DNA from: Candidatus Dojkabacteria bacterium
Lineage (GTDB): Bacteria > Patescibacteriota > Dojkabacteria > JAFGLO01
Assembly: GCA_016927995.1 (NCBI GenBank)
Contig: JAFGLO010000004.1
Coordinates: forward strand, 64,955-128,954
Direction of reading: 5' to 3'
DNA length: 64,000 bases
The notes under the pieces are model-generated. The model did no database searches and had not been told where the DNA came from. It saw only the letters and a list, made by a program, of their open reading frames with translations. The position numbers were made by a program, and so were the translations under genes. This document shows, one piece after another, positions 1-64,000 of the stretch. Within the stretch, counting starts at the first letter, position 1. The number at the start of each line of letters is the position of its first letter.

Positions 1-327
1 TTAGTAAGCAATGCAGTAAAGTATACAATGGAAGGTTCCGTAACGGTTACTATTAAAGAAAAGGAATATTCCGTTGAATGTTCTGTGACCGATACCGGAG
101 TGGGAGTATCTGCTTCCGATATTAAAAATCTTGGAAAGAAATTTTTTAGAGCAAGCCCTTATGTAAATGGGAAAGAAGGTAAAGGTAGTGACGTAATTCG
201 ACCGGGAGGTACCGGGCTTGGGCTTTATGTTACCTTTGGATTAATTAAGGCAATGGGCGGAAGGATTCGAATAGAAAGTACATTGGGTAAAGGATCTACG
301 TTTACATTTACCTTGCCGAAAGGGTAA
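1..327 (+). CDS. Sensor histidine kinase, C-terminal HATPase_c domain; 5' end lies outside the window
   Basis: The reading frame is open from position 1. It carries the G-box GGTGLGL and a G2-like GKGSTF motif typical of the histidine-kinase ATPase domain. Confidence 0.8.
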   Translation, partial: LVSNAVKYTMEGSVTVTIKEKEYSVECSVTDTGVGVSASDIKNLGKKFFRASPYVNGKEGKGSDVIRPGGTGLGLYVTFGLIKAMGGRIRIESTLGKGSTFTFTLPKG

Positions 328-380
328 GATTAACTTACTAAGACACTCGTCTTTTACTAAGCTAAGTTTTTAAAACTGCC

Positions 381-878
381 ATGTTACAAAAGATTAAGAC
401 ATATACTTTTGCAAATTGGGGTTATCTCTTGTGGGGAAGTTTGTTTTTTGTTGTACCTAGCCTTGGACTTCCACAACTTGTTACAGGAATTGTAGTGAAT
501 GCACTTTTAGCTTATGGAGTATTAAGCTTTGGATACAAGAAGACCTTTCCATTGACCATTTTTCCATCTTTGATTTCTGTTGCTTTGGGACTTTTGTTTG
601 GACCGTTTACGATTTTTCTCTTGTATTTTGTACCGGTTATTATACTTGCTAACAATCTGTACGTAATTATTCTAAACCGTTATGCAAAGGGCAATAATAT
701 AGCTAAATATATTTTGCCATCGGTAGTAAAGTCAGGAGTGTTATTTTTAGCTGCCTATGTTTTTGTAAAACTAGGTATTGTTCCCGGCGTTTTCTTAACA
801 ACAATGGGGTTAATCCAACTTGTTACGGCAACGGTTGGACTTTTAATAGGAATTGTCCTCGCTAAAACCAAGAAATAG
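381..878 (+). CDS. Hypothetical polytopic membrane protein
   Basis: 165 aa with about five hydrophobic spans. No family is recognisable from the sequence. Confidence 0.5.
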   Translation: MLQKIKTYTFANWGYLLWGSLFFVVPSLGLPQLVTGIVVNALLAYGVLSFGYKKTFPLTIFPSLISVALGLLFGPFTIFLLYFVPVIILANNLYVIILNRYAKGNNIAKYILPSVVKSGVLFLAAYVFVKLGIVPGVFLTTMGLIQLVTATVGLLIGIVLAKTKK

Positions 879-933
879 TAACAAAATACCGAAGTTGTGA
901 TACAATTTATGTGTTAACCTTATACTCTGTAAA

Positions 934-2712
934 ATGATTACCGATACACTAAAGTCAAAAATCCAGGAAGTCGTTAAGTCACTCTTCAAGGTAGATACTG
1001 AAATAGTTGTTGATATTCCCAATGATTCATCCAAAGGCGATTACTTTTCAAATGTGGCAATGCAGCTTGCCGGCAGACTTAAAAAAAATCCGGTAGAAAT
1101 CGCACAGGAAATCGTTAAGACACTTAACGTTTCAGATATCGCAGAGGCAACCGTAGCCAGTCCCGGATATATAAATTTTAAACTACTGACTTCTGTATAT
1201 CAAACAAAGTTTTGCGAAATGGTCGATGCCGCAAATAAAGGAAAACCGCTAGCTACAAACAGTCTTTGGAATGGCAAAAAAGTAATGATAGAGTTTGCAC
1301 ATCCTAATCCGTTTAAATCGTTTCATATTGGACACCTGCGAAATATCTGCCTTGGTGAATCACTTGTTCGCCTGTTCGAAGCATCAGGTGCAAAGGTAAT
1401 AAGAACAAATTACCAGGGTGATGTAGGCTTGCATATTGCAAAATGTTTATGGGCATTTTTAAAAACCGATCCTAAAGATTATCCGATGGCTCCACGTGAG
1501 AAAGCTACATTTTTAGGGAAATTGTATGCACAAGGTGCTACCGCATATAAAGATAACGAAAGCGCAAAATCAGAAATAAGAGAAATTAATAAGCAAATAT
1601 ATTCAGGTGAAAATCCCAAAATCACGAAACTTTGGCAACTTGGGAAAACTTGGAGTTTGGAGCATTTTCATGAAATATATAAGCGGGTATATTCCAGATT
1701 CGATAGAGAATACATGGAAACAGAAGTTATGAACGATGGACTTATGTATAGTAAACAAGCATTAGAAAAGGGAATTCTTAAAGAGAGTGACGGTGCAGTA
1801 ATTTTTGACGGAAAGCCACATGGGCTTGATACCAGGGTGTTTATAAACAATGAAGGATTACCAACCTACGAAGGTAAAGAACTCGGACTTGCATATAAAG
1901 AATTTACCGATTTTGGGGAATTAGATTTGTGTATTCACAACGTGGCCGTTGAACAGATAAGCTTTTTTAAGGTAACTTTTAAGGTCCAGGAGCTTTTAAA
2001 CCCTAAGCTTTTTAAAGGAAAACAGTATCACAATGCGTATGAATTTGTGGGGCTTAAAAAAGGAAAAATGAGTTCACGAGAGGGCAAAGTTGTTTTAGCA
2101 ATGGACATTTTGGATGAAGCTGTTTCTCGAATTAATGCTTTACCAACAGAAACTGCAAAAGACAATTCGGCTGAAGATTCGGATAATACCGAAATTTCGG
2201 AAACGGTGGGTGTCGGTGCCGTAAAATATTCATTCTTAAAGGTTAGCCCATTTAAATACATGGCGTTTGACATGGACGAGTGTGTAAGTCTTGAAGGAAA
2301 TTCGGGTCCATATTTGCAGTATAGTTATGTAAGGGCAAGGGCCGTAGGCAGTAGGGACATGTCTGTGACTTGTCCCGCAGATAGGGACATGTCTGTGACT
2401 TGTCCCACAGATGGGGAAATGTCACAGACTTGTCCTGCTTGTTCGACAAAAGAGGAACAGGAATTAATCAAGTCAATAACCAAATTTTCGGGCGTTGTGG
2501 AAGATGCCACAAAAGCCTATAGCCCTAATTATCTTGCCGATTACTTATACAAGCTTGCGCAAAGTTTTAGTAGATTTTATGAAAATGTTCCGGTACTTAA
2601 AGAGCCTGATACCCAAAAGAAAGCTGCGAGATTAACGCTTGTCTCAATGTTTGCTCGTGTAATGAAGGAAGGGCTTTATCTTTTAGGAATAGAGATAGTA
2701 GAAAAAATGTAA
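934..2712 (+). CDS. argS: Arginine--tRNA ligase with an in-frame repeat-derived insertion
   Basis: It has the class I HIGH motif (SFHIGHLRN), a KMSKS-like motif (KMSSREG), and the ArgRS N-terminal and anticodon-binding regions. An extended TGnTAcAAT -10 element lies at about 895-904. Confidence 0.95.
   Translation: MITDTLKSKIQEVVKSLFKVDTEIVVDIPNDSSKGDYFSNVAMQLAGRLKKNPVEIAQEIVKTLNVSDIAEATVASPGYINFKLLTSVYQTKFCEMVDAANKGKPLATNSLWNGKKVMIEFAHPNPFKSFHIGHLRNICLGESLVRLFEASGAKVIRTNYQGDVGLHIAKCLWAFLKTDPKDYPMAPREKATFLGKLYAQGATAYKDNESAKSEIREINKQIYSGENPKITKLWQLGKTWSLEHFHEIYKRVYSRFDREYMETEVMNDGLMYSKQALEKGILKESDGAVIFDGKPHGLDTRVFINNEGLPTYEGKELGLAYKEFTDFGELDLCIHNVAVEQISFFKVTFKVQELLNPKLFKGKQYHNAYEFVGLKKGKMSSREGKVVLAMDILDEAVSRINALPTETAKDNSAEDSDNTEISETVGVGAVKYSFLKVSPFKYMAFDMDECVSLEGNSGPYLQYSYVRARAVGSRDMSVTCPADRDMSVTCPTDGEMSQTCPACSTKEEQELIKSITKFSGVVEDATKAYSPNYLADYLYKLAQSFSRFYENVPVLKEPDTQKKAARLTLVSMFARVMKEGLYLLGIEIVEKM
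2353..2442 (+). repeat. 3 x 30-bp in-frame tandem repeat inside argS; each unit is a REP-like palindrome
   Basis: Units are 2353-2382, 2383-2412 and a degenerate copy at 2413-2442. The unit AGGGACATGTCTGTGACTTGTCCC[GA]CAGAT encodes RDMSVTCPAD / RDMSVTCPTD / GEMSQTCPAC. Each unit has GGGACA...TGTCCC inverted arms, and GTAGGGACA-GTCT matches the REP-like repeat at 42752 and 51723. Confidence 0.8.
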
Positions 2713-2720
2713 AAATCGAA

Positions 2721-3239
2721 ATGAATGATCGCGAGGATCGGCAAGTTGAATCTATAACTGTCCAACTTCCGGATTTTAATTCACCAGAATATCTAGCAGA
2801 GCATAGAAAACAACTAACTGGATTCTACGTTAGAGATCCGAGGCAAATAGATTATGATGCGTTTCGTGTACTTTTACTAAAAGCAGGGTATACGGATCTA
2901 GCACTTGAGCAGTTAACTCAAATCGATGCAGCCGTTCTTTTGAGACAAGTATCTTTAAATAAAGCCGAGGTTTCAAAATGTCAGGCTTCGGAGTCTAGCG
3001 TAAATGATCTCAGACGGGTACAGATTCTTACAGATATATATAGACTGGATCGTTTAAAACAACACCTTTCAGAAAATAACATTTCTGTCTATTCACTTAA
3101 ATGGAAAGGTTCTTTTCAGCAGGCAAATAATGTAGTTAAACCATTATTCTTCATTAACAATGGAAGGGGAATATTTGGAAATTATACATTGGAGGAGCTT
3201 GAGCAGATGGCTAATGTCCAGATCACAACTAGCAAGTAA
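2721..3239 (+). CDS. Hypothetical protein
   Basis: 172-aa ORF starting 9 nt after argS. No recognisable motifs. Confidence 0.45.
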   Translation: MNDREDRQVESITVQLPDFNSPEYLAEHRKQLTGFYVRDPRQIDYDAFRVLLLKAGYTDLALEQLTQIDAAVLLRQVSLNKAEVSKCQASESSVNDLRRVQILTDIYRLDRLKQHLSENNISVYSLKWKGSFQQANNVVKPLFFINNGRGIFGNYTLEELEQMANVQITTSK

Positions 3240-3240
3240 T

Positions 3241-5094
3241 TTACTTTATGTTCCCAATCTGGCGCTTAGCTTTTGTTCGCTCGGTTCGTGTCAATAAAAC
3301 CTTTCTTAGTCTTAAGCTTTGAGGCGTTACTTCAAGCATTTCATCGTCGGCAATAAAAACAAGTGCATATTCAAGGGTAAGCGGGAGCGTTTGTTTTAAA
3401 GGAATCTGGGTAACTTCACCAACACGCATTCTTGAGGAGACCTCTCGTTCCTTGGCAATGTTAATATCAAGATCTGTATCGAATTTATTAATTCCTACTA
3501 TCATTCCTTCGTAAACAGGTTCGCCTGGTTTTATAAATAAGTCGCCACGATCTTGGGCTAGTCCTAGTGCATAATCAGTCGAGATACCTTTCTCGTATGC
3601 AATTAGTACACCACCTCGTTTAATTTCATCAATTTTCTCTAAAGGCTCATAGCCGGATACAAAACTATTTAAAACCGAAGTTCCTTTGGTTTGAGTCAAA
3701 AGCGTGTTTCTAAGTCCCAGCAGATTTCTTGTTTTTATTTGGTAAATAAAATGAACAATTCCTTTTGAGGTTTCCATGCTTTGTAAAATTGCTTTCCTGT
3801 GGCCAAGCTCGTTTGTTATGATACCAATCCATTCTTCCGGAACGTCGATATAAAGCTTTTCTACCGGCTCTTTAATAAGTCCGTCTTCTTCTTGCAGAAT
3901 TACTTCAGGTCTTCTCACCTGAAATTCGTAGCCTTCTCGTCGTAATGTTTCAATAAGGATTGACAACTGAAGTTCTCCTCGACCAGAAATATAATAACTG
4001 CTGCCTTGGGCTTTTTCAATTTTTAATGAAATATTGGTTTCCTTTTCGCGCTCAATACGTTGTTCAATTTGCTTTGCCGTAACGTAGTCTCCATCTTTTC
4101 CGGTAAATGGTGAAGTATTAGGTTCAATTTTAATTTTTACTGAAGGTGGAGAAATCTTTATCAATGATAATGGTTCAGGAGTTTGAAAATCACAAAGTGT
4201 GGCTCCTATTTCTGTTGATTCGATTCCTGTTATTGCAACAATATCACCTGTTTCTGCGATGTCTGTTGACTCGTAGTTAAGTCCTTTTCTTACAAAAATT
4301 TTTGTAACTTTTCCCGATGATAGGTTGGAATCTTCCGGTTTACATAATATAAGCGTTTGTCCAATTTTTGCTTTTCCTCTGTTTACTCGACCAATAAGAT
4401 ATCTACCTACATGACTGTCATAATCAAGTGCGGCAACCTGCATTTGGAAGCTGCCATTTATGTCCCCTTGGGGTTTGGGAATATATTCAATAATTTTGTC
4501 GAGTAGGGGTTGGATTGTACCTTGAGTTACATCTGGAACGGTTAAGTCACCTTCGGGTAGATTTTCAAAGACTTTACCTTCTCTGCCGATTGCATAGAAT
4601 ACAGGAAAGCTTAGTTGGGTATCACTCGTAGCAAGATTTAAAAATAGGTCCTCAACTTTTTTTCTGGTACTAATGACATCTGCGAACTTTTTGTCAATTT
4701 TATTTATTACAACAATTACAGGTAGATTTAGCTCAAATGCCTTGCGCAAAACAAATTCCGTCTGAGGCATTACACCTTCCTGAGCGTCAACAACAAGAAT
4801 ACATCCATCAGCCATATTTAATGTTCGTTCAACTTCACCGCCAAAATCCGAGTGACCGGGAGTATCGATAATATTTATTTTGTAGCCCTTATAATCGATT
4901 GCAATATTTTTTGCAAGAATAGTTATACCTTTTTCACGTTCAAGCTCATTAGAATCAAGAATCTGGGTTTGTTTCATCTCTTGCTGATTATCTCTAAACA
5001 ACTGGCTTTGTTTTATAAATGCATCAACCAGTGTGGTTTTTCCATGATCTACGTGTGCAATGATTGCTATGTTTCGAATATCTGCCTGTTGCAT
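3241..5094 (-). CDS. typA: Translational GTPase TypA/BipA
   Basis: N-terminal AHVDHGKTTL G1 motif, DTPGH, NKIDK, and the EF-G-like domain arrangement typical of BipA at about 617 aa. Confidence 0.93.
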   Translation of the reverse strand: MQQADIRNIAIIAHVDHGKTTLVDAFIKQSQLFRDNQQEMKQTQILDSNELEREKGITILAKNIAIDYKGYKINIIDTPGHSDFGGEVERTLNMADGCILVVDAQEGVMPQTEFVLRKAFELNLPVIVVINKIDKKFADVISTRKKVEDLFLNLATSDTQLSFPVFYAIGREGKVFENLPEGDLTVPDVTQGTIQPLLDKIIEYIPKPQGDINGSFQMQVAALDYDSHVGRYLIGRVNRGKAKIGQTLILCKPEDSNLSSGKVTKIFVRKGLNYESTDIAETGDIVAITGIESTEIGATLCDFQTPEPLSLIKISPPSVKIKIEPNTSPFTGKDGDYVTAKQIEQRIEREKETNISLKIEKAQGSSYYISGRGELQLSILIETLRREGYEFQVRRPEVILQEEDGLIKEPVEKLYIDVPEEWIGIITNELGHRKAILQSMETSKGIVHFIYQIKTRNLLGLRNTLLTQTKGTSVLNSFVSGYEPLEKIDEIKRGGVLIAYEKGISTDYALGLAQDRGDLFIKPGEPVYEGMIVGINKFDTDLDINIAKEREVSSRMRVGEVTQIPLKQTLPLTLEYALVFIADDEMLEVTPQSLRLRKVLLTRTERTKAKRQIGNIK

Positions 5095-5208
5095 AGAATA
5101 ATACGTAAAATATCTGTCTGCCTTTATTACTTACCCGAATGGGGATATTAATAAGTAGGAACCGACTATTATACCACCGAATGATGATTTTTTGTATCTA
5201 TGTTCCGT

Positions 5209-7191
5209 TTATTCACCAAATACTGCATCGTGAGTGCGTTTCATCAAGCTTTGATCAAGAAGGGATGCAATTTTTATTCTAGGAATACCGCTTTGTAAAG
5301 TCCCGTAAACTTCACCCGGTCCCCTCCGCTTAAGGTCATATTCGGCGACTTTAAGTCCATCGATTGTTTTTGCAAAATATTCAAGTCTTTCCTTTACATC
5401 AGTTGAATCACTCTCGGAAAACAAAAAGCAATGAGACTTCTGATTTCGTCGTCCTATTCTTCCTCTTAATTGATGCAGTTGTGCAAGTCCAAACCTTTCC
5501 GCACTTTCAATAATCATAATACTTGCGTGCGGTATATCAATTCCAACTTCGACTACCGGTGTTGCTACCAATATGTCGTATCTAAGCTTGGCAAAATCGC
5601 TAAGAATTTTTTGTTTTTCCTGTTCCTTTTGTCTTCCATGTAGGAGTGCAATATCAAATTCAGGAAAGATTTTATTTTTAAGCCGATCAAACTCAAGCAT
5701 GGCAGCCTTTGACTGGAGATGAGGGGATTCTTCAATTAACGGACAGATAACAAACAATTGTTCATAGTCTTCAGTTTCCTTTCCATTAAGGATTTTTTCT
5801 CTTATCCATTCGTATACTTTTTCCGTATTATTTGTGAAATGAGTTTTGACTGGAATTCTGCCTTTTGGCATTTCATCGATATAAGAGATGTCAAGACTTC
5901 CATACAAAGAAAGTGCTAGTGTTCTTGGAATTGGTGTTGCCGTCATAATCAAATAGTGGGGATTATTACCTGTTTTATCAACAAAAGCTAGCTTTCCTCG
6001 TTGACGTACGCCAAACCTGTGTTGCTCATCAATTACAACTACACCAATTTTTTTAGGTAGATCCTTATGATGCAGTAGCGCCTGGGTTCCAATTAAAATT
6101 TGTGGTTTGTTCTCAATTTTTATTTTTCGGGTTTGTGCCGTTATCAATTTTATAGAGTTTGTATATTTTGGTGGGAGATAGCTTTTTATTGTTTCATAGT
6201 GCTGGGCGGCAAGAATTGTCGTTGGTGCCATGATTATTCCGGTTAGCTTGTTGTCAATGGCTGATACAAGTGCTGTTAATGCAACGATTGTTTTCCCGCA
6301 ACCTACGTCACCTGCAAGTAATCGGTGCATTGGCGCTTTACCGCTTGTATCGACAATAATCTCTTCAATTGATCGCTTTTGGGCTTTTGTAAGTTCATGC
6401 GGAAAAGTCTTGATTAGTAGTGGGAGGCCTTTCTTGGGAGTAATAGGGATAGCCTTTCTCTTCTTTTGAATTGTTTTTATTTTCTTAAGTTTTAGTTGAA
6501 TCTCATATAATTCCTCGAAACCTATACGTTCTCTTGCTTTTTCAATGTCAGTTTCGGATTCCGGAAAATGAATCTTGAAGATTGCTTCCGAGCGGGGAAT
6601 TAATGATTCCTTTGTTAATAGTTCTGTAGAAAGTGTTTCAGTTACAAGCTCTTTAACGAGTGGTTTGATTTTTGTGAAAATAGTTCTAAATTTTCTTGAG
6701 CTTAACCCCTTTGTTTCCGGATATACTGGAGTTATTCGACCAAGGTGTACAGTTGACTCAAGTGAGTTTTCTTTTATTTCCTCATGAATTGGGTTGGATA
6801 GATAAAATTCGTTGGTCTTAACCGTTAGTTTTCCCGAAAAAAGATAGTCGTTTCCGGGTTTTATTGCAGAAAGAATATAGGGCTGGTTAAACCATCTTAT
6901 AGAGATAAAGTTTTCACCATCTGTTCCGGTAGCAGTTACAATTGACATTCCTTTGGTTCTTGTGAAAACCCTTTTAACATTTGTAATTTTTAGTAAAACC
7001 GTACCTTCTTTCTCTACTAGTAGTTGGTGGACCCTTAATATTTGTGAAGTGTCAACATATCTTGTAGGAAAATGATTTAACAGATCTTCGACTCGCTCAA
7101 TGCCTAATTTACTAAGTAATATTGCAACTTTGGGACCAACTCTGGGAAGATATTGAACATTGTCATTGGCAGTAACTTTTTTTTCCGACAT
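5209..7191 (-). CDS. recG: ATP-dependent DNA helicase RecG
   Basis: Walker A GDVGCGKT, a DEQH box, superfamily 2 helicase motifs and an N-terminal wedge region at 660 aa. Confidence 0.93.
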   Translation of the reverse strand: MSEKKVTANDNVQYLPRVGPKVAILLSKLGIERVEDLLNHFPTRYVDTSQILRVHQLLVEKEGTVLLKITNVKRVFTRTKGMSIVTATGTDGENFISIRWFNQPYILSAIKPGNDYLFSGKLTVKTNEFYLSNPIHEEIKENSLESTVHLGRITPVYPETKGLSSRKFRTIFTKIKPLVKELVTETLSTELLTKESLIPRSEAIFKIHFPESETDIEKARERIGFEELYEIQLKLKKIKTIQKKRKAIPITPKKGLPLLIKTFPHELTKAQKRSIEEIIVDTSGKAPMHRLLAGDVGCGKTIVALTALVSAIDNKLTGIIMAPTTILAAQHYETIKSYLPPKYTNSIKLITAQTRKIKIENKPQILIGTQALLHHKDLPKKIGVVVIDEQHRFGVRQRGKLAFVDKTGNNPHYLIMTATPIPRTLALSLYGSLDISYIDEMPKGRIPVKTHFTNNTEKVYEWIREKILNGKETEDYEQLFVICPLIEESPHLQSKAAMLEFDRLKNKIFPEFDIALLHGRQKEQEKQKILSDFAKLRYDILVATPVVEVGIDIPHASIMIIESAERFGLAQLHQLRGRIGRRNQKSHCFLFSESDSTDVKERLEYFAKTIDGLKVAEYDLKRRGPGEVYGTLQSGIPRIKIASLLDQSLMKRTHDAVFGE

Positions 7192-7197
7192 TTGGCT

Positions 7198-7296
7198 TTA
7201 GTAAAATATCGTAAGCAAGACTGGACCTATTATTGATAAAAGTGTAGCAACAAGAATAATTATCCAGACAGCTTTTTGAACATTTTTTACTTTCAT
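7198..7296 (-). CDS. Candidate small hydrophobic protein (32 aa), translationally coupled to recG
   Basis: The ORF MKVKNVQKAVWIIILVATLLSIIGPVLLTIFY is preceded by an AAGAGG Shine-Dalgarno sequence 8 nt upstream. Its stop lies 7 nt before the recG ATG. It is too short for the ORF track. Confidence 0.3.
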   Translation of the reverse strand: MKVKNVQKAVWIIILVATLLSIIGPVLLTIFY

Positions 7297-7476
7297 TTTA
7301 CTGCCTCTTTAGTTTATGTCGAGTTTGCCTGTAAATGGCAATTCAACAAGGTATATGATACCATTAAATAACGAAAATATAAAGGTTGTTACTTTCTTTA
7401 GGTAACCCTCGTATTGTATATACCAACAATCCCAAAATTTAGGTATAATGAAACTTGAATAATTAACAAAAACAAA

Positions 7477-10400
7477 ATGGTAACTTTTAGCGTCTCAACA
7501 ACAAAAAAACAACCAAAACGTAAAACTCCGCCCAAGCGTCGCTCGGTAATGAACATCGGGTATTCAAAGTATAGACGCAGAATAAAAGGTGTTCACCTTT
7601 CAAAAGATGCTCAAACCTGGATTAAACGTGTTGGTACAGCCGCTGTAGTTATCTTTGGAGTCATTGGAATAATAGGTGCAATTGTACTCATGATTTTCCT
7701 GCGTAATGTAAAAAAAGACCTTCCGAATCCGGGTGAAATTTGGAATCGGAATATTGCAGAAGCCACCAGAATATACGATCGTAATATGAATCTATTGTAT
7801 ACAACCTTTGGTGATCAGAATAGAGAATACGTTTCTCTCGACCAAATTCCCAATGTAACACGTGCGGCAGTATTATCTGCAGAAGATAAAGATTTTTATG
7901 AGCACAGTGGTGTCGATTGGACTGGTCTTGTTGCCGCATTTTACGACAACTTCCGTTCTGGAAAGATTGTCCGTGGTTCAAGTACAATAAGTCAGCAGCT
8001 AGTTAGGAACACAATTTTATTGGATTATCTTGGGGAGAAAGCATATGAACAATCATATCTCCGAAAAATAAAAGAGATATTAATAACCCTTGAACTCGAG
8101 AATCAACTTACAAAGGATGAGATATTAGAGCTTTACATGAACGAAATTCCGCTTGGTGGAACCGTATACGGGTTTCAGGCAGCAGCTCAGTCATATTTTG
8201 GAAAGGACGTATCTCAACTTACACTTGCAGAAAGTGCACTTTTGGCCGGAATAATTAAGGCTCCAAGTTATTATTCTCCGTTATTTGGATTTGCACCGGA
8301 GGAAGCGATTGCGCAGAAAGATATGGTTCTTGACTTAATGGAGAAAAATCTCACAAAACTTAACGAAAGATACGGTATTACCCAAGAAGATATTGACGAA
8401 GCTCGACTTCAGCAAATTACATATAATCCCAAACCGATTGATATTAAGTCTCCACATTTTGTACTTTGGGTGAGGCAGCTTTTGGTAGAAATGTATGGGG
8501 CCGAAGTTGTTGAGCAGGGTGGTCTTACTGTTATAACCAGTCTTGATTATGACATGCAGCAAATTGCACAAGAGGAGATTCGTGTTGCAATTGACGGTAC
8601 CGGTACTGAAGTAGGATTTCGTGAACAGTACAATGTAAATAACGGAGCAATGGTTGTTCTTGATCCGCAAACAGGGGAAATACTTGTAATGGTGGGTTCA
8701 TATGATTATTGGACAATTGATGACCCGCGTGTCGATGGAAATGTTAATGTTACATTAAGTCCGCGCCAAATGGGCTCTGCCGTTAAACCAATTACATACC
8801 TTACTGCGTTTGAACAAGGTTATTCGCCTTCAACACTTGCTCCCGATATATCTTGGAGTTTTGGAGCAGCATATCAACCTAAAAACTGGGATGGAAGGTA
8901 CGATGGAATTATTCCTATGCGTGATGCATTACTGCGGTCAAGAAACCTTCCGGCATTATACACTTCCGAACTTGTGGGGGTACACAATTTTGTTGCAACT
9001 GCCGAGCGACTCGGGATTTCAACTCTAAATGATGTTAGTAACTACGGAGTTTCGATAACACTAGGTACTGCGGAAATGAAGCTTCTTGAGCTCACAAATG
9101 CATATGCCGCATTTGCTTCCGGTGGAATCCAGCATGAACCGGTGCCAATTTTAAAGGTTCTGGATAAAAAAGATAACGTTATCTATGAAGCCGATTTAGG
9201 TGACAGTTACAGAGTTATAAATGAACAGGAGGCATATTTACTAAACTGGGTTTTATGTAACGAAAGTAATACAACAAGACCAATGAAAGAACTTTATACA
9301 ATTGGTGGACAAAGGCTTTGCGGAAAAACAGGTACAACCGATGGACCTCGAGATCTCACCTCATTTTTGTATTACCCCAAGCTTGTTGTAGGAGTATGGG
9401 CCGGAAATAACAACAACGAAGTAACCTGTGGATATCGTTATGCCGATGGGACATGTAGAGGTCAGCAGGGTTGGAGTACAACAGTTCCATTGCCAATTGC
9501 TCATAGCTACTTGCAGCGTGTGATTGGTAGATTTGATAAAGCCTGGATAACCAGACCGGGAAATATCGTAGAGAAAAGAGTTTGTATGGACACAGGCTTA
9601 CCGGCTGGCGAAAATACTGCATGTCCTACCGAAACATTTGTGTTTAATGCAGACAGTTTGCCTGACAACGACGATTCGCATAAGACATATCCGATTTGTA
9701 GGGTAAACGGCCTAATTGCAACAAATGAATCAGAGGCAAGACAAATGGGATTAATCGACGATATTATGTATGTTGATTACAAGCTTGTAAATACTAACCA
9801 CGATAACGAGTGGCATAAATGGTTAACCGATCATAGAGATACAATTGCAGGGATGTTAGGAAAGAATATTGCCGATGTCCGTTATGCCTTTGAGCTTCCG
9901 GCTGAAGCAACCTGTCCACTTGGACTTGGCGGGAACAATGAACCGGTGGTTGCATTCTCTTCGCCGGTAGAGGGTCAGGAGGTTATTGCCGAGACAAATC
10001 TAAGAATTGCTTTTACTACGATTTCACTTGATCCAATTGTTAGTGCACAAATATTTTTTGACTCAACACTTGTTGGAACTGGCGATATTAACAGTAATTC
10101 AGCAGATATAACTTACCTTGTTCCTTCCGGGACAACAACCGGTAACCATATCGTACGAGTTGTTGTACGTGATAGTGCCGATAGGGTGACTGAAGCAACA
10201 AGAACTGTATCTGTAAGACAACCAAGAAATATATTTCTGTCGGTATCTGTAGTTAACGGATTTTCCAGTTCTGTCAAGGAGTTGCAAGCAAACCTAAGTG
10301 GAGCCGATATTGGGGATGTAAATTCGGTTACGTTTTATGTATACAATAGTTCCAACACTTTGGTTAAAACATTGTCTGGCGAAATATCTTCGGTTAGTCT

Positions 10401-10521
10401 ATGGACAACCAACATGACAATTAGCGATATGACATCCGGTGCATGGTACACGATTTATGCTGTTGCAAAGGCTGGTGTTGAAACATTTGAAAGTGCCGCA
10501 TACAATTATCAAATACCTTAA
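7477..10521 (+). CDS. Class A penicillin-binding protein (transglycosylase/transpeptidase, PBP1A-like) with about 250-aa C-terminal extension
   Basis: GT51 motifs (EDKDFYEH, RGSSTISQQLVRN), transpeptidase SAVK (SxxK), SRN and KTGTT motifs, and an N-terminal TM anchor. The C-terminal about 250 aa has no recognisable motif. Confidence 0.9.
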   Translation: MVTFSVSTTKKQPKRKTPPKRRSVMNIGYSKYRRRIKGVHLSKDAQTWIKRVGTAAVVIFGVIGIIGAIVLMIFLRNVKKDLPNPGEIWNRNIAEATRIYDRNMNLLYTTFGDQNREYVSLDQIPNVTRAAVLSAEDKDFYEHSGVDWTGLVAAFYDNFRSGKIVRGSSTISQQLVRNTILLDYLGEKAYEQSYLRKIKEILITLELENQLTKDEILELYMNEIPLGGTVYGFQAAAQSYFGKDVSQLTLAESALLAGIIKAPSYYSPLFGFAPEEAIAQKDMVLDLMEKNLTKLNERYGITQEDIDEARLQQITYNPKPIDIKSPHFVLWVRQLLVEMYGAEVVEQGGLTVITSLDYDMQQIAQEEIRVAIDGTGTEVGFREQYNVNNGAMVVLDPQTGEILVMVGSYDYWTIDDPRVDGNVNVTLSPRQMGSAVKPITYLTAFEQGYSPSTLAPDISWSFGAAYQPKNWDGRYDGIIPMRDALLRSRNLPALYTSELVGVHNFVATAERLGISTLNDVSNYGVSITLGTAEMKLLELTNAYAAFASGGIQHEPVPILKVLDKKDNVIYEADLGDSYRVINEQEAYLLNWVLCNESNTTRPMKELYTIGGQRLCGKTGTTDGPRDLTSFLYYPKLVVGVWAGNNNNEVTCGYRYADGTCRGQQGWSTTVPLPIAHSYLQRVIGRFDKAWITRPGNIVEKRVCMDTGLPAGENTACPTETFVFNADSLPDNDDSHKTYPICRVNGLIATNESEARQMGLIDDIMYVDYKLVNTNHDNEWHKWLTDHRDTIAGMLGKNIADVRYAFELPAEATCPLGLGGNNEPVVAFSSPVEGQEVIAETNLRIAFTTISLDPIVSAQIFFDSTLVGTGDINSNSADITYLVPSGTTTGNHIVRVVVRDSADRVTEATRTVSVRQPRNIFLSVSVVNGFSSSVKELQANLSGADIGDVNSVTFYVYNSSNTLVKTLSGEISSVSLWTTNMTISDMTSGAWYTIYAVAKAGVETFESAAYNYQIP

Positions 10522-10714
10522 TATTTGATATAATCTACCGCGTTGATCCAAGACAAATGCCACTTGGGGAGCAAGGGAACGTTGGCTTTTCCTTAAGGTA
10601 AGTCGGGTAGGTCTTTTGTACCTAACAAGTCTTTTGGGGGTGACTTCAAAAGAAAACGGAGGTGGTACCACCTTTAAAAAGGTCCTCCGGTGTTTAAATT
10701 GTTAGGTTTTTGTT
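10522..10714 (+). promoter_or_regulatory. alaS 5' leader: candidate T-box-like attenuator
   Basis: A TATAAT sits at 10531-10536. A hairpin CCAAG-acaaatGCCAc-CTTGG (10548-10567) has the Ala codon GCC followed by A in its loop. AGGTGGTACCACC at 10660-10672 resembles the T-box consensus AGGGUGGNACCGCG. A terminator-like stem CGGAGG...CCTCCG spans 10657-10689 and is followed by a U-rich tract. Confidence 0.3.
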
Positions 10715-12646
10715 ATGTTAACATCCGATCAAATCAGACAAAAATGGATATCTTACTGGACTTCTGCTCCACGTAAGCACAAGGAAATTCCGGCAGTTTC
10801 ACTTGTACCCGAAAACAATCCCACACTATTGTTTGTGAATTCCGGAATGTTTCCGTTAACGGAGTATTTGGCAGGTAAAAAACATCCGCTTGGAACAAGA
10901 CTTTGTAATATTCAACGGTCATTGCGTACGTCCTATGATGATTGGATGGAAATTGGTGATAATAGGCATACTCTTATGTTTGAAATGGTTGGAAATTGGT
11001 CACTTAACGACTATTTTAAGAAGGAGCAAATTCCGTGGATTATGGACTTTTTAGTAGATGAATTAGGGATTGACCCCAGTAGGTTATATGTTTCCGTTTG
11101 GGGTGGTGACGACTTGGTTCCAAGAGACGACGAGGCTGTTACCTTGTGGAAAAATGTATTTAAAAAGCATTGTATTACTGCAGAATTTTGTGAAAACAAA
11201 TCAAACTTACCTAAAGATCTTGTTGCCGGAAAAACACATACTGCTCGTATTTTTCCATATGATCGTAAAAAAAACTGGTGGCAGCGAGGGGAAGCTTCCG
11301 GTGAACTAGGTGGATCTACTTCCGAAATTTTTTATGACATGGGCAAGATAGAACGGGAGCAAGACGAATACCATATTAATGATGACTCCGGCAGGTTTGT
11401 GGAGATTGGGAACAGTGTTTTTATGGAATATAGGCTTGATGATGCCATGAATTGGACCCCATTGGGTAAGCAAAATGTTGACTTTGGAGGCGGACTTGAG
11501 CGAATTTGCATGGTTGTACAAGGAAAGAAAGATATTTTTGAAACCGACATATTCAGGCCGATTATTGAAAAGTTGGAAGAGGTTAGTGGCAAAAAATACA
11601 AGGACAACGAAGAGGAAAACGCTAATACACGATATTTCAGAATTCTTGCTGATCATGGAAGGGCTTCTGTTTTCTTGATTGCCGACGGAGTTTTACCTTC
11701 AAACAAGGACCAGGGTTATATTCTTAGGCGGTTTATTAGAAGACTTGTGGTTGTTGGGAAAAAATTAGGAATCGATAAAGAGTTTGCAGGCAAAGTTGCC
11801 GAAGCGGTCATTGACAGAATGAAAACTCCTTATCCTTTTTTAGAGTCACAGCGTGGTCATATTTTAGACGTAATTCGTGAGGAAGAGGGTAAGTTTAGAA
11901 GGACGATTGATAAGGCTGTAAAACAGTTGACAAGTTGGGCAAAAGAGATAAAAGGTGTGGATAATATAACTGGTGAGAAATTGTTTTATTTTAAGGAGAC
12001 GTATGGTTTGCCGGTTGAACTTATAATAGAGGAAGTTGGTAACCACATGAAATTTCGTGGGGTTATCTTTATGGATTCCGATGTTAAGAAGCTACTTTCG
12101 GAATTTAAAGCTGCAGAATTGGCTCATCGTGAAAAGTCACGCATTGGTGCTTCTCAAAAGTTTAAAGGTGGGCTTGCAGACGCATCCGAAATAACCACGA
12201 TGTATCATACAACTACCCATATTCTTTTAAAGGCATTGCAAGTAGTCCTGGGTGATCATGTGCACCAAAAGGGTAGTAACATTACGGCAGAGCGGTTGCG
12301 GTTTGATTTTAGTCACCCTGAAGCATTAACCGATGATCAGGTTACAAGGGTAGAGGAACTTGTAAATAAAGCAATTTCGGGCAATCTAAAAATGACTAAG
12401 GAAGAGATGTCTTTAACCGATGCTCGTGAAGTAGGTGCCGAAGGTGTGTTTGATGATAGGTACGGTGAAAAGGTGTCAGTTTACACACTTCTAGACGAAA
12501 CAACGGGGGAAGTTTTTTCCAAAGAAATTTGCGGCGGTCCTCATGTAGAAAATACTAACGAAATTGCAAAGCAAGGTAAGTTCAGGATTTTAAAGCAGGA
12601 AAATATTGGCGCTGGTAGTAGGAGAATTAAAGCGGTAGTTAATTAA
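10715..12646 (+). CDS. alaS: Alanine--tRNA ligase, short form without the C-terminal C-Ala domain
   Basis: N-terminal class II AlaRS core (NPTLLFVNSGMFPL) and an editing domain with HTTTHILL...H and CGGPHV motifs. It is only 643 aa. Confidence 0.88.
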   Translation: MLTSDQIRQKWISYWTSAPRKHKEIPAVSLVPENNPTLLFVNSGMFPLTEYLAGKKHPLGTRLCNIQRSLRTSYDDWMEIGDNRHTLMFEMVGNWSLNDYFKKEQIPWIMDFLVDELGIDPSRLYVSVWGGDDLVPRDDEAVTLWKNVFKKHCITAEFCENKSNLPKDLVAGKTHTARIFPYDRKKNWWQRGEASGELGGSTSEIFYDMGKIEREQDEYHINDDSGRFVEIGNSVFMEYRLDDAMNWTPLGKQNVDFGGGLERICMVVQGKKDIFETDIFRPIIEKLEEVSGKKYKDNEEENANTRYFRILADHGRASVFLIADGVLPSNKDQGYILRRFIRRLVVVGKKLGIDKEFAGKVAEAVIDRMKTPYPFLESQRGHILDVIREEEGKFRRTIDKAVKQLTSWAKEIKGVDNITGEKLFYFKETYGLPVELIIEEVGNHMKFRGVIFMDSDVKKLLSEFKAAELAHREKSRIGASQKFKGGLADASEITTMYHTTTHILLKALQVVLGDHVHQKGSNITAERLRFDFSHPEALTDDQVTRVEELVNKAISGNLKMTKEEMSLTDAREVGAEGVFDDRYGEKVSVYTLLDETTGEVFSKEICGGPHVENTNEIAKQGKFRILKQENIGAGSRRIKAVVN

Positions 12647-14579
12647 CAGTTTCCTCATGGTATACGACATGAATTTTTCCATTCACTACCATTACGTAGT
12701 AAATCTTAAGGTTAGTTCTATCTGGTAATTCAGGTAGACTTTCAGCACTGAACGTCGCTATATAGCTGCTGCCGTCATATTGGAACTTGGGTATAAAATA
12801 CTTATCGTTAATTAGTACTCCAAGGAATTTACAGCTTGAATCTGTTACTGAACAGGTTGCAGGGACCGATAGTTTATAATGTCCATCTTCTGTATATCTC
12901 AAGAATAGATTAGGCATATCTTTATAGTCATCAGTGACTGCGATAGGTTTATCATAATCCCCAAATTGTCCAGACCCTGGAGTCCAACCTTCATTGAATG
13001 TATCAGGTATTGGAACAGGAGTTTGGGTCGGGATAGGTGTATTTGTTGGGATAGGTGTCTTTGTTGGGGTAGGTGTAGGCGTAGGAACAGGTTGGGGTGG
13101 TATTATGTTTATTTCCTGGGGTCTTACTTTTCCTGGTGCGATTCCATTTTGAGTTTGGGCATTCCAAGTAGCAAGTGGTATTCCCCACGGGGTGATCAGA
13201 ATGTAATATGCGTCTACACCTTCGCCAAGCTTAAGAATGTATGTTCGGTAGGAGTGTATGCATAATGGATCGATAGAATCTCTGGGTCGACTTGCCGTTG
13301 TGCCCTCAGGCAATATAACCAGTTTACGATCAATCGGAAATTTTCCGTTGTTTTTTTCTGCTGGTACTTCAATTGTATGTGATGCATCATAATCAAATAC
13401 GATCTGTCTATCATTGTCTACAGCTACGGAGCTAGGCATATAAAAAGTTATTTGAACATTGCAAGGAACAGTGATATCTATATTTTCCGGGATATCTACG
13501 GATTCTTCGGAAAAAATATTAACGACCTGTGTTCTCCACCCCCAGTCGGATGTACAATCAGGGACCTTTGTTCTATTAAGAAGAACGTTGAAAGCATTTA
13601 CTAGATCAGGATTGATTGTCCATTGGTCCTGTGCTACTTTGCAATTTCCAGAAGGGGGTATAAATTCCACTAAACCATTATGTAAGGGTCTTTGTATTGC
13701 GCAAACACAATTGTGTTGTGTAAAAACAATTCTAGAGTTGTCTTGGTCGTATAAGCGTAATCGTTTATTTACTTCCCAAAGGTTTAGTTCAGAGTAGTCA
13801 ATAAAGTGTGTCCCGATATAAAATAAGTAATGCATCAACTCATGCAGGTATTGATAGAAAATAGGTTTTGGAAAGTAGTCCATTGAGAATTCTGGATACA
13901 TAGAGATTTCTGCCCAAGGTTTCCAATCCTTTGTAATAGGGAATGTTCCGTAAGTATGATTAAATTTTGAAAAGTATGTACAGATCCTTATTTTGTCAGG
14001 GTTATCTGTTTGATGCATAAATTCTTCAGTACAGATAACTATATCGGTTAACTGAATAGGCTGGATTGATCTTATTGGTACTCCGGATCTTTCAAGAATA
14101 TTCATCATTTCCTGTTGTTGGAAAAGCAAAAAATTGATAAGTGTGTTTTGAGGATTTTCTGAATCTTGAAATTGACTTGTATATTCTCCTAATACCGAAT
14201 AAGGATCGCTTTGCCAGGTATCCCAAGCTTCTTTGGAGACATATAGCATATAATTTCTGAATGAATTGTCAGAATCTCTGTTTTTGAGTGGATCAGATAA
14301 AATGGAATTCAGTTCTTCTTCGCTTGAAACCGGATGGTCAAGACAATGAATTTTAAGCTCCTGAGAAGCTTCAGCTAAGGACTCGGAAGTAATGGATATC
14401 TGTTCTGAAGGTACTGGAGTAGCAATAGGTGTACTTGTTGGAGATGTCGGAGGTGTGGTAGGTGTAGTCGGTTGCTCATCTGGTGGAATAATTTGCGGTG
14501 TTATTTTACAAGCACTCAGCAAAGGTAATACCAATAAGCTCCCAATTCCTTTTAGTGCGTTTCTTCTTCCTTCATCCAT
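12639..14579 (-). CDS. Putative secreted zinc metalloprotease lipoprotein with Pro/Thr-rich linkers
   Basis: An HELMH (HExxH) motif is present. Two PT-rich linkers are present (PTTPTTPPTSPTSTP and PTPTPTPTKTPIPTNTPIPTQTP). The N-terminus MDEGRRNALKGIGSLLVLPLLSAC has a twin-arginine-like motif and a lipobox (LSAC). The ORF extends to 14678, but the start at 14579 is preferred. Confidence 0.6.
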   Translation of the reverse strand: MDEGRRNALKGIGSLLVLPLLSACKITPQIIPPDEQPTTPTTPPTSPTSTPIATPVPSEQISITSESLAEASQELKIHCLDHPVSSEEELNSILSDPLKNRDSDNSFRNYMLYVSKEAWDTWQSDPYSVLGEYTSQFQDSENPQNTLINFLLFQQQEMMNILERSGVPIRSIQPIQLTDIVICTEEFMHQTDNPDKIRICTYFSKFNHTYGTFPITKDWKPWAEISMYPEFSMDYFPKPIFYQYLHELMHYLFYIGTHFIDYSELNLWEVNKRLRLYDQDNSRIVFTQHNCVCAIQRPLHNGLVEFIPPSGNCKVAQDQWTINPDLVNAFNVLLNRTKVPDCTSDWGWRTQVVNIFSEESVDIPENIDITVPCNVQITFYMPSSVAVDNDRQIVFDYDASHTIEVPAEKNNGKFPIDRKLVILPEGTTASRPRDSIDPLCIHSYRTYILKLGEGVDAYYILITPWGIPLATWNAQTQNGIAPGKVRPQEINIIPPQPVPTPTPTPTKTPIPTNTPIPTQTPVPIPDTFNEGWTPGSGQFGDYDKPIAVTDDYKDMPNLFLRYTEDGHYKLSVPATCSVTDSSCKFLGVLINDKYFIPKFQYDGSSYIATFSAESLPELPDRTNLKIYYVMVVNGKIHVVYHEETVN

Positions 14580-14670
14580 GGTTACATTTACATATTTTGT
14601 TAGCACCGAACGTATATTATAACGTATTTGTGTCATAGAAAACAGCTTAAAGCCGTGGTAGAATAAATAC

Positions 14671-15558
14671 ATGAGCACAAAAGGTCAATTGGTACAAACC
14701 TTCACAGAAGATGACTTACAGTTAAGTGCATTTTTTGTGGAAGGGGATAAAACTAAACCTGCAATTATTCATGTTCACGGGTTTGAGGGCGATTTCTTTT
14801 CAAATAAATTTGTACATGCGATTGGTGACACGGTTTCCTCAGATGGCAATGCTTATCTAACATGCCAAACTCGAGGCATGGGTATGGCTACAGAGTTTCA
14901 TACAGCAACTCCCGAAGTTGGTCGAAATATTGGTGGTGATTACGAGCGCTTAGAAGAGGCTCACTACGATATTAGTGCATGGATTAAGTTTCTTTTAGAG
15001 CTTGGCTACAAATCAGTTATTTTACAAGGGCATTCTTTAGGAACTATAAAGATTGTAAGATATATGTCAGAAGGAAAATATGCAGATAGAGTAAAAGCAC
15101 TGATTTTGCTTTGTCCTTTTGATAAAACTGCTGGGTCAGATATCTATACTAAAGGTAAGTTGAAAGAATATGTAGAAACGACAAGGAAAAAGGTTAGAGA
15201 AGGTAAGGGCAGAGACATTATTCCTTCGGAGTACGACCCATCTGATTCTTCTTATCAAACGTTTCTTTCCTGGTATGATGATACAAATCTTGGCAGAATG
15301 TTTGACTTTTATAATAAAGAGTACGAGTTTCCTGTGCTAAAGGCATTGAACCTCCCTGTACATGTAATTGTTGGGTCTAAAGATGAGTACTTTGCACCAG
15401 GGCAAGAAGGCAAGTTTTCAGAAGTTCTTAAATTTATGCTTTCAAAACTTAAAAATGGAACTGGCAAACTAATTGAAGGTGCAACGCACGGTTTTGGCGG
15501 GTACGAGGATATGGCTGCTAAAAGTGTTATAGAATTTGTGGGTTCAGTTGACAACTAA
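14671..15558 (+). CDS. Alpha/beta-hydrolase fold protein (esterase/lipase-like)
   Basis: It carries a GHSLGT nucleophile elbow (GxSxG) and HVHGFEG. It is 295 aa. Confidence 0.75.
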   Translation: MSTKGQLVQTFTEDDLQLSAFFVEGDKTKPAIIHVHGFEGDFFSNKFVHAIGDTVSSDGNAYLTCQTRGMGMATEFHTATPEVGRNIGGDYERLEEAHYDISAWIKFLLELGYKSVILQGHSLGTIKIVRYMSEGKYADRVKALILLCPFDKTAGSDIYTKGKLKEYVETTRKKVREGKGRDIIPSEYDPSDSSYQTFLSWYDDTNLGRMFDFYNKEYEFPVLKALNLPVHVIVGSKDEYFAPGQEGKFSEVLKFMLSKLKNGTGKLIEGATHGFGGYEDMAAKSVIEFVGSVDN

Positions 15559-15920
15559 TTGTCGCTATAGTACGAAGTGAGGTCAGGTCTACGAGGTTAG
15601 CTAGACTATTCGACAAGAATATCTTTATCCAAATCCCAAACTTCATGTATTTTTACCAGTACCGCAACAACTGGAGCCGGAGGAGAACTTCTTTTTATCA
15701 TATTATATTTTCTGATTCGATGAGTGTGAGAAACGTCGCGGCACAGTTCAGTGATAGGCGACATTTTCTGTTCTCGCCTTAGGTTTAAAACCAGAGTATA
15801 AAATCAATTCCTTCTAAACATAATGATCTATCGCTGGTCGTAGAATTCTGTTCTCTTTTGTGATAACTCAGAGGTTACAGAACTTGAACCTTCCCGAAGC
15901 CTTATACTATAGTACAATGG

Positions 15921-17450
15921 GTGGTGTATAATTGTTGTTTCTGTATTATTACATTTATTTATTCAATGGTAGACAGTTTAAATCGAGCTACAGCTGAAAC
16001 AGGAAATGGCACTACACCCTACCTGCCGGAGGAAGAAGACAGACCTACCCAAGGAGACGGTCGCTTATCGAGAAGACAGTTTGGTATGTGGCTACTTAGA
16101 GCCCTGGTCGGTGTGACGGTTTCTGCTTGTAGCCGTACTTCCCAAGTGTTTGTTGAGCAGCAGCCTGTCCAGAAAAGTGCTGGCACAACAGCAACACCGA
16201 TCTCTGAGGTATCCCCAACTTCAATGAGCACAGTAGATGTAGCAAAGGCGCCGGCACCTCGTGCGCATATTGATGAGGAAACCGGACGCGTTATTTTGCA
16301 TGAAGAAGTTTTTCAAGCTATAGAAGCCATGTCTGAGTCTGAGCTTATTGGCGCAATTCGTAATATCAATGAAGTATATGAAACCGATCCGCGTTTTGCT
16401 GGTTTGGGTGTTTTGGATGGGCAGAATAAATCAAGGACTGAAACCGATCCAATGCATTACAAAGAACTTGGCATACCGGTAGGATTACTGGCATTACAGG
16501 CATGTTTTGGTACCAGGCTTGCAGAGGTTCATTACAAGGATATTGTCGGCGTAAGAGCTAGAAGCTTTGTAAGAGATATAGATCTTTTTGCATCAAATTA
16601 TGATCTGGCGATCACGGCAAACAGGATTGTGAGATACTCCCCTCTTGTTTATGATATGTTGGATCATAAGAATATGACACTTGGAGGAATTACGTATTTT
16701 GAAGAAGATTCGAGTGGAAGCATGAATTTCAGGCCGAGAGTATTGATTTCTCTTCAAAATATCAGTCACCTGATTGATCCTTTTCTTCGTGCTGCCCAGG
16801 TAGGTCTTGATGAAGCCGTTGAGTCATTCAAGCAGATGCCGAATTTTCTTGAAGATATGAAAGTCGTGGGAGCTGACATTTTTAGAGGCAAATATGCCGG
16901 GAAATTCATTAAAGGATTTCAAGGTTTCCGGCCAGTTCTTTGCGACACGACTGATTGCAAATATTTCACTAACGTAATTTACAGAAATGTTGATGAGTAT
17001 TTTACGTCCTGGCTGACAAGGTTTGAAATTGCTGGAGATAATGAAATTGAAGAGCTAGCGTACCAGTGCGAATGCCAGTATGATTTCGGGTCAATGGTTG
17101 TTGATTATTTAATGGATAAGGTTGGAATCACTAGAGAAGAAGTGATGGGTATATTATTTACTGGTGGAGGATCTATGGGCATGCAGGACCTTATATTCGA
17201 GAGACTTGGGATAAATCCTGGATTGTTGGATTTAAATGATTCCCGGAGGTGGGTGCTATGGGATATTATCGATGAGTCGGCAAACTCAGTCTGGGCAGCT
17301 CAAGCAGAAAAACTCCCGGATCTCGGCTCTGGTGTTGCCTTAACTGCGGATATGTTTCTTCGGGCCATGAAAGAAGCGGTTCAAGAGCAATATGATATTT
17401 TAACTCAGAGAATCGATGAACATTTGGCGGAGCTTAGTAGAATAAGTTAG
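15921..17450 (+). CDS. Hypothetical exported protein with a Tat-type signal; probable foreign gene
   Basis: 509 aa. It has SRRQFGMWLLRALVGVTVSAC, a twin-arginine motif followed by a hydrophobic region and a Cys. Local GC is visibly higher than in neighbouring genes. No catalytic motif is recognised. The true start is probably downstream of 15921. Confidence 0.55.
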   Translation: MVYNCCFCIITFIYSMVDSLNRATAETGNGTTPYLPEEEDRPTQGDGRLSRRQFGMWLLRALVGVTVSACSRTSQVFVEQQPVQKSAGTTATPISEVSPTSMSTVDVAKAPAPRAHIDEETGRVILHEEVFQAIEAMSESELIGAIRNINEVYETDPRFAGLGVLDGQNKSRTETDPMHYKELGIPVGLLALQACFGTRLAEVHYKDIVGVRARSFVRDIDLFASNYDLAITANRIVRYSPLVYDMLDHKNMTLGGITYFEEDSSGSMNFRPRVLISLQNISHLIDPFLRAAQVGLDEAVESFKQMPNFLEDMKVVGADIFRGKYAGKFIKGFQGFRPVLCDTTDCKYFTNVIYRNVDEYFTSWLTRFEIAGDNEIEELAYQCECQYDFGSMVVDYLMDKVGITREEVMGILFTGGGSMGMQDLIFERLGINPGLLDLNDSRRWVLWDIIDESANSVWAAQAEKLPDLGSGVALTADMFLRAMKEAVQEQYDILTQRIDEHLAELSRIS

Positions 17451-17544
17451 TGGAAAATTAATAGATGGGGCACATCATAGCTTTGTCGGGTATGAAGACC
17501 AAGTCGCTAAAAGTGTTAAGGATTTTGTAGCATCAGTGGGTTGA
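17446..17544 (+). pseudogene. 3' remnant of a second alpha/beta-hydrolase paralog
   Basis: It translates to VSGKLIDGAHHSFVGYEDQVAKSVKDFVASVG*, which closely matches the C-terminus GKLIEGATHGFGGYEDMAAKSVIEFVGSVDN* of the hydrolase at 14671-15558. It directly abuts the stop of the 509-aa ORF. Confidence 0.6.
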
Positions 17545-18090
17545 GTAATCTATTTGCTCGTGGCCGGTAATTGGTAAAGCTAACCCGGTAAGATTTGGAT
17601 TTTTACGTTTCTTTAGGTGCTTGTCTGTATATAGAGCCATGTTTTTGCCAACGTAATTTAGCTTTACTTCATGGACGGTATGTCCAAGCTTTTCCGCATA
17701 CTCGATTAGTGATTTTCTCCAGTTTATTCCGTTTGGCACCGTGCAAGTGTAAACCAATTATTAGATCGTAATTTTTTACATCTTCTGGTTCAAAGTTTCG
17801 GGTGATTCTATTAATGCAATCTCGCTCTTCCGGAAGAAGTTTCTTTCTTTTATGATTTAAGTCCCTAAATTTCCAGGGAAGTTCCTGCCAAAGCGGATCA
17901 ATTACAGTTGAGCCCAGCCGGCTTGGGTAAGAAAGTAGCTAAGAAGCCCTTTTCCGCTGCCCACATCGGCAGCTTTGCAAGGTTCATACATTTCAATTAA
18001 CCATTTGGCCCAAAGTTGAAACCTAAACTTTTTAGGGCGTCGAAGGCTAGTTGATTTCGTGGATTTGAGCTTCATCTTTCTCTGAGTCAT
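17533..18090 (-). pseudogene. Frameshifted class I SAM-dependent methyltransferase
   Basis: Motif I DVGSGKGLLSYF lies in one frame. A motif IV-like YDLIIGLHLHG and the C-terminal part lie in two other frames. Three ORF fragments cover the region. Confidence 0.4.
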
Positions 18091-18098
18091 ATATCAAA

Positions 18099-18116
18099 GT
18101 CAAGTCAACTTGACTA
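18099..18116. repeat. Perfect palindrome AGTCAAGTCAACTTGACT
   Basis: 7-bp inverted arms lie between the divergent pseudogene and the ORF at 18169. This is a possible operator or recombination site. Confidence 0.5.
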
Positions 18117-18130
18117 GATTTTACCAGAAA
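18113..18130. repeat. Direct repeat ACTAGATTTTACCAGAAA, left copy
   Basis: The same 18 to 19-mer (ACTAGAATTTTACCAGAAA) recurs at 19065-19083, immediately outside the partial tRNA copy. The pair brackets about 960 bp. Confidence 0.55.
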
Positions 18131-18168
18131 TAATTAGGGAATATCGTGATAAGCCGTATCCTGAAGTT

Positions 18169-18432
18169 TTGACAAGGCAAGAGATTGAATTAAAGTTAAG
18201 TCTTGTAAACAGATTGACGGACGGTCAAAGTGCTTTGCCGATTGAAAGATTGGCAAAGCGTAGACAAAAACAATATGAAAAGCAACTCGAAAAGTTTTCA
18301 AGCTATTCAGACGACCAAATATTGGAACAACATACTAAAACAGTTAACAAGGAAAGAGCTATGAGAGAGAAAATGGTAGCCAAAATCAAACGAACATGGG
18401 AAGCCGGTACGAGTGTGTCATTAGATGTCTAA
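18169..18432 (+). CDS. Hypothetical small basic/helical protein, 87 aa, TTG start
   Basis: ORF only; no motifs. It lies in the tRNA-Pro mosaic region. Confidence 0.3.
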   Translation: MTRQEIELKLSLVNRLTDGQSALPIERLAKRRQKQYEKQLEKFSSYSDDQILEQHTKTVNKERAMREKMVAKIKRTWEAGTSVSLDV

Positions 18433-18439
18433 ATAGATA

Positions 18440-18601
18440 AAACACTCAAATCGGGGCGATGCCCACTTCGGGGTATCCTCCCCGCTTTGGTATTTTGACT
18501 GCACTTTGTTTGTCAAAACACTCAAATCGGGGCGATGCCCGTAAAGGGTATCACCCCCGCTATCGCATTTTGTCTGCACTTTGTTTGTCAAAACACTCAA
18601 A
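18440..18601. repeat. About 76-bp tandem repeat, 2.2 copies, each carrying a decayed tRNA-Pro 3'-end copy (att-like)
   Basis: Units start at about 18440, 18516 and 18590. Each begins AAACACTCAAATCGGGGCGATGCCC. The third unit runs into the genuine tRNA 3' end (ATCGGGGCGACACG...). Confidence 0.7.
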
Positions 18602-18675
18602 TCGGGGCGACACGACTTGAACGTGCGACCTCATGACCCCCAGCCATGCGTTCTAGCCAACTGAACTACGCCCCG
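18602..18675 (-). tRNA. tRNA-Pro (anticodon GGG)
   Basis: Manual cloverleaf fold: acceptor CGGGGCG/CGCCCCG with A73; D stem GTTC/GAAC; anticodon stem CATGG/TCATG with loop CTGGGGG; T stem GCACG/CGTGT with loop TTCAAGT. No encoded CCA. Confidence 0.85.
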
Positions 18676-18925
18676 ATATTATACCCGCTTCAACATAAAA
18701 GCTATCCCTAGCTATTCTACTCTTCTTTATTTTTTGCTCCAAAGATCTAGCTCCTTTCAAATCTTTACATTTCTTAAAGTACACGAGCTTCCATTCTGTG
18801 CCATTTTTCGTATATTTTGATTTTCCTCTATTGTGCTCAGATAGTCTGCGCTTTATATCATCCGTTGATCCAACGTAAATCCTATTCTTTATGTCTTTAA
18901 TTATGTATATCCCAACTTTATTCAT
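18653..18925 (-). CDS. GIY-YIG nuclease superfamily small protein
   Basis: IYIIKDIKNRIYVGSTDDIKRRLSEHN contains the GIY...YVG motifs and conserved R/E/N. It is about 90 aa. Its 3' end overlaps the tRNA-Pro 5' region by about 23 nt. Confidence 0.75.
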   Translation of the reverse strand: MNKVGIYIIKDIKNRIYVGSTDDIKRRLSEHNRGKSKYTKNGTEWKLVYFKKCKDLKGARSLEQKIKKSRIARDSFYVEAGIISGRSSVG

Positions 18926-18941
18926 ATTTCACCTATTCTAT

Positions 18942-19062
18942 TCATGACCCTCTATCTGTCGATAGACAGGCCAGCCATGCGTTCTAGCAAATCTCCATTC
19001 TGATTCATCAGAATAAGGATCCTCGATTCCGAGTCACGGAATCGGGACTGAACTACGCCCCG
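18942..19062 (-). pseudogene. Partial duplicate of tRNA-Pro (positions 1 to about 43) interrupted by two insertions
   Basis: It matches the tRNA-Pro acceptor 5' strand and D arm through the anticodon stem. A roughly 57-nt insertion sits in the D loop. A 20-nt palindromic insertion (CTATC-GACA-GATAG) sits in the anticodon loop. The T arm and acceptor 3' strand are missing, and the GIY-YIG start codon lies 17 nt away. Confidence 0.6.
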
Positions 19063-19064
19063 AT

Positions 19065-19083
19065 ACTAGAATTTTACCAGAAA
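19065..19083. repeat. Direct repeat ACTAGAATTTTACCAGAAA, right copy
   Basis: See the left copy at 18113-18130. Confidence 0.55.
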
Positions 19084-19190
19084 AGCAGCACGAAGTGCAT
19101 AGGTTAATCAAATGAGCCAAGGGTTTGAATTTACAGCGCTAACGGTATTTATAGTATTGGCGGAGAGAAGCGGAAATAAGGCGGGTTTGC

Positions 19191-19499
19191 CTACTTTTCA
19201 GGTGTTGTTATTGGCTTTTGCTTCTTTTTAGATATTGAGCCAATTACATTGACAATAATTACACCCAAGATAGCACCCAAAACTGCTCCAATTATTAATG
19301 ATCCGATTGCCGTAAAAAGTATATAGACCCAGCTTTTCACCATCATTTCGACGCCGAATTTCATTTCGGAAATTTTTGGAGGAAGCCAATATGTGAGTGC
19401 CCAATGCATAGTGAGATAAGCACCGGGGATTCCCCCAAGTATAATTCCCAAAAGATTTTTGCCTATTGCAACAAAGAGCTTTTTAAGATCAGTCTTCAA
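19191..19499 (-). CDS. Hypothetical small membrane protein (102 aa, about 3 TM)
   Basis: Hydrophobic spans and a Lys-rich C-terminus. Confidence 0.5.
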   Translation of the reverse strand: MKTDLKKLFVAIGKNLLGIILGGIPGAYLTMHWALTYWLPPKISEMKFGVEMMVKSWVYILFTAIGSLIIGAVLGAILGVIIVNVIGSISKKKQKPITTPEK

Positions 19500-19633
19500 T
19501 ATTTTTTATGTAAAGTTATATATTAATATCTTAATCTAGAACTGAAATAAAGTACACACTCAATTTTATCTAATATGATAAAGGTTCTATTTGAGTGTAT
19601 AATGCTTACGTTATCTTATCTTATTATAAAAAT

Positions 19634-21103
19634 ATGAAAACCAGGAAATTTACAATACTTCATTCAAACGATATGCATGGGGACTTTTTGGCGGAAGCAA
19701 CTTCAGGTAAAGGAAAGCTAATTGGTGGGCTTGCACTTTTATCCGGTTACATAAACAAGGTTCGGAAAGAAGAAGAAAATGTTTTATATGTAATTTCAGG
19801 AGATATGGTTCAGGGATCTCTTATTGATTCTGAATATAAAGGTATTTCAACCATTGAAATTATGAATTATTTAGCTCCGGACGTGGTCTCTTTAGGAAAT
19901 CATGAATTTGATTATGGACTTCCCCATCTTTTATTTTTGGAAAAAATGGCAAATTTCCCGATAGTAAACGCAAATTTGTATATAAAGAAATATTACAAAC
20001 GGTTAATGCGACCTTACATAATTATTAAAAAAGCAGGATTTGATATTTTGTTTACGGGAATAATTACTGAAAAGGTAATGGATTCAATAAGTCAGGATAA
20101 ACTTGTTGGGAGTTTTATAACGCTTGAGGAAGCAAGTAGGGAAGTAGGTAGAATTACCGATGCATATAAGCGGGATGACATTGATTTAACTGTTCTGCTT
20201 ACGCATATTGGATTTGAATCTGATATTGCTTTGGCCAAGATGCTAAAGCCGGAATGGGGTGTGGATATGATAATAGGCGGGCACTCTCATACAATTTTGG
20301 ATCACCCCAAGAAAGTTAACAAAGTACTTATAGCGCAGGCCGGTGTTGGAACCGATCAAATAGGACGATTTGATATTGAGGTCGATGATGATACAAATAT
20401 AATTGTTAAATATAGATGGAAGTTAATACCGATAGATGAATCAATTGCTGAACCTGACCAAGAACTCGAGGCGTATATTAATTCATATAAACAGATTGTC
20501 GATCGAAAATTTAGCACGCTAATTTGCAAACTTTCCGAAAAATTGACTCATCCTCTTCGTGAAATAGAGACAACAGTGGGAAACCTTTTTGCAGATGCAT
20601 TCGCAGAATCCACTGAATGTGATGTTATGTTTGTAGGATCTGGATCAATAAGATCAAAAGAGTTAGGACCATTGGTAACTTTAGGCGATTTAAACTCGTG
20701 TTTTCCCTATGATGACAGCTTAACAAGGTTTGAAATAACCGGGAATACTCTCCGAAAAATATTTGCACATATTATGCGTGTAAAAAATCGTGATGGAGAA
20801 GGCGAATGTTATCAGGTAAGCGCAGGGGTTAGTGCCGTTTATGATGATAATGCAGATAAGCTTAAAAGCCTAACGTTTAAAGGAAAACCTGTAAAAGCTA
20901 CTGACAAATTCAGAATTTGCTTGCAAGGATACCATTTAAGTCAATCAAAGGCTTATTTTGGTGTTTCACAAAAGGAATTAGCAAAATTAGCGCCCCCTAA
21001 GATTGTTTCAAGCTCGGCCCAGAGTGTAATAGAAGAATTTTTAAGAAATAACCAAAATATTGACAAGAAGCTTGAAAACCGGCTGGTTTATTTAGGTTCT
21101 TAA
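19634..21103 (+). CDS. Metallophosphoesterase / 5'-nucleotidase family protein (UshA/YfkN-like)
   Basis: HSNDMHGD, GDMVQG, GNHEFD and GGHSH metallophosphatase motifs, plus a C-terminal 5'-nucleotidase substrate-binding-like domain. The MKTRKF start is preferred over the ORF maximum at 19595. Confidence 0.82.
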   Translation: MKTRKFTILHSNDMHGDFLAEATSGKGKLIGGLALLSGYINKVRKEEENVLYVISGDMVQGSLIDSEYKGISTIEIMNYLAPDVVSLGNHEFDYGLPHLLFLEKMANFPIVNANLYIKKYYKRLMRPYIIIKKAGFDILFTGIITEKVMDSISQDKLVGSFITLEEASREVGRITDAYKRDDIDLTVLLTHIGFESDIALAKMLKPEWGVDMIIGGHSHTILDHPKKVNKVLIAQAGVGTDQIGRFDIEVDDDTNIIVKYRWKLIPIDESIAEPDQELEAYINSYKQIVDRKFSTLICKLSEKLTHPLREIETTVGNLFADAFAESTECDVMFVGSGSIRSKELGPLVTLGDLNSCFPYDDSLTRFEITGNTLRKIFAHIMRVKNRDGEGECYQVSAGVSAVYDDNADKLKSLTFKGKPVKATDKFRICLQGYHLSQSKAYFGVSQKELAKLAPPKIVSSSAQSVIEEFLRNNQNIDKKLENRLVYLGS

Positions 21104-21128
21104 AGCCAATTATACTATTAAGTGTAAA

Positions 21129-21770
21129 CTAGGCTTTCTCGCCGCACTCAGGACAGAACTTAGCATTTGCGGACAGCTTTGCACCACATTTTTTACATTT
21201 GTTTTCAGGGACAAGACTTGTTCCGCATTCAACACAAAACTTTGAATGGGCTTTAACTGTTGCTCCGCACTTTGGACAAACAGCCTTTTTAACATCTTCC
21301 CAGTCTTTTTCGCCAAGGTGTTTGTCTTCTTTTGCCATTCTTGCGTGAGCAAATGCTTCGTCACGACCGTGTTGGGCCTGAGCGGCTGACATTTCCTCAC
21401 CAAGTTCGGGAGCACACTCTTTGCAAAGTCCACGTTCATGATTCCAGCAGATCTCTTTACAAACCCATGTGCCGCATCGTTTACACTGTATAAACATGGG
21501 TTGCATCTCTTTTACTGCCTCGTCAAGAGCTTTATCGTGTTGAGGACCAGCGGCCATTCTGTGAATATCGTCCGATGTTGAGGCTACTGTTGAAACGGCG
21601 CCACCAAGTAGGTTGCCTACAACATTTAAAGCCCCGCTAACAAATCCTGTTGTGGATTTTTTAAATGTGCTCATGTAGCCGTTGCCGCACTTTTCACAGA
21701 TGAATTTAAATTGATAACCCGATTCATTTGACATATCTTCGTAGTTGTTTGTAAATGGAATATTTGCCAA
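21129..21770 (-). CDS. Multi zinc-ribbon protein
   Basis: At least five CxxC pairs (CEKCG, CKRCG, CKEC, CPKCG...CVECG, CKKCG...CPECG) with A/Q/E-rich linkers. Confidence 0.6.
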   Translation of the reverse strand: MANIPFTNNYEDMSNESGYQFKFICEKCGNGYMSTFKKSTTGFVSGALNVVGNLLGGAVSTVASTSDDIHRMAAGPQHDKALDEAVKEMQPMFIQCKRCGTWVCKEICWNHERGLCKECAPELGEEMSAAQAQHGRDEAFAHARMAKEDKHLGEKDWEDVKKAVCPKCGATVKAHSKFCVECGTSLVPENKCKKCGAKLSANAKFCPECGEKA

Positions 21771-21854
21771 GATTATTTTTAATAAATTTAGTTTAGCTTT
21801 AGATGATAGCAGTTAACTGTTTACGTATCAATAGTTGTGAGTTAAAATTGTGAT

Positions 21855-22292
21855 ATGGCAAACCCTCTAGTATTTACTATGCCCACTTTTCCTCACATAC
21901 TCGAGCTTTCTAGCATGTTTCCCAGGGTGCTTAAGCTTGGTCCGAACTTAAAAACCGAGGTTGAATATCTAAAAAATCGAATAAAAAAGGAAAAGCCCGA
22001 AATAATAATAGGTTTTGCACTAGCCAAAGGAGATAAAAGTTATATAGAAAAAACGTGTTTTAATGAGATTCATAAAAAAAAGATTCTAAAGTCTGGGTCT
22101 GATTCTTTTGAGCTGTACGTGCCTGATAGGTTGCCACCCGAAATTATTCCAAGGGAAGATGCTTCCAGAACGTTTTGTAACTATGTATGTTACTTGCTTT
22201 CGGAATTTTTGCAGAGTGAAGGACTTAAACCCAAGTTAAGCTTTTATCATATGGGCACTACAAGATTCGAACTTGTGACCCCGCGAATGTGA
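21855..22292 (+). CDS. Hypothetical protein; weak resemblance to the C-terminal half of peptidase C15 (pyroglutamyl peptidase)
   Basis: SRTFCNYVCYLL resembles the C15 active-site segment GTFVCNHVMYGLL, but the N-terminal GF-PF region is absent. The last 40 nt overlap tRNA-Val on the opposite strand. Confidence 0.3.
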   Translation: MANPLVFTMPTFPHILELSSMFPRVLKLGPNLKTEVEYLKNRIKKEKPEIIIGFALAKGDKSYIEKTCFNEIHKKKILKSGSDSFELYVPDRLPPEIIPREDASRTFCNYVCYLLSEFLQSEGLKPKLSFYHMGTTRFELVTPRM

Positions 22293-22325
22293 ATCGCGTG
22301 CTCTAACCAGCTGAGCTAAGTGCCC
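22252..22325 (-). tRNA. tRNA-Val (anticodon CAC)
   Basis: Cloverleaf: acceptor GGGCACT/AGTGCCC with A73; D stem GCTC/GAGC; anticodon stem CGCGA/TCGCG with loop TTCACAT; T stem ACAAG/CTTGT with loop TTCGAAT. Confidence 0.9.
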
Positions 22326-22334
22326 TTGAAATGA

Positions 22335-23912
22335 CTATCTTACAGTTACTTCTACGAGTTTAAGTTCGTTAGTAGTTTCATTGATTTTTCCAACAACAAG
22401 ACTTCCCGAATCATTTAGTACTGTAAACTTACTTTCAATGTTTTCTAAAAGCTCATTCTTATTAATTCCCCAAAGATCACTATAAGATATTGTTCCATTC
22501 TTCCAAAAGAAAACTACACCCGAGTCGTCGCCCCACACAAAATTACAGGAAGTTTCTGTGCAATCAGCAATTTCATAACCGTTATAGGTGGTAAGATAGT
22601 CCCATTCATCGACTACAAGCCAGAAAACAAAATAGACGTTAGATATATTGATTATTGCTTTACTTGAGTCCGGCGATATTGAAACAAACTTACAATTAGA
22701 TTCATAACAATTTACAATCTCGTGTGCCGTAAGTTTTGAAGTGTCAAGAAACCAATACGTTGAGTCAACTTTTATAACAAACATTGTCCCTGTGAGGTCG
22801 GCATGAATTTCGGTTACTTCATCTGGGTTAAGAATAAAAGAACCATTGTCTTTTTCTTGCTCTGCAGGTAGTGGTTGATACATAAACTTGGTATTTATTG
22901 GAACAATAGTCTCGGTATTATTTCCCGAAAGTGCTTTACTTACGATTCCGTCTTTATTAACGAATACAATACTCCCATTTACAAATGTGTGTGGTATTGT
23001 TTCGATTTCGTCTCCGGATAAAATAATTAGGTTTACGGACTTTGCAAAATCGTGTGAAATAATCTCATCGTTACGAGTTAAAATAAGATATTCGCTGTTG
23101 GCGGCCCAATCCGAAATATTTGCACCTGTTGGAATGTTAGTTACTTCTATATACGAATTCAATGTATTGGTCGTGAACGCAACAATAGTTTTACTGTCAA
23201 TTGTGACGGTTGATTCTAGATTTTTTGTGTCTTTCGTTAGGGCACTTTTTATATCGAACTGTAAGAGAACTTTTGATAAGTCTGGAGCAGGAATAAGCTT
23301 CAGATTTTCAAGGTCGACTGCATAATCTCCATTGGTTAGGCTGACTTCTTTGCTGTTAAATACTTCGTTGCAGCTGGTTGTTGACCAAAAAACGAAGCTA
23401 ATATTGCAACGTTGGATCGTAAAGTGGTCGGCAAATTCGGTATAAGCTAAAACCGTATTTTTTTCTTCGTCGGAAAAGTAATGACGTGTTGAGCGTGAAA
23501 GCAAAGTCTCCGACTCGATATAACTTTTAGTTCGAAACAACTTTGAGTAAACCGAGTACGATAAGCCTTCCTTAACTCTTACGGGGAATGAATAAGAATG
23601 GTAGTTTTCTTTTTTAACTTCAATGGTATAGTCGCCAACTTCCAGTCCTGTGAGGATTTTTGAAGAAGAGGTTCCTAGCGATTTACCGTTAAGCAGGAGT
23701 TCGGCACCACGAACATTGCTTTTAATTGTAATTGATCCGGTTTGGATGATTGTGTTGTTTACAAATCGATATCCCTTTGAGTAAAGGATAACTATCACGG
23801 TAAAAAAAATAAAAGAGACCGGAATTAGGATTGCCCCGATCCAAGAGAACACTCGTTCTAAAGTCTTCTTTAGTGAACGCTTTGGTCTTGTCATGATAAC
23901 ATATTTTATCAC
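22335..23912 (-). CDS. Membrane-anchored protein with a PEGA-like beta domain
   Basis: N-terminal TM region. The segment IKSNVRGAELLLNGKSLGTS...GDYTIEVKKENYHSYSFPV fits the PEGA pattern. The rest is a beta-rich ectodomain. Confidence 0.5.
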   Translation of the reverse strand: MIKYVIMTRPKRSLKKTLERVFSWIGAILIPVSFIFFTVIVILYSKGYRFVNNTIIQTGSITIKSNVRGAELLLNGKSLGTSSSKILTGLEVGDYTIEVKKENYHSYSFPVRVKEGLSYSVYSKLFRTKSYIESETLLSRSTRHYFSDEEKNTVLAYTEFADHFTIQRCNISFVFWSTTSCNEVFNSKEVSLTNGDYAVDLENLKLIPAPDLSKVLLQFDIKSALTKDTKNLESTVTIDSKTIVAFTTNTLNSYIEVTNIPTGANISDWAANSEYLILTRNDEIISHDFAKSVNLIILSGDEIETIPHTFVNGSIVFVNKDGIVSKALSGNNTETIVPINTKFMYQPLPAEQEKDNGSFILNPDEVTEIHADLTGTMFVIKVDSTYWFLDTSKLTAHEIVNCYESNCKFVSISPDSSKAIINISNVYFVFWLVVDEWDYLTTYNGYEIADCTETSCNFVWGDDSGVVFFWKNGTISYSDLWGINKNELLENIESKFTVLNDSGSLVVGKINETTNELKLVEVTVR

Positions 23913-23976
23913 AGACAGCTTGTATATGCATCTTAGTTAATATACAATAAATCGACTATAAGATGATGGTTTTTTA

Positions 23977-24981
23977 ATGGCTAAACGGATTGGAATTGAC
24001 CTTGGAACCGCAAACTCCGTTGTATATGTGTCCGATAAAGGAATAATTTTGTGTGAACCTACGGTTGTTGCTTTAACAAAAGACGACTTAATGGTTATTG
24101 CCGTTGGGCAGGAAGCCAAAGAGATGCTTGGGAAAACACCTGATTCCATAATCGCTCGAAGACCCTTAAGAAATGGAGTAATTGCTAATGCTCGAATAAC
24201 CGAAGCAATTCTTAAGTATTTTATTGGAAAAGTAATGGGACCAATAAGACTGTTTAAGCCCGAAGTTATGATTTCGGTACCTGTGGGAATAACTTCCGTT
24301 GAAAAACGCGCGGTTGTAAAGGCGGCAATTAGTGCCGGAGCCAAAAATGTTGAACTTATACCGGAACCGCTTGCAGCGGCCATAGGTGCCAAACTTCCAA
24401 TTCATACATCAACCGGAAACTTAATCGTAAATATAGGTGGTGGAACTTCTGAAATCGCTGTGATTTCTCTCAATGGAATTGTAGCATTTAACTCTGCACG
24501 TGTTGCAGGTGATGCACTAAATGATGGAATTGCAGTGTATGTTAGAAAGAAACATGGATTAGTGATAGGTGAGCAAATGTCGGAACGAATAAAAATTGAA
24601 ATAGGAAGTGCACTGCCTATGGAAAAACCCCTTGAAATGGAGATTAGAGGTCGTGATAACTCGACAGGTATGCCAAGATCAACAACAATTGATTCAAATC
24701 AAACGGTCGATGCCATGAAACCTCGACTTAATCAGATAATTTTGGCTGTAAAGTCGGTACTTGAACGTACTCCTCCTGAGCTTACATCCGATATTATTGA
24801 TCGCGGGCTTATTTTAAGTGGTGGTACTGCCATGCTTCGAAATATAGATATGCTTTTTACTAAAGCACTTGGTGTGCCTAGTCATATTGCCGATGATCCT
24901 ATTTATTGTGTGGCCCGTGGTATCGGTGAAGCCCTTAAACATATTGATATTTTAAGAAAAAGCATTGAAGCAAACATGTAG
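23977..24981 (+). CDS. mreB: Rod shape-determining actin homologue MreB
   Basis: IGIDLGTANS phosphate-1, the NIGGGTS adenosine motif and LSGGTAMLR phosphate-2 motif. It is 334 aa. Confidence 0.95.
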   Translation: MAKRIGIDLGTANSVVYVSDKGIILCEPTVVALTKDDLMVIAVGQEAKEMLGKTPDSIIARRPLRNGVIANARITEAILKYFIGKVMGPIRLFKPEVMISVPVGITSVEKRAVVKAAISAGAKNVELIPEPLAAAIGAKLPIHTSTGNLIVNIGGGTSEIAVISLNGIVAFNSARVAGDALNDGIAVYVRKKHGLVIGEQMSERIKIEIGSALPMEKPLEMEIRGRDNSTGMPRSTTIDSNQTVDAMKPRLNQIILAVKSVLERTPPELTSDIIDRGLILSGGTAMLRNIDMLFTKALGVPSHIADDPIYCVARGIGEALKHIDILRKSIEANM

Positions 24982-25014
24982 GGATATGTTTGTAATCTGT
25001 CCCTACAAATGTGT

Positions 25015-25908
25015 TTAAGCATCAGTCGTTGCCCAATCCAAAAGCTTTTTCATTTCGGACTTTGATCCCTCGGGTGTTTTTAATGCGGGACTTTCCAGAA
25101 TCATTGGGATTTCTCTTAATTTCGGATGGTTTATTATTGCTTTTATGCCTTCTTTTCCTATTAACCCTTCGCCTAAATCGGCGTGTCGATCTTTGTTTGA
25201 CCCACACTCTGTAAGAGAGTCGTTTAAGTGAATGCAGGTAACATTTGAAAGCCCCAGTGTTGAGTCTATATCTTTAATAACCCCTTCGAGGTTATTTTTC
25301 CAATCATAACCCGAGGCAAATGAATGCTGAGTATCAACAACAAATCCAATCCGGTCCGGCTGTGCAGCTTTGCGCCTCATTTCAGAAATCTCGGTAAATT
25401 TATCGCCAAGGATGTTTCCCGAACCTGCAGAATCTTCCAATAAAAGTTTGCCTTTAGGAGCATTATCTAAAATCCAATCGAGTCCATAAATAACACGACC
25501 CATTGATGCCTTTTCGGAAAGATCCTGCACTGATCCGGGGTGAAAACAAATTCCCAAGACTTCGATGTCTGAATCAAGCCTGTATAAATAATCAGAAAGG
25601 GACGCAGCAAAATTTAAGTAGGCTACAAGGGACATTTTGCTTAGGTGGAACATTTGTTTGTCGCCACGGGCGAGGTTGATAAGGTAGATCCCATGAGCAA
25701 CAATCCTTTTTATTGAACTTTTTGCCAGGGCTTCGGCAAAGGCTTTTATTTGAGATTCATCAATAGGTTTTGTCGTCCAGCGTTGAGGAGCCGTGGGGTG
25801 TATTTGGATGCTGTTTGCCGAAATTGCCTCTGCATTTTTTACGGCGTTTATTAGACCTCCGGCGACTGATACATGTGATCCAAGGTAGCGCATTATGGTC
25901 TTTGTCAA
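25015..25908 (-). CDS. nfo: Endonuclease IV (AP endonuclease family 2)
   Basis: The start MRYLGSHVSVAGGL, the HGIYLINLA segment and the HLNDS metal-binding motifs. It is 297 aa. Confidence 0.88.
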   Translation of the reverse strand: MTKTIMRYLGSHVSVAGGLINAVKNAEAISANSIQIHPTAPQRWTTKPIDESQIKAFAEALAKSSIKRIVAHGIYLINLARGDKQMFHLSKMSLVAYLNFAASLSDYLYRLDSDIEVLGICFHPGSVQDLSEKASMGRVIYGLDWILDNAPKGKLLLEDSAGSGNILGDKFTEISEMRRKAAQPDRIGFVVDTQHSFASGYDWKNNLEGVIKDIDSTLGLSNVTCIHLNDSLTECGSNKDRHADLGEGLIGKEGIKAIINHPKLREIPMILESPALKTPEGSKSEMKKLLDWATTDA

Positions 25909-26082
25909 ATTTATTTACCATTATAGCGTGAAAGTATTCATGGGTCTATATCTGAAGTAACGAAAATACTGATAAACCCGGCGGTTGGGCCTCTTAACTT
26001 GGCATGATGTCAGATTATATTAAAGTTTTATTAAGAAATTTGGCTGGTTTGAGTGATATTATTGAACTGATATAAGTTAAGG

Positions 26083-29000
26083 TTGTGGAATATGATTAAA
26101 AGGTTTGTGGTTGGAATTTTGGGGTTTGTTATATTTACTCTGCTATTTATATCATCGGTTTACGCAGATCAAGTAATACTTCCTGTTTACCAGGATACTT
26201 ATGTTGAAGAAGGATATCCAAATGCGATTGTCTGGGATAATAGAAACTTATTTCTTGGGTATGACAGTATCTGGGGAAAAGAGCGCACAAGAATATACAT
26301 TCAATTTGATTTCTCTTTAATTCCTCCGATTCTTTATTCTGATACCGGAAGGTTACAAAGTGTTCAAATTCAGTTGTATCAATATCAAAGACAGGCTTTA
26401 GGCTCATATAATTTTTATTTATTTCAACTTTTGTTACCATTCCTGCAAGGGGAGGTTAATTGGTATACCCAGCCAATAGTGGGAGAGTTAATAGGCGAGT
26501 TCTCCTTTTCTGAAAGCCTGGCATATCAAAGTATTGATATAACCAACTGGATAATAGGTTTTTTGCAAGGCGGAGAAAATAATGGCTTTGCACTGGTTGC
26601 GGTGGATGAGTATAGCGCAGGCTCTATATTCTGGTCGGATTCATGCGAGGTTGCCGGTGAATGTGCCAAGCCAAGACTCGTTATCAACTATGATTCAAAT
26701 ATGCCTCCCCTTGCAGGAATGGTAACTTCTCATGATGTTTATTCTATAACCGGTGAGAATCAGACTCTTTTAACTTGGGATACGTCAACGGATCCTGAGG
26801 GAGATTCCATTACATATTCTGTATTACAGTCTGCCGGTAGTGATTTTTCTAGTGAACTTGTTCAATATTCGGGGCTTTCGGAGAATAATATATCGCTGAA
26901 TCTAAATAGTGGATCTAACTTTGTTAAAGTATTGTATTGTGATCCTTATCGGTGTACCGAAACTAATCCCATAGAAATTGTTCTTGATGATTTGAGTCCC
27001 GGCATTCCAATTGCAAATCCTTTACCACCTTACGTAAGTGGTAAAAGCATTGAAGTATCGTGGCAGCAAAGCATTGATAATTATAGTAACAATGTTTCTT
27101 ATCAAGTTTGTTATGGTTATACTTCCGACTTGGAAGATTGTCAGACAACTGATTGGACAGGTAATCTTTCCTTTGTAATTAATGATATTGAGATTGATGG
27201 TGAAATGTATTTTTGGGTAAGAGCGCAGGATGATTTTGAAAATATTTCAGATTGGTCGAATCGTGGCTCAACTGTAGTCGATAACAATTCTCCCGTGTTG
27301 GGAAAACTTACAATTCTAAACAGTGTTATTTCACCAAGTAATCCAACGAGCACAGGCGTTCTTGATGAGCAAGTTTTTGAAGGAGATGTTTTTGATGTAA
27401 CATTACAAGAATGGAGACTGTTTGTGATGGATCAGTTTCATAATGTGGTTTTTAGTGTGGAAGGGGTCGGAACTTCGATTGAGTACATGTATCAACCGGT
27501 ACTTCCTGATGGAACTTACTTCGCTTTTTTAGAGGCAACTGATTTAATTGGGAATACAGCTCGAAGCAATATAGTGTCATTTAGGATTGATGATACAAGT
27601 CCCATAATTTCTAAAATTAACATTGACAATGCCAAAATCCGTACAGTTGCCTCCGAATATCTTACATTTTCAGTGAGTGAGGAATCAACCTGTCTGGTAA
27701 CCTTAAACAGTGTTACAGTAGGTCAAGCCGGTTTATTAAATTACGCTCACGGAGGGAATAAACTACTATTACACTGCATTGATACTGCAGGGAATTCAGT
27801 AAAGCAACAACTTACAATTAACGTTGATCTTATTCCTCCTGAGGCTCCTCTTATCCAAGTGATATCCGCTTCTTTGGCAGATATTCGATTGGAAGTGACG
27901 GCTGAAATCGGCTCGACAGTCTCTGTTTTTGTAAGTGGAGTAAAACTGACAACTGTGTTTATGGATGTAAACGTGAAGAAATTTTCGTTTGCAAAAATAT
28001 TTTACCCAAGCCTTGATTACGAGGTTCGTGGATTTACCGTTGATTTGGCAGGCAATCAGAGTCCGTGGAGTGAAAAAAGAATGTTTAAGATTCCTTCATT
28101 ACGTGAACTTGGTATTGGTGGAGGTGAGTTTATCTTACCTCAAAAGGAATATTCACCTACCGGAGAATGTACAATAACTTTTTCACAGAGTAATAACTCT
28201 TACAACGTTGATTGTAATTTATCTGCACCTTATATTAGAAGTGTTAGTAGGGTAAACTCCGGGGCGGTATCGGGTGGAGTACTTGAAGTTTCCGGTAAAC
28301 ATATCCCAACCGTCAATGTAAACATAATTTACAAAAGATGTAAGAAAAAAAGTTTTTTAAATCCCGAAACCTGGTTTAGTTGTATTGAGGAGACATATTT
28401 TACGGAGACACTTAAAGTTGAGGATAGTTCAAGCAATAGTTGGATTTATGGACAGTTAACCTCCCAACCTGTCAACGGGTTTATAACTTCCGAAAAGCCG
28501 AACACTGAGGAGTTTACACTTAAGTATAGGGTAGAGGACCTTAATGCCAAAAGGTTGTATCGGATTAAGCAGCATCTTTTTCTTACTTCATATACAAGTT
28601 TGGGAGATTATTTTGGAAGCTTTGAATTTAGTCGGCCTTCGACCTGGTTTTTAATTCCCCCCGAAGTTAGTATGTCAGGAAGTAAGTATTTTTCGTTCAT
28701 GTTTTCCAGACTTATAAACGTAACACAATGGCATGGTTATACTGCGTTTCAGGCACCTCATAAGGGTATCGACTTTGGTAGTGTGCTTGAGCCGATTCTC
28801 GCACCTGCCGACGGCACTGTTGAAGTAATTGCCTGGGACAGTTATGGCGGTGAATGTAACTCCGGCGGAAAGATTTTACTTATAAAACATGATAATGGGA
28901 TGTATTCTGCATATTTTCATCTTGAAAATTATCTTAAATCTGATGGAACGGTACTTGTTGTCGGCGAACGGGTAAGTAGAGGACAGGTGATTGCAACTTC

Positions 29001-29193
29001 CGGTAAAACCGGTGCATATAATTGTCAACCTTTAGGGTATCATCTGCATTTTGAACTTAGATTGGATAGGGCTCAAAGTACTCATGTTGACCCTGTTCCT
29101 TATATAGATATTAATTGGAATGAAGTTATTACAAGTGGATCAGGTGTTTACCCGGGACGACTTACAGGAGATAATCCCCATCCGGAATACTAA
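26083..29193 (+). CDS. Large secreted protein with a C-terminal M23 (LytM-type) peptidase domain
   Basis: Signal peptide. The C-terminus has HKGIDFG...D...HLHFEL, which are the M23 HxxxD and HxH motifs. A long beta-rich middle region is Ig/FN3-like. It is 1036 aa. Confidence 0.8.
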   Translation: MWNMIKRFVVGILGFVIFTLLFISSVYADQVILPVYQDTYVEEGYPNAIVWDNRNLFLGYDSIWGKERTRIYIQFDFSLIPPILYSDTGRLQSVQIQLYQYQRQALGSYNFYLFQLLLPFLQGEVNWYTQPIVGELIGEFSFSESLAYQSIDITNWIIGFLQGGENNGFALVAVDEYSAGSIFWSDSCEVAGECAKPRLVINYDSNMPPLAGMVTSHDVYSITGENQTLLTWDTSTDPEGDSITYSVLQSAGSDFSSELVQYSGLSENNISLNLNSGSNFVKVLYCDPYRCTETNPIEIVLDDLSPGIPIANPLPPYVSGKSIEVSWQQSIDNYSNNVSYQVCYGYTSDLEDCQTTDWTGNLSFVINDIEIDGEMYFWVRAQDDFENISDWSNRGSTVVDNNSPVLGKLTILNSVISPSNPTSTGVLDEQVFEGDVFDVTLQEWRLFVMDQFHNVVFSVEGVGTSIEYMYQPVLPDGTYFAFLEATDLIGNTARSNIVSFRIDDTSPIISKINIDNAKIRTVASEYLTFSVSEESTCLVTLNSVTVGQAGLLNYAHGGNKLLLHCIDTAGNSVKQQLTINVDLIPPEAPLIQVISASLADIRLEVTAEIGSTVSVFVSGVKLTTVFMDVNVKKFSFAKIFYPSLDYEVRGFTVDLAGNQSPWSEKRMFKIPSLRELGIGGGEFILPQKEYSPTGECTITFSQSNNSYNVDCNLSAPYIRSVSRVNSGAVSGGVLEVSGKHIPTVNVNIIYKRCKKKSFLNPETWFSCIEETYFTETLKVEDSSSNSWIYGQLTSQPVNGFITSEKPNTEEFTLKYRVEDLNAKRLYRIKQHLFLTSYTSLGDYFGSFEFSRPSTWFLIPPEVSMSGSKYFSFMFSRLINVTQWHGYTAFQAPHKGIDFGSVLEPILAPADGTVEVIAWDSYGGECNSGGKILLIKHDNGMYSAYFHLENYLKSDGTVLVVGERVSRGQVIATSGKTGAYNCQPLGYHLHFELRLDRAQSTHVDPVPYIDINWNEVITSGSGVYPGRLTGDNPHPEY

Positions 29194-29345
29194 ATTATGA
29201 GGGTGTTTATATATAAATTAATTTACAATTTAACAAAAAATGTTAAGTCTATAGCGGACTTTATATATACTTCAATATTTGTTCAGTTTATGCTGGGAAC
29301 AGTTCTTGGGATAATCCTAGCCTTGATAATTTTATAAAAATCAAA

Positions 29346-30305
29346 ATGTCAGAAAACAAAAAACGGCTTTTATCTGTCGTATGGGCTTTGGGAATTGTAG
29401 TTATTGTAAGCTTTTTGTTGTACTCGACTGTATATCTTGTATCGTTTTTAATCAGGAGGGATTTAAACCCCGGTGAGGACTCCAACAATGTTCGTGTAAA
29501 GATCCTCAGTGATTATCAATTTGTTGGGTTCTTAACCGATGGAATTTTGGTTAAAGATTCTTCGGGAATTGGTTATCTGTGTAATGAAACCTGTGAAGAA
29601 ATTGTTTCCTCGGAGACAGATCTTATACGCGGAAGTGGTGACTACTTCGGATATTCGGGTGTTTTGGGTGGTAGTAGTCCCAATAATTTATATAATTATT
29701 ACCAAAGCATCTTTGTCTCAACGCTTGGCGGTGTTGTGTTTTCACTGCCTGATGAGCTTTTCTCGGATTTTATCATATGGGATGAAAGACTTTATCTTAT
29801 TACATATAAGGAGATCTCGAGTGCTACAGAAGATATTTCAACGATAAGAGTTTACGATATCGGAGACACGGGTCTTTTGTTCCTCGAAGAATTCTCAATT
29901 CAGCTTGAAGTTTCGGGGGATATTTTGAACGGTAACACGTTTTATACAGTGTTCCCGAGAGAGCCAATTGCTTATTTTCGTAATAATGATTCGGTACAAT
30001 CACTAGCATATACCGACGATTTTGTTCTACTAAGTGAAGACTTGTGTAGTGTAAGCGTCTTGGAACAAAAGTTAATGTGTGATCAGAATGAAACTAATCT
30101 TCCTAAGTTTGTCGATGCTGCAAGTCATGATGGCAAGTTATACTTGCTTTCAAGCGGTGATCAGGCAACGGTTGAACACCAATCGGTTAATGATATAAAC
30201 ATAACTAAAGTTTCCTTACCGGTTACCGACAGTGCTAAAATTTTCTGCTTATCTGATAAATGTGTTGTTCAGCAGTTTAACTTATTAACAATACTTGATT
30301 TTTAA
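29346..30305 (+). CDS. Hypothetical protein with an N-terminal TM anchor
   Basis: One N-terminal hydrophobic helix followed by about 280 aa with no recognisable motif. Confidence 0.5.
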   Translation: MSENKKRLLSVVWALGIVVIVSFLLYSTVYLVSFLIRRDLNPGEDSNNVRVKILSDYQFVGFLTDGILVKDSSGIGYLCNETCEEIVSSETDLIRGSGDYFGYSGVLGGSSPNNLYNYYQSIFVSTLGGVVFSLPDELFSDFIIWDERLYLITYKEISSATEDISTIRVYDIGDTGLLFLEEFSIQLEVSGDILNGNTFYTVFPREPIAYFRNNDSVQSLAYTDDFVLLSEDLCSVSVLEQKLMCDQNETNLPKFVDAASHDGKLYLLSSGDQATVEHQSVNDINITKVSLPVTDSAKIFCLSDKCVVQQFNLLTILDF

Positions 30306-30328
30306 TGATCAAACCTATATCCTAGAGT

Positions 30329-31171
30329 ATGAATCAAAAAGAGGCGAAAAAGGGATATAGGCGAAGAATGCAGATTGGGAAGGTAAGTATTTTTTATAGA
30401 GAACTTGGAAACGGCGGAGTCCCGGTTTTTTTGTTCCCGGGATTTCCATTTTCTTCAACCATTTTCCAGCCAATGATGCAAGAGCTTTCTCCAAGATATA
30501 AAACAATAGCCTTGGACTTTCCTTATTGGAGTGGGAGAACTGTTGTCGGAAGATTTCGTCCTAAAGTCTCAAAATATGCCAAGCTTGTGGCAAAGTTTGT
30601 TAAGAGTTTTAATTATGAAAAATATTACGTCATAGGGTACTCAATGGGTGGATTTATTTCACAATATGCACTTACTAAAGGATATATTAATCCGGAAAAG
30701 TTTGTTCTAATGTCTACCTTTATGGACGGTTCAGCACTTGCATTTAGCAGGATTCAAAAGGAGATTATTAAATTTGTTTCTCGAAAGGGTATAAGTTCAT
30801 ACTTCAAAGGATATGCGTCCTTTTTCCTCATGATGTATTTTACTGTGTCCTCTGTATCGGAATTTAAATATTTTGAAGAAAGTTTTCGACTAAAAGACCT
30901 GATGACAGATTTTTTGAAGATGGATATTGTAAAAACAGTTAAACTTCTTGAGAATATCCAAAAGATTAAGATTAATATGAATAAGTTCCCGAAGATTGAA
31001 TATTTATCGGTTTATGCCGAAAAAGATCATGAATATGTTATTGAGCAAATGAAGTATATGGCCAGAAAACTAAATATTGATTCAGTACTTGTTCCGGGAT
31101 CGGGTCATGCTCATGCATTCTTTAATTACAAAATTGCATCTCGTTACATAAAACTTTTTTTTGATCGATGA
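30329..31171 (+). CDS. Alpha/beta hydrolase
   Basis: GYSMGG nucleophile elbow. A candidate catalytic His lies near the C-terminus (GSGHAH). Confidence 0.7.
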   Translation: MNQKEAKKGYRRRMQIGKVSIFYRELGNGGVPVFLFPGFPFSSTIFQPMMQELSPRYKTIALDFPYWSGRTVVGRFRPKVSKYAKLVAKFVKSFNYEKYYVIGYSMGGFISQYALTKGYINPEKFVLMSTFMDGSALAFSRIQKEIIKFVSRKGISSYFKGYASFFLMMYFTVSSVSEFKYFEESFRLKDLMTDFLKMDIVKTVKLLENIQKIKINMNKFPKIEYLSVYAEKDHEYVIEQMKYMARKLNIDSVLVPGSGHAHAFFNYKIASRYIKLFFDR

Positions 31172-32223
31172 ACCTTATTTATATAACCAAAGAATCGAAT
31201 CTGTATTCCGGTTGCGGAATGGTTATTTCTGAACTTATAAAAGGATTTTCCGGGGAACATAATATCACCCTTATATGCCCTACCGGTACTCTACAAGCTT
31301 GGGCGAATAAGTTTGGAAAAACCATTAAACATGTTCGTTCCGACCTTAATCTGTTTGATCTGTTTCGTGTTAGGCGGGGCATTCCGCTTAAATCGACTAT
31401 TCATATTCATGGGATCTCGAGCCTGATATTTGGGATTTTTTGTGGGTTGGGTCGTACACGCAACTTATTTTACACAGAGCATTTGTGGACAAATGATTTA
31501 AAGCTGCCAAGTTTTATATCCGGATTTTTCCAGAAATTAGCATTACTTTTTTTGTCACCAATGGTTAAAAAGATTGTTTGCGTCTCGAAGAGCGTAAAAA
31601 AGTTTTTTGAAGCTCATGGTGTTTCCTCAAATAAACTTGTAGTGATTTACAACTCCGTACCGACTCCCCAAGAGGTTGTTACGCATTCCCCGAAGGAAGA
31701 GCTCATTATTTCGACAGTAGGCAATTTTAGTTTTTCTAAGGGGTATAACAATCTTGCGGAAGTTATTGACCTAATCCCTGCATCGATTCCGATTAAAGTC
31801 TGTATTGCAGGTTCGGGCAGTGAACTTAATAACTTTAAGAATCTGATAAAAGATTTGGGTATTGAAACCCGATTCGAGCTAATGGGTCAGGTACCAAGTG
31901 TTACAAACCTTCTTCTAAATTCAGATGTTTATATCCAGACGTCAATATCTGAGAGTTTTGGACTTGGGATTGCACAGGCGTTGTCGGTAGGACTTCCGGT
32001 TGTTGCATATAAAGTTGGCGGAATTCCGGAGGTTGTTCAAGACAACAAAAATGGATATTTAACAAGACTTAACGATACAATTGATTTTGCTCATAAACTT
32101 AAAACACTCTTGACCGACAATGAATTAAGAACTGAATTTGGTAAACATGGAATTATGTCTATGAAAAAGTTTAGCAGTGATAAGTTTCTGCGAAAACACA
32201 ATGCTGTTTACGGACTTTTATAA
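31168..32223 (+). CDS. Glycosyltransferase family 4 (GT-B)
   Basis: SESFGLG...A and GGIPEVV, the EX7E-like signature of GT4. The start overlaps the upstream stop (ATGA). Confidence 0.8.
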   Translation: MNLIYITKESNLYSGCGMVISELIKGFSGEHNITLICPTGTLQAWANKFGKTIKHVRSDLNLFDLFRVRRGIPLKSTIHIHGISSLIFGIFCGLGRTRNLFYTEHLWTNDLKLPSFISGFFQKLALLFLSPMVKKIVCVSKSVKKFFEAHGVSSNKLVVIYNSVPTPQEVVTHSPKEELIISTVGNFSFSKGYNNLAEVIDLIPASIPIKVCIAGSGSELNNFKNLIKDLGIETRFELMGQVPSVTNLLLNSDVYIQTSISESFGLGIAQALSVGLPVVAYKVGGIPEVVQDNKNGYLTRLNDTIDFAHKLKTLLTDNELRTEFGKHGIMSMKKFSSDKFLRKHNAVYGLL

Positions 32224-33440
32224 ACAAGTTTCTTTATAACGTAGTAGGCCGATGCTATTGATACTATTCCTTCTGCTATTACAAAGGTTACACTCGCTCC
32301 GGTTGCTCCAAATAGCTGACACAAAATAGTTCCGACAAATATATTTACAATAATGGACGTGACTGAAAATACAAGATAAATCTTGGCTTTATTAAATGAG
32401 ATTAGTGTGTAACCCCAAAGATGCTGCCAAAATACGAATGGGATTCCTAATGTTATTACTCTTAGTGGTATTACACTCTCCATATATTCCGATCCGTTTA
32501 TAAAGTCTATTATGGGGTTGGAGAAAATATAGATGGCCAAACTTATTCCCAGGCCTAGAATACTTAATACAATTATTGCATATAAAAATATTTTTTTAAG
32601 GTTTTGGATCTTTTTTATGTTTCTTGCGATTTCCGGAAATATTGGTGTCATAATTAGTCCCGGAATAACTGTTGCCAGTGTAAGAATTTTTTGTGCTGCA
32701 GAATAGATCCCAACCTCGTAGGCATTGCTGGTTATATCAAGAATTGCTTTATTAAGTTCGTGTGTTAAATAGTGCAAAGTAATTACAATCCCAATAAGGA
32801 TAGATTGTTTTAGTAGCTTGCTAATAATTATTTTGTCCGGTTTTATGAAAGGTGGAATATGGGTTTTGTAAATAATAAAATCGACAAAAAACCATACTAT
32901 TGCCGCTAACGATGTTGCAATAATAAAAGTGGTGGATGTATAAGTAAAATAACGTACAATTATAAAAAACAGAACATATTTAACTCCGGCAACTGCCACC
33001 TCGGAGATTGCTTTTGCGGAAAGATTGTTATCAACCTGTTGAAGCACGTCAATTGGTGCTTTTAAAAGACCCATCAAAACTAATACCGGGCCCATTAAAA
33101 GCCCTGATGCAAATCCAACATAATTGTGAATAAAAGGAGTGATGATAAGTACAATGCAAAATGCGAAAGCAAAAATTAACAATCTTAAGTATAATGAGTT
33201 CCAGAAATACGTTGCACGGTTCTTGGGCTTTTGACTAATATCTCTTGCTGTTATCGAATTTTGACCAAGATCTGATATGTTTTGAATCAAAAGAAGATAA
33301 AAGGTTACAAGATTAAAAATTCCAAGCTCGGCAGGCATTAATGCATGATTCATTGCCTGTGCAGCTAAAAACGAAAACAAAAAATAAAATCCGTTTGCAA
33401 AGAGTAAAACGATAATATTTTTTGATATTTTCTTGAACAC
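32208..33440 (-). CDS. Polysaccharide flippase-like membrane protein (MOP/Wzx family)
   Basis: 410 aa with about 12 TM helices and typical Wzx topology. It lies next to the glycosyltransferase genes. Confidence 0.7.
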   Translation of the reverse strand: MFKKISKNIIVLLFANGFYFLFSFLAAQAMNHALMPAELGIFNLVTFYLLLIQNISDLGQNSITARDISQKPKNRATYFWNSLYLRLLIFAFAFCIVLIITPFIHNYVGFASGLLMGPVLVLMGLLKAPIDVLQQVDNNLSAKAISEVAVAGVKYVLFFIIVRYFTYTSTTFIIATSLAAIVWFFVDFIIYKTHIPPFIKPDKIIISKLLKQSILIGIVITLHYLTHELNKAILDITSNAYEVGIYSAAQKILTLATVIPGLIMTPIFPEIARNIKKIQNLKKIFLYAIIVLSILGLGISLAIYIFSNPIIDFINGSEYMESVIPLRVITLGIPFVFWQHLWGYTLISFNKAKIYLVFSVTSIIVNIFVGTILCQLFGATGASVTFVIAEGIVSIASAYYVIKKLVYKSP

Positions 33441-33454
33441 GATTTTTCCCGGAA

Positions 33455-33700
33455 CTTATAATCCATTATACAGTGAAATAGTGAAGCAGTGAAACAGTAA
33501 AGTAATACTCTGGAAGCCCGATATGTGAGCAGAGATTCGCCTTAACAAGAAAGCAAAAGAGATAAAGGGTTCACTTCGAACATAGGAATCGACGGAAGCT
33601 TAAGCAGTGAAGTAGTGAAACAGTGAAGTATTCCTCTCCGGAAGATACCTATGAGAGAAGTGCCAGGCTTTGACAACAGATTAAATAAAAAATATACTAT
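33455..33700. repeat. Modular intergenic repeat element (8-bp periodic CAGTGAAG arrays plus a conserved core)
   Basis: It contains cagtgaaa-tagtgaag-cagtgaaa-cagtaaag, the core GGTTCACTTCGAACATAGGAATCGACGGAAGCTTAAGCAGTGAAG, and CTCCGGAAGATACCTATGAGAGAAGTG. Related modules occur at 45630-45730, 46440-46795, 53930-54090 and 54781-54860. Confidence 0.8.
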
Positions 33701-33721
33701 TGCACAACATTTTATAAAACC

Positions 33722-34888
33722 TTGTACATGAAAAAAACTTTGTCGATTGTGTTTCTTGCTATTATTTTCTGGACAGGATTTGCCAATGTTATAGTTGCAT
33801 CAAATGTAGAATCTTCCTTAAATGAGGAAACCTTATCCGAGGCGGAGGTTTCTTCAAATACTTCTGTTGTTGAAACGCTTGAAGGCAAGGTGATATCAAT
33901 CATTGATCAACAGGAAACAGAGGATGGTTTCTCTCAAACCCTTGAAATCGAGATAACGAAGGGTTCACAAAAAGGCGATACTGTAACCGTTGAAAATAGT
34001 AGTACGGTTTCTTTAACTTCTGTTCGATACAAAATTTCCGATAAAATCCAACTTGAATATAATGAACTTAATGGTCAGTCATATTATTTTATTGTTGGTT
34101 ATGTTAGAAGAGGCACGGTAATACTTCTAACCCTGATTTTTGTCGCATTTGTAGTTATTATCGGCGGTTTAACCGGAGTCAGGTCGATAATCTCTCTCGT
34201 TTTAAGTTTTGTTATTATATTTAGTTATACGCTTCCGCAGATTTATAATGGCAAAGATCCTTTGTTTGTTTCAATAATTACTGCGGTTCTATGTATTCCC
34301 ATAACGTTTTATGTTGCACACGGCTTTAAAAGGAAAACAACAGTTGCTGTTATAAGTACTATCGTAACATTAGTTTTAACGGTTATTTTGGCTCAGCTTT
34401 TTATTAGTGCAACTCATCTTACCGGATTAGGTACCGAGGATGCTGCACTTTTACTAACATTTAAGGGCGGCGATATCGATGTGAAATCGTTAATAATTGC
34501 CGGTATTGTTATTAGTGTCATTGGTGTAATAGATGATATAGCTATTGCACAAGTTGGTTTTGTTGAAAGTATAAAAAAGAGTAATCCCAAGATAAAAACG
34601 GAGGAACTTTATAAACAGTCCATTCAGATGGGGCGTGACCACATTGCATCCATGATTAATACACTAGTTCTTGTATATGCAGGTGGATCTTTGAGTACAC
34701 TTCTTTTAATAATCGACAATCCCAAACCGATTTCCGAATTTATAAACTACGAGTTTCTTGTAGATCAAATAGTAAGAACCCTTGTAGGAAGTCTTGGGCT
34801 TGTAATTGGTGTTCCAATAACAACCTTTGCTGCAATGGTTGCTTATGACGATAATATACCTAAAGAAAAAAATGAAGCTGGATTTTAA
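33722..34888 (+). CDS. YibE/F-family membrane protein
   Basis: Multi-TM protein with the GRDHIASMINTLVLVYAGGSLS segment characteristic of YibE/F. Confidence 0.65.
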   Translation: MYMKKTLSIVFLAIIFWTGFANVIVASNVESSLNEETLSEAEVSSNTSVVETLEGKVISIIDQQETEDGFSQTLEIEITKGSQKGDTVTVENSSTVSLTSVRYKISDKIQLEYNELNGQSYYFIVGYVRRGTVILLTLIFVAFVVIIGGLTGVRSIISLVLSFVIIFSYTLPQIYNGKDPLFVSIITAVLCIPITFYVAHGFKRKTTVAVISTIVTLVLTVILAQLFISATHLTGLGTEDAALLLTFKGGDIDVKSLIIAGIVISVIGVIDDIAIAQVGFVESIKKSNPKIKTEELYKQSIQMGRDHIASMINTLVLVYAGGSLSTLLLIIDNPKPISEFINYEFLVDQIVRTLVGSLGLVIGVPITTFAAMVAYDDNIPKEKNEAGF

Positions 34889-36005
34889 AAGGTTTTTAAA
34901 CGACAAACTTCTTAAACGATTAATAATTGCGGTGCTGGTTCTAATTTTCGGATACGTGTTTACGCTTACTCCCATTGGAGATTTTTGGCTCAAAGCGGAT
35001 TCCGAGTCATCCTACATTTATGGAACAATTGTTTCAGTCGAAGAAAATATTATCTGTCCCGATGGAATAAACAACAGTTGCAACGAATACATTGTAGATA
35101 GTTTTGGAGATTTAGGTGAAGTTTCCTTCGTTGAGGATCCTCAAAATAGTTATCGGTTAAATGCATTGGACTTATCTGTTGGCACGAAAGTTGCATTATA
35201 TAAGGGTGCCGGCTCGGACTTGTTTTTTTATGATGTTTATCGAGTACCTTACCTTGCAATGCTTGGAATAATTCTTGTTGCCGTACTTATTTTTATATCG
35301 GGAATTCAAGGATTTAACTCACTTTTGGCGCTTATTCTATCCACAATAATTGTGCTTGCATTGGGAATATCACTTATTGGTAAAGGAGTTCATCCTTTCT
35401 GGGTCATTTCAATTGTAGGATTTCTTGTCATATTTATAACTACATTTGGCGGACACGGATTTAACAATCGATCACTTGTTGCTTTTGTATCTTCACTTCT
35501 GGTTTTATGGTTTGCCTATTTTATGGCTGTATGGTTTTCTTCCTTTGCACGGCTTACAGGATATCCATACCAGCGGGCATCATATCTTATTCAAGATATT
35601 GGCTTGTATTCAAATCTTTCTCATATACTTCACGTGAGCTTTGTGGTTGGCGTGTTAGGGCTTCTTGATGACGTAACGATGAGTCAGATAAACGTAACTT
35701 ACGAAATAATGCAAAATTCTAAATTCAAGCGAAATGTATTTAAAGTTTTTGCACAGTCTATGCGTACAGGAAATGACCACATTGCATCGATGGTAAACAC
35801 GTTAAGTTTTGCATATATTTCAAGCGCATTCGCCGAGATAATGTGGTATGTCCTTGATGGATGGACACTTAAAGAGATATTCACTCCGGAATTTCTTGCA
35901 GAAGAGTGTGTTAGAACAATTGTGGGAAGTATAGCAATTGTGCTTATTATCCCTGTTGCAACAATGCTGGCTGCACTTTGGTTTAAAGACTCAACCCGTA
36001 ATTAA
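34872..36005 (+). CDS. YibE/F-family membrane protein, tandem paralog
   Basis: Same architecture and the TGNDHIASMVNTLSFAYIS motif. It overlaps the upstream gene end. Confidence 0.65.
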   Translation: MKLDFKRFLNDKLLKRLIIAVLVLIFGYVFTLTPIGDFWLKADSESSYIYGTIVSVEENIICPDGINNSCNEYIVDSFGDLGEVSFVEDPQNSYRLNALDLSVGTKVALYKGAGSDLFFYDVYRVPYLAMLGIILVAVLIFISGIQGFNSLLALILSTIIVLALGISLIGKGVHPFWVISIVGFLVIFITTFGGHGFNNRSLVAFVSSLLVLWFAYFMAVWFSSFARLTGYPYQRASYLIQDIGLYSNLSHILHVSFVVGVLGLLDDVTMSQINVTYEIMQNSKFKRNVFKVFAQSMRTGNDHIASMVNTLSFAYISSAFAEIMWYVLDGWTLKEIFTPEFLAEECVRTIVGSIAIVLIIPVATMLAALWFKDSTRN

Positions 36006-36872
36006 GGCTTTGCCTATATCACCTTCCCGAAGAATATTTAAAGTACCATCCGAAAGTATCTCTACAATAGTTGAAGGCTTATTCTTAATTTTGGTTTTTG
36101 GATCCTTAATTACAAGATCGACTTTGTCGATTATTTTGGGGTCAATCTCGTTAAAGCCTCCCGGTGGGGGAGCTCCTTTCTCGTTTGCAGATGAGGCAAC
36201 AATAGGTTCTCCAACCTTACGGATAAGTTCCCTCGTAAATGTATGATTCGGGAGTCGAACTCCAATTGTTTGAGCCTTTCTGTTTAGGATAGCTTTAGGG
36301 TACAGTTCGGGACTTCCAACTGGAACAATAATTGTAAGTTGTCCCGGCCAGAATTCGCCCATGAGCCGGTCGAGTACGGGAGATCTAAGCGGTGTTATTC
36401 TTAGCATTTCTTCTTTGTCTGCAATAAGAATTGCTGTTGGTTGTAGTTTTGACCGTTTTTTGGCTTTGTAGAGTTTGTCTATTGCTTTTTCACTATATAA
36501 CCTGCAGCCAATTCCATAAACTGTATCGGTTGGAAAGATTAAAAGCTTGTTATTTAGTAAAAGCTCGGTTGCTAACTCGAGTGCTCTGGTTTTGTCATAG
36601 GGTATTACCTTGTGAACTCGTTTTAATTCCTTAAGCTTCCACAAGAATAAAGCAACCGTGTTTTCCCGTTTAGGGTAGTCGGATACAAAGCGCATTGCGG
36701 CTTCCAAAAGGTCTGATCGTTCTTTCATTGCAAGGCGAATATATGTTGACTTGTTTTGGGGATCGTTAAGAGTTGCCGCGATATGAAGCCCAATTGATTG
36801 ATAATCTTGTGTTACATAACGTTTTTGTTGCCGTTCTTTAAAGTCGGGCAAAATGTTAGATATTTTTTTCAT
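35991..36872 (-). CDS. tsaC: L-threonylcarbamoyladenylate synthase (TsaC/YrdC/Sua5 family) with an N-terminal extension
   Basis: YrdC-domain motifs LIFPTDTVYGIGC and SSANEKG. An extra roughly 90 aa sits at the N-terminus. Confidence 0.78.
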   Translation of the reverse strand: MKKISNILPDFKERQQKRYVTQDYQSIGLHIAATLNDPQNKSTYIRLAMKERSDLLEAAMRFVSDYPKRENTVALFLWKLKELKRVHKVIPYDKTRALELATELLLNNKLLIFPTDTVYGIGCRLYSEKAIDKLYKAKKRSKLQPTAILIADKEEMLRITPLRSPVLDRLMGEFWPGQLTIIVPVGSPELYPKAILNRKAQTIGVRLPNHTFTRELIRKVGEPIVASSANEKGAPPPGGFNEIDPKIIDKVDLVIKDPKTKIKNKPSTIVEILSDGTLNILREGDIGKALITG

Positions 36873-36942
36873 GATTTTGTGTTGTTTGTCGGGTATGAGA
36901 CTGTAGGGGCGGTTTTTAAACCCGTCCCTACGGTCTTTGTTT

Positions 36943-37953
36943 TTAATATCGTAATCCTATTATGTCTCTTGTCTTTTCAACGATTTCGTTGCTTATTGTG
37001 CGCACTTTTTTTGTACCTTCATGTAAGACATCCATTACGAAATCGGGTTTCTTTTCAAGTTCTGTGCGCTTTTGTCGGATTGGTGTTAAGAATTCGTCAA
37101 GTGCATTAAACAGTTTTTCTTTTACCTCTACATCACCCACGGTGCCTTTTGTGTATCTTTCCTTAAGTTCGGCTACCTCTGACTTATTTGGGTTAAATGC
37201 ATCATGATAAATAAATACCGGGTTTCCTTCAACTTTTCCGGGATCCGTGGCCTTTATTCTACTTGGATCAGTATACATTTTCATGACTTTCGCTTTTACG
37301 GTTTCGGAATCATCTGACAAATATATGCAATTTCCAATGCTTTTACTCATTTTACCCTGTCCGTCAGTACCAGGTAATCGTCCCAAATTAGTTACTTTGG
37401 CTTTTGGTTCATGAAAGAAGTCTGTTTTATACATCTTGTTAAATTTGCGGACAATGTCACGAGTTAATTCTACATGTGGAACTTGGTCTTCGCCAACGGG
37501 AACCAGATCGGCATTTACACACATTATGTCGGCTACCTGATGTACCGGGTACACATAGAATCCAAGTGGTGTACTATCTTTGAAAGCTTCTTTGGTTTGA
37601 CTTTTTTCGGCGAGTTCAGTTTTTATTGTTGGATTATGCGACAGCTGTTCTATAGATACGAAGTTTGCAAAATATATAAAAAGCTCTGCGATTGCAGGAA
37701 TTTGCGATTGTATAAATATTGTAGATTTGGTAGGGTCGATTCCCACTGCCATATAGTCGAGAGCTAGCTCAAACACATTTTCTTGGACTTTTTTAGGGTT
37801 GTCAAAGTTGTCTGTTAAAGCTTGAATGTCAGCTACAATTACAAACTGCTCATATTCATCTTGAAGCTCGACTCGCTGCAAGAGTGAACCTACATAATGG
37901 CCCAAATGGAGTTTTCCTGTTGGTCGGTCGCCAGTGAGTATTCGCTTTTTCAT
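36943..37953 (-). CDS. trpS: Tryptophan--tRNA ligase
   Basis: [16 protein letters not shown] (HIGH-type) and KMSKS motifs. It is 336 aa. Confidence 0.95.
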
Positions 37954-38062
37954 TGTTGCTTTGCAAAGTTATTTTGTTCTTAAGTATAGCAGATATATCG
38001 ATAGTATTGAAAATTTTGAGTGGAGTCATATCACTTGGCCGATTGAAGTGATGATAGAGTGC

Positions 38063-38695
38063 CTAATCTTTAGTTGCGGGTTGTTCAGGTCGAAGAACCC
38101 TAAAGACATCAAGAACTAAATTTCCCGGAACTTGCATTACAATGCCACACGATTTCGATGTATCGGTTGGTCGTATTCCAATATTTGCTATAACTCTTTT
38201 GTCAAATACAGTCTCGTTTCTTACGGCTCTCATTGCATTCATAAGTTCATCTCTATTGTGTGAGGATGACACAATCCCGTCATCAGGATTAACTTTATAA
38301 CCTTTATCTGGAGAGAAGTTACCGAAATGAAGAACAAATGTTCCTCTGGCTATATAGGCGTCTGCCTGATCCTGCATGGGAGTATCGGCTATGTTTGAGA
38401 CTCCGTCTCTAAGTGAATTAACTGCTTCACCCTGAATATGCGTAAGGACTGTGTGTAAGATGAGCGAAAAGGTTGGGCTATTACCGAGCCTTTTATATAG
38501 ATTCTGAAACAAAATGCCGAGCGGTGTTTTATCTATAAGTTGAAGAGTTTGAGCTATTTCGGGTCTAACCAGTTCTGCCTGAATAGCTTCTTGCAATTGA
38601 GCTAATTCACTTTGCTCACCTTGCAAGGTGAGATAATCTAACAGCTCGGGTGTTATTCCGAGACGCGTGTATGCGTCTTGGGTAGCAGTTCTCAT
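38063..38695 (-). CDS. Hypothetical protein
   Basis: 210 aa with somewhat higher GC than the neighbours. No motif recognised. Confidence 0.45.
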   Translation of the reverse strand: MRTATQDAYTRLGITPELLDYLTLQGEQSELAQLQEAIQAELVRPEIAQTLQLIDKTPLGILFQNLYKRLGNSPTFSLILHTVLTHIQGEAVNSLRDGVSNIADTPMQDQADAYIARGTFVLHFGNFSPDKGYKVNPDDGIVSSSHNRDELMNAMRAVRNETVFDKRVIANIGIRPTDTSKSCGIVMQVPGNLVLDVFRVLRPEQPATKD

Positions 38696-38764
38696 AATCT
38701 AACATGCGACAAAAGTTAATGCCGTATTATATCACAATTTCGGGGCTGGGTAAAGATTGTTTTA

Positions 38765-41458
38765 TTATTTTTCTTCAGGTTCTTCAATATTTTCCTCTAC
38801 AACGGCCAACGAAGCAACCTTATCGCCGGAATCGAGCTTCATAATGCGAACACCCTGAGTAATTCGATTAAGTGTTGGAATCTTGGTAATTCCAATTCGG
38901 ATAAGTACACCTTTTTCTGAAACAACCATAATTTCGGATTCGCCGTTGGAAATAATTCTAGTTTCGGCAACTTTTCCGGTCTTTGTAGTAATCTCCATGG
39001 TTTTTACACCTTTGCCACCACGTTTTTGGGTAGGATAGTTGGTAAGTGAGGTAAATTTACCGTAACCATTATCTGAAATAATAAGGTTTCTACCGTCAGG
39101 TGAGGGAATAACATCCATGCTAACAACAAAATCGCTATCGCTTGCAAATTTAATACCTGTAACACCTTTAGTATTTCTTCCTGTTGATTTAACGTCGGTT
39201 TCTTTGAACTGAATTGATTTTCCTTCACGAGTTATAAGCATAATATTGTCTTTACCGCTTGTGGATTTAACATACGAAAGCTCATCACCCGTGTTTAGTG
39301 AAATCGCAATAAGTCCGCTAGCACGAATTTTGTCAAATTCCGAAAGCTTAGTTTTTTTAACAATACCTTGTTTGGTTGACATAATAAAGTATTTTTGGGA
39401 TTTGTCTGATGTGCGCTTAGGAAGAACGGCTGTTACCTTTTCGTCGGCATCGATCTGAATAAAGTTGACAATAGGAATACCTTTGGCTTGTTTTCCATAT
39501 TCCGGAATATCATATGCCTTAACCACAAAAACTTTACCTTTGCTTGTGAAAAACATTATGGAATCGTGGGTTTCACACATGAACAATTCTTTTACAAAGT
39601 CGCCGTCTTTGGTCTTTGCTGCAACAGAGCCTTTCCCGCCACGCTTTTGAGTGCGGTAAGTATTAGGATTTGTACGTTTAATATATCCAAGACTGCTTAG
39701 AGCTATAATTGTTGGCTCATTTGTAACCAAATCCTCTTCCGAGAAATCATCAACTCCGCCGGCAACAATTTTGGTTCTGCGAGCATCGCCGTACTTTTCT
39801 TTAAGTGACAAGAGATCGGCTTTAATTGTTGATAGGATTTTATCGTTACTTTCGAGAAGTGCAATTATATCTTTAATGTTTTTTTGGACTTCTTTGTATT
39901 CATCCTCGATTTTTTGACGTTCAAGTGCGGCAAGTCGCCTAAGTTGCATGTCCAAAATGGCCTGAGCTTGAACTTCGGTAAGCTTGAACTTAGTAATAAG
40001 GTTAACTTTTGCGTCTTCCTGGTTTTTTGAAGCACGAATGGTTGCAATGACTTCATCAAGAAAATCAAGTGCAATTTTTAATCCTTCAAGAATATGTTCT
40101 CGATATCGAGCCTGTGATAGATTAAACTCATTTTTACGAATTGTAACGACAATTCTGTGAGTTAGGTACTGTTCCAAGATTTCGCGCAAAGTTAAGGTTC
40201 TTGGTTCACCATCGACAAGTGCAATCATGTTGGCGTTAAAGGCCTTTTGCATGTCGGTGTATTTAAAGAGCTTGTTTAATACTGTTTGTGGGTTACTGTT
40301 TCGTGAAAGCTCTACAACAACTCTAATTCCGTCTTTTGTCGATTCATCACGGAGTCCTGAGATTCCTTTGATTTTTCCGAGCTTTACAAGACTTGCAATC
40401 TTTTCTATTAGGAATGCTTTGTTTGTTTGGAATGGAAGTTCTGTAATAATAATTGCAAATTTGCCACCTTTTAATTCTTCAATATCGGCCTTGGCCCGCA
40501 TAAGTACACGGCCACGACCGGTTGCGTACATTTCGGCCATCTCTTTTTTATTGTAAGCGATTCCGTAGGTTGGGAAATCAGGTCCTTTAACAAATTTCAT
40601 TAGTTCCTCGACGGTAATCTCACTTCTGAATGTCGGATAAAGAACTTCACCTTCGTTTAAGGTTGCTCCTTCCAGATAGTTTTCAAAACAGCTCTCGGGT
40701 TGATTGGAAAGTACTCTAGGGATCTTTTCGGCGTTTTCCTTTTCGTGGCGGAGTCTATTATATGCAGGCTTGCCACTCCACTTGTTACCTAAGTCAACCA
40801 TGTTAATTAGAGCGTCGGTAATTTCAGAAAGATTGTGAGGTGGAATTTTTGTTGCCATACCTACGGCAATTCCTTCGGCACCATTACAGATTAGTCCTGG
40901 AAATAGTCCCGGAAGTACGCTTGGTTCTTTAAGCCGGGCATCGTAGTTGGGTTGATATGAAACGGCACCTTTTTCTAAATCTTCTAGAAGTGCAACTGTG
41001 TATCGGGTCATTTTGGCCTCGGTATAACGCATATGAGCAGCAGGATCGCCGTCGATCGAACCAAAGTTTCCTTGGCCAAAGACTAGCTGATATCTGGTAC
41101 TAAAGTCTTGTGCCATGTTTACTAGTGTTCCATAAGCTGCCGCATCACCGTGTGGGTGATAGTTTCCTGTGGCGTCTCCAATGATTTTTGCACATTTAAT
41201 GTAATGACCTGTCGGAGTCAGGTTAAGATCGTTCATTGCTACAAGTATTCTACGCTGGGAAGGTTTAAGTCCATCACGTACATCGGGAAGGGCACGGGCT
41301 ACAATAACACTCATAGAATAGTCGATGTAGCTTTTCTTCATCTCATCAACTATATTAGTTTCGATAACGGCACCTCGACTTTGTGATTTTATCGGTTCGT
41401 TGGTTTTAGTTTTGGAGGTTGATTCGGCTAAAGGCTTATCTGTTTGTACTTCTGCCAT
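38765..41458 (-). CDS. gyrA: DNA gyrase subunit A
   Basis: The SVIVARALPDVRDGLKPSQRR segment, HPHGD and the active-site Tyr region. The C-terminal beta-pinwheel has two QKRGGKG GyrA-box-like repeats. An extra insert of about 60 aa (NKWSGKPAY...) lies in the N-terminal domain. Confidence 0.95.
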   Translation of the reverse strand: MAEVQTDKPLAESTSKTKTNEPIKSQSRGAVIETNIVDEMKKSYIDYSMSVIVARALPDVRDGLKPSQRRILVAMNDLNLTPTGHYIKCAKIIGDATGNYHPHGDAAAYGTLVNMAQDFSTRYQLVFGQGNFGSIDGDPAAHMRYTEAKMTRYTVALLEDLEKGAVSYQPNYDARLKEPSVLPGLFPGLICNGAEGIAVGMATKIPPHNLSEITDALINMVDLGNKWSGKPAYNRLRHEKENAEKIPRVLSNQPESCFENYLEGATLNEGEVLYPTFRSEITVEELMKFVKGPDFPTYGIAYNKKEMAEMYATGRGRVLMRAKADIEELKGGKFAIIITELPFQTNKAFLIEKIASLVKLGKIKGISGLRDESTKDGIRVVVELSRNSNPQTVLNKLFKYTDMQKAFNANMIALVDGEPRTLTLREILEQYLTHRIVVTIRKNEFNLSQARYREHILEGLKIALDFLDEVIATIRASKNQEDAKVNLITKFKLTEVQAQAILDMQLRRLAALERQKIEDEYKEVQKNIKDIIALLESNDKILSTIKADLLSLKEKYGDARRTKIVAGGVDDFSEEDLVTNEPTIIALSSLGYIKRTNPNTYRTQKRGGKGSVAAKTKDGDFVKELFMCETHDSIMFFTSKGKVFVVKAYDIPEYGKQAKGIPIVNFIQIDADEKVTAVLPKRTSDKSQKYFIMSTKQGIVKKTKLSEFDKIRASGLIAISLNTGDELSYVKSTSGKDNIMLITREGKSIQFKETDVKSTGRNTKGVTGIKFASDSDFVVSMDVIPSPDGRNLIISDNGYGKFTSLTNYPTQKRGGKGVKTMEITTKTGKVAETRIISNGESEIMVVSEKGVLIRIGITKIPTLNRITQGVRIMKLDSGDKVASLAVVEENIEEPEEK

Positions 41459-41589
41459 TTGCTGATTGTGGTAAGTTTATATGAATGTATACTCGTTATT
41501 GACTGGTCATTGTAGCACAATTAAGGTCCCTGGTAAACATGGAGCAACTAGTACTTGCATAAATATCTAAGATGCGGAAAAATTAGAGT

Positions 41590-41784
41590 ATGAAATATGA
41601 TTATGTCTGCCAGTCGTGTAAGCATGAATTCGAAGTAGAGCTTAAGCTTTCTGAGCTTGGTAAGAAAAAAATTGTGTGTCCAAAGTGCAAAAGTCCTGAC
41701 TGCAAAAAGATAATAAAACCAGTTAGTATAGGAAGCAGCGGTTGTAGTGGAGCTTGTGCAACATGTCCTGGTTGCGGACACTAA
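41590..41784 (+). CDS. FmdB-family zinc-ribbon protein
   Basis: MKYDYVCQSCKHEFE...CPKCKS...CPGCG matches the FmdB regulatory zinc-ribbon pattern. It is 64 aa. Confidence 0.7.
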   Translation: MKYDYVCQSCKHEFEVELKLSELGKKKIVCPKCKSPDCKKIIKPVSIGSSGCSGACATCPGCGH

Positions 41785-41808
41785 AATCAATAAATTAAAA
41801 AACATATA

Positions 41809-42729
41809 ATGTCAGCGCAAACTTATGATCTTATAATAATAGGCGCGGGTCCGGCGGGATATACCGCATCGGTGTATTCATCCCGCTATCGAATTAGTAA
41901 TGTAGTAATAGGCTCTATTCCCGGCGGGCTTGCAACAGAAGCTCACAATGTGTGCAATTTCCCAACAGAAAAAAGCATATCAGGAATTGGGCTTATGCAA
42001 AAAATGAAAGAGGTTGTGGAGAATAATGCAGCTGAGATTGTGATTGATGAAGTTATTTCAATAGAAAAAGAGACCGAGTGCTTTGTTGTAAAAACAGGTT
42101 TGGGAAAAGAATATACTTCAAAGGCAGTGCTAATTGCTACTGGAACATATCATAAAAAACTTGGTATTAAGGGCGAGCTAAGTCTTGTGGGAAAAGGCGT
42201 TAGCTACTGTGCCACCTGTGATGGTCCATTTTACAAAGATAAAATTGTAGGAGTAATTGGTGGAGCCAACGCAGCAAACATGGCAAGTTTGTATTTGTCC
42301 GGAGTTGCTAAGAAAGTCTATCAGTTTGTGCGAAGCACCCAAAAGGGTGATCAGGTTTTAATCGATTCCATAAATAAAAAAGAAAATATTGAAGTGCTAT
42401 TAAAAACCGAGGTTGAAGTTGTCTTGGGAGAAGATAAAGTTACAGGTGTTAGGCTTGCGTCACCTCATGATGGGCAGAGCGAAATTCTGCTAGACGGTAT
42501 ATTTATCGAGGTTGGAACCACACCTGCTACAGCATTTACTCAAGGGCTAGGGCTTAGTGTTGATTTGGATGGATATATTGTAGTCAAACCTGATCAGGCA
42601 ACCAATGTGGATGGAATTTGGGCTGCCGGCGATATAACTACAAATTCAAATAAGTATCATCAAATCATCACGGCTTGTAGCGAAGGCGCTATTGCCGCGA
42701 GTAGCATTGCCCAATGGATTCGTAAATGA
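41809..42729 (+). CDS. trxB: Thioredoxin-disulfide reductase
   Basis: The FAD-binding segment YDLIIIGAGPAGYTA, the redox-active CATCDG, and the NAD(P)-binding segment GGANAA. It is 306 aa. Confidence 0.9.
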   Translation: MSAQTYDLIIIGAGPAGYTASVYSSRYRISNVVIGSIPGGLATEAHNVCNFPTEKSISGIGLMQKMKEVVENNAAEIVIDEVISIEKETECFVVKTGLGKEYTSKAVLIATGTYHKKLGIKGELSLVGKGVSYCATCDGPFYKDKIVGVIGGANAANMASLYLSGVAKKVYQFVRSTQKGDQVLIDSINKKENIEVLLKTEVEVVLGEDKVTGVRLASPHDGQSEILLDGIFIEVGTTPATAFTQGLGLSVDLDGYIVVKPDQATNVDGIWAAGDITTNSNKYHQIITACSEGAIAASSIAQWIRK

Positions 42730-42751
42730 TTTTTTTATTTTTTTATTTTAC

Positions 42752-43338
42752 GTAGGGACAGGTCTAGACCGGCAGGGGGTCCAGAGAGTGCTTACCAATA
42801 TGTCCTTTGTGCTTTTGCACGTTAAAGTATATGTAATTACGAACACGTTGTAGATCTCTTTCATTCCGAATAATATGGTCGTAAAAAGATCTTTGCCATT
42901 CGAATCTGCCGGGAAACCTCTTGTTTATCCTCCATGATGAGTTCGATTTAAATCCTCTCATGATTTCAGACAAGTTTTTTTCTGGTTCAATCAGGTGAAT
43001 TATCCCATGCAAATGGTCTGGCATTACAATGAAGGCATCCAAATCTATTCCGGAATAATGAACAGGTAAGTCATGCCAACAACCCAATATGATTGCGCCT
43101 AAGTCACTTAAGACAAACATATTTCTCTTAATCTTGCCTAGGATCTGGGGCCTTGTCTTTACTACCGTTGTAATAAAGTAAAATCCTGGTGTTTTGTAGT
43201 CGTATCCTTTAAGCCGTTGTCTTTTCCTTCCTTTTTCTTCCATACTTAACATTAACACACCCGCACCCCCATATGGAAGAAACCAAGTTGGCATAATGTG
43301 AATTTAATACCCCTGTCGGTCTAGACCTGTCCCTACTG
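42752..43338. mobile_element. RAYT/IS200-like unit: a HuH Y1 transposase gene flanked by inverted 27-bp REP-like repeats
   Basis: Left repeat GTAGGGACAGGTCTAGACCGGCAGGGGG at 42752-42779. Right repeat, as reverse complement, GTAGGGACAGGTCTAGACCGACAGGGGT at 43311-43338. This is a 27/28 match. Each contains the palindrome GGTCTAGACC. Confidence 0.75.
42764..43294 (-). CDS. tnpA: IS200/IS605-family or REP-associated tyrosine transposase (HuH, Y1)
   Basis: HuH motif DHLHGIIHL, the N-terminal YDYKTPGFYFITT segment, and the C-terminal WQRSFYDHIIR...YIYFNVQKH segment with a candidate catalytic Tyr. It is 176 aa. Confidence 0.78.
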   Translation of the reverse strand: MPTWFLPYGGAGVLMLSMEEKGRKRQRLKGYDYKTPGFYFITTVVKTRPQILGKIKRNMFVLSDLGAIILGCWHDLPVHYSGIDLDAFIVMPDHLHGIIHLIEPEKNLSEIMRGFKSNSSWRINKRFPGRFEWQRSFYDHIIRNERDLQRVRNYIYFNVQKHKGHIGKHSLDPLPV

Positions 43339-43370
43339 GTCAGCATTTTGCGATTACTATATAATGAGTC

Positions 43371-44033
43371 ATGAGCAAAATTCTTAAGGTTATGCTTACA
43401 GCAGCTTTGTTTTTTCGTGTTTTTACATCCTTCGCTTATGCTTCCGGAGGAAGCAGTTTACCCAGTGTTGCATTTTCTCCCGGAAGTGGATTCACAGGAG
43501 TAGGTGAGGAGTTTTGGGTTGACATTCTGGTAAATACTGCGGGGCAGAATTCGTTATCCACGAGAGTTGTATTTGAATTCGATCCTTCATATTTCGAGGT
43601 TACAAAGGTTGAACGAACCAATATGTACTGTAACTATCCTACCGGGGCCGCAGAGTATGGTGTATCAAATGATAGTGGATATGTTATTATTACTGGATAT
43701 TGCTCTTCTTCCTATACAAATACCAGTGTTCCAGAGCGGTTTGCAACCGTATATTTTAGAGCTTTAAGAATTGGTGACACCAATCTAAATTTTCGATATA
43801 ACGGAGCTGATTCACCTGGAAATACAGTCATTTATGGAACAGGTAGTCCGCCTGCAAACATTCTAACAGTTGCTCCTTCGGTTGGATCTTACAAAATTGT
43901 TACAGACATAAGTGGATACACTCAAAGTTCTCCTTCTACCGGAGTTGTTGACTATGTTTTTGCCGGGGTATCGGTTCTTGTAATTGGTGGTGGTATTTTT
44001 GTATACTTTAGGAATAGAAAAAAACTTAAATAA
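43371..44033 (+). CDS. Secreted protein with a C-terminal TM anchor and basic tail
   Basis: Signal peptide, a beta-rich Ser/Thr/Gly-rich domain, and the C-terminus GVSVLVIGGGIFVYFRNRKKLK. Confidence 0.5.
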   Translation: MSKILKVMLTAALFFRVFTSFAYASGGSSLPSVAFSPGSGFTGVGEEFWVDILVNTAGQNSLSTRVVFEFDPSYFEVTKVERTNMYCNYPTGAAEYGVSNDSGYVIITGYCSSSYTNTSVPERFATVYFRALRIGDTNLNFRYNGADSPGNTVIYGTGSPPANILTVAPSVGSYKIVTDISGYTQSSPSTGVVDYVFAGVSVLVIGGGIFVYFRNRKKLK

Positions 44034-44047
44034 TTTAATATATTAAT

Positions 44048-44482
44048 GTGTTGAAAAAATACGTTTTATATTTTCTAACAAGTATTACGTCGGCTTGGAT
44101 AATAAATTCAGTGCTTTCCGGAATTATTATTGCAAATCAGGCAACGCTTTTTCTTGTTGCACTTTTAATTACTGCGGCAATCTGGCTTACCGAGTATGTT
44201 TACAGCCAGTTAAAAAAGAAAAATCTGTTAATTTTTCTCTTAATGGGGACGCTTATTGGATTTTTTGTGATTTATATTGGAACGCTTTTGTTTGACGGTT
44301 TTGCATTTACCGGAGGCTCACTTGCGCCTTTGGATCTTGCAATCCTCGAGACTCCTTCTATTCGAAGTGTTGACAGCGTTCTTACACTACTACTTGCCTC
44401 GTTTATTTTTACAATTATTGCATTTGTGACTAAGTGGGCAAGTACGGGTGAAGGCAAAAAGAAAGAGAGTAGCAAGGAATAG
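44048..44482 (+). CDS. Hypothetical membrane protein (4 TM)
   Basis: Hydropathy only. Confidence 0.45.
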   Translation: MLKKYVLYFLTSITSAWIINSVLSGIIIANQATLFLVALLITAAIWLTEYVYSQLKKKNLLIFLLMGTLIGFFVIYIGTLLFDGFAFTGGSLAPLDLAILETPSIRSVDSVLTLLLASFIFTIIAFVTKWASTGEGKKKESSKE

Positions 44483-44505
44483 ATAACAAGAAACTGTAAT
44501 CTGTG

Positions 44506-44531
44506 TGCGGCGGGCCGATTGGCCCGCCGCA
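44506..44531. terminator. Bidirectional intrinsic terminator hairpin between convergent genes
   Basis: TGCGGCGGGCC-GATT-GGCCCGCCGCA forms a perfect 11-bp GC-rich stem with A/T-rich flanks on both sides. Confidence 0.6.
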
Positions 44532-44540
44532 TATTAACCA

Positions 44541-45311
44541 TTATTCGAGATCCAGGTAATCAATCATTAACCCATCCGCAACAGCAATATCTTCAGAATT
44601 TCCATTGAACACATAAGTTTCTAAACCTATTGTTGCCATAATATAGTTAGGTTGACCAACTGTTCCAAGACACATATCTGTCTCAGTGAATCTGTAAGGG
44701 GTGTAGGTCCAGTTGCCAGCACTTTCTGAACGAACTAATCCCACATGGTCCTCACCTTTTGATTCGAATACAATTGTGTACTCGGAGATATCCTTTTCCA
44801 AAATGTCGCATTGAAACCCTATTGGACCAACTACATGTAAAGACCTTTCTTCTATATAAAGTTCCGATTCTCCATTAGAAAGCCTGACCACACTTTTATC
44901 ATGAATTGGGTATATTCCTTCGACATCACAACCATCTTCAGATTGCTTACAAAGAGGGGCGAAGAAGCTGATGCCTTGTTCTTGGGGAATTCGGGCATCA
45001 AGCTGTAAAACGTTTACAGTTACCTCTGTAACCTGCCAGCTTGCAGGTACTTTTATTTGCTTGTCATTTGGTAGTTTTAATGTATATGATGTACTTAACG
45101 ATTCGATATTTTCATCGGTAATCGTTTCCTCTTTTTCAGTTCCTGTGCCATTGTTGTTCGAGGAGAACAAGGTGTTTACTACCGGAGTCTTATTCTCGAT
45201 AAACAGTCCGGTAGCAATACCTAAGAAGAGCACAGTAATCATTGACAATGCAATGACTAACCCTTTGTTTTTAACCATTTTAAGTTTTGTAAATTTATGT
45301 TGGTTATGCAT
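44541..45311 (-). CDS. Hypothetical secreted or membrane-anchored protein
   Basis: An N-terminal hydrophobic helix follows a Lys-rich start. The ectodomain is about 230 aa. Confidence 0.5.
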   Translation of the reverse strand: MHNQHKFTKLKMVKNKGLVIALSMITVLFLGIATGLFIENKTPVVNTLFSSNNNGTGTEKEETITDENIESLSTSYTLKLPNDKQIKVPASWQVTEVTVNVLQLDARIPQEQGISFFAPLCKQSEDGCDVEGIYPIHDKSVVRLSNGESELYIEERSLHVVGPIGFQCDILEKDISEYTIVFESKGEDHVGLVRSESAGNWTYTPYRFTETDMCLGTVGQPNYIMATIGLETYVFNGNSEDIAVADGLMIDYLDLE

Positions 45312-45693
45312 AGTAATACGAACGATATAAAAAAAAGTAACAGTACTTTCCTCGCTATTATGGGTTGAATACTTCTGTGTGAACTCGCAGGGGGATTGAA
45401 TAATCGAGCCTTAAGATTGGTAGTTGGAGCTCTCGGAGAAGGGCTTTTGGTTTCTGCAAAGAGTCTAAACCGATTAGTGAAGTTTTACTTAATTGGTCAA
45501 CGTGAAGGAATAGATATGGAAGAAGCTCTTGATGAGCGTTTTGCAAGACTAAGAAGACTTTATCAAAGTTCCCTGCAGGCGGTTGATTAGCTCATTCTCT
45601 TGTAGATCGACAAAGGATTTCCAACACAAGCTACCGGCTAAATACTACTTCACCGTACAAGTCCGAGACATGTCTGTACTATTTCACTACTTA

Positions 45694-46371
45694 CTATCCT
45701 CTTCTTGGAACATAAGGAATAATCTTTTTTGCAAGTTCCATAATGGGCATGCTTTGTAGCCATACTTTGCCTGGACCCTTTACTGTTGCCAAAAACAAGC
45801 CTTCACCACCAAACAAAATGTTTTTAAATCCTTTAACCATTTGAATGTCTGCAGTTACACTGTCTTCATATGCGGCAATATATCCGGTATCGACTAGTAG
45901 TTCTTCTCCTTCTGTTAAGAGACGTTCTTCAACTGATCCTGCAACTTCGATAAAAGCTTTGCCTTTGCCTGATAATTTTTGAAGGATAAAGCCTTCACCG
46001 CCTAAAAGTCCCATTCCAAAACGTTTTGTTAAGTGAACGGATAGTTCTACTGTATTTTCTGCAACCATGAATGCATCTTTCTGTGTAATTATACTGTTAC
46101 CTGATAAATCAAATTCAATAATTTGTCCTGGAAATTCCGAGGTAAAGGCAATTTCTGCGTCATCTGCTTCAGACGTGAAGGTTGCCAAAAACATACTTTC
46201 TCCGCTAAATGCTCGACCGATTGCACTCATAACACCGCCTCGCATATTTGTTTCCATTTTAATTTGTGGACTCATCCAGGCCATTCCGCCCTTTTCGGAA
46301 AACACGGATTCTCCTTTTGAGAGTTTCATTACAATGTATGGGAGATTTCCACCTTTTATTTCGTACTTCAT
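45694..46371 (-). CDS. AIM24/DUF124 (TIGR00266) family protein
   Basis: MKYEIKGGNLPYIVMKL...GEGFILQKLSGKGKAFIE...GEGLFLATVKGPGKVWLQS fits the AIM24 repeat pattern. The C-terminal codons overlap one of the intergenic repeat modules. Confidence 0.72.
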   Translation of the reverse strand: MKYEIKGGNLPYIVMKLSKGESVFSEKGGMAWMSPQIKMETNMRGGVMSAIGRAFSGESMFLATFTSEADDAEIAFTSEFPGQIIEFDLSGNSIITQKDAFMVAENTVELSVHLTKRFGMGLLGGEGFILQKLSGKGKAFIEVAGSVEERLLTEGEELLVDTGYIAAYEDSVTADIQMVKGFKNILFGGEGLFLATVKGPGKVWLQSMPIMELAKKIIPYVPRRG

Positions 46372-46439
46372 TTTTTGTTATGTAAAAAATTATCAGATTT
46401 TAGTATAGCACAAATTTTACTTCTCATAGTGATCCTGTT

Positions 46440-46795
46440 GCTATAGTCTCTTGCTTGCTAGTCTATTCACTATTTCACTGCTTAAGTTTCCCTCGATTCC
46501 TATGTTCATCGGAAGCCATTTGCTTATTTTGCCTTTTTGCTAAAGCGATTTCTTCTTCTCACACTAGCTTTTCGGTGATTACTTGACTGTTTTACTACTT
46601 CACTACTTCACTGTTTCACTACGTTACTGCTTCACTGCTTAAGCTTCCGTTGATTCCTATGTTCGAAGTGAACCCTTTATCTGTTTTGCCTTTGTGTTAA
46701 AGCTTGCCACTTCTCTCATAGGTATCTTCCGGAGTGTATTACTTCACTGTTTCACTACTTTACTGTTTAAGGTATACTAAAGTAAGACTTAGTTT
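46440..46795. repeat. Largest cluster of the modular intergenic repeat family (two back-to-back modules)
   Basis: On the opposite strand it reads GGTTCACTTCGAACATAGGAATCAACGGAAGCTTAAGCAGTGAAG and CTCCGGAAGATACCTATGAGAGAAGTGGCAAGC. These are flanked by 8-bp periodic arrays (cttcacta-cttcactg-tttcacta-cgttactg-cttcactg). Confidence 0.8.
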
Positions 46796-46809
46796 ATGTT
46801 TATTTTAGA

Positions 46810-48129
46810 ATGGCACCGGTAACAATAAAAGATATAATTCCCAGGCAGATTATTGATTCCCGAGGTAATCCCACCGTCGAGGTTGACTTAATTTTAACCG
46901 ACGGATCGTTTCATAGAGCATCGGTTCCTAGTGGTGCATCTACCGGGACTCACGAGGTTGTAGAGCTTCGTGATACTAATGATCCCAAACGGTACCACGG
47001 TAAAGGTGTATTACAAGCATGTGTAAATGCCGAGGTCTTAATAGGTCCGCAAATTATGGGACTTGATCCAAGGCTTCAAAAACAAATCGATGAAAGCATC
47101 AGAGCTTCCGATGGAACCGAAAATTTTTCAAATATTGGAGCTAATGCAGCTTTGGCTGTGTCTATTGCAGTTTTAAAGGCAGGTGCATATTTAGAGAATG
47201 TACCCTTATATAGATACATAATGAAAATATTAAAAGATGAATATGGGCTGGCTTATCCTCCCAATCTGATATTTCCGACACCAATGTTCAATGTATTTAA
47301 CGGAGGTGCCCATGCCGATAACAATATTGCAATACAAGAATTCATGATAATTCCATCCGGTATTCCTGACATAAGGGAAAAGATAAGAGCAGGTGCCGAA
47401 ATTTTTCAAACGTTATTAAAGCTTCTTAGCAATCAAAAAATCGATACAGATGTAGGAAATGAAGGTGGTTTTGCTCCCGATCTTCCATCAGACGTTGAAG
47501 CAATGGAGCTCCTAATTAAAGCAATCGAAACATCGGGATACACTCCAGGTGATCAAGTAAATATTGGGCTTGATGTTGCTATATCACAATACTACGATGT
47601 CGAAAGAAAGTGGTATAAGTTGCCACATCAGCTTGTGAATGGAAAGGTGACAAATGTTGAAGGAACCTTTCAGGACGTTGTGGCCTATTACACAATGCTT
47701 TTAGATAAATACCCAATTCTTATTTTGGAGGATGGGTTTCACGAGGATGATTGGGAGGGCTTTGCAACTCTCAAACCAATTATGGATGTTAAAAATCGCT
47801 ACTGTATGGGAGATGATCTTACTGTCACTAATGTTGACCGAATTCAGAAGGGTATTGATACAAACGCAATTAACTCGATAATTATTAAGCCAAATCAGAT
47901 AGGCACGATAACCGGCGTATTCGAAGCTATAAAACTTTGCAAGGACAATGACATAAAAATTGCGACCTCACACAGATCCGGGGAAACTGTCGACACTACA
48001 ATTTCACATATTGCAGTAGGAGGTCAGACCACATTTATAAAAGCCGGTGCACCTAGTCGGTCCGAACGTGCCGAGAAATATAACGAGCTTTTGCGCATGA
48101 TTACACCGGATATGGTGATTAAGAGATAA
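46810..48129 (+). CDS. eno: Enolase
   Basis: N-terminal IIDSRGNPTVEVDL, the KPNQIGT and SHRSGETED-like motifs (as SHRSGETVDT). It is 439 aa. Confidence 0.97.
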   Translation: MAPVTIKDIIPRQIIDSRGNPTVEVDLILTDGSFHRASVPSGASTGTHEVVELRDTNDPKRYHGKGVLQACVNAEVLIGPQIMGLDPRLQKQIDESIRASDGTENFSNIGANAALAVSIAVLKAGAYLENVPLYRYIMKILKDEYGLAYPPNLIFPTPMFNVFNGGAHADNNIAIQEFMIIPSGIPDIREKIRAGAEIFQTLLKLLSNQKIDTDVGNEGGFAPDLPSDVEAMELLIKAIETSGYTPGDQVNIGLDVAISQYYDVERKWYKLPHQLVNGKVTNVEGTFQDVVAYYTMLLDKYPILILEDGFHEDDWEGFATLKPIMDVKNRYCMGDDLTVTNVDRIQKGIDTNAINSIIIKPNQIGTITGVFEAIKLCKDNDIKIATSHRSGETVDTTISHIAVGGQTTFIKAGAPSRSERAEKYNELLRMITPDMVIKR

Positions 48130-48186
48130 AAAATGATCTTTGTAACGTTTATTTATGCTTTATTTGCAGTGCTAATACAGATGCAT

Positions 48187-49923
48187 CTATAAATCCACCA
48201 CTTCGTCCTTAATGGCTCTAAAAATGTTTGCCCAAACAGGAACAACGGTATCTGCCGAAAAAGTACTCGTAGTTGGCTCTTCAAGCTTTACAAGCATAAT
48301 AAACTGCGGATTATCGTAAGGGGCAAATCCCACGAAAGTTACGTTAGTCTTTCCTTCTTGATATCCCGGGGCATCAATCCTTGCAATTTGGGCAGTTCCT
48401 GTTTTTCCGGCAATTTTGTATTCGGGAAATTCGTTAAGGTAATATCTGGCATCGCCTTCCGTAACAACAGTTGACATCATTTGTGATACAGAATCAGCCG
48501 TTTCTTTTGATATAGGGGTTGAAACAACTCTAGGTTCAACAATAAGTGTTTCATCCGGTCCGACTATTTTTTCAACAATATAGGGCTGCATTCGCTTGCC
48601 GTCATTTGCAATTGCCGAAATGGCTGAAATAATTTCGATTGGGGTTGCAGTAATCATTTGTCCGTACGAAGCAGTTGCAACGTCAAGTTTTGTCCATTCA
48701 GTGTGGTTAGGATAGAGTCCTGAGACTTCATCACCAAGGCCTATTCCGCTTTTTGTTCCAATTCCGAATTTTACAAGATAGTTATAATATTCCTCAGGAG
48801 TTAGTAACATTCCAATTTGTGCGGCACACACATTGTTTGACTTTTGGAGAACACCGGCAGGGGTTAGGGCTCCATCGGGACGTTTATTCCAAGTGTAGAG
48901 TTTATAGTCGTATACTTCTATATATCCATAATTATCATAACAGATATAGTTCTCATCAATTTTTCCAAGCTCAAGCGCCATTGAGATCGTAAGTGGTTTA
49001 TTAACTGACCCGTATTCATAAGCATCGGATACAGCTCTATTTCTGTAAACTCCGGTGTCTTTTACTTCCCAATATTTATTTGGATCATAGGTTGGATAGC
49101 TTGCCATTGCAATAATTTCCCCTGTTTTGGGATCCATTACAATTGCGACTCCGCCTTTTGATCCGGTTTCGACTACTCCTTGCTTAAGTTCGTCTTCTAC
49201 AATTCGTTGAACCGTTGAATCAATTGTTAGTACAATATCTTTACCGTCACGTGGGCGGATAGGATCGTAATCAGCCTCAAGAATAATATTTCCTAAGATA
49301 TCCCTTTCCGAAAGTGAATAACCCTTTGTGCCTGAAAGTGCACCCCAATAAAATTGTGTAACGCCGTATTGACCCTCATCTTCACCATAATCATTCTTTT
49401 TTACAAACCCAAGAACGTTTGCTGCAAGTTTTCCGTTTGGATAGATACGTCGATACTCCTTTTCAAAATGAATTCCGAAAAGATTTTGTTCTTCGATTGC
49501 TCGTTTTGTTGAGTCGTCGATAAAATGCTTTATCGGATAGTAGTTTGGATTTTTTTCAATATTTGCTGAAAGTTCTTCATATGAAAATCCAAGTGTATCC
49601 GAAATAATTTTTAGAACGGTATCTTTTTGCTCTATAAATGTTTTCTTGTCATAACTTGAACTTCCTATCGAAAAATATAAAAACCATACAGGTTCATCTA
49701 TAGAAAGGACTGTGCCGTCCGATGAGTAGATTATTCCCCGTTGTGAAACAATGGTTTCTTGTGCGCTAGTAAGGTTTTCCGCAGCCGTTCTGTATCGTTC
49801 ATGAAAAACAATCTGCCATTTATACATTTGATAGACGATAAGTCCGATAAATATGGAAAAACCTAGGAATACCCAGATTAATCTTGGGAGCATATCGGAC
49901 TCGGAATTACGACGTACATTCAT
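48187..49923 (-). CDS. ftsI: Class B penicillin-binding protein (FtsI/PBP2-type transpeptidase)
   Basis: N-terminal TM helix, SVNK (SxxK), an SxN motif and KTGTAQ. It is the last gene of the mraZ-rsmH-ftsL cluster. Confidence 0.88.
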   Translation of the reverse strand: MNVRRNSESDMLPRLIWVFLGFSIFIGLIVYQMYKWQIVFHERYRTAAENLTSAQETIVSQRGIIYSSDGTVLSIDEPVWFLYFSIGSSSYDKKTFIEQKDTVLKIISDTLGFSYEELSANIEKNPNYYPIKHFIDDSTKRAIEEQNLFGIHFEKEYRRIYPNGKLAANVLGFVKKNDYGEDEGQYGVTQFYWGALSGTKGYSLSERDILGNIILEADYDPIRPRDGKDIVLTIDSTVQRIVEDELKQGVVETGSKGGVAIVMDPKTGEIIAMASYPTYDPNKYWEVKDTGVYRNRAVSDAYEYGSVNKPLTISMALELGKIDENYICYDNYGYIEVYDYKLYTWNKRPDGALTPAGVLQKSNNVCAAQIGMLLTPEEYYNYLVKFGIGTKSGIGLGDEVSGLYPNHTEWTKLDVATASYGQMITATPIEIISAISAIANDGKRMQPYIVEKIVGPDETLIVEPRVVSTPISKETADSVSQMMSTVVTEGDARYYLNEFPEYKIAGKTGTAQIARIDAPGYQEGKTNVTFVGFAPYDNPQFIMLVKLEEPTTSTFSADTVVPVWANIFRAIKDEVVDL

Positions 49924-49924
49924 T

Positions 49925-50254
49925 TTACTTAACCTGTGCCAAATTTCCTACTGGAAGGTATATTACCGTTTCAGGTGTTTTCATTTCAAGCTCTGTTTCT
50001 GCCTGAATGCGAATAAGTTCAGTGGAATTATAGTGTGCAAGATCATTTAAAACAGTTGCCGAGCTATCTGTGATTTTTTCAACTTCCTCTTCAATTTGTC
50101 TTAGTTCACTGCCGATTGGTAATAGTTGCGTCGAGGAATAAAGTTTGACTGTTATATAACTTAACACAGATATGAGTCCAATCAAAAAACAGATTGTAAG
50201 AGATGAAAGCCTTGGAATTTTGATGAATGATTGTCTGTTTTTGGGCAGTGTCAC
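49925..50254 (-). CDS. ftsL: Cell-division protein FtsL-like
   Basis: 109 aa with a single TM helix followed by a coiled-coil-like region. It sits in the conserved position between rsmH and ftsI. Confidence 0.6.
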   Translation of the reverse strand: MTLPKNRQSFIKIPRLSSLTICFLIGLISVLSYITVKLYSSTQLLPIGSELRQIEEEVEKITDSSATVLNDLAHYNSTELIRIQAETELEMKTPETVIYLPVGNLAQVK

Positions 50255-50270
50255 GGCAGTGTTTGTTATG

Positions 50271-51215
50271 TTATGTAGATTTTTCTATTACAAAAAGCTT
50301 GGCGCTTCTAGAGCGTTTATTTTCCAATACTTCTTCTTCTTCTGGGGTAAGAGGGACTGGGGTAAGAAGCGAAAGGCTGTCGAAGTTTTCATTAATGAAA
50401 CTTTCAACAACACCGGCTTCGAGTGAGTGGTATGCAAGAATGACTAGTCGTCCCTTGTGAGAAAGTAAGGAAAATGCCTCCGGAAGCGCTGCTTTTAGGT
50501 TGTTAATTTCGTCGTTGACGGCAATTCTTAATGCCTGAAAAACCCGTCTTGCCGGGTGTTTTCTTCCTCTGTCGTAGTTTTCCGGCACTCCCTTGTAGAT
50601 TGCCTTTACAAGCTCGTGCGTGGTTGTAAGCTCTTCTGCTTTTCTGGCTTTTATTATTTCTCTGGCAATTGATTTGCTATAACGTTCTTGTCCGTATACT
50701 GTAAAGAGTTTGGTTAGTTCGGACTCTGATAGAGCATGTAAAAGATCAAAGGCGTTTACTAATAGGTCTTTATCCATTCGCATATCGAGCTTGCTGCTTC
50801 CGTAAAAGCTAAAGCCACGATTTTTCTGGGCGAGCTGTCTACTACTAAGTCCAAGATCAAATAAGACTCCGTTTATAGATTCAATGTTGTGTTTATTTAA
50901 AATCTTTTTCATGGATTTAAAGTTGGCCTTTTCAATTATCCAGTTGTCAAGTTTGGCTAATGGGTTATTTGTTTTTACGAACTCTATACTTTCGGTATCG
51001 TGATCTAGGCTTACAAGCTTACCTGAGCCTAGTGCCTTAAGGATTTCAGTGCTATGTCCGCCATCACCTAATGTTGCATCAACGTAGTTCCCTTCAGGAA
51101 CAATATTAAGGTACTCAATAACTTTCTCTAAAAGTACCGGTTTATGTACTGGTGCCTTATTCATTTCTGTTTTGGTTTGTAAGTTTTTGTGCAATTTCTT
51201 CACCATGTGTGTCAA
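50271..51215 (-). CDS. rsmH: 16S rRNA m4C1402 methyltransferase RsmH (MraW)
   Basis: HKPVLLEKVIEYL and DATLGDGGHS motifs. It is 314 aa. Confidence 0.95.
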   Translation of the reverse strand: MTHMVKKLHKNLQTKTEMNKAPVHKPVLLEKVIEYLNIVPEGNYVDATLGDGGHSTEILKALGSGKLVSLDHDTESIEFVKTNNPLAKLDNWIIEKANFKSMKKILNKHNIESINGVLFDLGLSSRQLAQKNRGFSFYGSSKLDMRMDKDLLVNAFDLLHALSESELTKLFTVYGQERYSKSIAREIIKARKAEELTTTHELVKAIYKGVPENYDRGRKHPARRVFQALRIAVNDEINNLKAALPEAFSLLSHKGRLVILAYHSLEAGVVESFINENFDSLSLLTPVPLTPEEEEVLENKRSRSAKLFVIEKST

Positions 51216-51594
51216 GATAAGAAAGTCGTTTCTGCCAGCTTTCCGTGCTCCAGACTTCTATCCAGTTAAGAAGTCCGACAAAGACTACCTCTTTTTGTAT
51301 TTGTGCATATTTAAAGAGATTGTCCGGGATCACAAATCGACCCTGAGTATCGGGTAATATTTCTTTTGCGCCACCAACCAAGATTCTGGCAGTATCCCTG
51401 ACAAAATTATTAATTATTGAGCCGTTTGTGATTTCGCTTGTTATCTTTTCAAAGCGATCCTTGTTAACGAGCACTAAAGAATTTTCGTACCCACGAGTTA
51501 TATATAACTTACCTTTTAGCTCTTTTCGTAGATCATACGGAATTGCTATGCGTTTTTTTTCTCCAACCTTTTGCATGAATTCACCTATTAGCAT
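51157..51594 (-). CDS. mraZ: Transcriptional regulator MraZ
   Basis: Duplicated MraZ/SpoVT-AbrB-like halves (DxxxR) at 145 aa. It is the first gene of the dcw cluster. Confidence 0.9.
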   Translation of the reverse strand: MLIGEFMQKVGEKKRIAIPYDLRKELKGKLYITRGYENSLVLVNKDRFEKITSEITNGSIINNFVRDTARILVGGAKEILPDTQGRFVIPDNLFKYAQIQKEVVFVGLLNWIEVWSTESWQKRLSYLDTHGEEIAQKLTNQNRNE

Positions 51595-51639
51595 TGTAAA
51601 ACCTGTTTATTTAAATTCATTATTCGGATTTGTTTCCAA

Positions 51640-51705
51640 GGTGGTAACCCCACATATCACCACTAGTCACCACCAATATAGCATGCTGAAAACGGGCTTG
51701 TCAAA
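51640..51705 (-). promoter_or_regulatory. mraZ promoter with MraZ operator direct repeats
   Basis: On the minus strand: TTGACA (51699-51704), an 18-nt spacer, TATATT (51675-51680), then GTGGTGActaGTGGTGAtatGTGGGGT. That is three GTGG[T/G]G repeats at 10-bp spacing, the canonical MraZ-binding architecture. Confidence 0.6.
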
Positions 51706-51722
51706 TGGTTGAATCATCTTTC

Positions 51723-51946
51723 GTAGGGACAGGTCTAGACCCGCACCTCCAGTTCGGGAAATTGCCAGTGGATAACCATTCTAAGAGACCGATCTTTGCA
51801 TACACCTACACGCATTGGAAAATATATTGACCAGCTCGTTATTTGTTAGCAGGGGTGTGGGTGTAAGACCGTCACGGGGTTATTAGAGTCATGATCTTTT
51901 CGTTATTTGAATGTTGCGGCATGTCGGTCTAGACCTGTCCCTACTA
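51723..51946. repeat. REPIN-like element: two inverted copies of the REP-like repeat with no transposase
   Basis: GTAGGGACAGGTCTAGACCCGCACC lies at 51723-51747. Its inverted partner GTCGGTCTAGACCTGTCCCTAC lies at 51923-51946. They enclose about 175 bp of non-coding DNA. Confidence 0.7.
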
Positions 51947-51950
51947 CGAT

Positions 51951-52017
51951 ATTTATCGATACTTACCGATATTTACCGGTATTTACCGGTATTTATCGAT
52001 ACTTACCGATACTTACA
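51951..52017. repeat. Tandem array of about 6.7 x 10-bp palindromic repeats upstream of the ECF sigma gene
   Basis: ATTTATCGAT ACTTACCGAT ATTTACCGGT ATTTACCGGT ATTTATCGAT ACTTACCGAT ACTTACAGTG. Each unit holds an ACCGGT or ATCGAT palindrome. The array ends 3 nt before the TATAAT (52021-52026) of the GTG-start sigma gene. Confidence 0.75.
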
Positions 52018-52061
52018 GTGTATAATACTGTAACCTGCATAATCTATATAAATAACGCAAG

Positions 52062-52625
52062 GTGAACGAATCAAAGTTGGTACAAACAGCACAAAACGGA
52101 GATAGCACCGCAATGCAGGCCTTATACGAAGAAAGCGTTAGTTGTATATACCGCTTTGTATACTCGTTCTCATTAGGAAAAGAAGTTACCGATGATATTG
52201 TCGCAGAAAGCTTTACAAAAGCGTTTGAAAAACTTAAACAATTTAGGGGAAAAAGCTCTTTTAAAACATGGGTGTATAAAATTGCAAGAAATGAAGTATA
52301 CACATATTTCAACAAAAAAAGAGGGACCATTCCGATGGATGAAGAAAAAATAGAGCAAGTGGCTGATCGCATTGGTAATGATATTTTGCAGAGTCATGAA
52401 AATGATCGACATACCAATAATGACAATAAGAACGAGCGACTTGTAAGGAAAATACTAAATCAGTTGCCTGCCAGGCAGGCAGAAGTTCTAAGATTGCGGT
52501 TTATTTTGGGGTATACCGTAAAAGAGTGTGCACTGGAGTTAAAAATTTCCGAAGGCAATGTAAAGGTGATTCAGAATAGGGCATTGGGAAAAGCTAATAA
52601 GTTGGTGAATAAAGAAAATGGATAA
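52062..52625 (+). CDS. ECF-type RNA polymerase sigma factor (sigma-70 regions 2 and 4)
   Basis: The region 2 motifs YRFVYSF...D (2.1) and WVYKIARN (2.4), and the region 4 helix-turn-helix segment VLRLRFILGYTVKECALELKISEGNVK. Confidence 0.85.
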   Translation: MNESKLVQTAQNGDSTAMQALYEESVSCIYRFVYSFSLGKEVTDDIVAESFTKAFEKLKQFRGKSSFKTWVYKIARNEVYTYFNKKRGTIPMDEEKIEQVADRIGNDILQSHENDRHTNNDNKNERLVRKILNQLPARQAEVLRLRFILGYTVKECALELKISEGNVKVIQNRALGKANKLVNKENG

Positions 52626-53232
52626 CATAAAGAGTGTGTTTAAACAATACAATAATTCAGTTAAACCGGATGATAGTACTGTTATGCGTATTTGGAACAG
52701 GATTAGCAGTAACCTTGATCAAATGTCTCAACGTGAACCTAAGGTTAATCCAAAGCAACTGATAAAATCCAAATCGTGGGCAAGATTTGTTTTGGGCTTT
52801 GCTAAAAATCTTTTAATAGGCGGTGCATTTGTTCCACTGTCCTTGGTGATTGGCTTTTTAACGTTTAATACCTTCGAGGTAATTTCTCGACATGTTCTAC
52901 CCGGGGGAAATCTTGGCCTTAATCAGTTAGAATCTTCTGAAAATCTTTATGAAGAGGCGTTTAGCACAGAAGAAAAAAGGCTTAAAGAGAGTTCAGATAT
53001 CGGTGAGTTGAATGCCATAGACTTTGCGTCTCCTCCAACTTCCATCGTGGATGACGAACATATAAGTGCCAAAGAAACAAATACCCGTGAAATCTTGGAC
53101 AAAACCGAGACGCATAATGCTAAGGATGGTTATGTAAGAGCAATAATATATTTTGGAACTGGACTTATGGTAATAACAATCGGCTGGGGATTATATGGAG
53201 TTATAAGGCTTATAAGAAGTAGGATTGATTAA
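52618..53232 (+). CDS. Putative membrane anti-sigma factor
   Basis: It overlaps the sigma gene stop. It has two TM helices (residues about 55-80 and about 180-200) and an N-terminal cytoplasmic segment. The call rests on position and topology only. Confidence 0.45.
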   Translation: MDNIKSVFKQYNNSVKPDDSTVMRIWNRISSNLDQMSQREPKVNPKQLIKSKSWARFVLGFAKNLLIGGAFVPLSLVIGFLTFNTFEVISRHVLPGGNLGLNQLESSENLYEEAFSTEEKRLKESSDIGELNAIDFASPPTSIVDDEHISAKETNTREILDKTETHNAKDGYVRAIIYFGTGLMVITIGWGLYGVIRLIRSRID

Positions 53233-53489
53233 ACAACATTAATCTGAAGTTTGCCTCGTTTGTATCCGGTTAACTTTTTGAAAGAAACCGTTCCTTCCTT
53301 TGTAGCATAGATGGTGAAATCTTTACCCATTTTGGTATTTTCGCCGGGATACATTTTGGTGCCAAGCTGGCGAATAATGATAACTCCGGGCTTAACACTC
53401 TGTCCTTCGTTTACTTTTAGACCACGTCTTTTACCTGCAACATTTACACCTTGTCTTGCTTTAGACGAGCCTGCCGCAACATGTGCCAT
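53229..53489 (-). CDS. rpmA: 50S ribosomal protein L27
   Basis: MAHVAAGSSK...GVIIIRQLGTKMYPGENTKMGKDFTIYA matches the L27 consensus. It is 86 aa. Confidence 0.95.
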   Translation of the reverse strand: MAHVAAGSSKARQGVNVAGKRRGLKVNEGQSVKPGVIIIRQLGTKMYPGENTKMGKDFTIYATKEGTVSFKKLTGYKRGKLQINVV

Positions 53490-53571
53490 GACTTTTTATC
53501 TCTGTAAGTTAATGCATTATAAATGCGGAGCTATTTTAATATATGTACACGACTTAGTCAATGATATTTGG

Positions 53572-53880
53572 TTATTCGCCTAAATCGACTAATCCTTGGG
53601 GGGCATCTTCATCTTCCGGGAGAATTGGGCCAAATTCCTCTTCCTCTTCATTGGTTACGATATCCGGTTCGACCGGTCTTGCTACTGCATTACCGTCAAT
53701 CACGCTTACAACTCTCATAAGTTCGCCACAAAAGGGGCACTTGATTGTTTTTTCAATTTCCTCACCGCAGTTTGGACATTGGAGAACAATGATTTGATGA
53801 TTGCAGTTGCCATGAGTGTTTTCTTCACCCTCTATTACTAGCCCGGTATCTGTTATTATTCTTTTGGTTTTACTGGACAT
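53572..53880 (-). CDS. Small zinc-ribbon protein with an acidic C-terminal tail
   Basis: CPNCGEE...CPFCGE and a run of EEEEE. The upstream 44 codons of the ORF overlap a repeat module, so the start at 53880 is preferred. Confidence 0.5.
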   Translation of the reverse strand: MSSKTKRIITDTGLVIEGEENTHGNCNHQIIVLQCPNCGEEIEKTIKCPFCGELMRVVSVIDGNAVARPVEPDIVTNEEEEEFGPILPEDEDAPQGLVDLGE

Positions 53881-53929
53881 TATAATGCAATCGGTTATGT
53901 AAATATTTATTAGTATACATGCCGGAGAG

Positions 53930-54090
53930 AGATTGTCAAATGGTAGTAAGTAGTAGGGATATGTCAATGACTTGTCCAGTAGTAAAGTAATACTCCGGAA
54001 CATAGGAATCAACGGAAGCTTGCGCAGTAAAGCAGTGAAGTAATCCTCTCCGGAACATAGGAATCGATGGAGTATTAAATCGTAAAAAAG
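53930..54090. repeat. Modular intergenic repeat (two core copies)
   Basis: CTCCGGAACATAGGAATCAACGGAAGCTTGCGCAGTAAAGCAGTGAAGTAATCCTCTCCGGAACATAGGAATCGATGGAG. Confidence 0.75.
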
Positions 54091-54101
54091 TGAGCAAGTG
54101 C

Positions 54102-54773
54102 TTACTCCGACAAAACAACAACGGTAAATTCACCCTTTAAAGGAATTTCATTTCCCAAAAGCTGTGCTATCTCTGTAGCCTTTTTTGTGACAATCTGCTC
54201 ATGGATTTTGGTAAGCTCACGAGCAATACAGACGGAAGCTATCGGATATTTTTGTGCAATATAATCAAGGACGGATTTTATCCTTCTTGGCGATTCAAAA
54301 AATAAGAATGTTTCCTTGCGTGCAATATATTTATCGAGTACTTTGTGAAACTTTACGGTTTTAGGTAGAAATCCTATGAAGGTAAAAGGATAAGGAGGAA
54401 GTCCGCTTGCAGTAAGTGCTGTGGTGATTGCCGATGCACCAGGAATGGATACAACGTTATGTTCTGTAGTCTCTTTTATTTTGCGGACCACGGTAAAGCC
54501 AGGGTCGGATATAATAGGTGTCCCGCTTTCCGATACGATTGCCAGATTTTTACCATCGTTAAGTAGTTTTATAATACCTTCGGCTGATTCTGTTTCATTA
54601 TGGTTTTCGTGAACCATTAATCTTTTTTTAATGCCGTATTTTCCTAAAAGTTTAAGAGTTGTGCGTGTGTCCTCGCATAAAATAACATCGACTGCCTTTA
54701 GGGTATCCAGCGCCCGCAGTGTAATGTCTTTTAGATTGCCAATTGGTGTTGCGACAAGGTAAAGTGTTGCCAT
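54102..54773 (-). CDS. rsmI: 16S rRNA (cytidine1402-2'-O)-methyltransferase RsmI
   Basis: LYLVATPIGNLKDITLRAL...ILCEDTR, tetrapyrrole-methylase fold. It is 223 aa. Confidence 0.9.
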   Translation of the reverse strand: MATLYLVATPIGNLKDITLRALDTLKAVDVILCEDTRTTLKLLGKYGIKKRLMVHENHNETESAEGIIKLLNDGKNLAIVSESGTPIISDPGFTVVRKIKETTEHNVVSIPGASAITTALTASGLPPYPFTFIGFLPKTVKFHKVLDKYIARKETFLFFESPRRIKSVLDYIAQKYPIASVCIARELTKIHEQIVTKKATEIAQLLGNEIPLKGEFTVVVLSE

Positions 54774-54780
54774 ATAATCA

Positions 54781-54860
54781 GTATACAGTAATCAGTGGAA
54801 TAGTGAAATAGTGAAGCAGGAGAGATAGGTCTATGATTTGTTTATAAGTAGTAAGCAGTA
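54781..54860. repeat. Modular intergenic repeat (8-bp CAGTGGAA/TAGTGAAA array)
   Basis: cagtggaa-tagtgaaa-tagtgaag-caggagag in the divergent promoter region. Confidence 0.6.
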
Positions 54861-54925
54861 AAACAATGAGTAAGAAAAGTGTGTTATAATATATATGCAT
54901 AATCTGTAAAATATCAACAGATCCT

Positions 54926-55777
54926 ATGGGGCAGCTAGAAATCATAACAAATTATCCTATTACTTATGGGCGTGATAAATTGCCATTATATTTAGATCAG
55001 GTTTGCCGGTATAATCCTGAAGTGTTTTGCAATACAACATCTGGTCATCAATTATTGTTTCGAGTTCCTAAATTTAATCTTTTTTCTTGGACCTCTTCAC
55101 TTTTTGGGTGTCCGTCGCTTAGCTCAAATTTAAAATCAACCGTTGTGGATCTGGAGGTTTGGCTGGTTGATGGCGACAAGCTCTACTACAAACCGGTTTG
55201 TAATAATACTCTTCCTAATGAAGGATGGAGCAATGATTTGGGGGAGTACTCGGGATTTGGGCTTTTAGTTTATTGCAATGGAGAGAAAAGGGTAGATTTT
55301 GTAATTGAAAGGGATTTGGGGAATCTAGAAAGATTTGATCCCAAGAGTAAAGAGGCAAGATCAATTTGTAGCAGCTTGTTTGACTTAACTGTTTTAAAAT
55401 TTGAGGATTTTAAGTTAATTGATTTCTTCACTCCGGAAGGTTCTATTCGTTGTGGTCTTTATAAGGGTAGATTATATGAGGGAGTAAGAACGGAGTATGA
55501 ATTGGGTGAAAGGTTAGCTGCGGAGCTAGAAGCAAAAATGAGATTAGCTTATAGGAAGATAATGGCTCTGGATACCGGTTTAGCAATGATTGATGTTCTG
55601 TCGGGGTTGATTAATGACCAAATAAAAGAGAGCTTTCCGGGAATTTCAATTGAGGGGTATCGTTCAGCATTTGATGATAGCCGTGCTACCCCACTAACTC
55701 CACGAAATCAAGGAGAATTACTACCAGAACCATCTTCCGGTATAATCCGGCATTCACCTGAATCGCGTCCCAACTAA
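54926..55777 (+). CDS. Hypothetical protein
   Basis: 283 aa with no recognisable motif. Somewhat GC-richer 3' end. Confidence 0.45.
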   Translation: MGQLEIITNYPITYGRDKLPLYLDQVCRYNPEVFCNTTSGHQLLFRVPKFNLFSWTSSLFGCPSLSSNLKSTVVDLEVWLVDGDKLYYKPVCNNTLPNEGWSNDLGEYSGFGLLVYCNGEKRVDFVIERDLGNLERFDPKSKEARSICSSLFDLTVLKFEDFKLIDFFTPEGSIRCGLYKGRLYEGVRTEYELGERLAAELEAKMRLAYRKIMALDTGLAMIDVLSGLINDQIKESFPGISIEGYRSAFDDSRATPLTPRNQGELLPEPSSGIIRHSPESRPN

Positions 55778-55861
55778 AACATCTAAGCAGGTTTCTGTGG
55801 AGGAAGTAGGAGCCAGTAAACCCGACACGTACGTTAATGACTGGTGTGTTATACTTATTCC

Positions 55862-56437
55862 ATGAACATACTTACGATCTCAACAACAAATGCAATATTT
55901 CTTGGTTTCTATCATGATACCGTCCAATTGACGGCATATCTTGACCAAAACCCTTCAAATATTGCCGAAGATATAGATGAAATCTATAAAAGTGTTATCG
56001 GCACTGAGATACCTGAGCTTATTATAGTTGATTTGGGGCCCGGTTCCTTTACCGGTTCACGTGTTGGTGTTGCATTTGCCAAGGGATTGGCCTTGGCGTT
56101 TAATATTCCTGTTGTAGGTGTGTCGTTATTATCGGCAATTTGTTACCAGAAATATTTGACTTCCGGTAAGTCTTCCGACATGTATTCCGCACAAATTGAT
56201 GCAAACAACGGAAATGTTTATACATTAGATTTAAACCTACCTTCCGATAATCTTTTAGAATCTCAACTTTCGATAGGGTTCAAAAAATCATCAAAGTTCG
56301 ATGAGATTAATGATGCTGTATTTGATGCCATGACAAAGCTTGGACTGCAAATATATTCAACCGGACGTTCCTCCGACGTTTTAACGCTTGCGCCTATTTA
56401 CGGTCGACCCGTTAATATTACTCCTCCTAAAAAGTGA
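55862..56437 (+). CDS. tsaB: tRNA t6A biosynthesis protein TsaB (YeaZ)
   Basis: MNILTISTT...IIVDLGPGSFTGSRVGVAFAKGLA fits the inactive Kae1/YgjD paralog pattern. Confidence 0.85.
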   Translation: MNILTISTTNAIFLGFYHDTVQLTAYLDQNPSNIAEDIDEIYKSVIGTEIPELIIVDLGPGSFTGSRVGVAFAKGLALAFNIPVVGVSLLSAICYQKYLTSGKSSDMYSAQIDANNGNVYTLDLNLPSDNLLESQLSIGFKKSSKFDEINDAVFDAMTKLGLQIYSTGRSSDVLTLAPIYGRPVNITPPKK

Positions 56438-57675
56438 AGGTTGCACTTGTAACCGATTCAATTACCCAGTTTGGTGGGGCACATAGGTTTCTGGTGTCGC
56501 TTTGCAAGCTTTTTCCTAAATCCGATATTTTTACTGCAATTTATGATAAAAGGGTTGATATTAACAAGGAGCTTTCGGGGCACAAGATATTTTCGTCGTT
56601 TTTGGGGCATCCGTTTCTTCGCCCGATTTTTAAGAATCATTATACTATCCTGTCTCCTCTTGCTTTTGAAAGCTTTGATTTTTCAAAGTATAATCTTGTT
56701 ATCTCTATTACTGCGGGTGCTGCAAAAGGCATTATTACTCCTGTCTCTTGTAAGCATGTTAACATTATTCTCACACCTGTTCGTTACTATTGGAAGCTGG
56801 ACAATCCTGACTTTTATACAAAAAACATAGGAATTCGCAAACTTTTTAAACCGATATTTGCTTTTACGGATGCCTATGTTAGGCAGTGGGATTTTGCTGC
56901 GGCAAAAAGACCCGATGTTAATATTTCGATTTCTAGCTATATTTCAACTATCTCTGAAAAGATTTACGGTATTAAATCAGATATTTTAGCTCCGCCCGTT
57001 GAGCTAAACGTTAAACCGGACACTACTTCTGCCAATAAGCTAATTGCAGAATTATCAATTAATAATCAACAGCCTATTAATGACTTTTACATTATTGTTA
57101 CAAGGCTTTATCCTTATAAGCGGGCCGACTTGGCTATTTTGGCTTTTAAGAGATTGCGTAAGCACCTGTTAATTGTAGGGTCGGGTCCGGAAGAAAAATC
57201 GCTTAAGAAACTTGCCGGCAATTCTAAGTTCATTCATTTTCTACAGTTTTTGCCCGATGGTGTTATGTATGCACTTGTTAAGGCTGCCAAGGGGTTTATA
57301 CATTGTGGAATTGAGGATTTTGGGATTGCCATGGTCGAGAGTATTTTCTTAAGTACGCCTGTTATTGCGTATGACCTTGGCGGAGCTTCTGATATTGTTA
57401 AGAAAGGTGTTTCCGGTATGCTTTTTAAATCTGCTAGTGCGTTGTGTGTTAAGCGGACTGTTGAAGAATTTGAGGGGTCAGCACTTTTTAAGTCTGGAGT
57501 TTCTGCTAAGGTTGTTGCTGAGTATAAGGACAGATATTCTCTTAAAACTTTTAAAGAAGGTTTGGAAAAGCAGGCTGGTATTAAGGTTCCAATGACTGCT
57601 GCCGCTGACAAAATTGCTCTTGTAAGGGATGATCAGGGTTTTGTGGGGAGGAGCTTAAGGGGGGAAGGGGATTGA
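56434..57675 (+). CDS. Glycosyltransferase family 4
   Basis: EDFGIAMVES...P and DLGGASDIV form the EX7E-like GT4 signature. GTG start overlapping the tsaB stop. Confidence 0.78.
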   Translation: MKVALVTDSITQFGGAHRFLVSLCKLFPKSDIFTAIYDKRVDINKELSGHKIFSSFLGHPFLRPIFKNHYTILSPLAFESFDFSKYNLVISITAGAAKGIITPVSCKHVNIILTPVRYYWKLDNPDFYTKNIGIRKLFKPIFAFTDAYVRQWDFAAAKRPDVNISISSYISTISEKIYGIKSDILAPPVELNVKPDTTSANKLIAELSINNQQPINDFYIIVTRLYPYKRADLAILAFKRLRKHLLIVGSGPEEKSLKKLAGNSKFIHFLQFLPDGVMYALVKAAKGFIHCGIEDFGIAMVESIFLSTPVIAYDLGGASDIVKKGVSGMLFKSASALCVKRTVEEFEGSALFKSGVSAKVVAEYKDRYSLKTFKEGLEKQAGIKVPMTAAADKIALVRDDQGFVGRSLRGEGD

Positions 57676-57712
57676 CACGAGACGTTTCCCGGTGTTAAGG
57701 TTTTGTAGAAGT

Positions 57713-58162
57713 TTATTTATATACAAATTCAATTCCCACATCTTTCGCCCTTTGCCTCTTAAATTCCCAAAACCTATCAGACTTCTTTGACGTAATAAGC
57801 ACGTCCGGCATTAGTTTCCTTAAAAGATCCAAATGCTGCTTATTCCCCACCTTGGGATCTTTCGAAATAGTAACAGGATTAACAAACACCAAATCAATAT
57901 CCCGTAAAGCACTTAAAACCTCTTTTCTTAAACCTTCTTTAAATATAGGCCTACTTGGGCCCTTACACTCGCTAACCGAAACATCGTTATCAATACATAC
58001 GACTAAAAAGTCGCAATGCTTTTTAGCAAACGCAAAAAGCCTAACGTGCCCAATGTGCAAAACATCAAAAATACCGGAAATAAAGCCAACCTTTTTGCCG
58101 GCGGCTTTTGCCTTTTTAATAGAAGCAACTACATCATTCATATACAGAATGTTATCATACAA
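57713..58162 (-). CDS. Cytidylyltransferase-like nucleotidyltransferase (HxGH family; RfaE domain II / TagD-like)
   Basis: GIFDVLHIGHVRLF (HxGH) and a later ISKD motif. It is 149 aa. Confidence 0.75.
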   Translation of the reverse strand: MYDNILYMNDVVASIKKAKAAGKKVGFISGIFDVLHIGHVRLFAFAKKHCDFLVVCIDNDVSVSECKGPSRPIFKEGLRKEVLSALRDIDLVFVNPVTISKDPKVGNKQHLDLLRKLMPDVLITSKKSDRFWEFKRQRAKDVGIEFVYK

Positions 58163-58199
58163 TAAGGATTGCCAAAAGAGACCTAACTTGCTAGACTAA

Positions 58200-60413
58200 T
58201 TGAACGTGGAAATTAATGTAAAAAACCGAAGAATGAAGAAAAACCCCCAAACCATAATAACACTTGTGCTATTAACTTTATTGGTTGCCGGACTAGGATA
58301 CCTGATATATGCAGTTGCGGTCCCACTTCTTTCAAAGGTAACCGAATATGTGGAAAAAAACAACCAAACGATAGCAACAGCCGAGTTTTTTATATGGGAC
58401 CGTGATGGAAAAATACCGCTAAACTACATAAACGGCTCAAACTACAATTTCATAATAACAAAGGTAGAAAAGCTAACAGACGTTAAAATAAACAAGCACA
58501 TAGTACTTGACTATACAAACGGAGTTAACATAACCGAACTAAAAAACGATCCAATATCCAAAACCTACGGAGTAATCGGAATAATGATAAAAGCGAGCTA
58601 TCTAAACGATAATTTGTCCGAAATAAAAAGCTTGTGTAACGCAAACTATTGCAACATTCGTTATCTAACCCAGTTTTTTATATACGACGATACAGCTTTG
58701 TCTGAAAAAGCATCAACACTTGTAAAAAAATATCCTCAAACATTTTCGATTTTTTCCGAAAACTATATCCAGGACAATAAAACAACATACAATGGCTACG
58801 AAAACAAGATCTTTTCAATAGAACAGGTGGCTTGCGATGATCCTAATTGCATAAAGAAAACAGAAACAGAAGCCTTTATGGGAAATACCATGAAGCAGGC
58901 ACAAGACCGTAATGTTATATACCAGTTCGAATTTAGCGATAGGACCGATATGTACCACTTAAGTCAGTTGCCAAGAATAGTTCCAAGCGTTATTTATGAA
59001 GCAACACCAATTATAAAGTGGGATATTATTGCTCCGCATAATGGTGTTAATCAAAACGGTTATAGCTTGATTTTGTCCGACAGAACAAGAACATTTGAAG
59101 AGTACACTAGCAACTATCCAGTCGATATTTATATTGAAAAAGGAAATTCTCCCGAAAAGTCAGAACACACATACGAGTATTTAACTGGCAGATACACATC
59201 GCCATTTACCCAAGCCGAGCTGATTCCCGAAACAGAAGTAATTGGAAGTTCGCATAAATTACTTGTAAACGTGTGGGTTGATATTTCGTTTGGCGGATTT
59301 AAAAAGGCTGAAGGGTTTCTGCTGTACCCGGAAACCATCGATGTCGATTTTGACTTTTTAAGTTACACGCAAAATGCTGCAGTAGCAAATTTCGAACGAA
59401 TCGCCTGGATTCCATCATGGGGATTTACCCCTGCGCTTACAGTCCTAAATGCAAATCCAACTGCATATACAACACTAAGTCCTGTATGGTTCGAACCCAA
59501 TGAAACCGACGGCAGCCTTAATATTCTTGCAAACTACAACCATTCAACACTTTTTTATTTACAAAGTACGTATGGAGTCAAGATTGTGCCAACAATTGCA
59601 CTTGTTGAAGATCGTTCGGCCGATATCTTAAGTAACATTCTTAACAACCACCTCGATGCTCATGTGGATGCAATTGTAAATGAGGTTGTAACCAGTGGAT
59701 ATGATGGTATCGACATTGATTATGAATCCACATACTTAGCCGATGCAAACCTTCTTATGGAATTTGTCCAAAAACTCGGTACAAAACTTCACGAAAACGG
59801 AAAAATTCTAAGCTTTACCGTACTTCCCAAGTGGGGTGACTCAATTAACTACGGATATGCTCCACAAACCCATCAGGCTCAGGATTGGCAAAAAATCGGT
59901 GAATTTGCAGATCAGGTTAGAGTAATGGTTTATGATTATCGTGGATCTTCGTCATTTTATCCCGGACCTACGGTTCCTTACACTTGGTATTTAGCATGCC
60001 TCAGATATGGGATTAGTAAAGTTCCGCGCGAAAAGCTTATAATGGGTATTCCTTTGTATGGATATACCTGGGGTCTTGATGATAACTTTAGTGAAATTAC
60101 AAACCAAACCCTTAACGGTGCAGATATATATAAAGAACTTTGGAGTTTAGCTCCTTACGGAATGGAAAAGGTTGATCCTGTAGTTATTAGCGCATATTCA
60201 ACCGTCCCGACACAAGCATATGCACAATCAAACAAATATGCATATTATAACCATTATGATACGTGGAATCGTGAACATGTAAACATTTTTGTGGAATCTT
60301 ACCTTTGGTGGTATTCAAGTTATCTGTCAGAGGAAGATGTAAACGTAAGAATCAATGCTGCAGAGTCCGCTGGAGCGGGCGGTTTTGCAGTCTGGAGATT
60401 AGTAGAATATTAG
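58200..60413 (+). CDS. Membrane-anchored protein with a C-terminal GH18-like (chitinase/YaaH-type) domain
   Basis: N-terminal TM helix. The motif YDGIDIDYES matches the GH18 DGxDxDxE catalytic signature with Tyr in place of the usual Trp. MGIPLYGY is also GH18-like. Confidence 0.62.
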   Translation: MNVEINVKNRRMKKNPQTIITLVLLTLLVAGLGYLIYAVAVPLLSKVTEYVEKNNQTIATAEFFIWDRDGKIPLNYINGSNYNFIITKVEKLTDVKINKHIVLDYTNGVNITELKNDPISKTYGVIGIMIKASYLNDNLSEIKSLCNANYCNIRYLTQFFIYDDTALSEKASTLVKKYPQTFSIFSENYIQDNKTTYNGYENKIFSIEQVACDDPNCIKKTETEAFMGNTMKQAQDRNVIYQFEFSDRTDMYHLSQLPRIVPSVIYEATPIIKWDIIAPHNGVNQNGYSLILSDRTRTFEEYTSNYPVDIYIEKGNSPEKSEHTYEYLTGRYTSPFTQAELIPETEVIGSSHKLLVNVWVDISFGGFKKAEGFLLYPETIDVDFDFLSYTQNAAVANFERIAWIPSWGFTPALTVLNANPTAYTTLSPVWFEPNETDGSLNILANYNHSTLFYLQSTYGVKIVPTIALVEDRSADILSNILNNHLDAHVDAIVNEVVTSGYDGIDIDYESTYLADANLLMEFVQKLGTKLHENGKILSFTVLPKWGDSINYGYAPQTHQAQDWQKIGEFADQVRVMVYDYRGSSSFYPGPTVPYTWYLACLRYGISKVPREKLIMGIPLYGYTWGLDDNFSEITNQTLNGADIYKELWSLAPYGMEKVDPVVISAYSTVPTQAYAQSNKYAYYNHYDTWNREHVNIFVESYLWWYSSYLSEEDVNVRINAAESAGAGGFAVWRLVEY

Positions 60414-60451
60414 ACTTGTTTCTTTTAGTTAGATAAACCGTACCCTTAATT

Positions 60452-61267
60452 ATGAGCCAAATAAAGAAATTTAAAATCCTAATTATTTCATGCTTGTTGA
60501 TTGTTTTAGTTTTATTATGCGTTCTTTTAATAACAGCATTTGTTTTTCCTTTGTACATAGAGGAGAGAACTTACGAGTTTGAAAGCAGTCTGGATCTTAA
60601 GATTGTGTTCTTTGGTGATATACATGCAGGAGTTTCGGAAACTAAAATTTCACTTGCTAACCTGGTAGAGCGTATCAATAAGTTGGAACCGGATTTAATA
60701 ATAATTGGGGGTGATTTTATAGAAGGATCTAAATCGGATCTTTCTGATCTTGACTCACTTTCAGAGTTAGACGCAACCTATGGTGTTTATGCCGTTCTAG
60801 GAAATCATGATTATCTGAACCTAAAAGAGGTGTTAGACAAACTTGACTACGAGCTTAAAATAAAACTTTTATTAAATAGCGGACAGGTTATCGAAACGAC
60901 AAAAGGCACATTGTATCTTTATGGAATTGATGATATCTGGAATGGCGAAATATACGATCCATTAGTAGATATGCCTTCAGCCGACTATTCCATTTTGATC
61001 TCACACAATCCTGCGGTTTTGTATGATACCGGTTTTGTTGAGCAGTTCAATCTTATCTTGGCTTCGCATACCCATGGAGGACAGGCTTGTGTTCCGATTA
61101 TTAATTATTGCCCCGTTTGGCCGTTTAAAGATCTTGAGCGAAAATACAGAACGGGACTGTTCGATTTAACAAACGATACCTCACTTATTATTTCTTCCGG
61201 AGTAGGTGAGAATTATTTCCCATTAAGAATTTTTGTTCGACCAACAATAGAGATTATAAAGTTGTAG
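60452..61267 (+). CDS. Calcineurin-like metallophosphoesterase (YkuE-like)
   Basis: N-terminal TM helix, then GDIHAG, GGDFIEG, GNHDY and HTHGGQ motifs. Confidence 0.8.
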   Translation: MSQIKKFKILIISCLLIVLVLLCVLLITAFVFPLYIEERTYEFESSLDLKIVFFGDIHAGVSETKISLANLVERINKLEPDLIIIGGDFIEGSKSDLSDLDSLSELDATYGVYAVLGNHDYLNLKEVLDKLDYELKIKLLLNSGQVIETTKGTLYLYGIDDIWNGEIYDPLVDMPSADYSILISHNPAVLYDTGFVEQFNLILASHTHGGQACVPIINYCPVWPFKDLERKYRTGLFDLTNDTSLIISSGVGENYFPLRIFVRPTIEIIKL

Positions 61268-61281
61268 TGATAAAATAGGGT

Positions 61282-62094
61282 ATGAGAAATTTGTTAACTA
61301 TTACAAGCAAAGAAAACCCTAGAGTTAAGGAGCTTTTAAAGCTATCTACCAAGCGAGGTCGCGATAAGTTAGAGCTTTTTATTGTAGAGGGACTTAAAGA
61401 GGTGGAGGTGGCTGCTTCCGAAAAAGTAAAAATGGTTTCTGTATGGTTCTCTGAATCAGCAAGTGTAACTTCGGGAGTTAAGTCTTTTTTATCGGGTTTG
61501 TCAGAATCAATTTCTTTAGTACAAACGCCTGATATACTATTTAACAAGGTTTCATACAAAAACAAAAACGAAGGAATATTGGCGGTTTGTCAAAAGGAGG
61601 AAAGAAAACTTCCGGAACTATCGGATAGGCACGATAGTGAACCTTCGTGTATTCTTGTACTTGATAGAATTGATAAGCCGGGAAACATTGGTGCCCTTTT
61701 ACGAACAGCCGATGCGGTTAACGCAAGTGCCGTAATTATCACAAACCAATCTACCGATATGTTTAACCCAAGTGTGATTCGAAGCAGCGTTGGCACTTTT
61801 TTTACGGTTCCTTGGGTAGTGGCCTCTCAGGAGGAGACTAAAAAATTTCTTAAGTCTTTGCGATATATTGTAGTTGGAGCGGATCCTAGTGCAAAAAGAA
61901 CATATTTTCAAGAAAAATTGCCGGCTAAAATGGCGCTTGTTGTAGGTAATGAACATGAAGGGTTGTCGGAGTTTTGGAAGACCAATACCGATCTTAACGT
62001 TTCTATTCCTATGCTTGGTAAAAATGATTCGCTAAATGTAAATGCAGGCACTGGGGTAATTTTATATCATTGGTTACTTTCTGCTCGGAGCTAG
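61282..62094 (+). CDS. SpoU/TrmH-family RNA 2'-O-methyltransferase (RlmB-like)
   Basis: KPGNIGALLRTADA, VVGNEHEGL and SLNVNAGTGVILY are the three SPOUT motifs. An N-terminal L30e-like subdomain is present. Confidence 0.85.
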   Translation: MRNLLTITSKENPRVKELLKLSTKRGRDKLELFIVEGLKEVEVAASEKVKMVSVWFSESASVTSGVKSFLSGLSESISLVQTPDILFNKVSYKNKNEGILAVCQKEERKLPELSDRHDSEPSCILVLDRIDKPGNIGALLRTADAVNASAVIITNQSTDMFNPSVIRSSVGTFFTVPWVVASQEETKKFLKSLRYIVVGADPSAKRTYFQEKLPAKMALVVGNEHEGLSEFWKTNTDLNVSIPMLGKNDSLNVNAGTGVILYHWLLSARS

Positions 62095-62487
62095 AATCTC
62101 CTGATATAAAGTTTCGATATCAACGATTGGGATTTGTTTTTGTCTAAGTGATTTTTGAATATTGTTAATAATCTTTTCCATAAGAATGTGACCCAGACTA
62201 TAGTTTCCCATTCCATTTTTTGTATGAATAGTAATAAGCCGTTTAGGTTTTAGAATATTTAATACGTTTATTTCATCAATATGGGCAATAATGTATACAG
62301 AACCATCGGTTTCAAAAAAAATACGAGCATGAAGTCGCTTGTTTCCCGGTCCGCTTTGCAAGGTTAAAAGTCTTATCAAGTTGGCATTCTTGCCAAATAG
62401 CATGTGTAGCATCTTCTCCCAAGATGGAATAAAAAATCCTCCTAGGTTTGCAGTAATTCCAGAGTTACAGCCATGCCGCTGCTGCAT
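62074..62487 (-). CDS. Hypothetical protein, possibly the 3' part of a disrupted gene
   Basis: 137-aa ORF. The same frame stays open upstream to 62595 without a start codon. A 62-aa ORF in another frame covers 62568-62756. Confidence 0.35.
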   Translation of the reverse strand: MQQRHGCNSGITANLGGFFIPSWEKMLHMLFGKNANLIRLLTLQSGPGNKRLHARIFFETDGSVYIIAHIDEINVLNILKPKRLITIHTKNGMGNYSLGHILMEKIINNIQKSLRQKQIPIVDIETLYQEILAPSRK

Positions 62488-62871
62488 TATTACCTGGACA
62501 TTAAATCCTGCATCATGGAACAGTCGATTGAATATAGGTTTTGTTATGTGGATTTTGGAAGTAAGCCTTATTGCATGTTGTGCATTTTGTATTCGTTATT
62601 AAGTATTCGTTTCTCACATTTTGTTTTAATCTTTCTTTGTGCCAGAAATTTTATAGGGACTATTTCAGATCGTAGGTCTGTAAGTTTTGAGTAAGCTGCG
62701 TGTTTGAATTCTTTTGGTCTGGTAAGGAACTTTGCTAGTCCAACAAAAAATGCCAAGCTTTATTAGTATAAGTTTATGTTGTTTTAATAATAACTCGTTT
62801 TATTATCATGTCAATTTACTACTATGCGATTTCACTATATACTAAAATAATCTAAGTTTAGAAGGGATTAA

Positions 62872-63180
62872 ATGGACGATTGTATTTTCTGTAAAATTAT
62901 TAAAGGAGATATAAAGTCAAATATTAGATATGAAGATGATAATGTAATTGCGTTTGATGATATTAATCCTAAAGCTAAGGTTCATGTTTTGGTGGTGCCC
63001 AAAAAACATATACCGGATGTTAAGTCTATAACGGGTGATAAGACACAGCTTTGCAAATTTTTTGAATCGATCCAGAAGGTTATCCAAAAGGTTGAACTTG
63101 AAAATGGATATAAGCTATGTATTAATTCCGGAACGTATCAAGAAGTTCCTCATTTACATGTGCACTTAATGGCCGATTAA
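62872..63180 (+). CDS. HIT-family (histidine triad) nucleotide hydrolase
   Basis: IFCKII...HLHVHLM (HxHxHxx). It is 102 aa and has a good Shine-Dalgarno sequence (AGAAGGG). Confidence 0.9.
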   Translation: MDDCIFCKIIKGDIKSNIRYEDDNVIAFDDINPKAKVHVLVVPKKHIPDVKSITGDKTQLCKFFESIQKVIQKVELENGYKLCINSGTYQEVPHLHVHLMAD

Positions 63181-63336
63181 GGTTGGATTTGCTTAGCCTA
63201 TGGTGTAAAATAATAGAGCTATTATTGTTCTTGCGGGATCGTCTTCCCGATGGACAGAAACGTCCATACGGGATTAAACGCTAGTAGTATTTTGGAGGAG
63301 TTCAAAATGCTATCCGACGATTCCCATTGTTGTCAC

Positions 63337-63407
63337 TGCGGGATCGTCTAATGGTAGGACGGACGACTCTGAATCGTCTAATCGTGGTTCGAATCCACGT
63401 CCCGCAA
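63337..63407 (+). tRNA. tRNA-Gln (anticodon CUG)
   Basis: Cloverleaf: acceptor TGCGGGA/TCCCGCA with A73; D stem GTCT/GGAC; anticodon stem GACGA/TCGTC with loop CTCTGAA; T stem CGTGG/CCACG with loop TTCGAAT. Confidence 0.85.
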
Positions 63408-63557
63408 TATCCTGTGAGCTAAGGCGAACAGCTGATATTGCGTGTCCAGGGTGATTGGGGGCCCGCAACGTTCCTTGATTCGAACACACGATTCGTTTCT
63501 GGTTAAATTCTTCCCTAGAGTAGATGACAGGTATCAATTTTTCTGAGACAATAGATT

Positions 63558-64000
63558 ATGACAAAAGCTAGAAATACAAGTACTGGTCAAAATTCCATTG
63601 TCCTTTTTAACCAGGTACAGGTTCGTCGCTATTGGGATAGGGATAACGAGCTATGGTATTTTTCAATAATTGATGTAGTCGCTATATTAACAGGTTCAAC
63701 AACACCAAGAAGATATTGGAGTGACTTAAAATTTAGGTTAAGGGAAGAAGGAAGTGAAGTGTACGATAAAATCGTACAGTTGAAATTAATGGCAGCCGAT
63801 GGGAAAAAACGTAGTACAGACTGTTTCTCAACTGAAGACCTGCTTCGTGTAATCCAGTCTATTCCTTCGCCTAAGGCTGAACCATTTAAACTTTGGCTTG
63901 CGAGAGTAGGGTACGAAAGAATAGAAGAAACAGAGGATCCAGAGCTTGCAATGGAGCGGGCTATGAAAACTTATCTTAAGAAGGGTTATTCACAAAATTG
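63558..64000 (+). CDS. Bro-N / DinD-like (phage antirepressor N-terminal domain) protein; 3' end outside the window
   Basis: MTKARNTSTGQNSIVLFNQVQVRRYWDRDNELWYFSIIDVVAILTG...RRYWSDLK matches the Bro-N domain pattern. The frame is open to the window end. Confidence 0.55.
   Translation, partial: MTKARNTSTGQNSIVLFNQVQVRRYWDRDNELWYFSIIDVVAILTGSTTPRRYWSDLKFRLREEGSEVYDKIVQLKLMAADGKKRSTDCFSTEDLLRVIQSIPSPKAEPFKLWLARVGYERIEETEDPELAMERAMKTYLKKGYSQN

Follow-up and report, generated by a model that had tools for sequence, protein, structure and literature searches.

A modular intergenic repeat family with 8-bp tandem arrays in a Candidatus Dojkabacteria genome

Five intergenic sites in a 64,000-nt stretch of an uncultured Candidatus Dojkabacteria (CPR) genome (the window, meaning the whole of the DNA analyzed here) carry a repeat that is a three-part mosaic, combining STRR-like 8-bp tandem arrays, a module that comes in nested sizes and, in three of the copies, decayed REP-type hairpins. 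The reading that we favor, at about even odds, is that of a non-coding mosaic, specific to the lineage and akin to REP/BIME, BOX and STRR repeats, that has spread by duplication and slippage and is tolerated between promoters. The family is most likely selfish or neutral DNA, not a novel RNA or an unprecedented type of system.

The octamer YAGTRAAR matches the 64-kb window 51 times, against 25.6 +/- 5.7 expected and a shuffle maximum of 39, and by our count the five named sites hold 23 of the 51. In-phase runs, called where at least two units follow in register with one mismatch tolerated, comprise 2-7 units and are confined to five sites in the 64 kb. The core GAACATAGGAATC occurs exactly five times (ACATAGGAATC at 33580, 46495(-), 46652(-), 54000 and 54055), the chance expectation for the core in the window with one mismatch tolerated being only 1.5 matches, and a module of ~100 nt is present three times. 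Neither BLAST (word size 7) nor an nhmmer profile of the module recovered further family copies in the window, and a search for extra copies via spurious ORFs, with six translated reverse-strand stretches as a joined query, returned nothing at E <= 10. All copies lie between 33.4 and 54.9 kb (21 kb), leaving the remaining ~43 kb of the window empty. The initial annotation had proposed a modular intergenic family at five or more sites, in both orientations and mostly in divergent spacers, and for the five named this is borne out: all five have arrays, A, B and D have exact cores and A to D have modules, with copies A, D and E on the forward strand and B and C on the reverse.

Read with the unit as YAGTRAAR, each copy is a tandem of array and module, the arrays numbering 1 to 7 units and the module having nested sizes of ~25, ~35 and ~103 nt. 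The element as a whole measures ~70 to 360 nt, varying through this internal tandem structure, and its copies are laid out as follows.

Copy A, 33471-33675, forward: array (4 units), long module, array (3 units), half module
Copy A, array 1, 33471-33502, forward: CAGTGAAA TAGTGAAG CAGTGAAA CAGTAAAG
Copy A, long module, 33503-33604, forward: 5' arm degenerate, 3' arm CACTTCGAACATAGGAATC intact (33572-33590)
Copy A, array 2, 33605-33628, forward: 3 units
Copy A, half module, 33629-33675, forward: 5' arm GATACCTATGAGAGAAGTG at 33644-33662; 90% to copy B
Copy B, 46765-46402, reverse: array (3 units), long module, array (7 units), long module, array (2 units), degenerate half module
Copy B, array 0, 46742-46765, reverse: 3 units
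Copy B, long module B1, 46638-46741, reverse: the sole intact one, with 19-nt inverted arms (46708-46726 / 46652-46670)
Copy B, array 1, 46582-46637, reverse: 7 units, one mismatch in each of two
Copy B, long module B2, 46481-46581, reverse: degenerate, folding no better than shuffles
Copy B, array 2 and tail, 46402-46480, reverse: 2 units (46465-46480), degenerate half module, terminal TGCTATACT
TGCTATACT at the end of copy B, before AIM24 (start codon 46371): extended -10 by eye
Copy C, 45625-45696, reverse: units TAGTAAG TAGTGAAA, the first TAG being the AIM24 stop codon
Copy C, remainder, reverse: REP-like hairpin 45653-45678, TGAAG, minimal module TAGTATTTAGCCGGTAGCTTGTG
Copy D, 53941-54072, forward: short modules only; degenerate units 53941-53953
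Copy D, hairpin and unit, forward: REP-like hairpin 53954-53979, one unit 53980-53987
Copy D, modules, forward: D1 53988-54024, two units 54025-54040, D2 54041-54072
Copy E, 54786-54863, forward: no module; CAGTAAT and 3 units (54786-54816)
Copy E, remainder, forward: decayed REP-like segment 54817-54848, then units TAGTAAG CAGTAAAA
Short module, as in copy D: TAATACTCCGGAA joined to CATAGGAATCAACGGAAGCTTGCG
Long module: ~65 nt at the junction of TAATACTCCGGAA and CATAGGAATCAACGGAAGCTTGCG, starting with GATACCTATGAGAGAAGTG

Whole-element similarity among the copies is 80-93%; A and B align over 121 nt at 80% and over 77 nt at 90%, and a 24-nt core is identical between B1 and D1. The single conserved core described at the outset proves to be two arrangements merged: CTCCGGAA directly abuts CATAGGAATC only in the short modules (53988-54072), and the two lie ~65 nt apart in the long modules (33503-33604; 46638-46741; 46481-46581), where GATACCTATGAGAGAAGTG is the inverted complement of the following CACTTCGAACATAGGAATC and the pair makes up the 19-nt arms. 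Copy C sits at the 3′ end of AIM24, whose product is 69% identical to that of a syntenic relative and has the same end point, which puts the start of the array precisely at the stop codon. The core-like ggaacataaggaataatc noted there (45620-45735) is on the other strand, within codons for a C-terminus that is conserved in the relative (KKIIPYVP vs KKILKYIP), and probably matches by chance. Both AIM24 and rsmI have a copy on either side, the two copies sharing one orientation in each case. The element is non-coding, given forward-strand stop codons in all three frames and indels between copies; the longest ORF at 53572-54012 (146 aa) extends into copy D for the sole reason that no frame of the element's reverse strand is closed.

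Among the 26 units, positions 2-4 are invariant and positions 6 and 7 are each conserved in 25; position 1 is C in 15 and T in 11, position 5 is G in 19, A in six and C in one, and position 8 is G in 15, A in ten and T in one, with seven of the eight possible combinations of positions 1, 5 and 8 occurring. Two readings fit this pattern, concerted evolution of a microsatellite-like array with three old polymorphisms or the constraint of a recognition site. The modules diverge by 7-20%, whereas the arrays are homogeneous, as might be expected if the arrays undergo concerted evolution by slippage.

In three copies, the reverse strand of the array provides a −35-like TTCACT whose −10-like partner hexamer, at the 5′ end of the copy, is 16-17 nt away. 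The promoter-like sites at the copies, all of them consensus matches, are these.

TTCACT-17-TATAAT, 33493 to 33465, reverse: copy A, towards the polysaccharide-flippase gene (32208-33440, reverse)
TTCACT-16-TATACT, 46751-46778, forward: copy B, 32 nt before the enolase start codon
TTCACT-16-TATACT, 54807 to 54780, reverse: copy E, 7 nt before the rsmI start codon
TTGACA-16-TATACT, 53939 to 53912, reverse: abuts the 5' end of copy D; zinc-ribbon-protein / L27 operon
TTGACA-17-TATACT, 33670-33698, forward: TTGACA from the end of the copy A half module; before the YibE/F gene at 33722
Promoter-like sites upstream of the arrays, forward: copy A 33433-33462, copy E 54749-54778

By eye, the ends of B and E read TGnTATACT and TGnTATAAT. 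Copies A, B and E have promoter-like sites on either side, and D has one directly at its 5′ end; judged by these matches, the copies would occupy the gap that separates divergent promoters. Both ends of A and B carry a 5-nt TATAC, which is indistinguishable from the −10 boxes of the two promoters. Beside copy D, the TTGACA-16-TATACT site together with an ATG at 53883 suggests a 103-aa zinc-ribbon-like protein, and the relative has a 107-aa gene in the same place. At 51640-51680, the mraZ strand has three GTGGTGA-like boxes at 10-bp spacing, which precede mraZ by 45-90 nt, and the relative has GGTGA three times at equal spacing beside its own mraZ (L204 14793-14825). MraZ binds direct repeats at 10-bp spacing, and these boxes are probably its operator. 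Another array of 10-bp units (51947-52016) was considered for this role and rejected, the GTGGTGA set adjoining mraZ being the better one.

The window also contains a RAYT gene, located 3-11 kb from the family copies.

RAYT gene with flanking REPs, 42752-43336, reverse: ORF 42764-43294, 176 aa; not a family copy

The ORF matches Y1_Tnp and scores 80.7 bits, against a cut-off of 80, with the NCBIfam equivalog REP_Tyr_transpos (REP-associated tyrosine transposase). It is flanked by inverted, GTAG-headed 27-nt REPs (GTAGGGACAGGTCTAGACCGRCAGGGG; 42752-42778 and 43310-43336), an architecture described previously (PMC5581495). Hairpins related to these GTAGGGACA-headed REPs are found inside the arrays of copies C, D and E, the units continuing on both sides, and the initial view that the element does not resemble REP is to that extent unsupported. 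The nested inserts have 2-3 mismatches to TAGGGACAKGTCT and fold weakly (−2.1 to −2.2 kcal/mol), compared with −5.9 to −7.5 kcal/mol for the true REPs at 2348, 24975 and 36905. The RAYT system is their probable source. Their insertion points are ambiguous: restoration of array phase by hairpin excision was tried and discarded, as several deletions work equally well. The arrays and modules themselves are unlike REPs, having neither a GTAG head nor a short imperfect palindrome, and the RAYT flanks carry GTAGGGACAGGTCTAGACC repeats, with neither YAGTRAAR arrays nor the module. Relatives of the RAYT (45-47% identity, at most 47%, and mostly from other phyla) have GTAGGG-headed REPs, and those in other phyla have no 8-bp arrays, so the arrays are not a general companion of the RAYT clade. 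Because the arrays and modules are unlike REPs and the relatives lack arrays, the link of the family to the RAYT comes down to the nested hairpins and proximity. Copies A and B are without REP, and the motifs of the family are unrelated to those of the E. coli BIMEs.

REPs occur elsewhere in the window as well. Related GTAGGGA hairpins are present at 2348-2441, 24977 and 36918, the first of these sites comprising three tandem 30-mers. These three lie in frame within the arginyl-tRNA synthetase gene (934-2712), adding ~30 residues (GSRDMSVTCPADRDMSVTCPTDGEMSQTCPAC) just before the anticodon-binding domain, and recall the palindromic elements inserted in frame in Rickettsia. The REP of the RAYT occurs as another inverted pair (51716-51745 and 51922-51944), 177 nt apart, which forms a REPIN- or MITE-like unit within 51716-52016; directly after it come seven 10-bp units CGATATTTAC, TATAAT and then the ECF sigma gene at 52062. 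Here again an array of short period directly adjoins the head of a REP, reading ...ATCG TAG TAGGGACAGG where copy D has ...TAAG TAG TAGGGATATG.

The genes that surround the copies are housekeeping genes, including a polysaccharide flippase, two YibE/F, gyrA, a class I (Trp/Tyr) tRNA synthetase, Sua5, AIM24, enolase, a PBP2 / rsmH / mraZ cluster, an ECF sigma factor, L27, rsmI and a TsaD-family gene. GC content is ~38% and GC skew is positive throughout, hence the window contains no replication origin or terminus. At 18439-18676, a 75-bp unit is repeated 2.3 times, each unit duplicating the 3′ end of the neighboring tRNA-Pro gene (18601-18676, reverse), and these units may be remnants of repeated integration at the tRNA. 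Two short-read contigs retrieved from SRR13394437, which is of the same sample (L068 and L208), are identical to the window over 46706-54034 and 54005-63366. Inside copy D the two overlap by 30 nt (54005-54034), a stretch that has no second occurrence in the window and of which at most 17 nt in a row are repeated there, and three of the four contig ends fall in repeats, two in family copies and one in tRNA-Gln. Copy E, which consists of arrays only, has no assembly break. The implied branch of the assembly graph at copy D may hint at another near-identical copy elsewhere in the sample; strain variation could have the same effect.

How far the family extends beyond this genome can be gauged from a relative and from large collections. 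Each window protein stands alone in its 90% cluster, save for a 46-aa fragment in one cluster, and the nearest enolase relatives are 61-65% identical. The contig of the relative (L204) has the same order of AIM24 / enolase / PBP2 / rsmH / mraZ / sigma / L27 / rsmI, and its orthologous spacers gave no array, no module and no BLAST match; the AIM24-enolase spacer is 438 bp here versus 177 bp there. The core GAACATAGGAATCRANGG gave 67 single hits in 185,579 species genomes, a collection perhaps without this genome or its unmasked part; they fall in unrelated phyla with no multi-copy genome, which is about chance level by our estimate. Core plus junction had 0 hits among metagenome contigs, and the core as a family was not found in plasmid and phage collections, where only an iteron-like array matched. 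As far as these genomes, metagenomes and the syntenic relative reach, the family is lineage-specific.

Arrays alone are another matter. A mixed C-T-C array pattern of YAGTGAAR units has 87 metagenome loci on contigs with a GC of 0.27-0.71. A widespread conserved motif was considered and rejected, and we do not take these loci as one family, because in a viral collection permuted controls are about as frequent as the real pattern, which had 0 hits there against 1, 2 and 0 for three permuted patterns; 8-bp tandem repeats with degenerate units seem to form a low background, whatever their unit. The 48 viral hits to three YAGTRAAR units are homogeneous AT-rich microsatellites. Some contigs (L137, L142, L144 and L154) do have comparable modular or multi-site arrangements. 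In marine metagenome contigs (GC 0.34), three tandem modules of the form (CAGTGAAR)n - ATATAATAA - (CCGAATCA)n are seen (L137 at 2925-3470, L134 and L192), from a genome that differs from the host and has several kinds of 8-bp array side by side; by eye, we take the ORFs on either side of them to be a small one with a four-helix-bundle C-terminus of the 23S rRNA intervening-sequence type and a CysQ-like one. Arrays of YAGTGAAR occur at two or more sites inside larger repeats in L142 (150-340 and 1500-1720), L144 (1180-1380 and 6150-6280) and L154. The first of these contigs (GC 0.60) has (GGGTCTRG)n - GAAGAG - (YAGTGAAR)n, the second a dispersed repeat of ~130 nt whose internal units number either 1-2 or 5, and the third places its arrays beside CAGTCAA heptamers, an STRR-like unit that we take to be a cyclic permutation of the STRR unit CAACAGT. 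By our reading, the array comes just after a gene stop codon, in sense orientation, in eight of 12 inspected metagenome contigs.

Several known systems share features with the family. BOX of Streptococcus pneumoniae has the form boxA-(boxB)n-boxC, is intergenic and near promoters, and has a boxB of 45 nt and a stable overall stem-loop; the likeness is that of a modular intergenic repeat with a variable internal tandem number near promoters, and the differences are the 8-bp unit, the unrelated sequence and the overall stem-loop in BOX. We know of no BIME with 8-bp tandem arrays. REP, REPIN and BIME elements with RAYTs in Enterobacteria and Pseudomonas (PMC3116915, PMC3337134, PMC5581495) are, like the family, short non-coding intergenic mosaics with variable motif numbers, and here a RAYT with GTAG-headed REPs is in the window and REP-type hairpins form part of three copies; but the arrays and module are unlike REPs, and mobilization by the RAYT is only a proposal. 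The STRR repeats, with 7-bp units described from heterocyst-forming cyanobacteria (PMC2670836), share very short tandem units over many intergenic sites (five here), whereas the family has an 8-bp unit, a CPR host and arrays tied to a fixed module, making the resemblance one of kind only. Re-used or “mobile” promoters (PMC3575422) similarly place like promoter-proximal sequences before unrelated genes of one genome, and the ends of the family coincide with −35- or −10-like hexamers, although promoter activity is a prediction here and most of the conserved sequence lies between the promoters rather than in them. An 8-bp period had been called unusual for protein-binding repeats, a statement that does not hold, as near-identical contiguous TAGTARRR 8-bp iterons exist on an E. 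faecalis rep9 plasmid, the iteron of pAD1 is quoted as TAGTRRR (PMC9743546) and pBMB165/pXO2-type plasmids have 8-bp iterons (PMC1626470). This defeats the argument from period and makes a protein-operator reading a legitimate one. The only database match of the element is in fact that of its array to E. faecalis rep9 plasmids, of which NZ_CP124937 (L215) has two TAGTARRR clusters at 110-390, preceding the genes for a ParA-like ATPase and a DUF5388 protein. Both are contiguous 8-bp direct repeats with a conserved core (TAGTARRR vs YAGTRAAR, the latter in 26 units) upstream of promoters; but the plasmids have one or two clusters beside a ParA-like and a small partner gene, whereas the family has five chromosomal sites with non-array modules attached and no adjacent Rep, ParA or centromere-binding gene in the window.

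Alternatives to a spreading mosaic begin with the possibility that the family is purely local, the product of a few duplications or gene conversions within the 21-kb stretch. This is a serious though lesser candidate, which would account for the absence of copies from the other 43 kb, for the bracketing of AIM24 and rsmI by same-orientation pairs, and for the lack of a multi-core genome in the collection scan, bearing in mind that the collection perhaps lacks this genome. The assembly speaks against it, since the short-read contigs meet inside copy D in an overlap that occurs once in the window and the branch there hints at a further copy in the sample, as strain variation could do too. Less likely still, in our view, is the idea that the arrays are operators or iterons of a sequence-specific DNA-binding protein that binds cooperatively and controls the divergent promoters, with the modules as passengers. 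Five of the eight unit positions are essentially invariant and variation consists of transitions at positions 1, 5 and 8; near-identical arrays (TAGTAAGA TAGTAAAA TAGTGAAG ...) are those of the rep9 plasmid; and the arrays overlap the −35-like hexamer at three promoter-like sites and abut a fourth. Candidate binders would be small centromere-binding or ribbon-helix-helix proteins, of which RepC with the TAGTARRR repeats of pAD1, the omega heptads of pSM19035 and the MetJ met-boxes offer precedents. Yet Pfam and NCBIfam searches of the ORFs at ~30-56 kb found no ParA-, RepC-, DUF5388- or ribbon-helix-helix-like gene, and a whole-window tblastn with the E. faecalis ParA-like and DUF5388 proteins found nothing. 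Flippase, YibE/F, AIM24, enolase, the L27 operon and rsmI make no obvious regulon, conservation extends beyond the arrays to ~100 nt of other sequence, copy C is at the 3′ end of a gene, and the syntenic relative has these genes without arrays. A speculative extension, built on the plasmid analogy and to our minds rather unlikely, is that YAGTRAAR units are chromosomal iterons that a small protein, similar to RepC of pAD1 or to omega, would coat, co-regulating or organizing housekeeping promoters, the mosaic serving to spread the sites.

It is much less probable that the element acts as RNA, either as a structured non-coding RNA, as had been suggested initially, or as a purine-rich sponge for a protein via AGUGAA and GGA motifs. 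The arms of B1 do form a hairpin at −25.8 kcal/mol and either strand of this module folds well (z = −5.1 and −4.3), the arrays of A and E are closely preceded by forward promoter-like sites, and the top strand is purine-rich with stops in all frames; but the other two long modules (z = +1.0 and −0.4) fold no better than shuffles and the short modules have no fold beyond shuffles, so the fold is not conserved. The near-identical arms leave no covariation to count, Rfam has no match, whether at the gathering threshold or with E <= 1, the copies examined have no terminator-like site, and the strongest promoter-like sites point away from the element. The suggestion of a structured RNA family is accordingly not supported. 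Least probable, and very much so, is a MITE or IS-end remnant moved by a DDE transposase. The element is short, non-coding and dispersed in both orientations, and TATAC stands at both ends of A and B, but this pentamer coincides with predicted −10 boxes, the two ends are unlike (array versus half module) without terminal inverted repeats, the size varies from ~70 to 360 nt via the internal tandem structure, and plasmid and phage collections have no match except the iteron-like array. The earlier judgment that the family is neither a known MITE nor CRISPR is thus upheld; for the latter, the units are 8 nt and contiguous, and the sequences between arrays are themselves repeated.

The mosaic reading, on which we settle, finds support in the long conserved stretches outside the short motifs, which fit duplication and not independent binding sites. 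Against it count the terminal inverted repeats of a transposition signature, which were not found, the confinement of unit variation to positions 1, 5 and 8, as a protein site would show, and the fact that only five copies are seen, all within 21 kb. As a mechanism, slipped-strand mispairing would grow, shrink and homogenize the arrays, and whole blocks of array, module and array may be copied to new spacers by recombination, by gene conversion or by a RAYT-like single-strand hairpin route. REP hairpins may have landed later in the arrays, which are rich in (G)YAG motifs resembling the GTAG head of REPs. Copies would persist between divergent promoters, where they presumably disturb nothing, and the reverse strand of the array could provide a usable −35-like TTCACT at the right distance from a −10. 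The element would have no function of its own, any effects on promoters being secondary.

As it stands, the family is a single-genome curiosity of a general type already known. It bears on assembly, with short-read contigs ending at or inside repeated sequence. Should the arrays prove to bind a protein, the plasmid 8-bp iterons would have in them a counterpart on the chromosome. CPR bacteria have very small genomes and, to our knowledge, are not noted for dispersed repeats. A RAYT, its REPs, REP-type insertions and an unrelated 8-bp-array mosaic are found together in this one CPR window and would offer a compact case for how short repeats arise, spread and come to be tolerated near promoters in a streamlined genome.

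Follow-up and report, generated by a model that had tools for sequence, protein, structure and literature searches.

A probable RAYT-REP system in Candidatus Dojkabacteria, with the gene set between the halves of a GTAG-footed palindrome

The window, meaning the whole 64-kb stretch of Candidatus Dojkabacteria DNA analyzed here, contains one RAYT-like gene, which lies between two inverted arms in the following arrangement:

42752-42778, plus strand: left arm of the inverted repeat, with the core 42752-42770 = GTAGGGACAGGTCTAGACC (palindrome positions 1-19)
42764-43294, minus strand: RAYT/TnpAREP-like Y1 HUH endonuclease gene, a 176-aa ORF with a probable start at Met18 (43243), giving 159 aa
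43310-43336, plus strand: right arm of the inverted repeat, with the core 43318-43336 = GGTCTAGACCTGTCCCTAC (palindrome positions 10-28)

The ORF carries the motifs MPDHLHGIIH, in which H94 and H96 form the HUH pair, WQRSFYDHIIRN, a WQ motif at 133-134, and NYIYFNV with Tyr154, in agreement with the HuH motif and catalytic tyrosine that the initial annotation had read in the 176-aa frame; alignment with homologues probably places the true start at Met18. The reading frame is intact, and the invariant residues of the family are all present (M74, P75, H79, K99, W116, R126, Y137, and N141, in the numbering of alignment A2). Scoring against Y1_Tnp and RAYT profiles had been suggested along with that annotation, and both cutoffs were reached: Pfam Y1_Tnp (PF01797) gives 43.8 bits against a cutoff of 23 (3.3e-11), and NCBIfam REP_Tyr_transpos (NF047646) gives 80.7 bits against 80, reached just barely. 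The NCBIfam model transpos_IS200 (NF033573) stays at 31.1 bits, below its cutoff of 55.

By sequence, the top PDB match is 4ER8, the E. coli TnpAREP (about 23% protein identity), with the HUH, WQ, and Y motifs in register and H94-L-H96 and Y154 aligned with the HUH motif and Y115 of 4ER8. An AlphaFold model (pLDDT 88, pTM 0.81) presents the beta-sheet plus alphaD topology, and its top fold match is also 4ER8 (TM 0.65, rmsd 2.9 Å), while the TnpA chains of IS608, ISDra2, and IS200 superpose at rmsd 6-15 Å, such that the predicted fold is nearer to the monomeric TnpAREP than to the domain-swapped IS200-type dimers. Neither the profile search nor the model revealed an extra domain in the 159-176-aa protein. 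Sequence and model together support a Y1 HUH enzyme of the RAYT/TnpAREP type, and the preference for a RAYT over a canonical IS200 TnpA was upheld by the low IS200 score and by 4ER8 being the best match in both sequence and fold. The alternative named at the outset, a canonical IS200 TnpA with the arms belonging to a larger IS, did not appear, as the IS200 score lies below its cutoff and no tnpB, subterminal hairpins, or larger IS were found around the gene.

The Y motif, Y154-I-Y-F-N158-V159, keeps the Asn of the class-2 signature Y---NP (Table 1 of PMC6006769) and has Val in place of its Pro, and the HuH motif is DHLH, versus the NH[IFV]H of subclass 2.4. As part of the RAYT-REP reading developed below, the protein probably belongs to TnpAY1 class 2, with subclass 2.4 (Bertels Group 4) as its nearest relative.

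The arms flanking the gene are 27 nt long, inverted, and complementary at 26 of 27 positions, with GTAG at the ends distal to the gene; the near-identical 27-nt arms of the initial annotation are thereby confirmed, with a match of 26/27 instead of the claimed 27/28. Both contain GGTCTAGACC, and their inner 8 nt are GGCAGGGG on the left, overlapping the final codons of the RAYT ORF, and CCCCTGTC on the right. The 3' end of the ORF lies inside the left arm as the codons P-L-P-V-stop, the stop codon TAG forming the center of GGTCTAGACC. The description of the arms as REP-like sequences did not hold, since they are two halves, overlapping by 10 nt, of a single 28-nt “double-foot” palindrome, GTAGGGACAGGTCTAGACCTGTCCCTAC. 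Folded with 30 nt of inner sequence each, the four arms present in the window do no better than shuffles (z 0.06 to 0.92), which rules them out as individual REP hairpins; the intact 28-mer folds at -12.2 kcal/mol (z -5.9), and the stem forms only from paired arms or from the intact 28-mer.

In the window, this palindrome occurs in a split form that runs through positions 1-19, then a cargo, then positions 10-28, the cargo being the RAYT gene at one site and a 184-nt noncoding stretch at the other. The palindrome has CT dinucleotides at positions 13, 19, and 25, the arms stopping at C19. A “CA” at positions 22-23 is common to all four arms, which fits a shared 23-nt arm better than two independent insertions. 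No target-site duplication was found outside the arms, no promoter or terminator signal in the unit rises above shuffled expectation, and no Rfam family reaches the gathering threshold in or near the units (the whole window has two tRNAs). The 585-nt unit of gene plus arms recurs without a difference in another assembly of the locus, the Logan contig L001, with the same reads possibly behind both. In a database search for close relatives in which to compare the empty site, the closest homologue of the neighboring TrxB-like gene (41809-42729) was 54% identical, so the database offered no genome near enough for the comparison.

A C-terminal tail LDPLPV is also common to a more distant cluster of homologues (P0051, P0052, P0058, and P0062). 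We considered whether the tail is repeat-encoded in these homologues and rejected the idea, their loci being classical REPtrons in which self-folding GTAG REPs adjoin the stop codon.

Further copies and relatives of the palindrome are distributed over the window:

51723-51944, no strand assigned: geneless inverted pair of 19-nt arms (51723-51741 and 51926-51944, 19/19) with a 184-nt interior
24978-25006, plus strand: single “double-foot” palindrome GTAGGGATATGTTTGTAATCTGTCCCTAC, between the convergent ORFs 23977-24981 (plus) and 25015-25908 (minus)
36903-36931, plus strand: single “double-foot” palindrome with another stem, GTAGGGGCGGTTTTTAAACCCGTCCCTAC, in a 70-nt gap between two minus-strand ORFs
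2351-2441, plus strand: three tandem 30-nt related hairpin units (GTAGGGACATGTCTGTGACTTGTCCC...), in frame in the 592-aa ORF 934-2712
53953-53979, plus strand: degenerate related hairpin GTAGGGATATGTCAATGACTTGTCCAG, overlapped by mechanical ORFs only and by no convincing gene

The 19-mer GTAGGGACAGGTCTAGACC occurs four times in the window, at 42752 (+), 43318 (-), 51723 (+), and 51926 (-), and in none of 100 dinucleotide-preserving shuffles. The initial annotation had placed the same repeat elsewhere without the gene, and this is borne out by the second inverted pair, whose arms stand 184 nt apart. That pair is intergenic, with a divergent ORF (51157-51594, minus strand) on one side and a sigma-factor-like ORF (52062-52625, plus strand) on the other, and its arms pair when folded as single-stranded DNA (z -3.7). 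Its interior has no DNA similarity to the RAYT unit beyond 19-23 nt, and similarity at the protein level is limited to palindrome-encoded peptides, so a simple deletion derivative of the gene unit is ruled out. Besides this one exact further pair, the repeats at 2351-2441, 24978, 36903, and 53953 are related but diverged; two palindromes of the form GTAGGG..CCCTAC are observed against 0.02 expected. The stop codon TAG of ORF 23977-24981 falls in the GTAG of its palindrome, and the tandem units encode GSRDMSVTCPADRDMSVTCPTDGEMSQTCPA within an ORF that we read as argS, the arginyl-tRNA synthetase gene.

The gene itself is probably single-copy in the genome, given one copy in the 64 kb and the occurrence of the exact protein on one NCBI contig of 131 kb with unique flanks, plus one Logan contig; it is the sole member of its 90% cluster. 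Assemblies usually break at high-copy IS. These observations bear on an alternative that we regard as unlikely, in which the 585-nt unit, a RAYT-like gene with 19-27-nt terminal inverted repeats (TIRs), would be a transposon and the 222-nt geneless pair its MITE-like nonautonomous derivative, in the “TIRtron/TIRYT” sense of Di Nocera et al. 2013. Such an element would have arms that act as terminal inverted repeats without self-folding, a gene filling the space between them, and identical arms in a second pair without the gene, all as seen here, and TIR-flanked RAYT-like genes with TIR dimers elsewhere have been described (PMC3733652). Yet the gene is found once in 64 kb and its exact protein on a single long contig with unique flanks, the IS200 model score is under cutoff, the arms are bordered by no target-site duplication, and the interior of the doublet is unlike the gene unit in both DNA and protein. 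The published TIRYT motif GGGGWSAS and C-terminal HTH are likewise missing, and the arms are halves of a palindrome dispersed as a repeat in many other genomes.

A second alternative, which we consider very improbable, is that of a decaying relic, with a gene no longer active and repeats surviving as fossils without present activity. The intact ORF with every invariant family residue kept and a protein core modeled with confidence stand against this, as do arms identical at 26/27 and 19/19 positions, which argue for recent formation or ongoing homogenization. Decay would nonetheless agree with the NV of the Y motif against the class-wide NP, with a short C-terminal tail of low model confidence (pLDDT below 50 over the last 10 residues), with the failure to detect a significant promoter-like site, and with the few repeat copies in 64 kb.

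Beyond the window, the 19-mer was found in 75 stretches from 37 assemblies, mostly Patescibacteria, and since these matches were picked by the exact 19-mer, the “conservation” of that half is by construction. Perfect 28-mers are present in 40 of the 75 stretches, and 33 of the 75 fall within open frames of at least 150 codons. The identical 28-nt palindrome appears in assemblies labeled as several phyla, often within RAYT or other genes, and RAYT homologues contain it in frame at 11 loci, in two different reading frames. By core identity, the window RAYT clusters with homologues whose HUH-to-WQ linker holds palindrome-encoded peptides (e.g., VGTGLDLSL and VGNGLKPFPT) and which mix NHxH and DHLH. 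Its own linker, HGIIHLIEPEKNLSEIM, is the shortest of the set at 36 residues, and no palindrome insertion lies between the HUH and Tyr motifs. The protein is 36-43% identical to the RAYTs with an internal palindrome, which share 49-79% identity among themselves, so that enzyme and repeat may not have strictly descended together, and the repeat might be that of a different RAYT encoded at another site.

A scan of the genome collection for other split palindromes yielded intact or slightly mismatched palindromes only. Among JGI metagenome contigs, a search for the arm with any base but T after it gave three matches, none a split pair (two come from one unrelated contig rich in GC, and the third is a mismatched palindrome). 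The split arrangement with a gene in the loop is thus seen only at the Dojkabacteria locus among the collections scanned and may be a one-off rearrangement.

The position of the window RAYT outside the clade of internal-palindrome RAYTs, at 36-43% identity, also enters a third alternative, in which the palindrome family would be owned by another enzyme (e.g., a RAYT of the “...LSLSNIIGAFKTTSS...DRNN” clade at another site of the genome) or would be a hot spot of recombination or insertion, and the RAYT gene and the 184-nt segment would have landed in the middle of two palindromes already present, with a 10-bp duplication of GGTCTAGACC. The structure does look exactly like what an insertion into the palindrome would leave behind if it duplicated a 10-bp target, neither cargo resembles the other, and nested or compound palindromes occur elsewhere, e.g., at L037 and L019. 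Passive cargo is, however, at odds with the arms themselves, whose identity (27 nt) reaches 8 nt into the cargo and whose CA at positions 22-23, present in all four, is unexpected with unrelated cargos. Besides, the window contains no second RAYT, we know of no enzyme that makes 10-bp duplications in such palindromes, and it would be peculiar if a RAYT-type repeat had acquired a RAYT gene as its cargo by chance. We therefore hold this reading to be quite unlikely.

The explanation that we favor, and consider probable, is a RAYT-REP system formed by a probably single-copy, domesticated Y1 HUH endonuclease and a GTAG-footed palindromic repeat in Candidatus Dojkabacteria (CPR/Patescibacteria). 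The E. coli TnpAREP is a monomer that binds both the hairpin foot and the 5' GTAG; in single-stranded DNA, it cuts between the C and T of CT (PMC3479197). By analogy, the arms would pair in single-stranded DNA into a GTAG/CTAC-footed stem like that of the intact palindrome, the loop being formed by the cargo, and since the stem would be the same, we propose that the enzyme sees one substrate in all three forms. Both arms stop exactly at C19 of C19-T20, which is consistent with cleavage between C and T, an idea taken from the E. coli enzyme. Modeled on IS608, “cargo + GGTCTAGACC”, as a segment with identical cleavage sequences on its two sides and a stem beside it, might move into or out of palindrome copies by a peel-and-paste process, whose excision step would regenerate a perfect 28-mer. 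Older copies that have since diverged would account for the shorter related hairpins found in argS and where genes end.

A bolder extension, which we find quite doubtful, would make the 28-mer and the RAYT lineage a two-way nested mobile pair. The palindrome would usually sit inside the RAYT gene, in frame and readable in either of two frames, such that enzyme and substrate spread together between phyla; in Dojkabacteria, the pair would be everted, with the gene in the loop of its own palindrome as an autonomous hairpin transposon. Bounded by identical cleavage sequences, GGTCTAGACC followed by T with the cut between them, the gene would insert into palindrome copies and be excised without a scar. 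If true, this element would bridge IS200-type insertion sequences and domesticated RAYTs as a living intermediate, and it would directly support, in reverse, the published conjecture of an interconversion between double-foot REPs and inverted dimers of REPs.

Among cases in which a domesticated bacterial transposase maintains short repeats as a population, RAYT-REP systems have been studied best, and little work has addressed them outside Proteobacteria. The probable RAYT-REP locus is of a known kind, here in a host group that is new for it and arranged with an unusual geometry. It would extend the host range to the candidate phyla radiation, with genomes of ~1 Mb, where RAYT genes are unexpected given their reported bias to large genomes. 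One palindrome is found in three states, namely intact, split around a noncoding cargo, and split around the gene of the enzyme itself, and the split junctions lie exactly at a CT dinucleotide, the known cleavage specificity of the E. coli enzyme. Should this layout mirror real activity, definite cleavage sites and products can be predicted from it; otherwise, this is one more RAYT locus.

Among known systems, the TnpA of IS200/IS605 elements (IS608 and ISDra2) shares the HUH/Tyr fold and single-strand chemistry, whereas the window RAYT has no Y---Q signature and its locus has neither subterminal imperfect hairpins nor tnpB, with no second near-identical copy in the 64-kb window. Rickettsia palindromic elements (RPEs) measure 100-150 bp, and to our knowledge no transposase is associated with them. 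They and intragenic REPs nevertheless resemble the present repeats, as related hairpins lie in frame in argS here and many long ORFs in other Patescibacteria contain the 28-mer in frame; REPs in tRNA synthetase genes have been reported (PMC3733652).

TIRtrons (Di Nocera, De Gregorio & Rocco 2013, PMC3733652) likewise place a RAYT-like gene between terminal inverted repeats and not hairpin REPs, with one TIR overlapping the 3' end of the gene and TIR dimers elsewhere. Their TIR consensus GGGGWSAS is absent here, in that the inner sequences of the arms, GGCAGGGGGTCC and GACAGGGGTATT, do not match GGGG[AT][CG]A[CG]. Most TIRYTs also belong to subclass 2.1 with a C-terminal HTH domain, unlike the window RAYT, and the TIRs described here are halves of a genuine GTAG REP. 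The geneless pair is like a REPIN (Bertels & Rainey 2011, PMC3116915) in consisting of two inverted RAYT-flanking repeats that form one long single-strand hairpin. In REPINs, however, the spacers are short and each REP is itself palindromic, as opposed to a 184-nt unrelated spacer and arms that are not REP hairpins, and REPINs, which were linked to RAYTs of Groups 2 and 3, number tens to hundreds of copies per population, against a single copy in 64 kb here.

The E. coli REPtron (TnpAREP/YafM with REP/BIME; 4ER8; PMC3479197) also has inverted GTAG-footed flanking repeats, with the feet distal to the gene, and further repeat copies in intergenic DNA. The inverted flanks of the window gene are GT[AG]G-footed as in a REPtron, but they are not self-hairpin repeats. 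Each E. coli REP folds by itself into an imperfect hairpin whose 5' GTAG stays unpaired, and there are hundreds of copies, whereas the present arms cannot fold alone and their GTAG pairs with CTAC.

The nearest relative, TnpAY1 subclass 2.4 (Quentin, Siguier, Chandler & Fichant 2018), corresponds to RAYT Group 4 (Bertels, Gallie & Rainey 2017) and is hosted by Cyanobacteria, Bacteroidetes, Chlorobia, Caldilineae, and other phyla (PMC6006769, PMC5581495), which leaves the statement that these systems are described mainly in Proteobacteria out of date. CPR were absent from the complete genomes sampled for the subclass 2.4 survey, and our literature search for RAYT or REPIN in Patescibacteria/CPR found no relevant paper, which is not proof of absence. 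The subclass is defined by double-foot REPs and in-frame REP insertions inside tnpAREP, the latter, between HuH and Y, being frequent and not obligatory, and its motifs are NH[IFV]H, WQ, and YIxNNP (PMC6006769). The window RAYT differs in having DHLH and YIYFNV, in the palindrome being split around the gene instead of lying within it, and in its host, a small-genome CPR bacterium, when the genes are reported as enriched in large genomes. It shares with subclass 2.4 the Y1 HUH core with its WQ and Y---N motifs, a probably low copy number, a patchy distribution across phyla, and a repeat, putatively cognate here, that is a “double-foot” palindrome (5' GTAG ... CTAC 3').

The gene bracketed by inverted repeats at 42752-43338 belongs, on balance, probably to a RAYT-type system (REP-associated tyrosine transposase, TnpAREP) with a GTAG double-foot repeat.

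Features of the RAYT locus and of the geneless inverted pair
42764-43294 (-), RAYT-type ORF, 176 aa, motifs MPDHLHGIIH, WQRSFYDHIIRN and NYIYFNV
42752-42778, left arm, 27 nt, 26/27 complementary to the right arm
43310-43336, right arm, 27 nt, inverted relative to the left arm
51723-51741 and 51926-51944, doublet (geneless inverted pair), intergenic, between ORF 51157-51594 (-) and the sigma-factor-like ORF 52062-52625 (+)

The RAYT protein matches the Pfam profile Y1_Tnp at 3.3e-11 and scores 80.7 bits with the NCBIfam REP-associated tyrosine transposase model (cutoff 80) vs 31.1 bits with the NCBIfam IS200/IS605 model (cutoff 55), an outcome in the direction anticipated by the initial annotation, which had claimed a RAYT/REPIN-type system here. 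By sequence, its closest solved structure is 4ER8, the E. coli TnpAREP (1.5e-6), with the HUH, WQ and Tyr motifs aligned and Y154 placed at Y115 of 4ER8. An AlphaFold2 model built with 40 homologues (pLDDT 88, pTM 0.81; weak only in the last 10 residues) has the same structure as its top fold match (TM 0.65, rmsd 2.9 Å), the IS608, ISDra2 and IS200 transposases ranking behind it with rmsd of at least 6 Å. The protein keeps every position that is invariant in the family alignment, and the alignment of homologues places the likely translation start at Met18 (43243), which would give 159 aa.

An IS-like element, consisting of the gene and its arms with the doublet as a MITE-like derivative, is disfavoured by several observations. 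The IS200 score lies under the cutoff, and the gene is present in one copy on a long contig, with no second RAYT-like gene in the 64-kb window and the exact protein, named “transposase [Candidatus Dojkabacteria bacterium]” at NCBI, encoded on a contig of 131 kb. Neither tnpB nor a larger element was found around the gene, so that the larger IS with other genes, posed earlier as a refutation, did not materialize. Moreover, the gene unit and the interior of the doublet show no relationship, and the arms are part of a dispersed palindrome family. The 585-nt unit of gene plus arms is identical in the Logan assembly of run SRR13394437.

The 3' codons of the gene (...CCC CTG CCG GTC TAG, P-L-P-V-stop) fall within the left arm, which puts the stop codon at the centre of GGTCTAGACC. 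The 19-nt core of each arm, GTAGGGACAGGTCTAGACC, has four copies in the window vs none in 100 shuffles, two flanking the gene and two forming the doublet. Arms with 30 nt of inner sequence fold like shuffled sequence (z 0.06 to 0.92), which rules them out as separate REP hairpins. Jointly, they make up a perfect 28-nt palindrome, GTAGGGACAGGTCTAGACCTGTCCCTAC, of which one supplies positions 1-19 and the other 10-28; when intact, it folds at -12.2 kcal/mol (z -5.9), and the arms of the doublet pair when it is taken as a single strand (z -3.7). CT dinucleotides occur at palindrome positions 13, 19 and 25, C19 being the exact end of both arms. The CA at positions 22-23 common to all four arms suggests a shared 23-nt arm rather than independent insertions. 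The initial annotation was thus right in what it observed, namely a HuH/Tyr ORF between inverted repeats and the same repeat elsewhere without the gene. It also read the locus correctly in kind, in that a RAYT accompanied by GTAG-footed repeats stands, but the arms are halves of one palindrome and not REP hairpins. Adjoining the right arm of the doublet, just upstream of the sigma-factor-like ORF, lie seven tandem 10-bp units of CGATAYTTAY (51947-52016).

The window also holds a wider family of such palindromes, those of the form GTAGGG...CCCTAC numbering two vs 0.02 expected.

Other repeats of the same family in the window
24978-25006, double-foot palindrome with a different stem, between convergent genes; its GTAG holds the TAG stop of a 334-aa ORF (23977-24981), presumably an mreB-like gene
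36903-36931, double-foot palindrome with a different stem
2351-2441, related GTAG-type hairpins, three tandem 30-nt units, in frame within a 592-aa ORF (934-2712) that we take to be argS, a housekeeping gene; ~31 residues added, GSRDMSVTCPADRDMSVTCPTDGEMSQTCPA
53953-53979, degenerate related copy

The in-frame insertion of the three hairpin units is comparable to that of Rickettsia palindromic elements. In-frame REPs within genes, tRNA synthetase genes included, have already been reported (PMC3733652). Unrelated to the GTAG palindrome is a second intergenic repeat family (33459-33675, 46466-46771, 53998-54094 and 54781-54819), with units of ~120-170 nt, 78-93% identical and in both orientations, which hold 8-mer AGTGAARY runs, the block GAACATAGGAATCRACGGAAGCTTAAGCAGTGAAG and CCGGAAGATACCTATGAGAGAAGTG, and yield no Rfam match at the gathering threshold. 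A ~75-nt tandem repeat (GGGTATC...AAAACACTCAAATCGGGGCGA) occurs three times at 18439-18615, with 91-100% identity.

We scanned GTDB representatives, one genome per species, for the 19-mer and found it in 75 stretches from 37 assemblies, with unrelated flanks. Most hosts are Patescibacteria (Magasanikbacteria, Kuenenbacteria, Doudnabacteria, Parcubacteria, Roizmanbacteria, Paceibacter), the others being labelled Omnitrophota, Lutibacter, Pontibacter, Caldilineaceae and “uncultured Gammaproteobacteria”. The complete 28-mer is perfect in 40/75 stretches, and most others carry the second half with one to few mismatches; since the stretches were picked by the exact 19-mer, conservation is to be read only from the remaining 9 nt and from the breadth of the distribution. 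Of the 75 palindromes, 33 fall in open frames of 150 codons or more. JAMDAY01 (13 stretches) and MNVC01 (8) are rich in copies.

In JAMDAY01, a patescibacterial genome, the 28-mer centres a longer repeat of at least ~90 nt (L011, L021, L028, L032, L035, L036, L047, L050, L052), present in both orientations and flanked by non-palindromic sequence (attgccaagctgg...gac / palindrome / aaggacaggggcggagc...) that includes GACAGGGG, the motif that also extends the window's arms inwards; at L019 of the same genome, one GTAG and one CTAC enclose two different hairpins. In Caldilineaceae (L037, 4150-4230), one partial copy of the 5' half, GTAGGGACAG, and one of the 3' half, CCTGTCCCTAC, surround a full 28-mer. 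The “uncultured Gammaproteobacteria” assemblies (L004, L005, L013, L014, L016, L023, L030, L044, L046, L048, L054, L057, L062, L063, L068, L074) have RAYT genes closely resembling those of Patescibacteria, nearly identical flanks at L014 and L002, and a GC of 33-44% in eight checked loci; their taxonomic labels may be unreliable.

At 11 of the 75 loci, tblastn with the window's protein as query places the palindrome within a RAYT homologue, always in frame and in the segment separating the HUH motif from the helix that follows. Its usual translation is VGTGLDLSL (VGRGLDLSL in the L061 copy, with one mismatch), L046 and L072 using the other open frame, RDRSRPVPT; at L046 (4597-4630), partial 3' halves in tandem are read as RDRFGRDRFG within the RAYT. 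Homologues from a protein search, unbiased as to DNA, carry other palindrome-encoded peptides in the same place (VGNGLKPFPT, VGAEHCSAPT, VGNEQCSFPT, VGAIHELHLR). Such an in-frame palindrome has been described for TnpAY1 subclass 2.4, Bertels' Group 4 (Quentin et al. 2018, PMC6006769), reported from 17 bacterial classes (Bertels et al., PMC5581495), and the initial annotation's premise that these systems are described mainly in Proteobacteria is therefore outdated. The palindrome-carrying RAYTs share 49-79% core identity among themselves and 36-43% with the window's RAYT. The latter's position outside the clade that has this palindrome internally is consistent with passive insertion, in which the gene may have landed in a palindrome belonging to another RAYT.

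Core identity groups the window's RAYT with subclass-2.4-like homologues. At 36 residues, its HUH-to-WQ linker is the shortest among them; it lacks an internal palindrome, and its motifs are DHLH, WQ and YIYFNV vs the published NH[IFV]H, WQ and YIxNNP; assignment to subclass 2.4 is therefore probable, short of proof. Because of the NP-to-NV change, a decaying relic, in which gene and repeats are no longer active, is possible, although the ORF is intact and the arms are near-perfect.

For a RAYT-type gene bracketed by GTAG double-foot halves, with the same bracket also geneless, we infer a working mode from E. coli TnpAREP, a monomer that binds the 5' GTAG together with the base of the REP stem, cuts ssDNA between the C and T of CT and is capable of strand transfer (PMC3479197). 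In ssDNA, the arms would pair into the GTAG/CTAC-footed stem of the intact palindrome and would therefore present the enzyme with an identical substrate for a loop of CTAG, of 184 nt or of the enzyme's own gene. The order 1-19 / cargo / 10-28 could be interpreted as an intact palindrome that has received “cargo + GGTCTAGACC” at C19/T20, after which both cargo boundaries would follow the same ...GGTCTAGACC sequence. IS608 peel-and-paste works by this logic, which would predict scarless excision restoring the 28-mer. An inverted REP dimer has been suggested to become a double-foot REP through deletion of its centre (PMC6006769), and the shared 10-nt GGTCTAGACC could act as the direct repeat in that process. 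This specific cleavage model is much less certain than the identity of the system.

No paper tying RAYTs or REPINs to Patescibacteria was present in the literature searched; the system pairs a RAYT, close to a described subclass, with GTAG-footed repeats in a CPR host group that the papers searched do not discuss. Among the ~20 related loci examined and two large collections scanned, no gene lies between two non-folding palindrome halves, which so far makes this genome the only one with the split geometry. Self-folding GTAG REPs, flanking the gene or internal, occur at the homologue loci L086, L087, L089, L090 and L091. The C-terminal LDPLPV of the window's RAYT is common to a more distant cluster of homologues (P0051, P0052, P0058, P0062), whose loci are classical REPtrons, the gene being flanked on either side by self-folding GTAG REPs. 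Through its geometry, a split double-foot palindrome with the gene as its loop, the system described here departs from the canonical REPtron in one defining feature.
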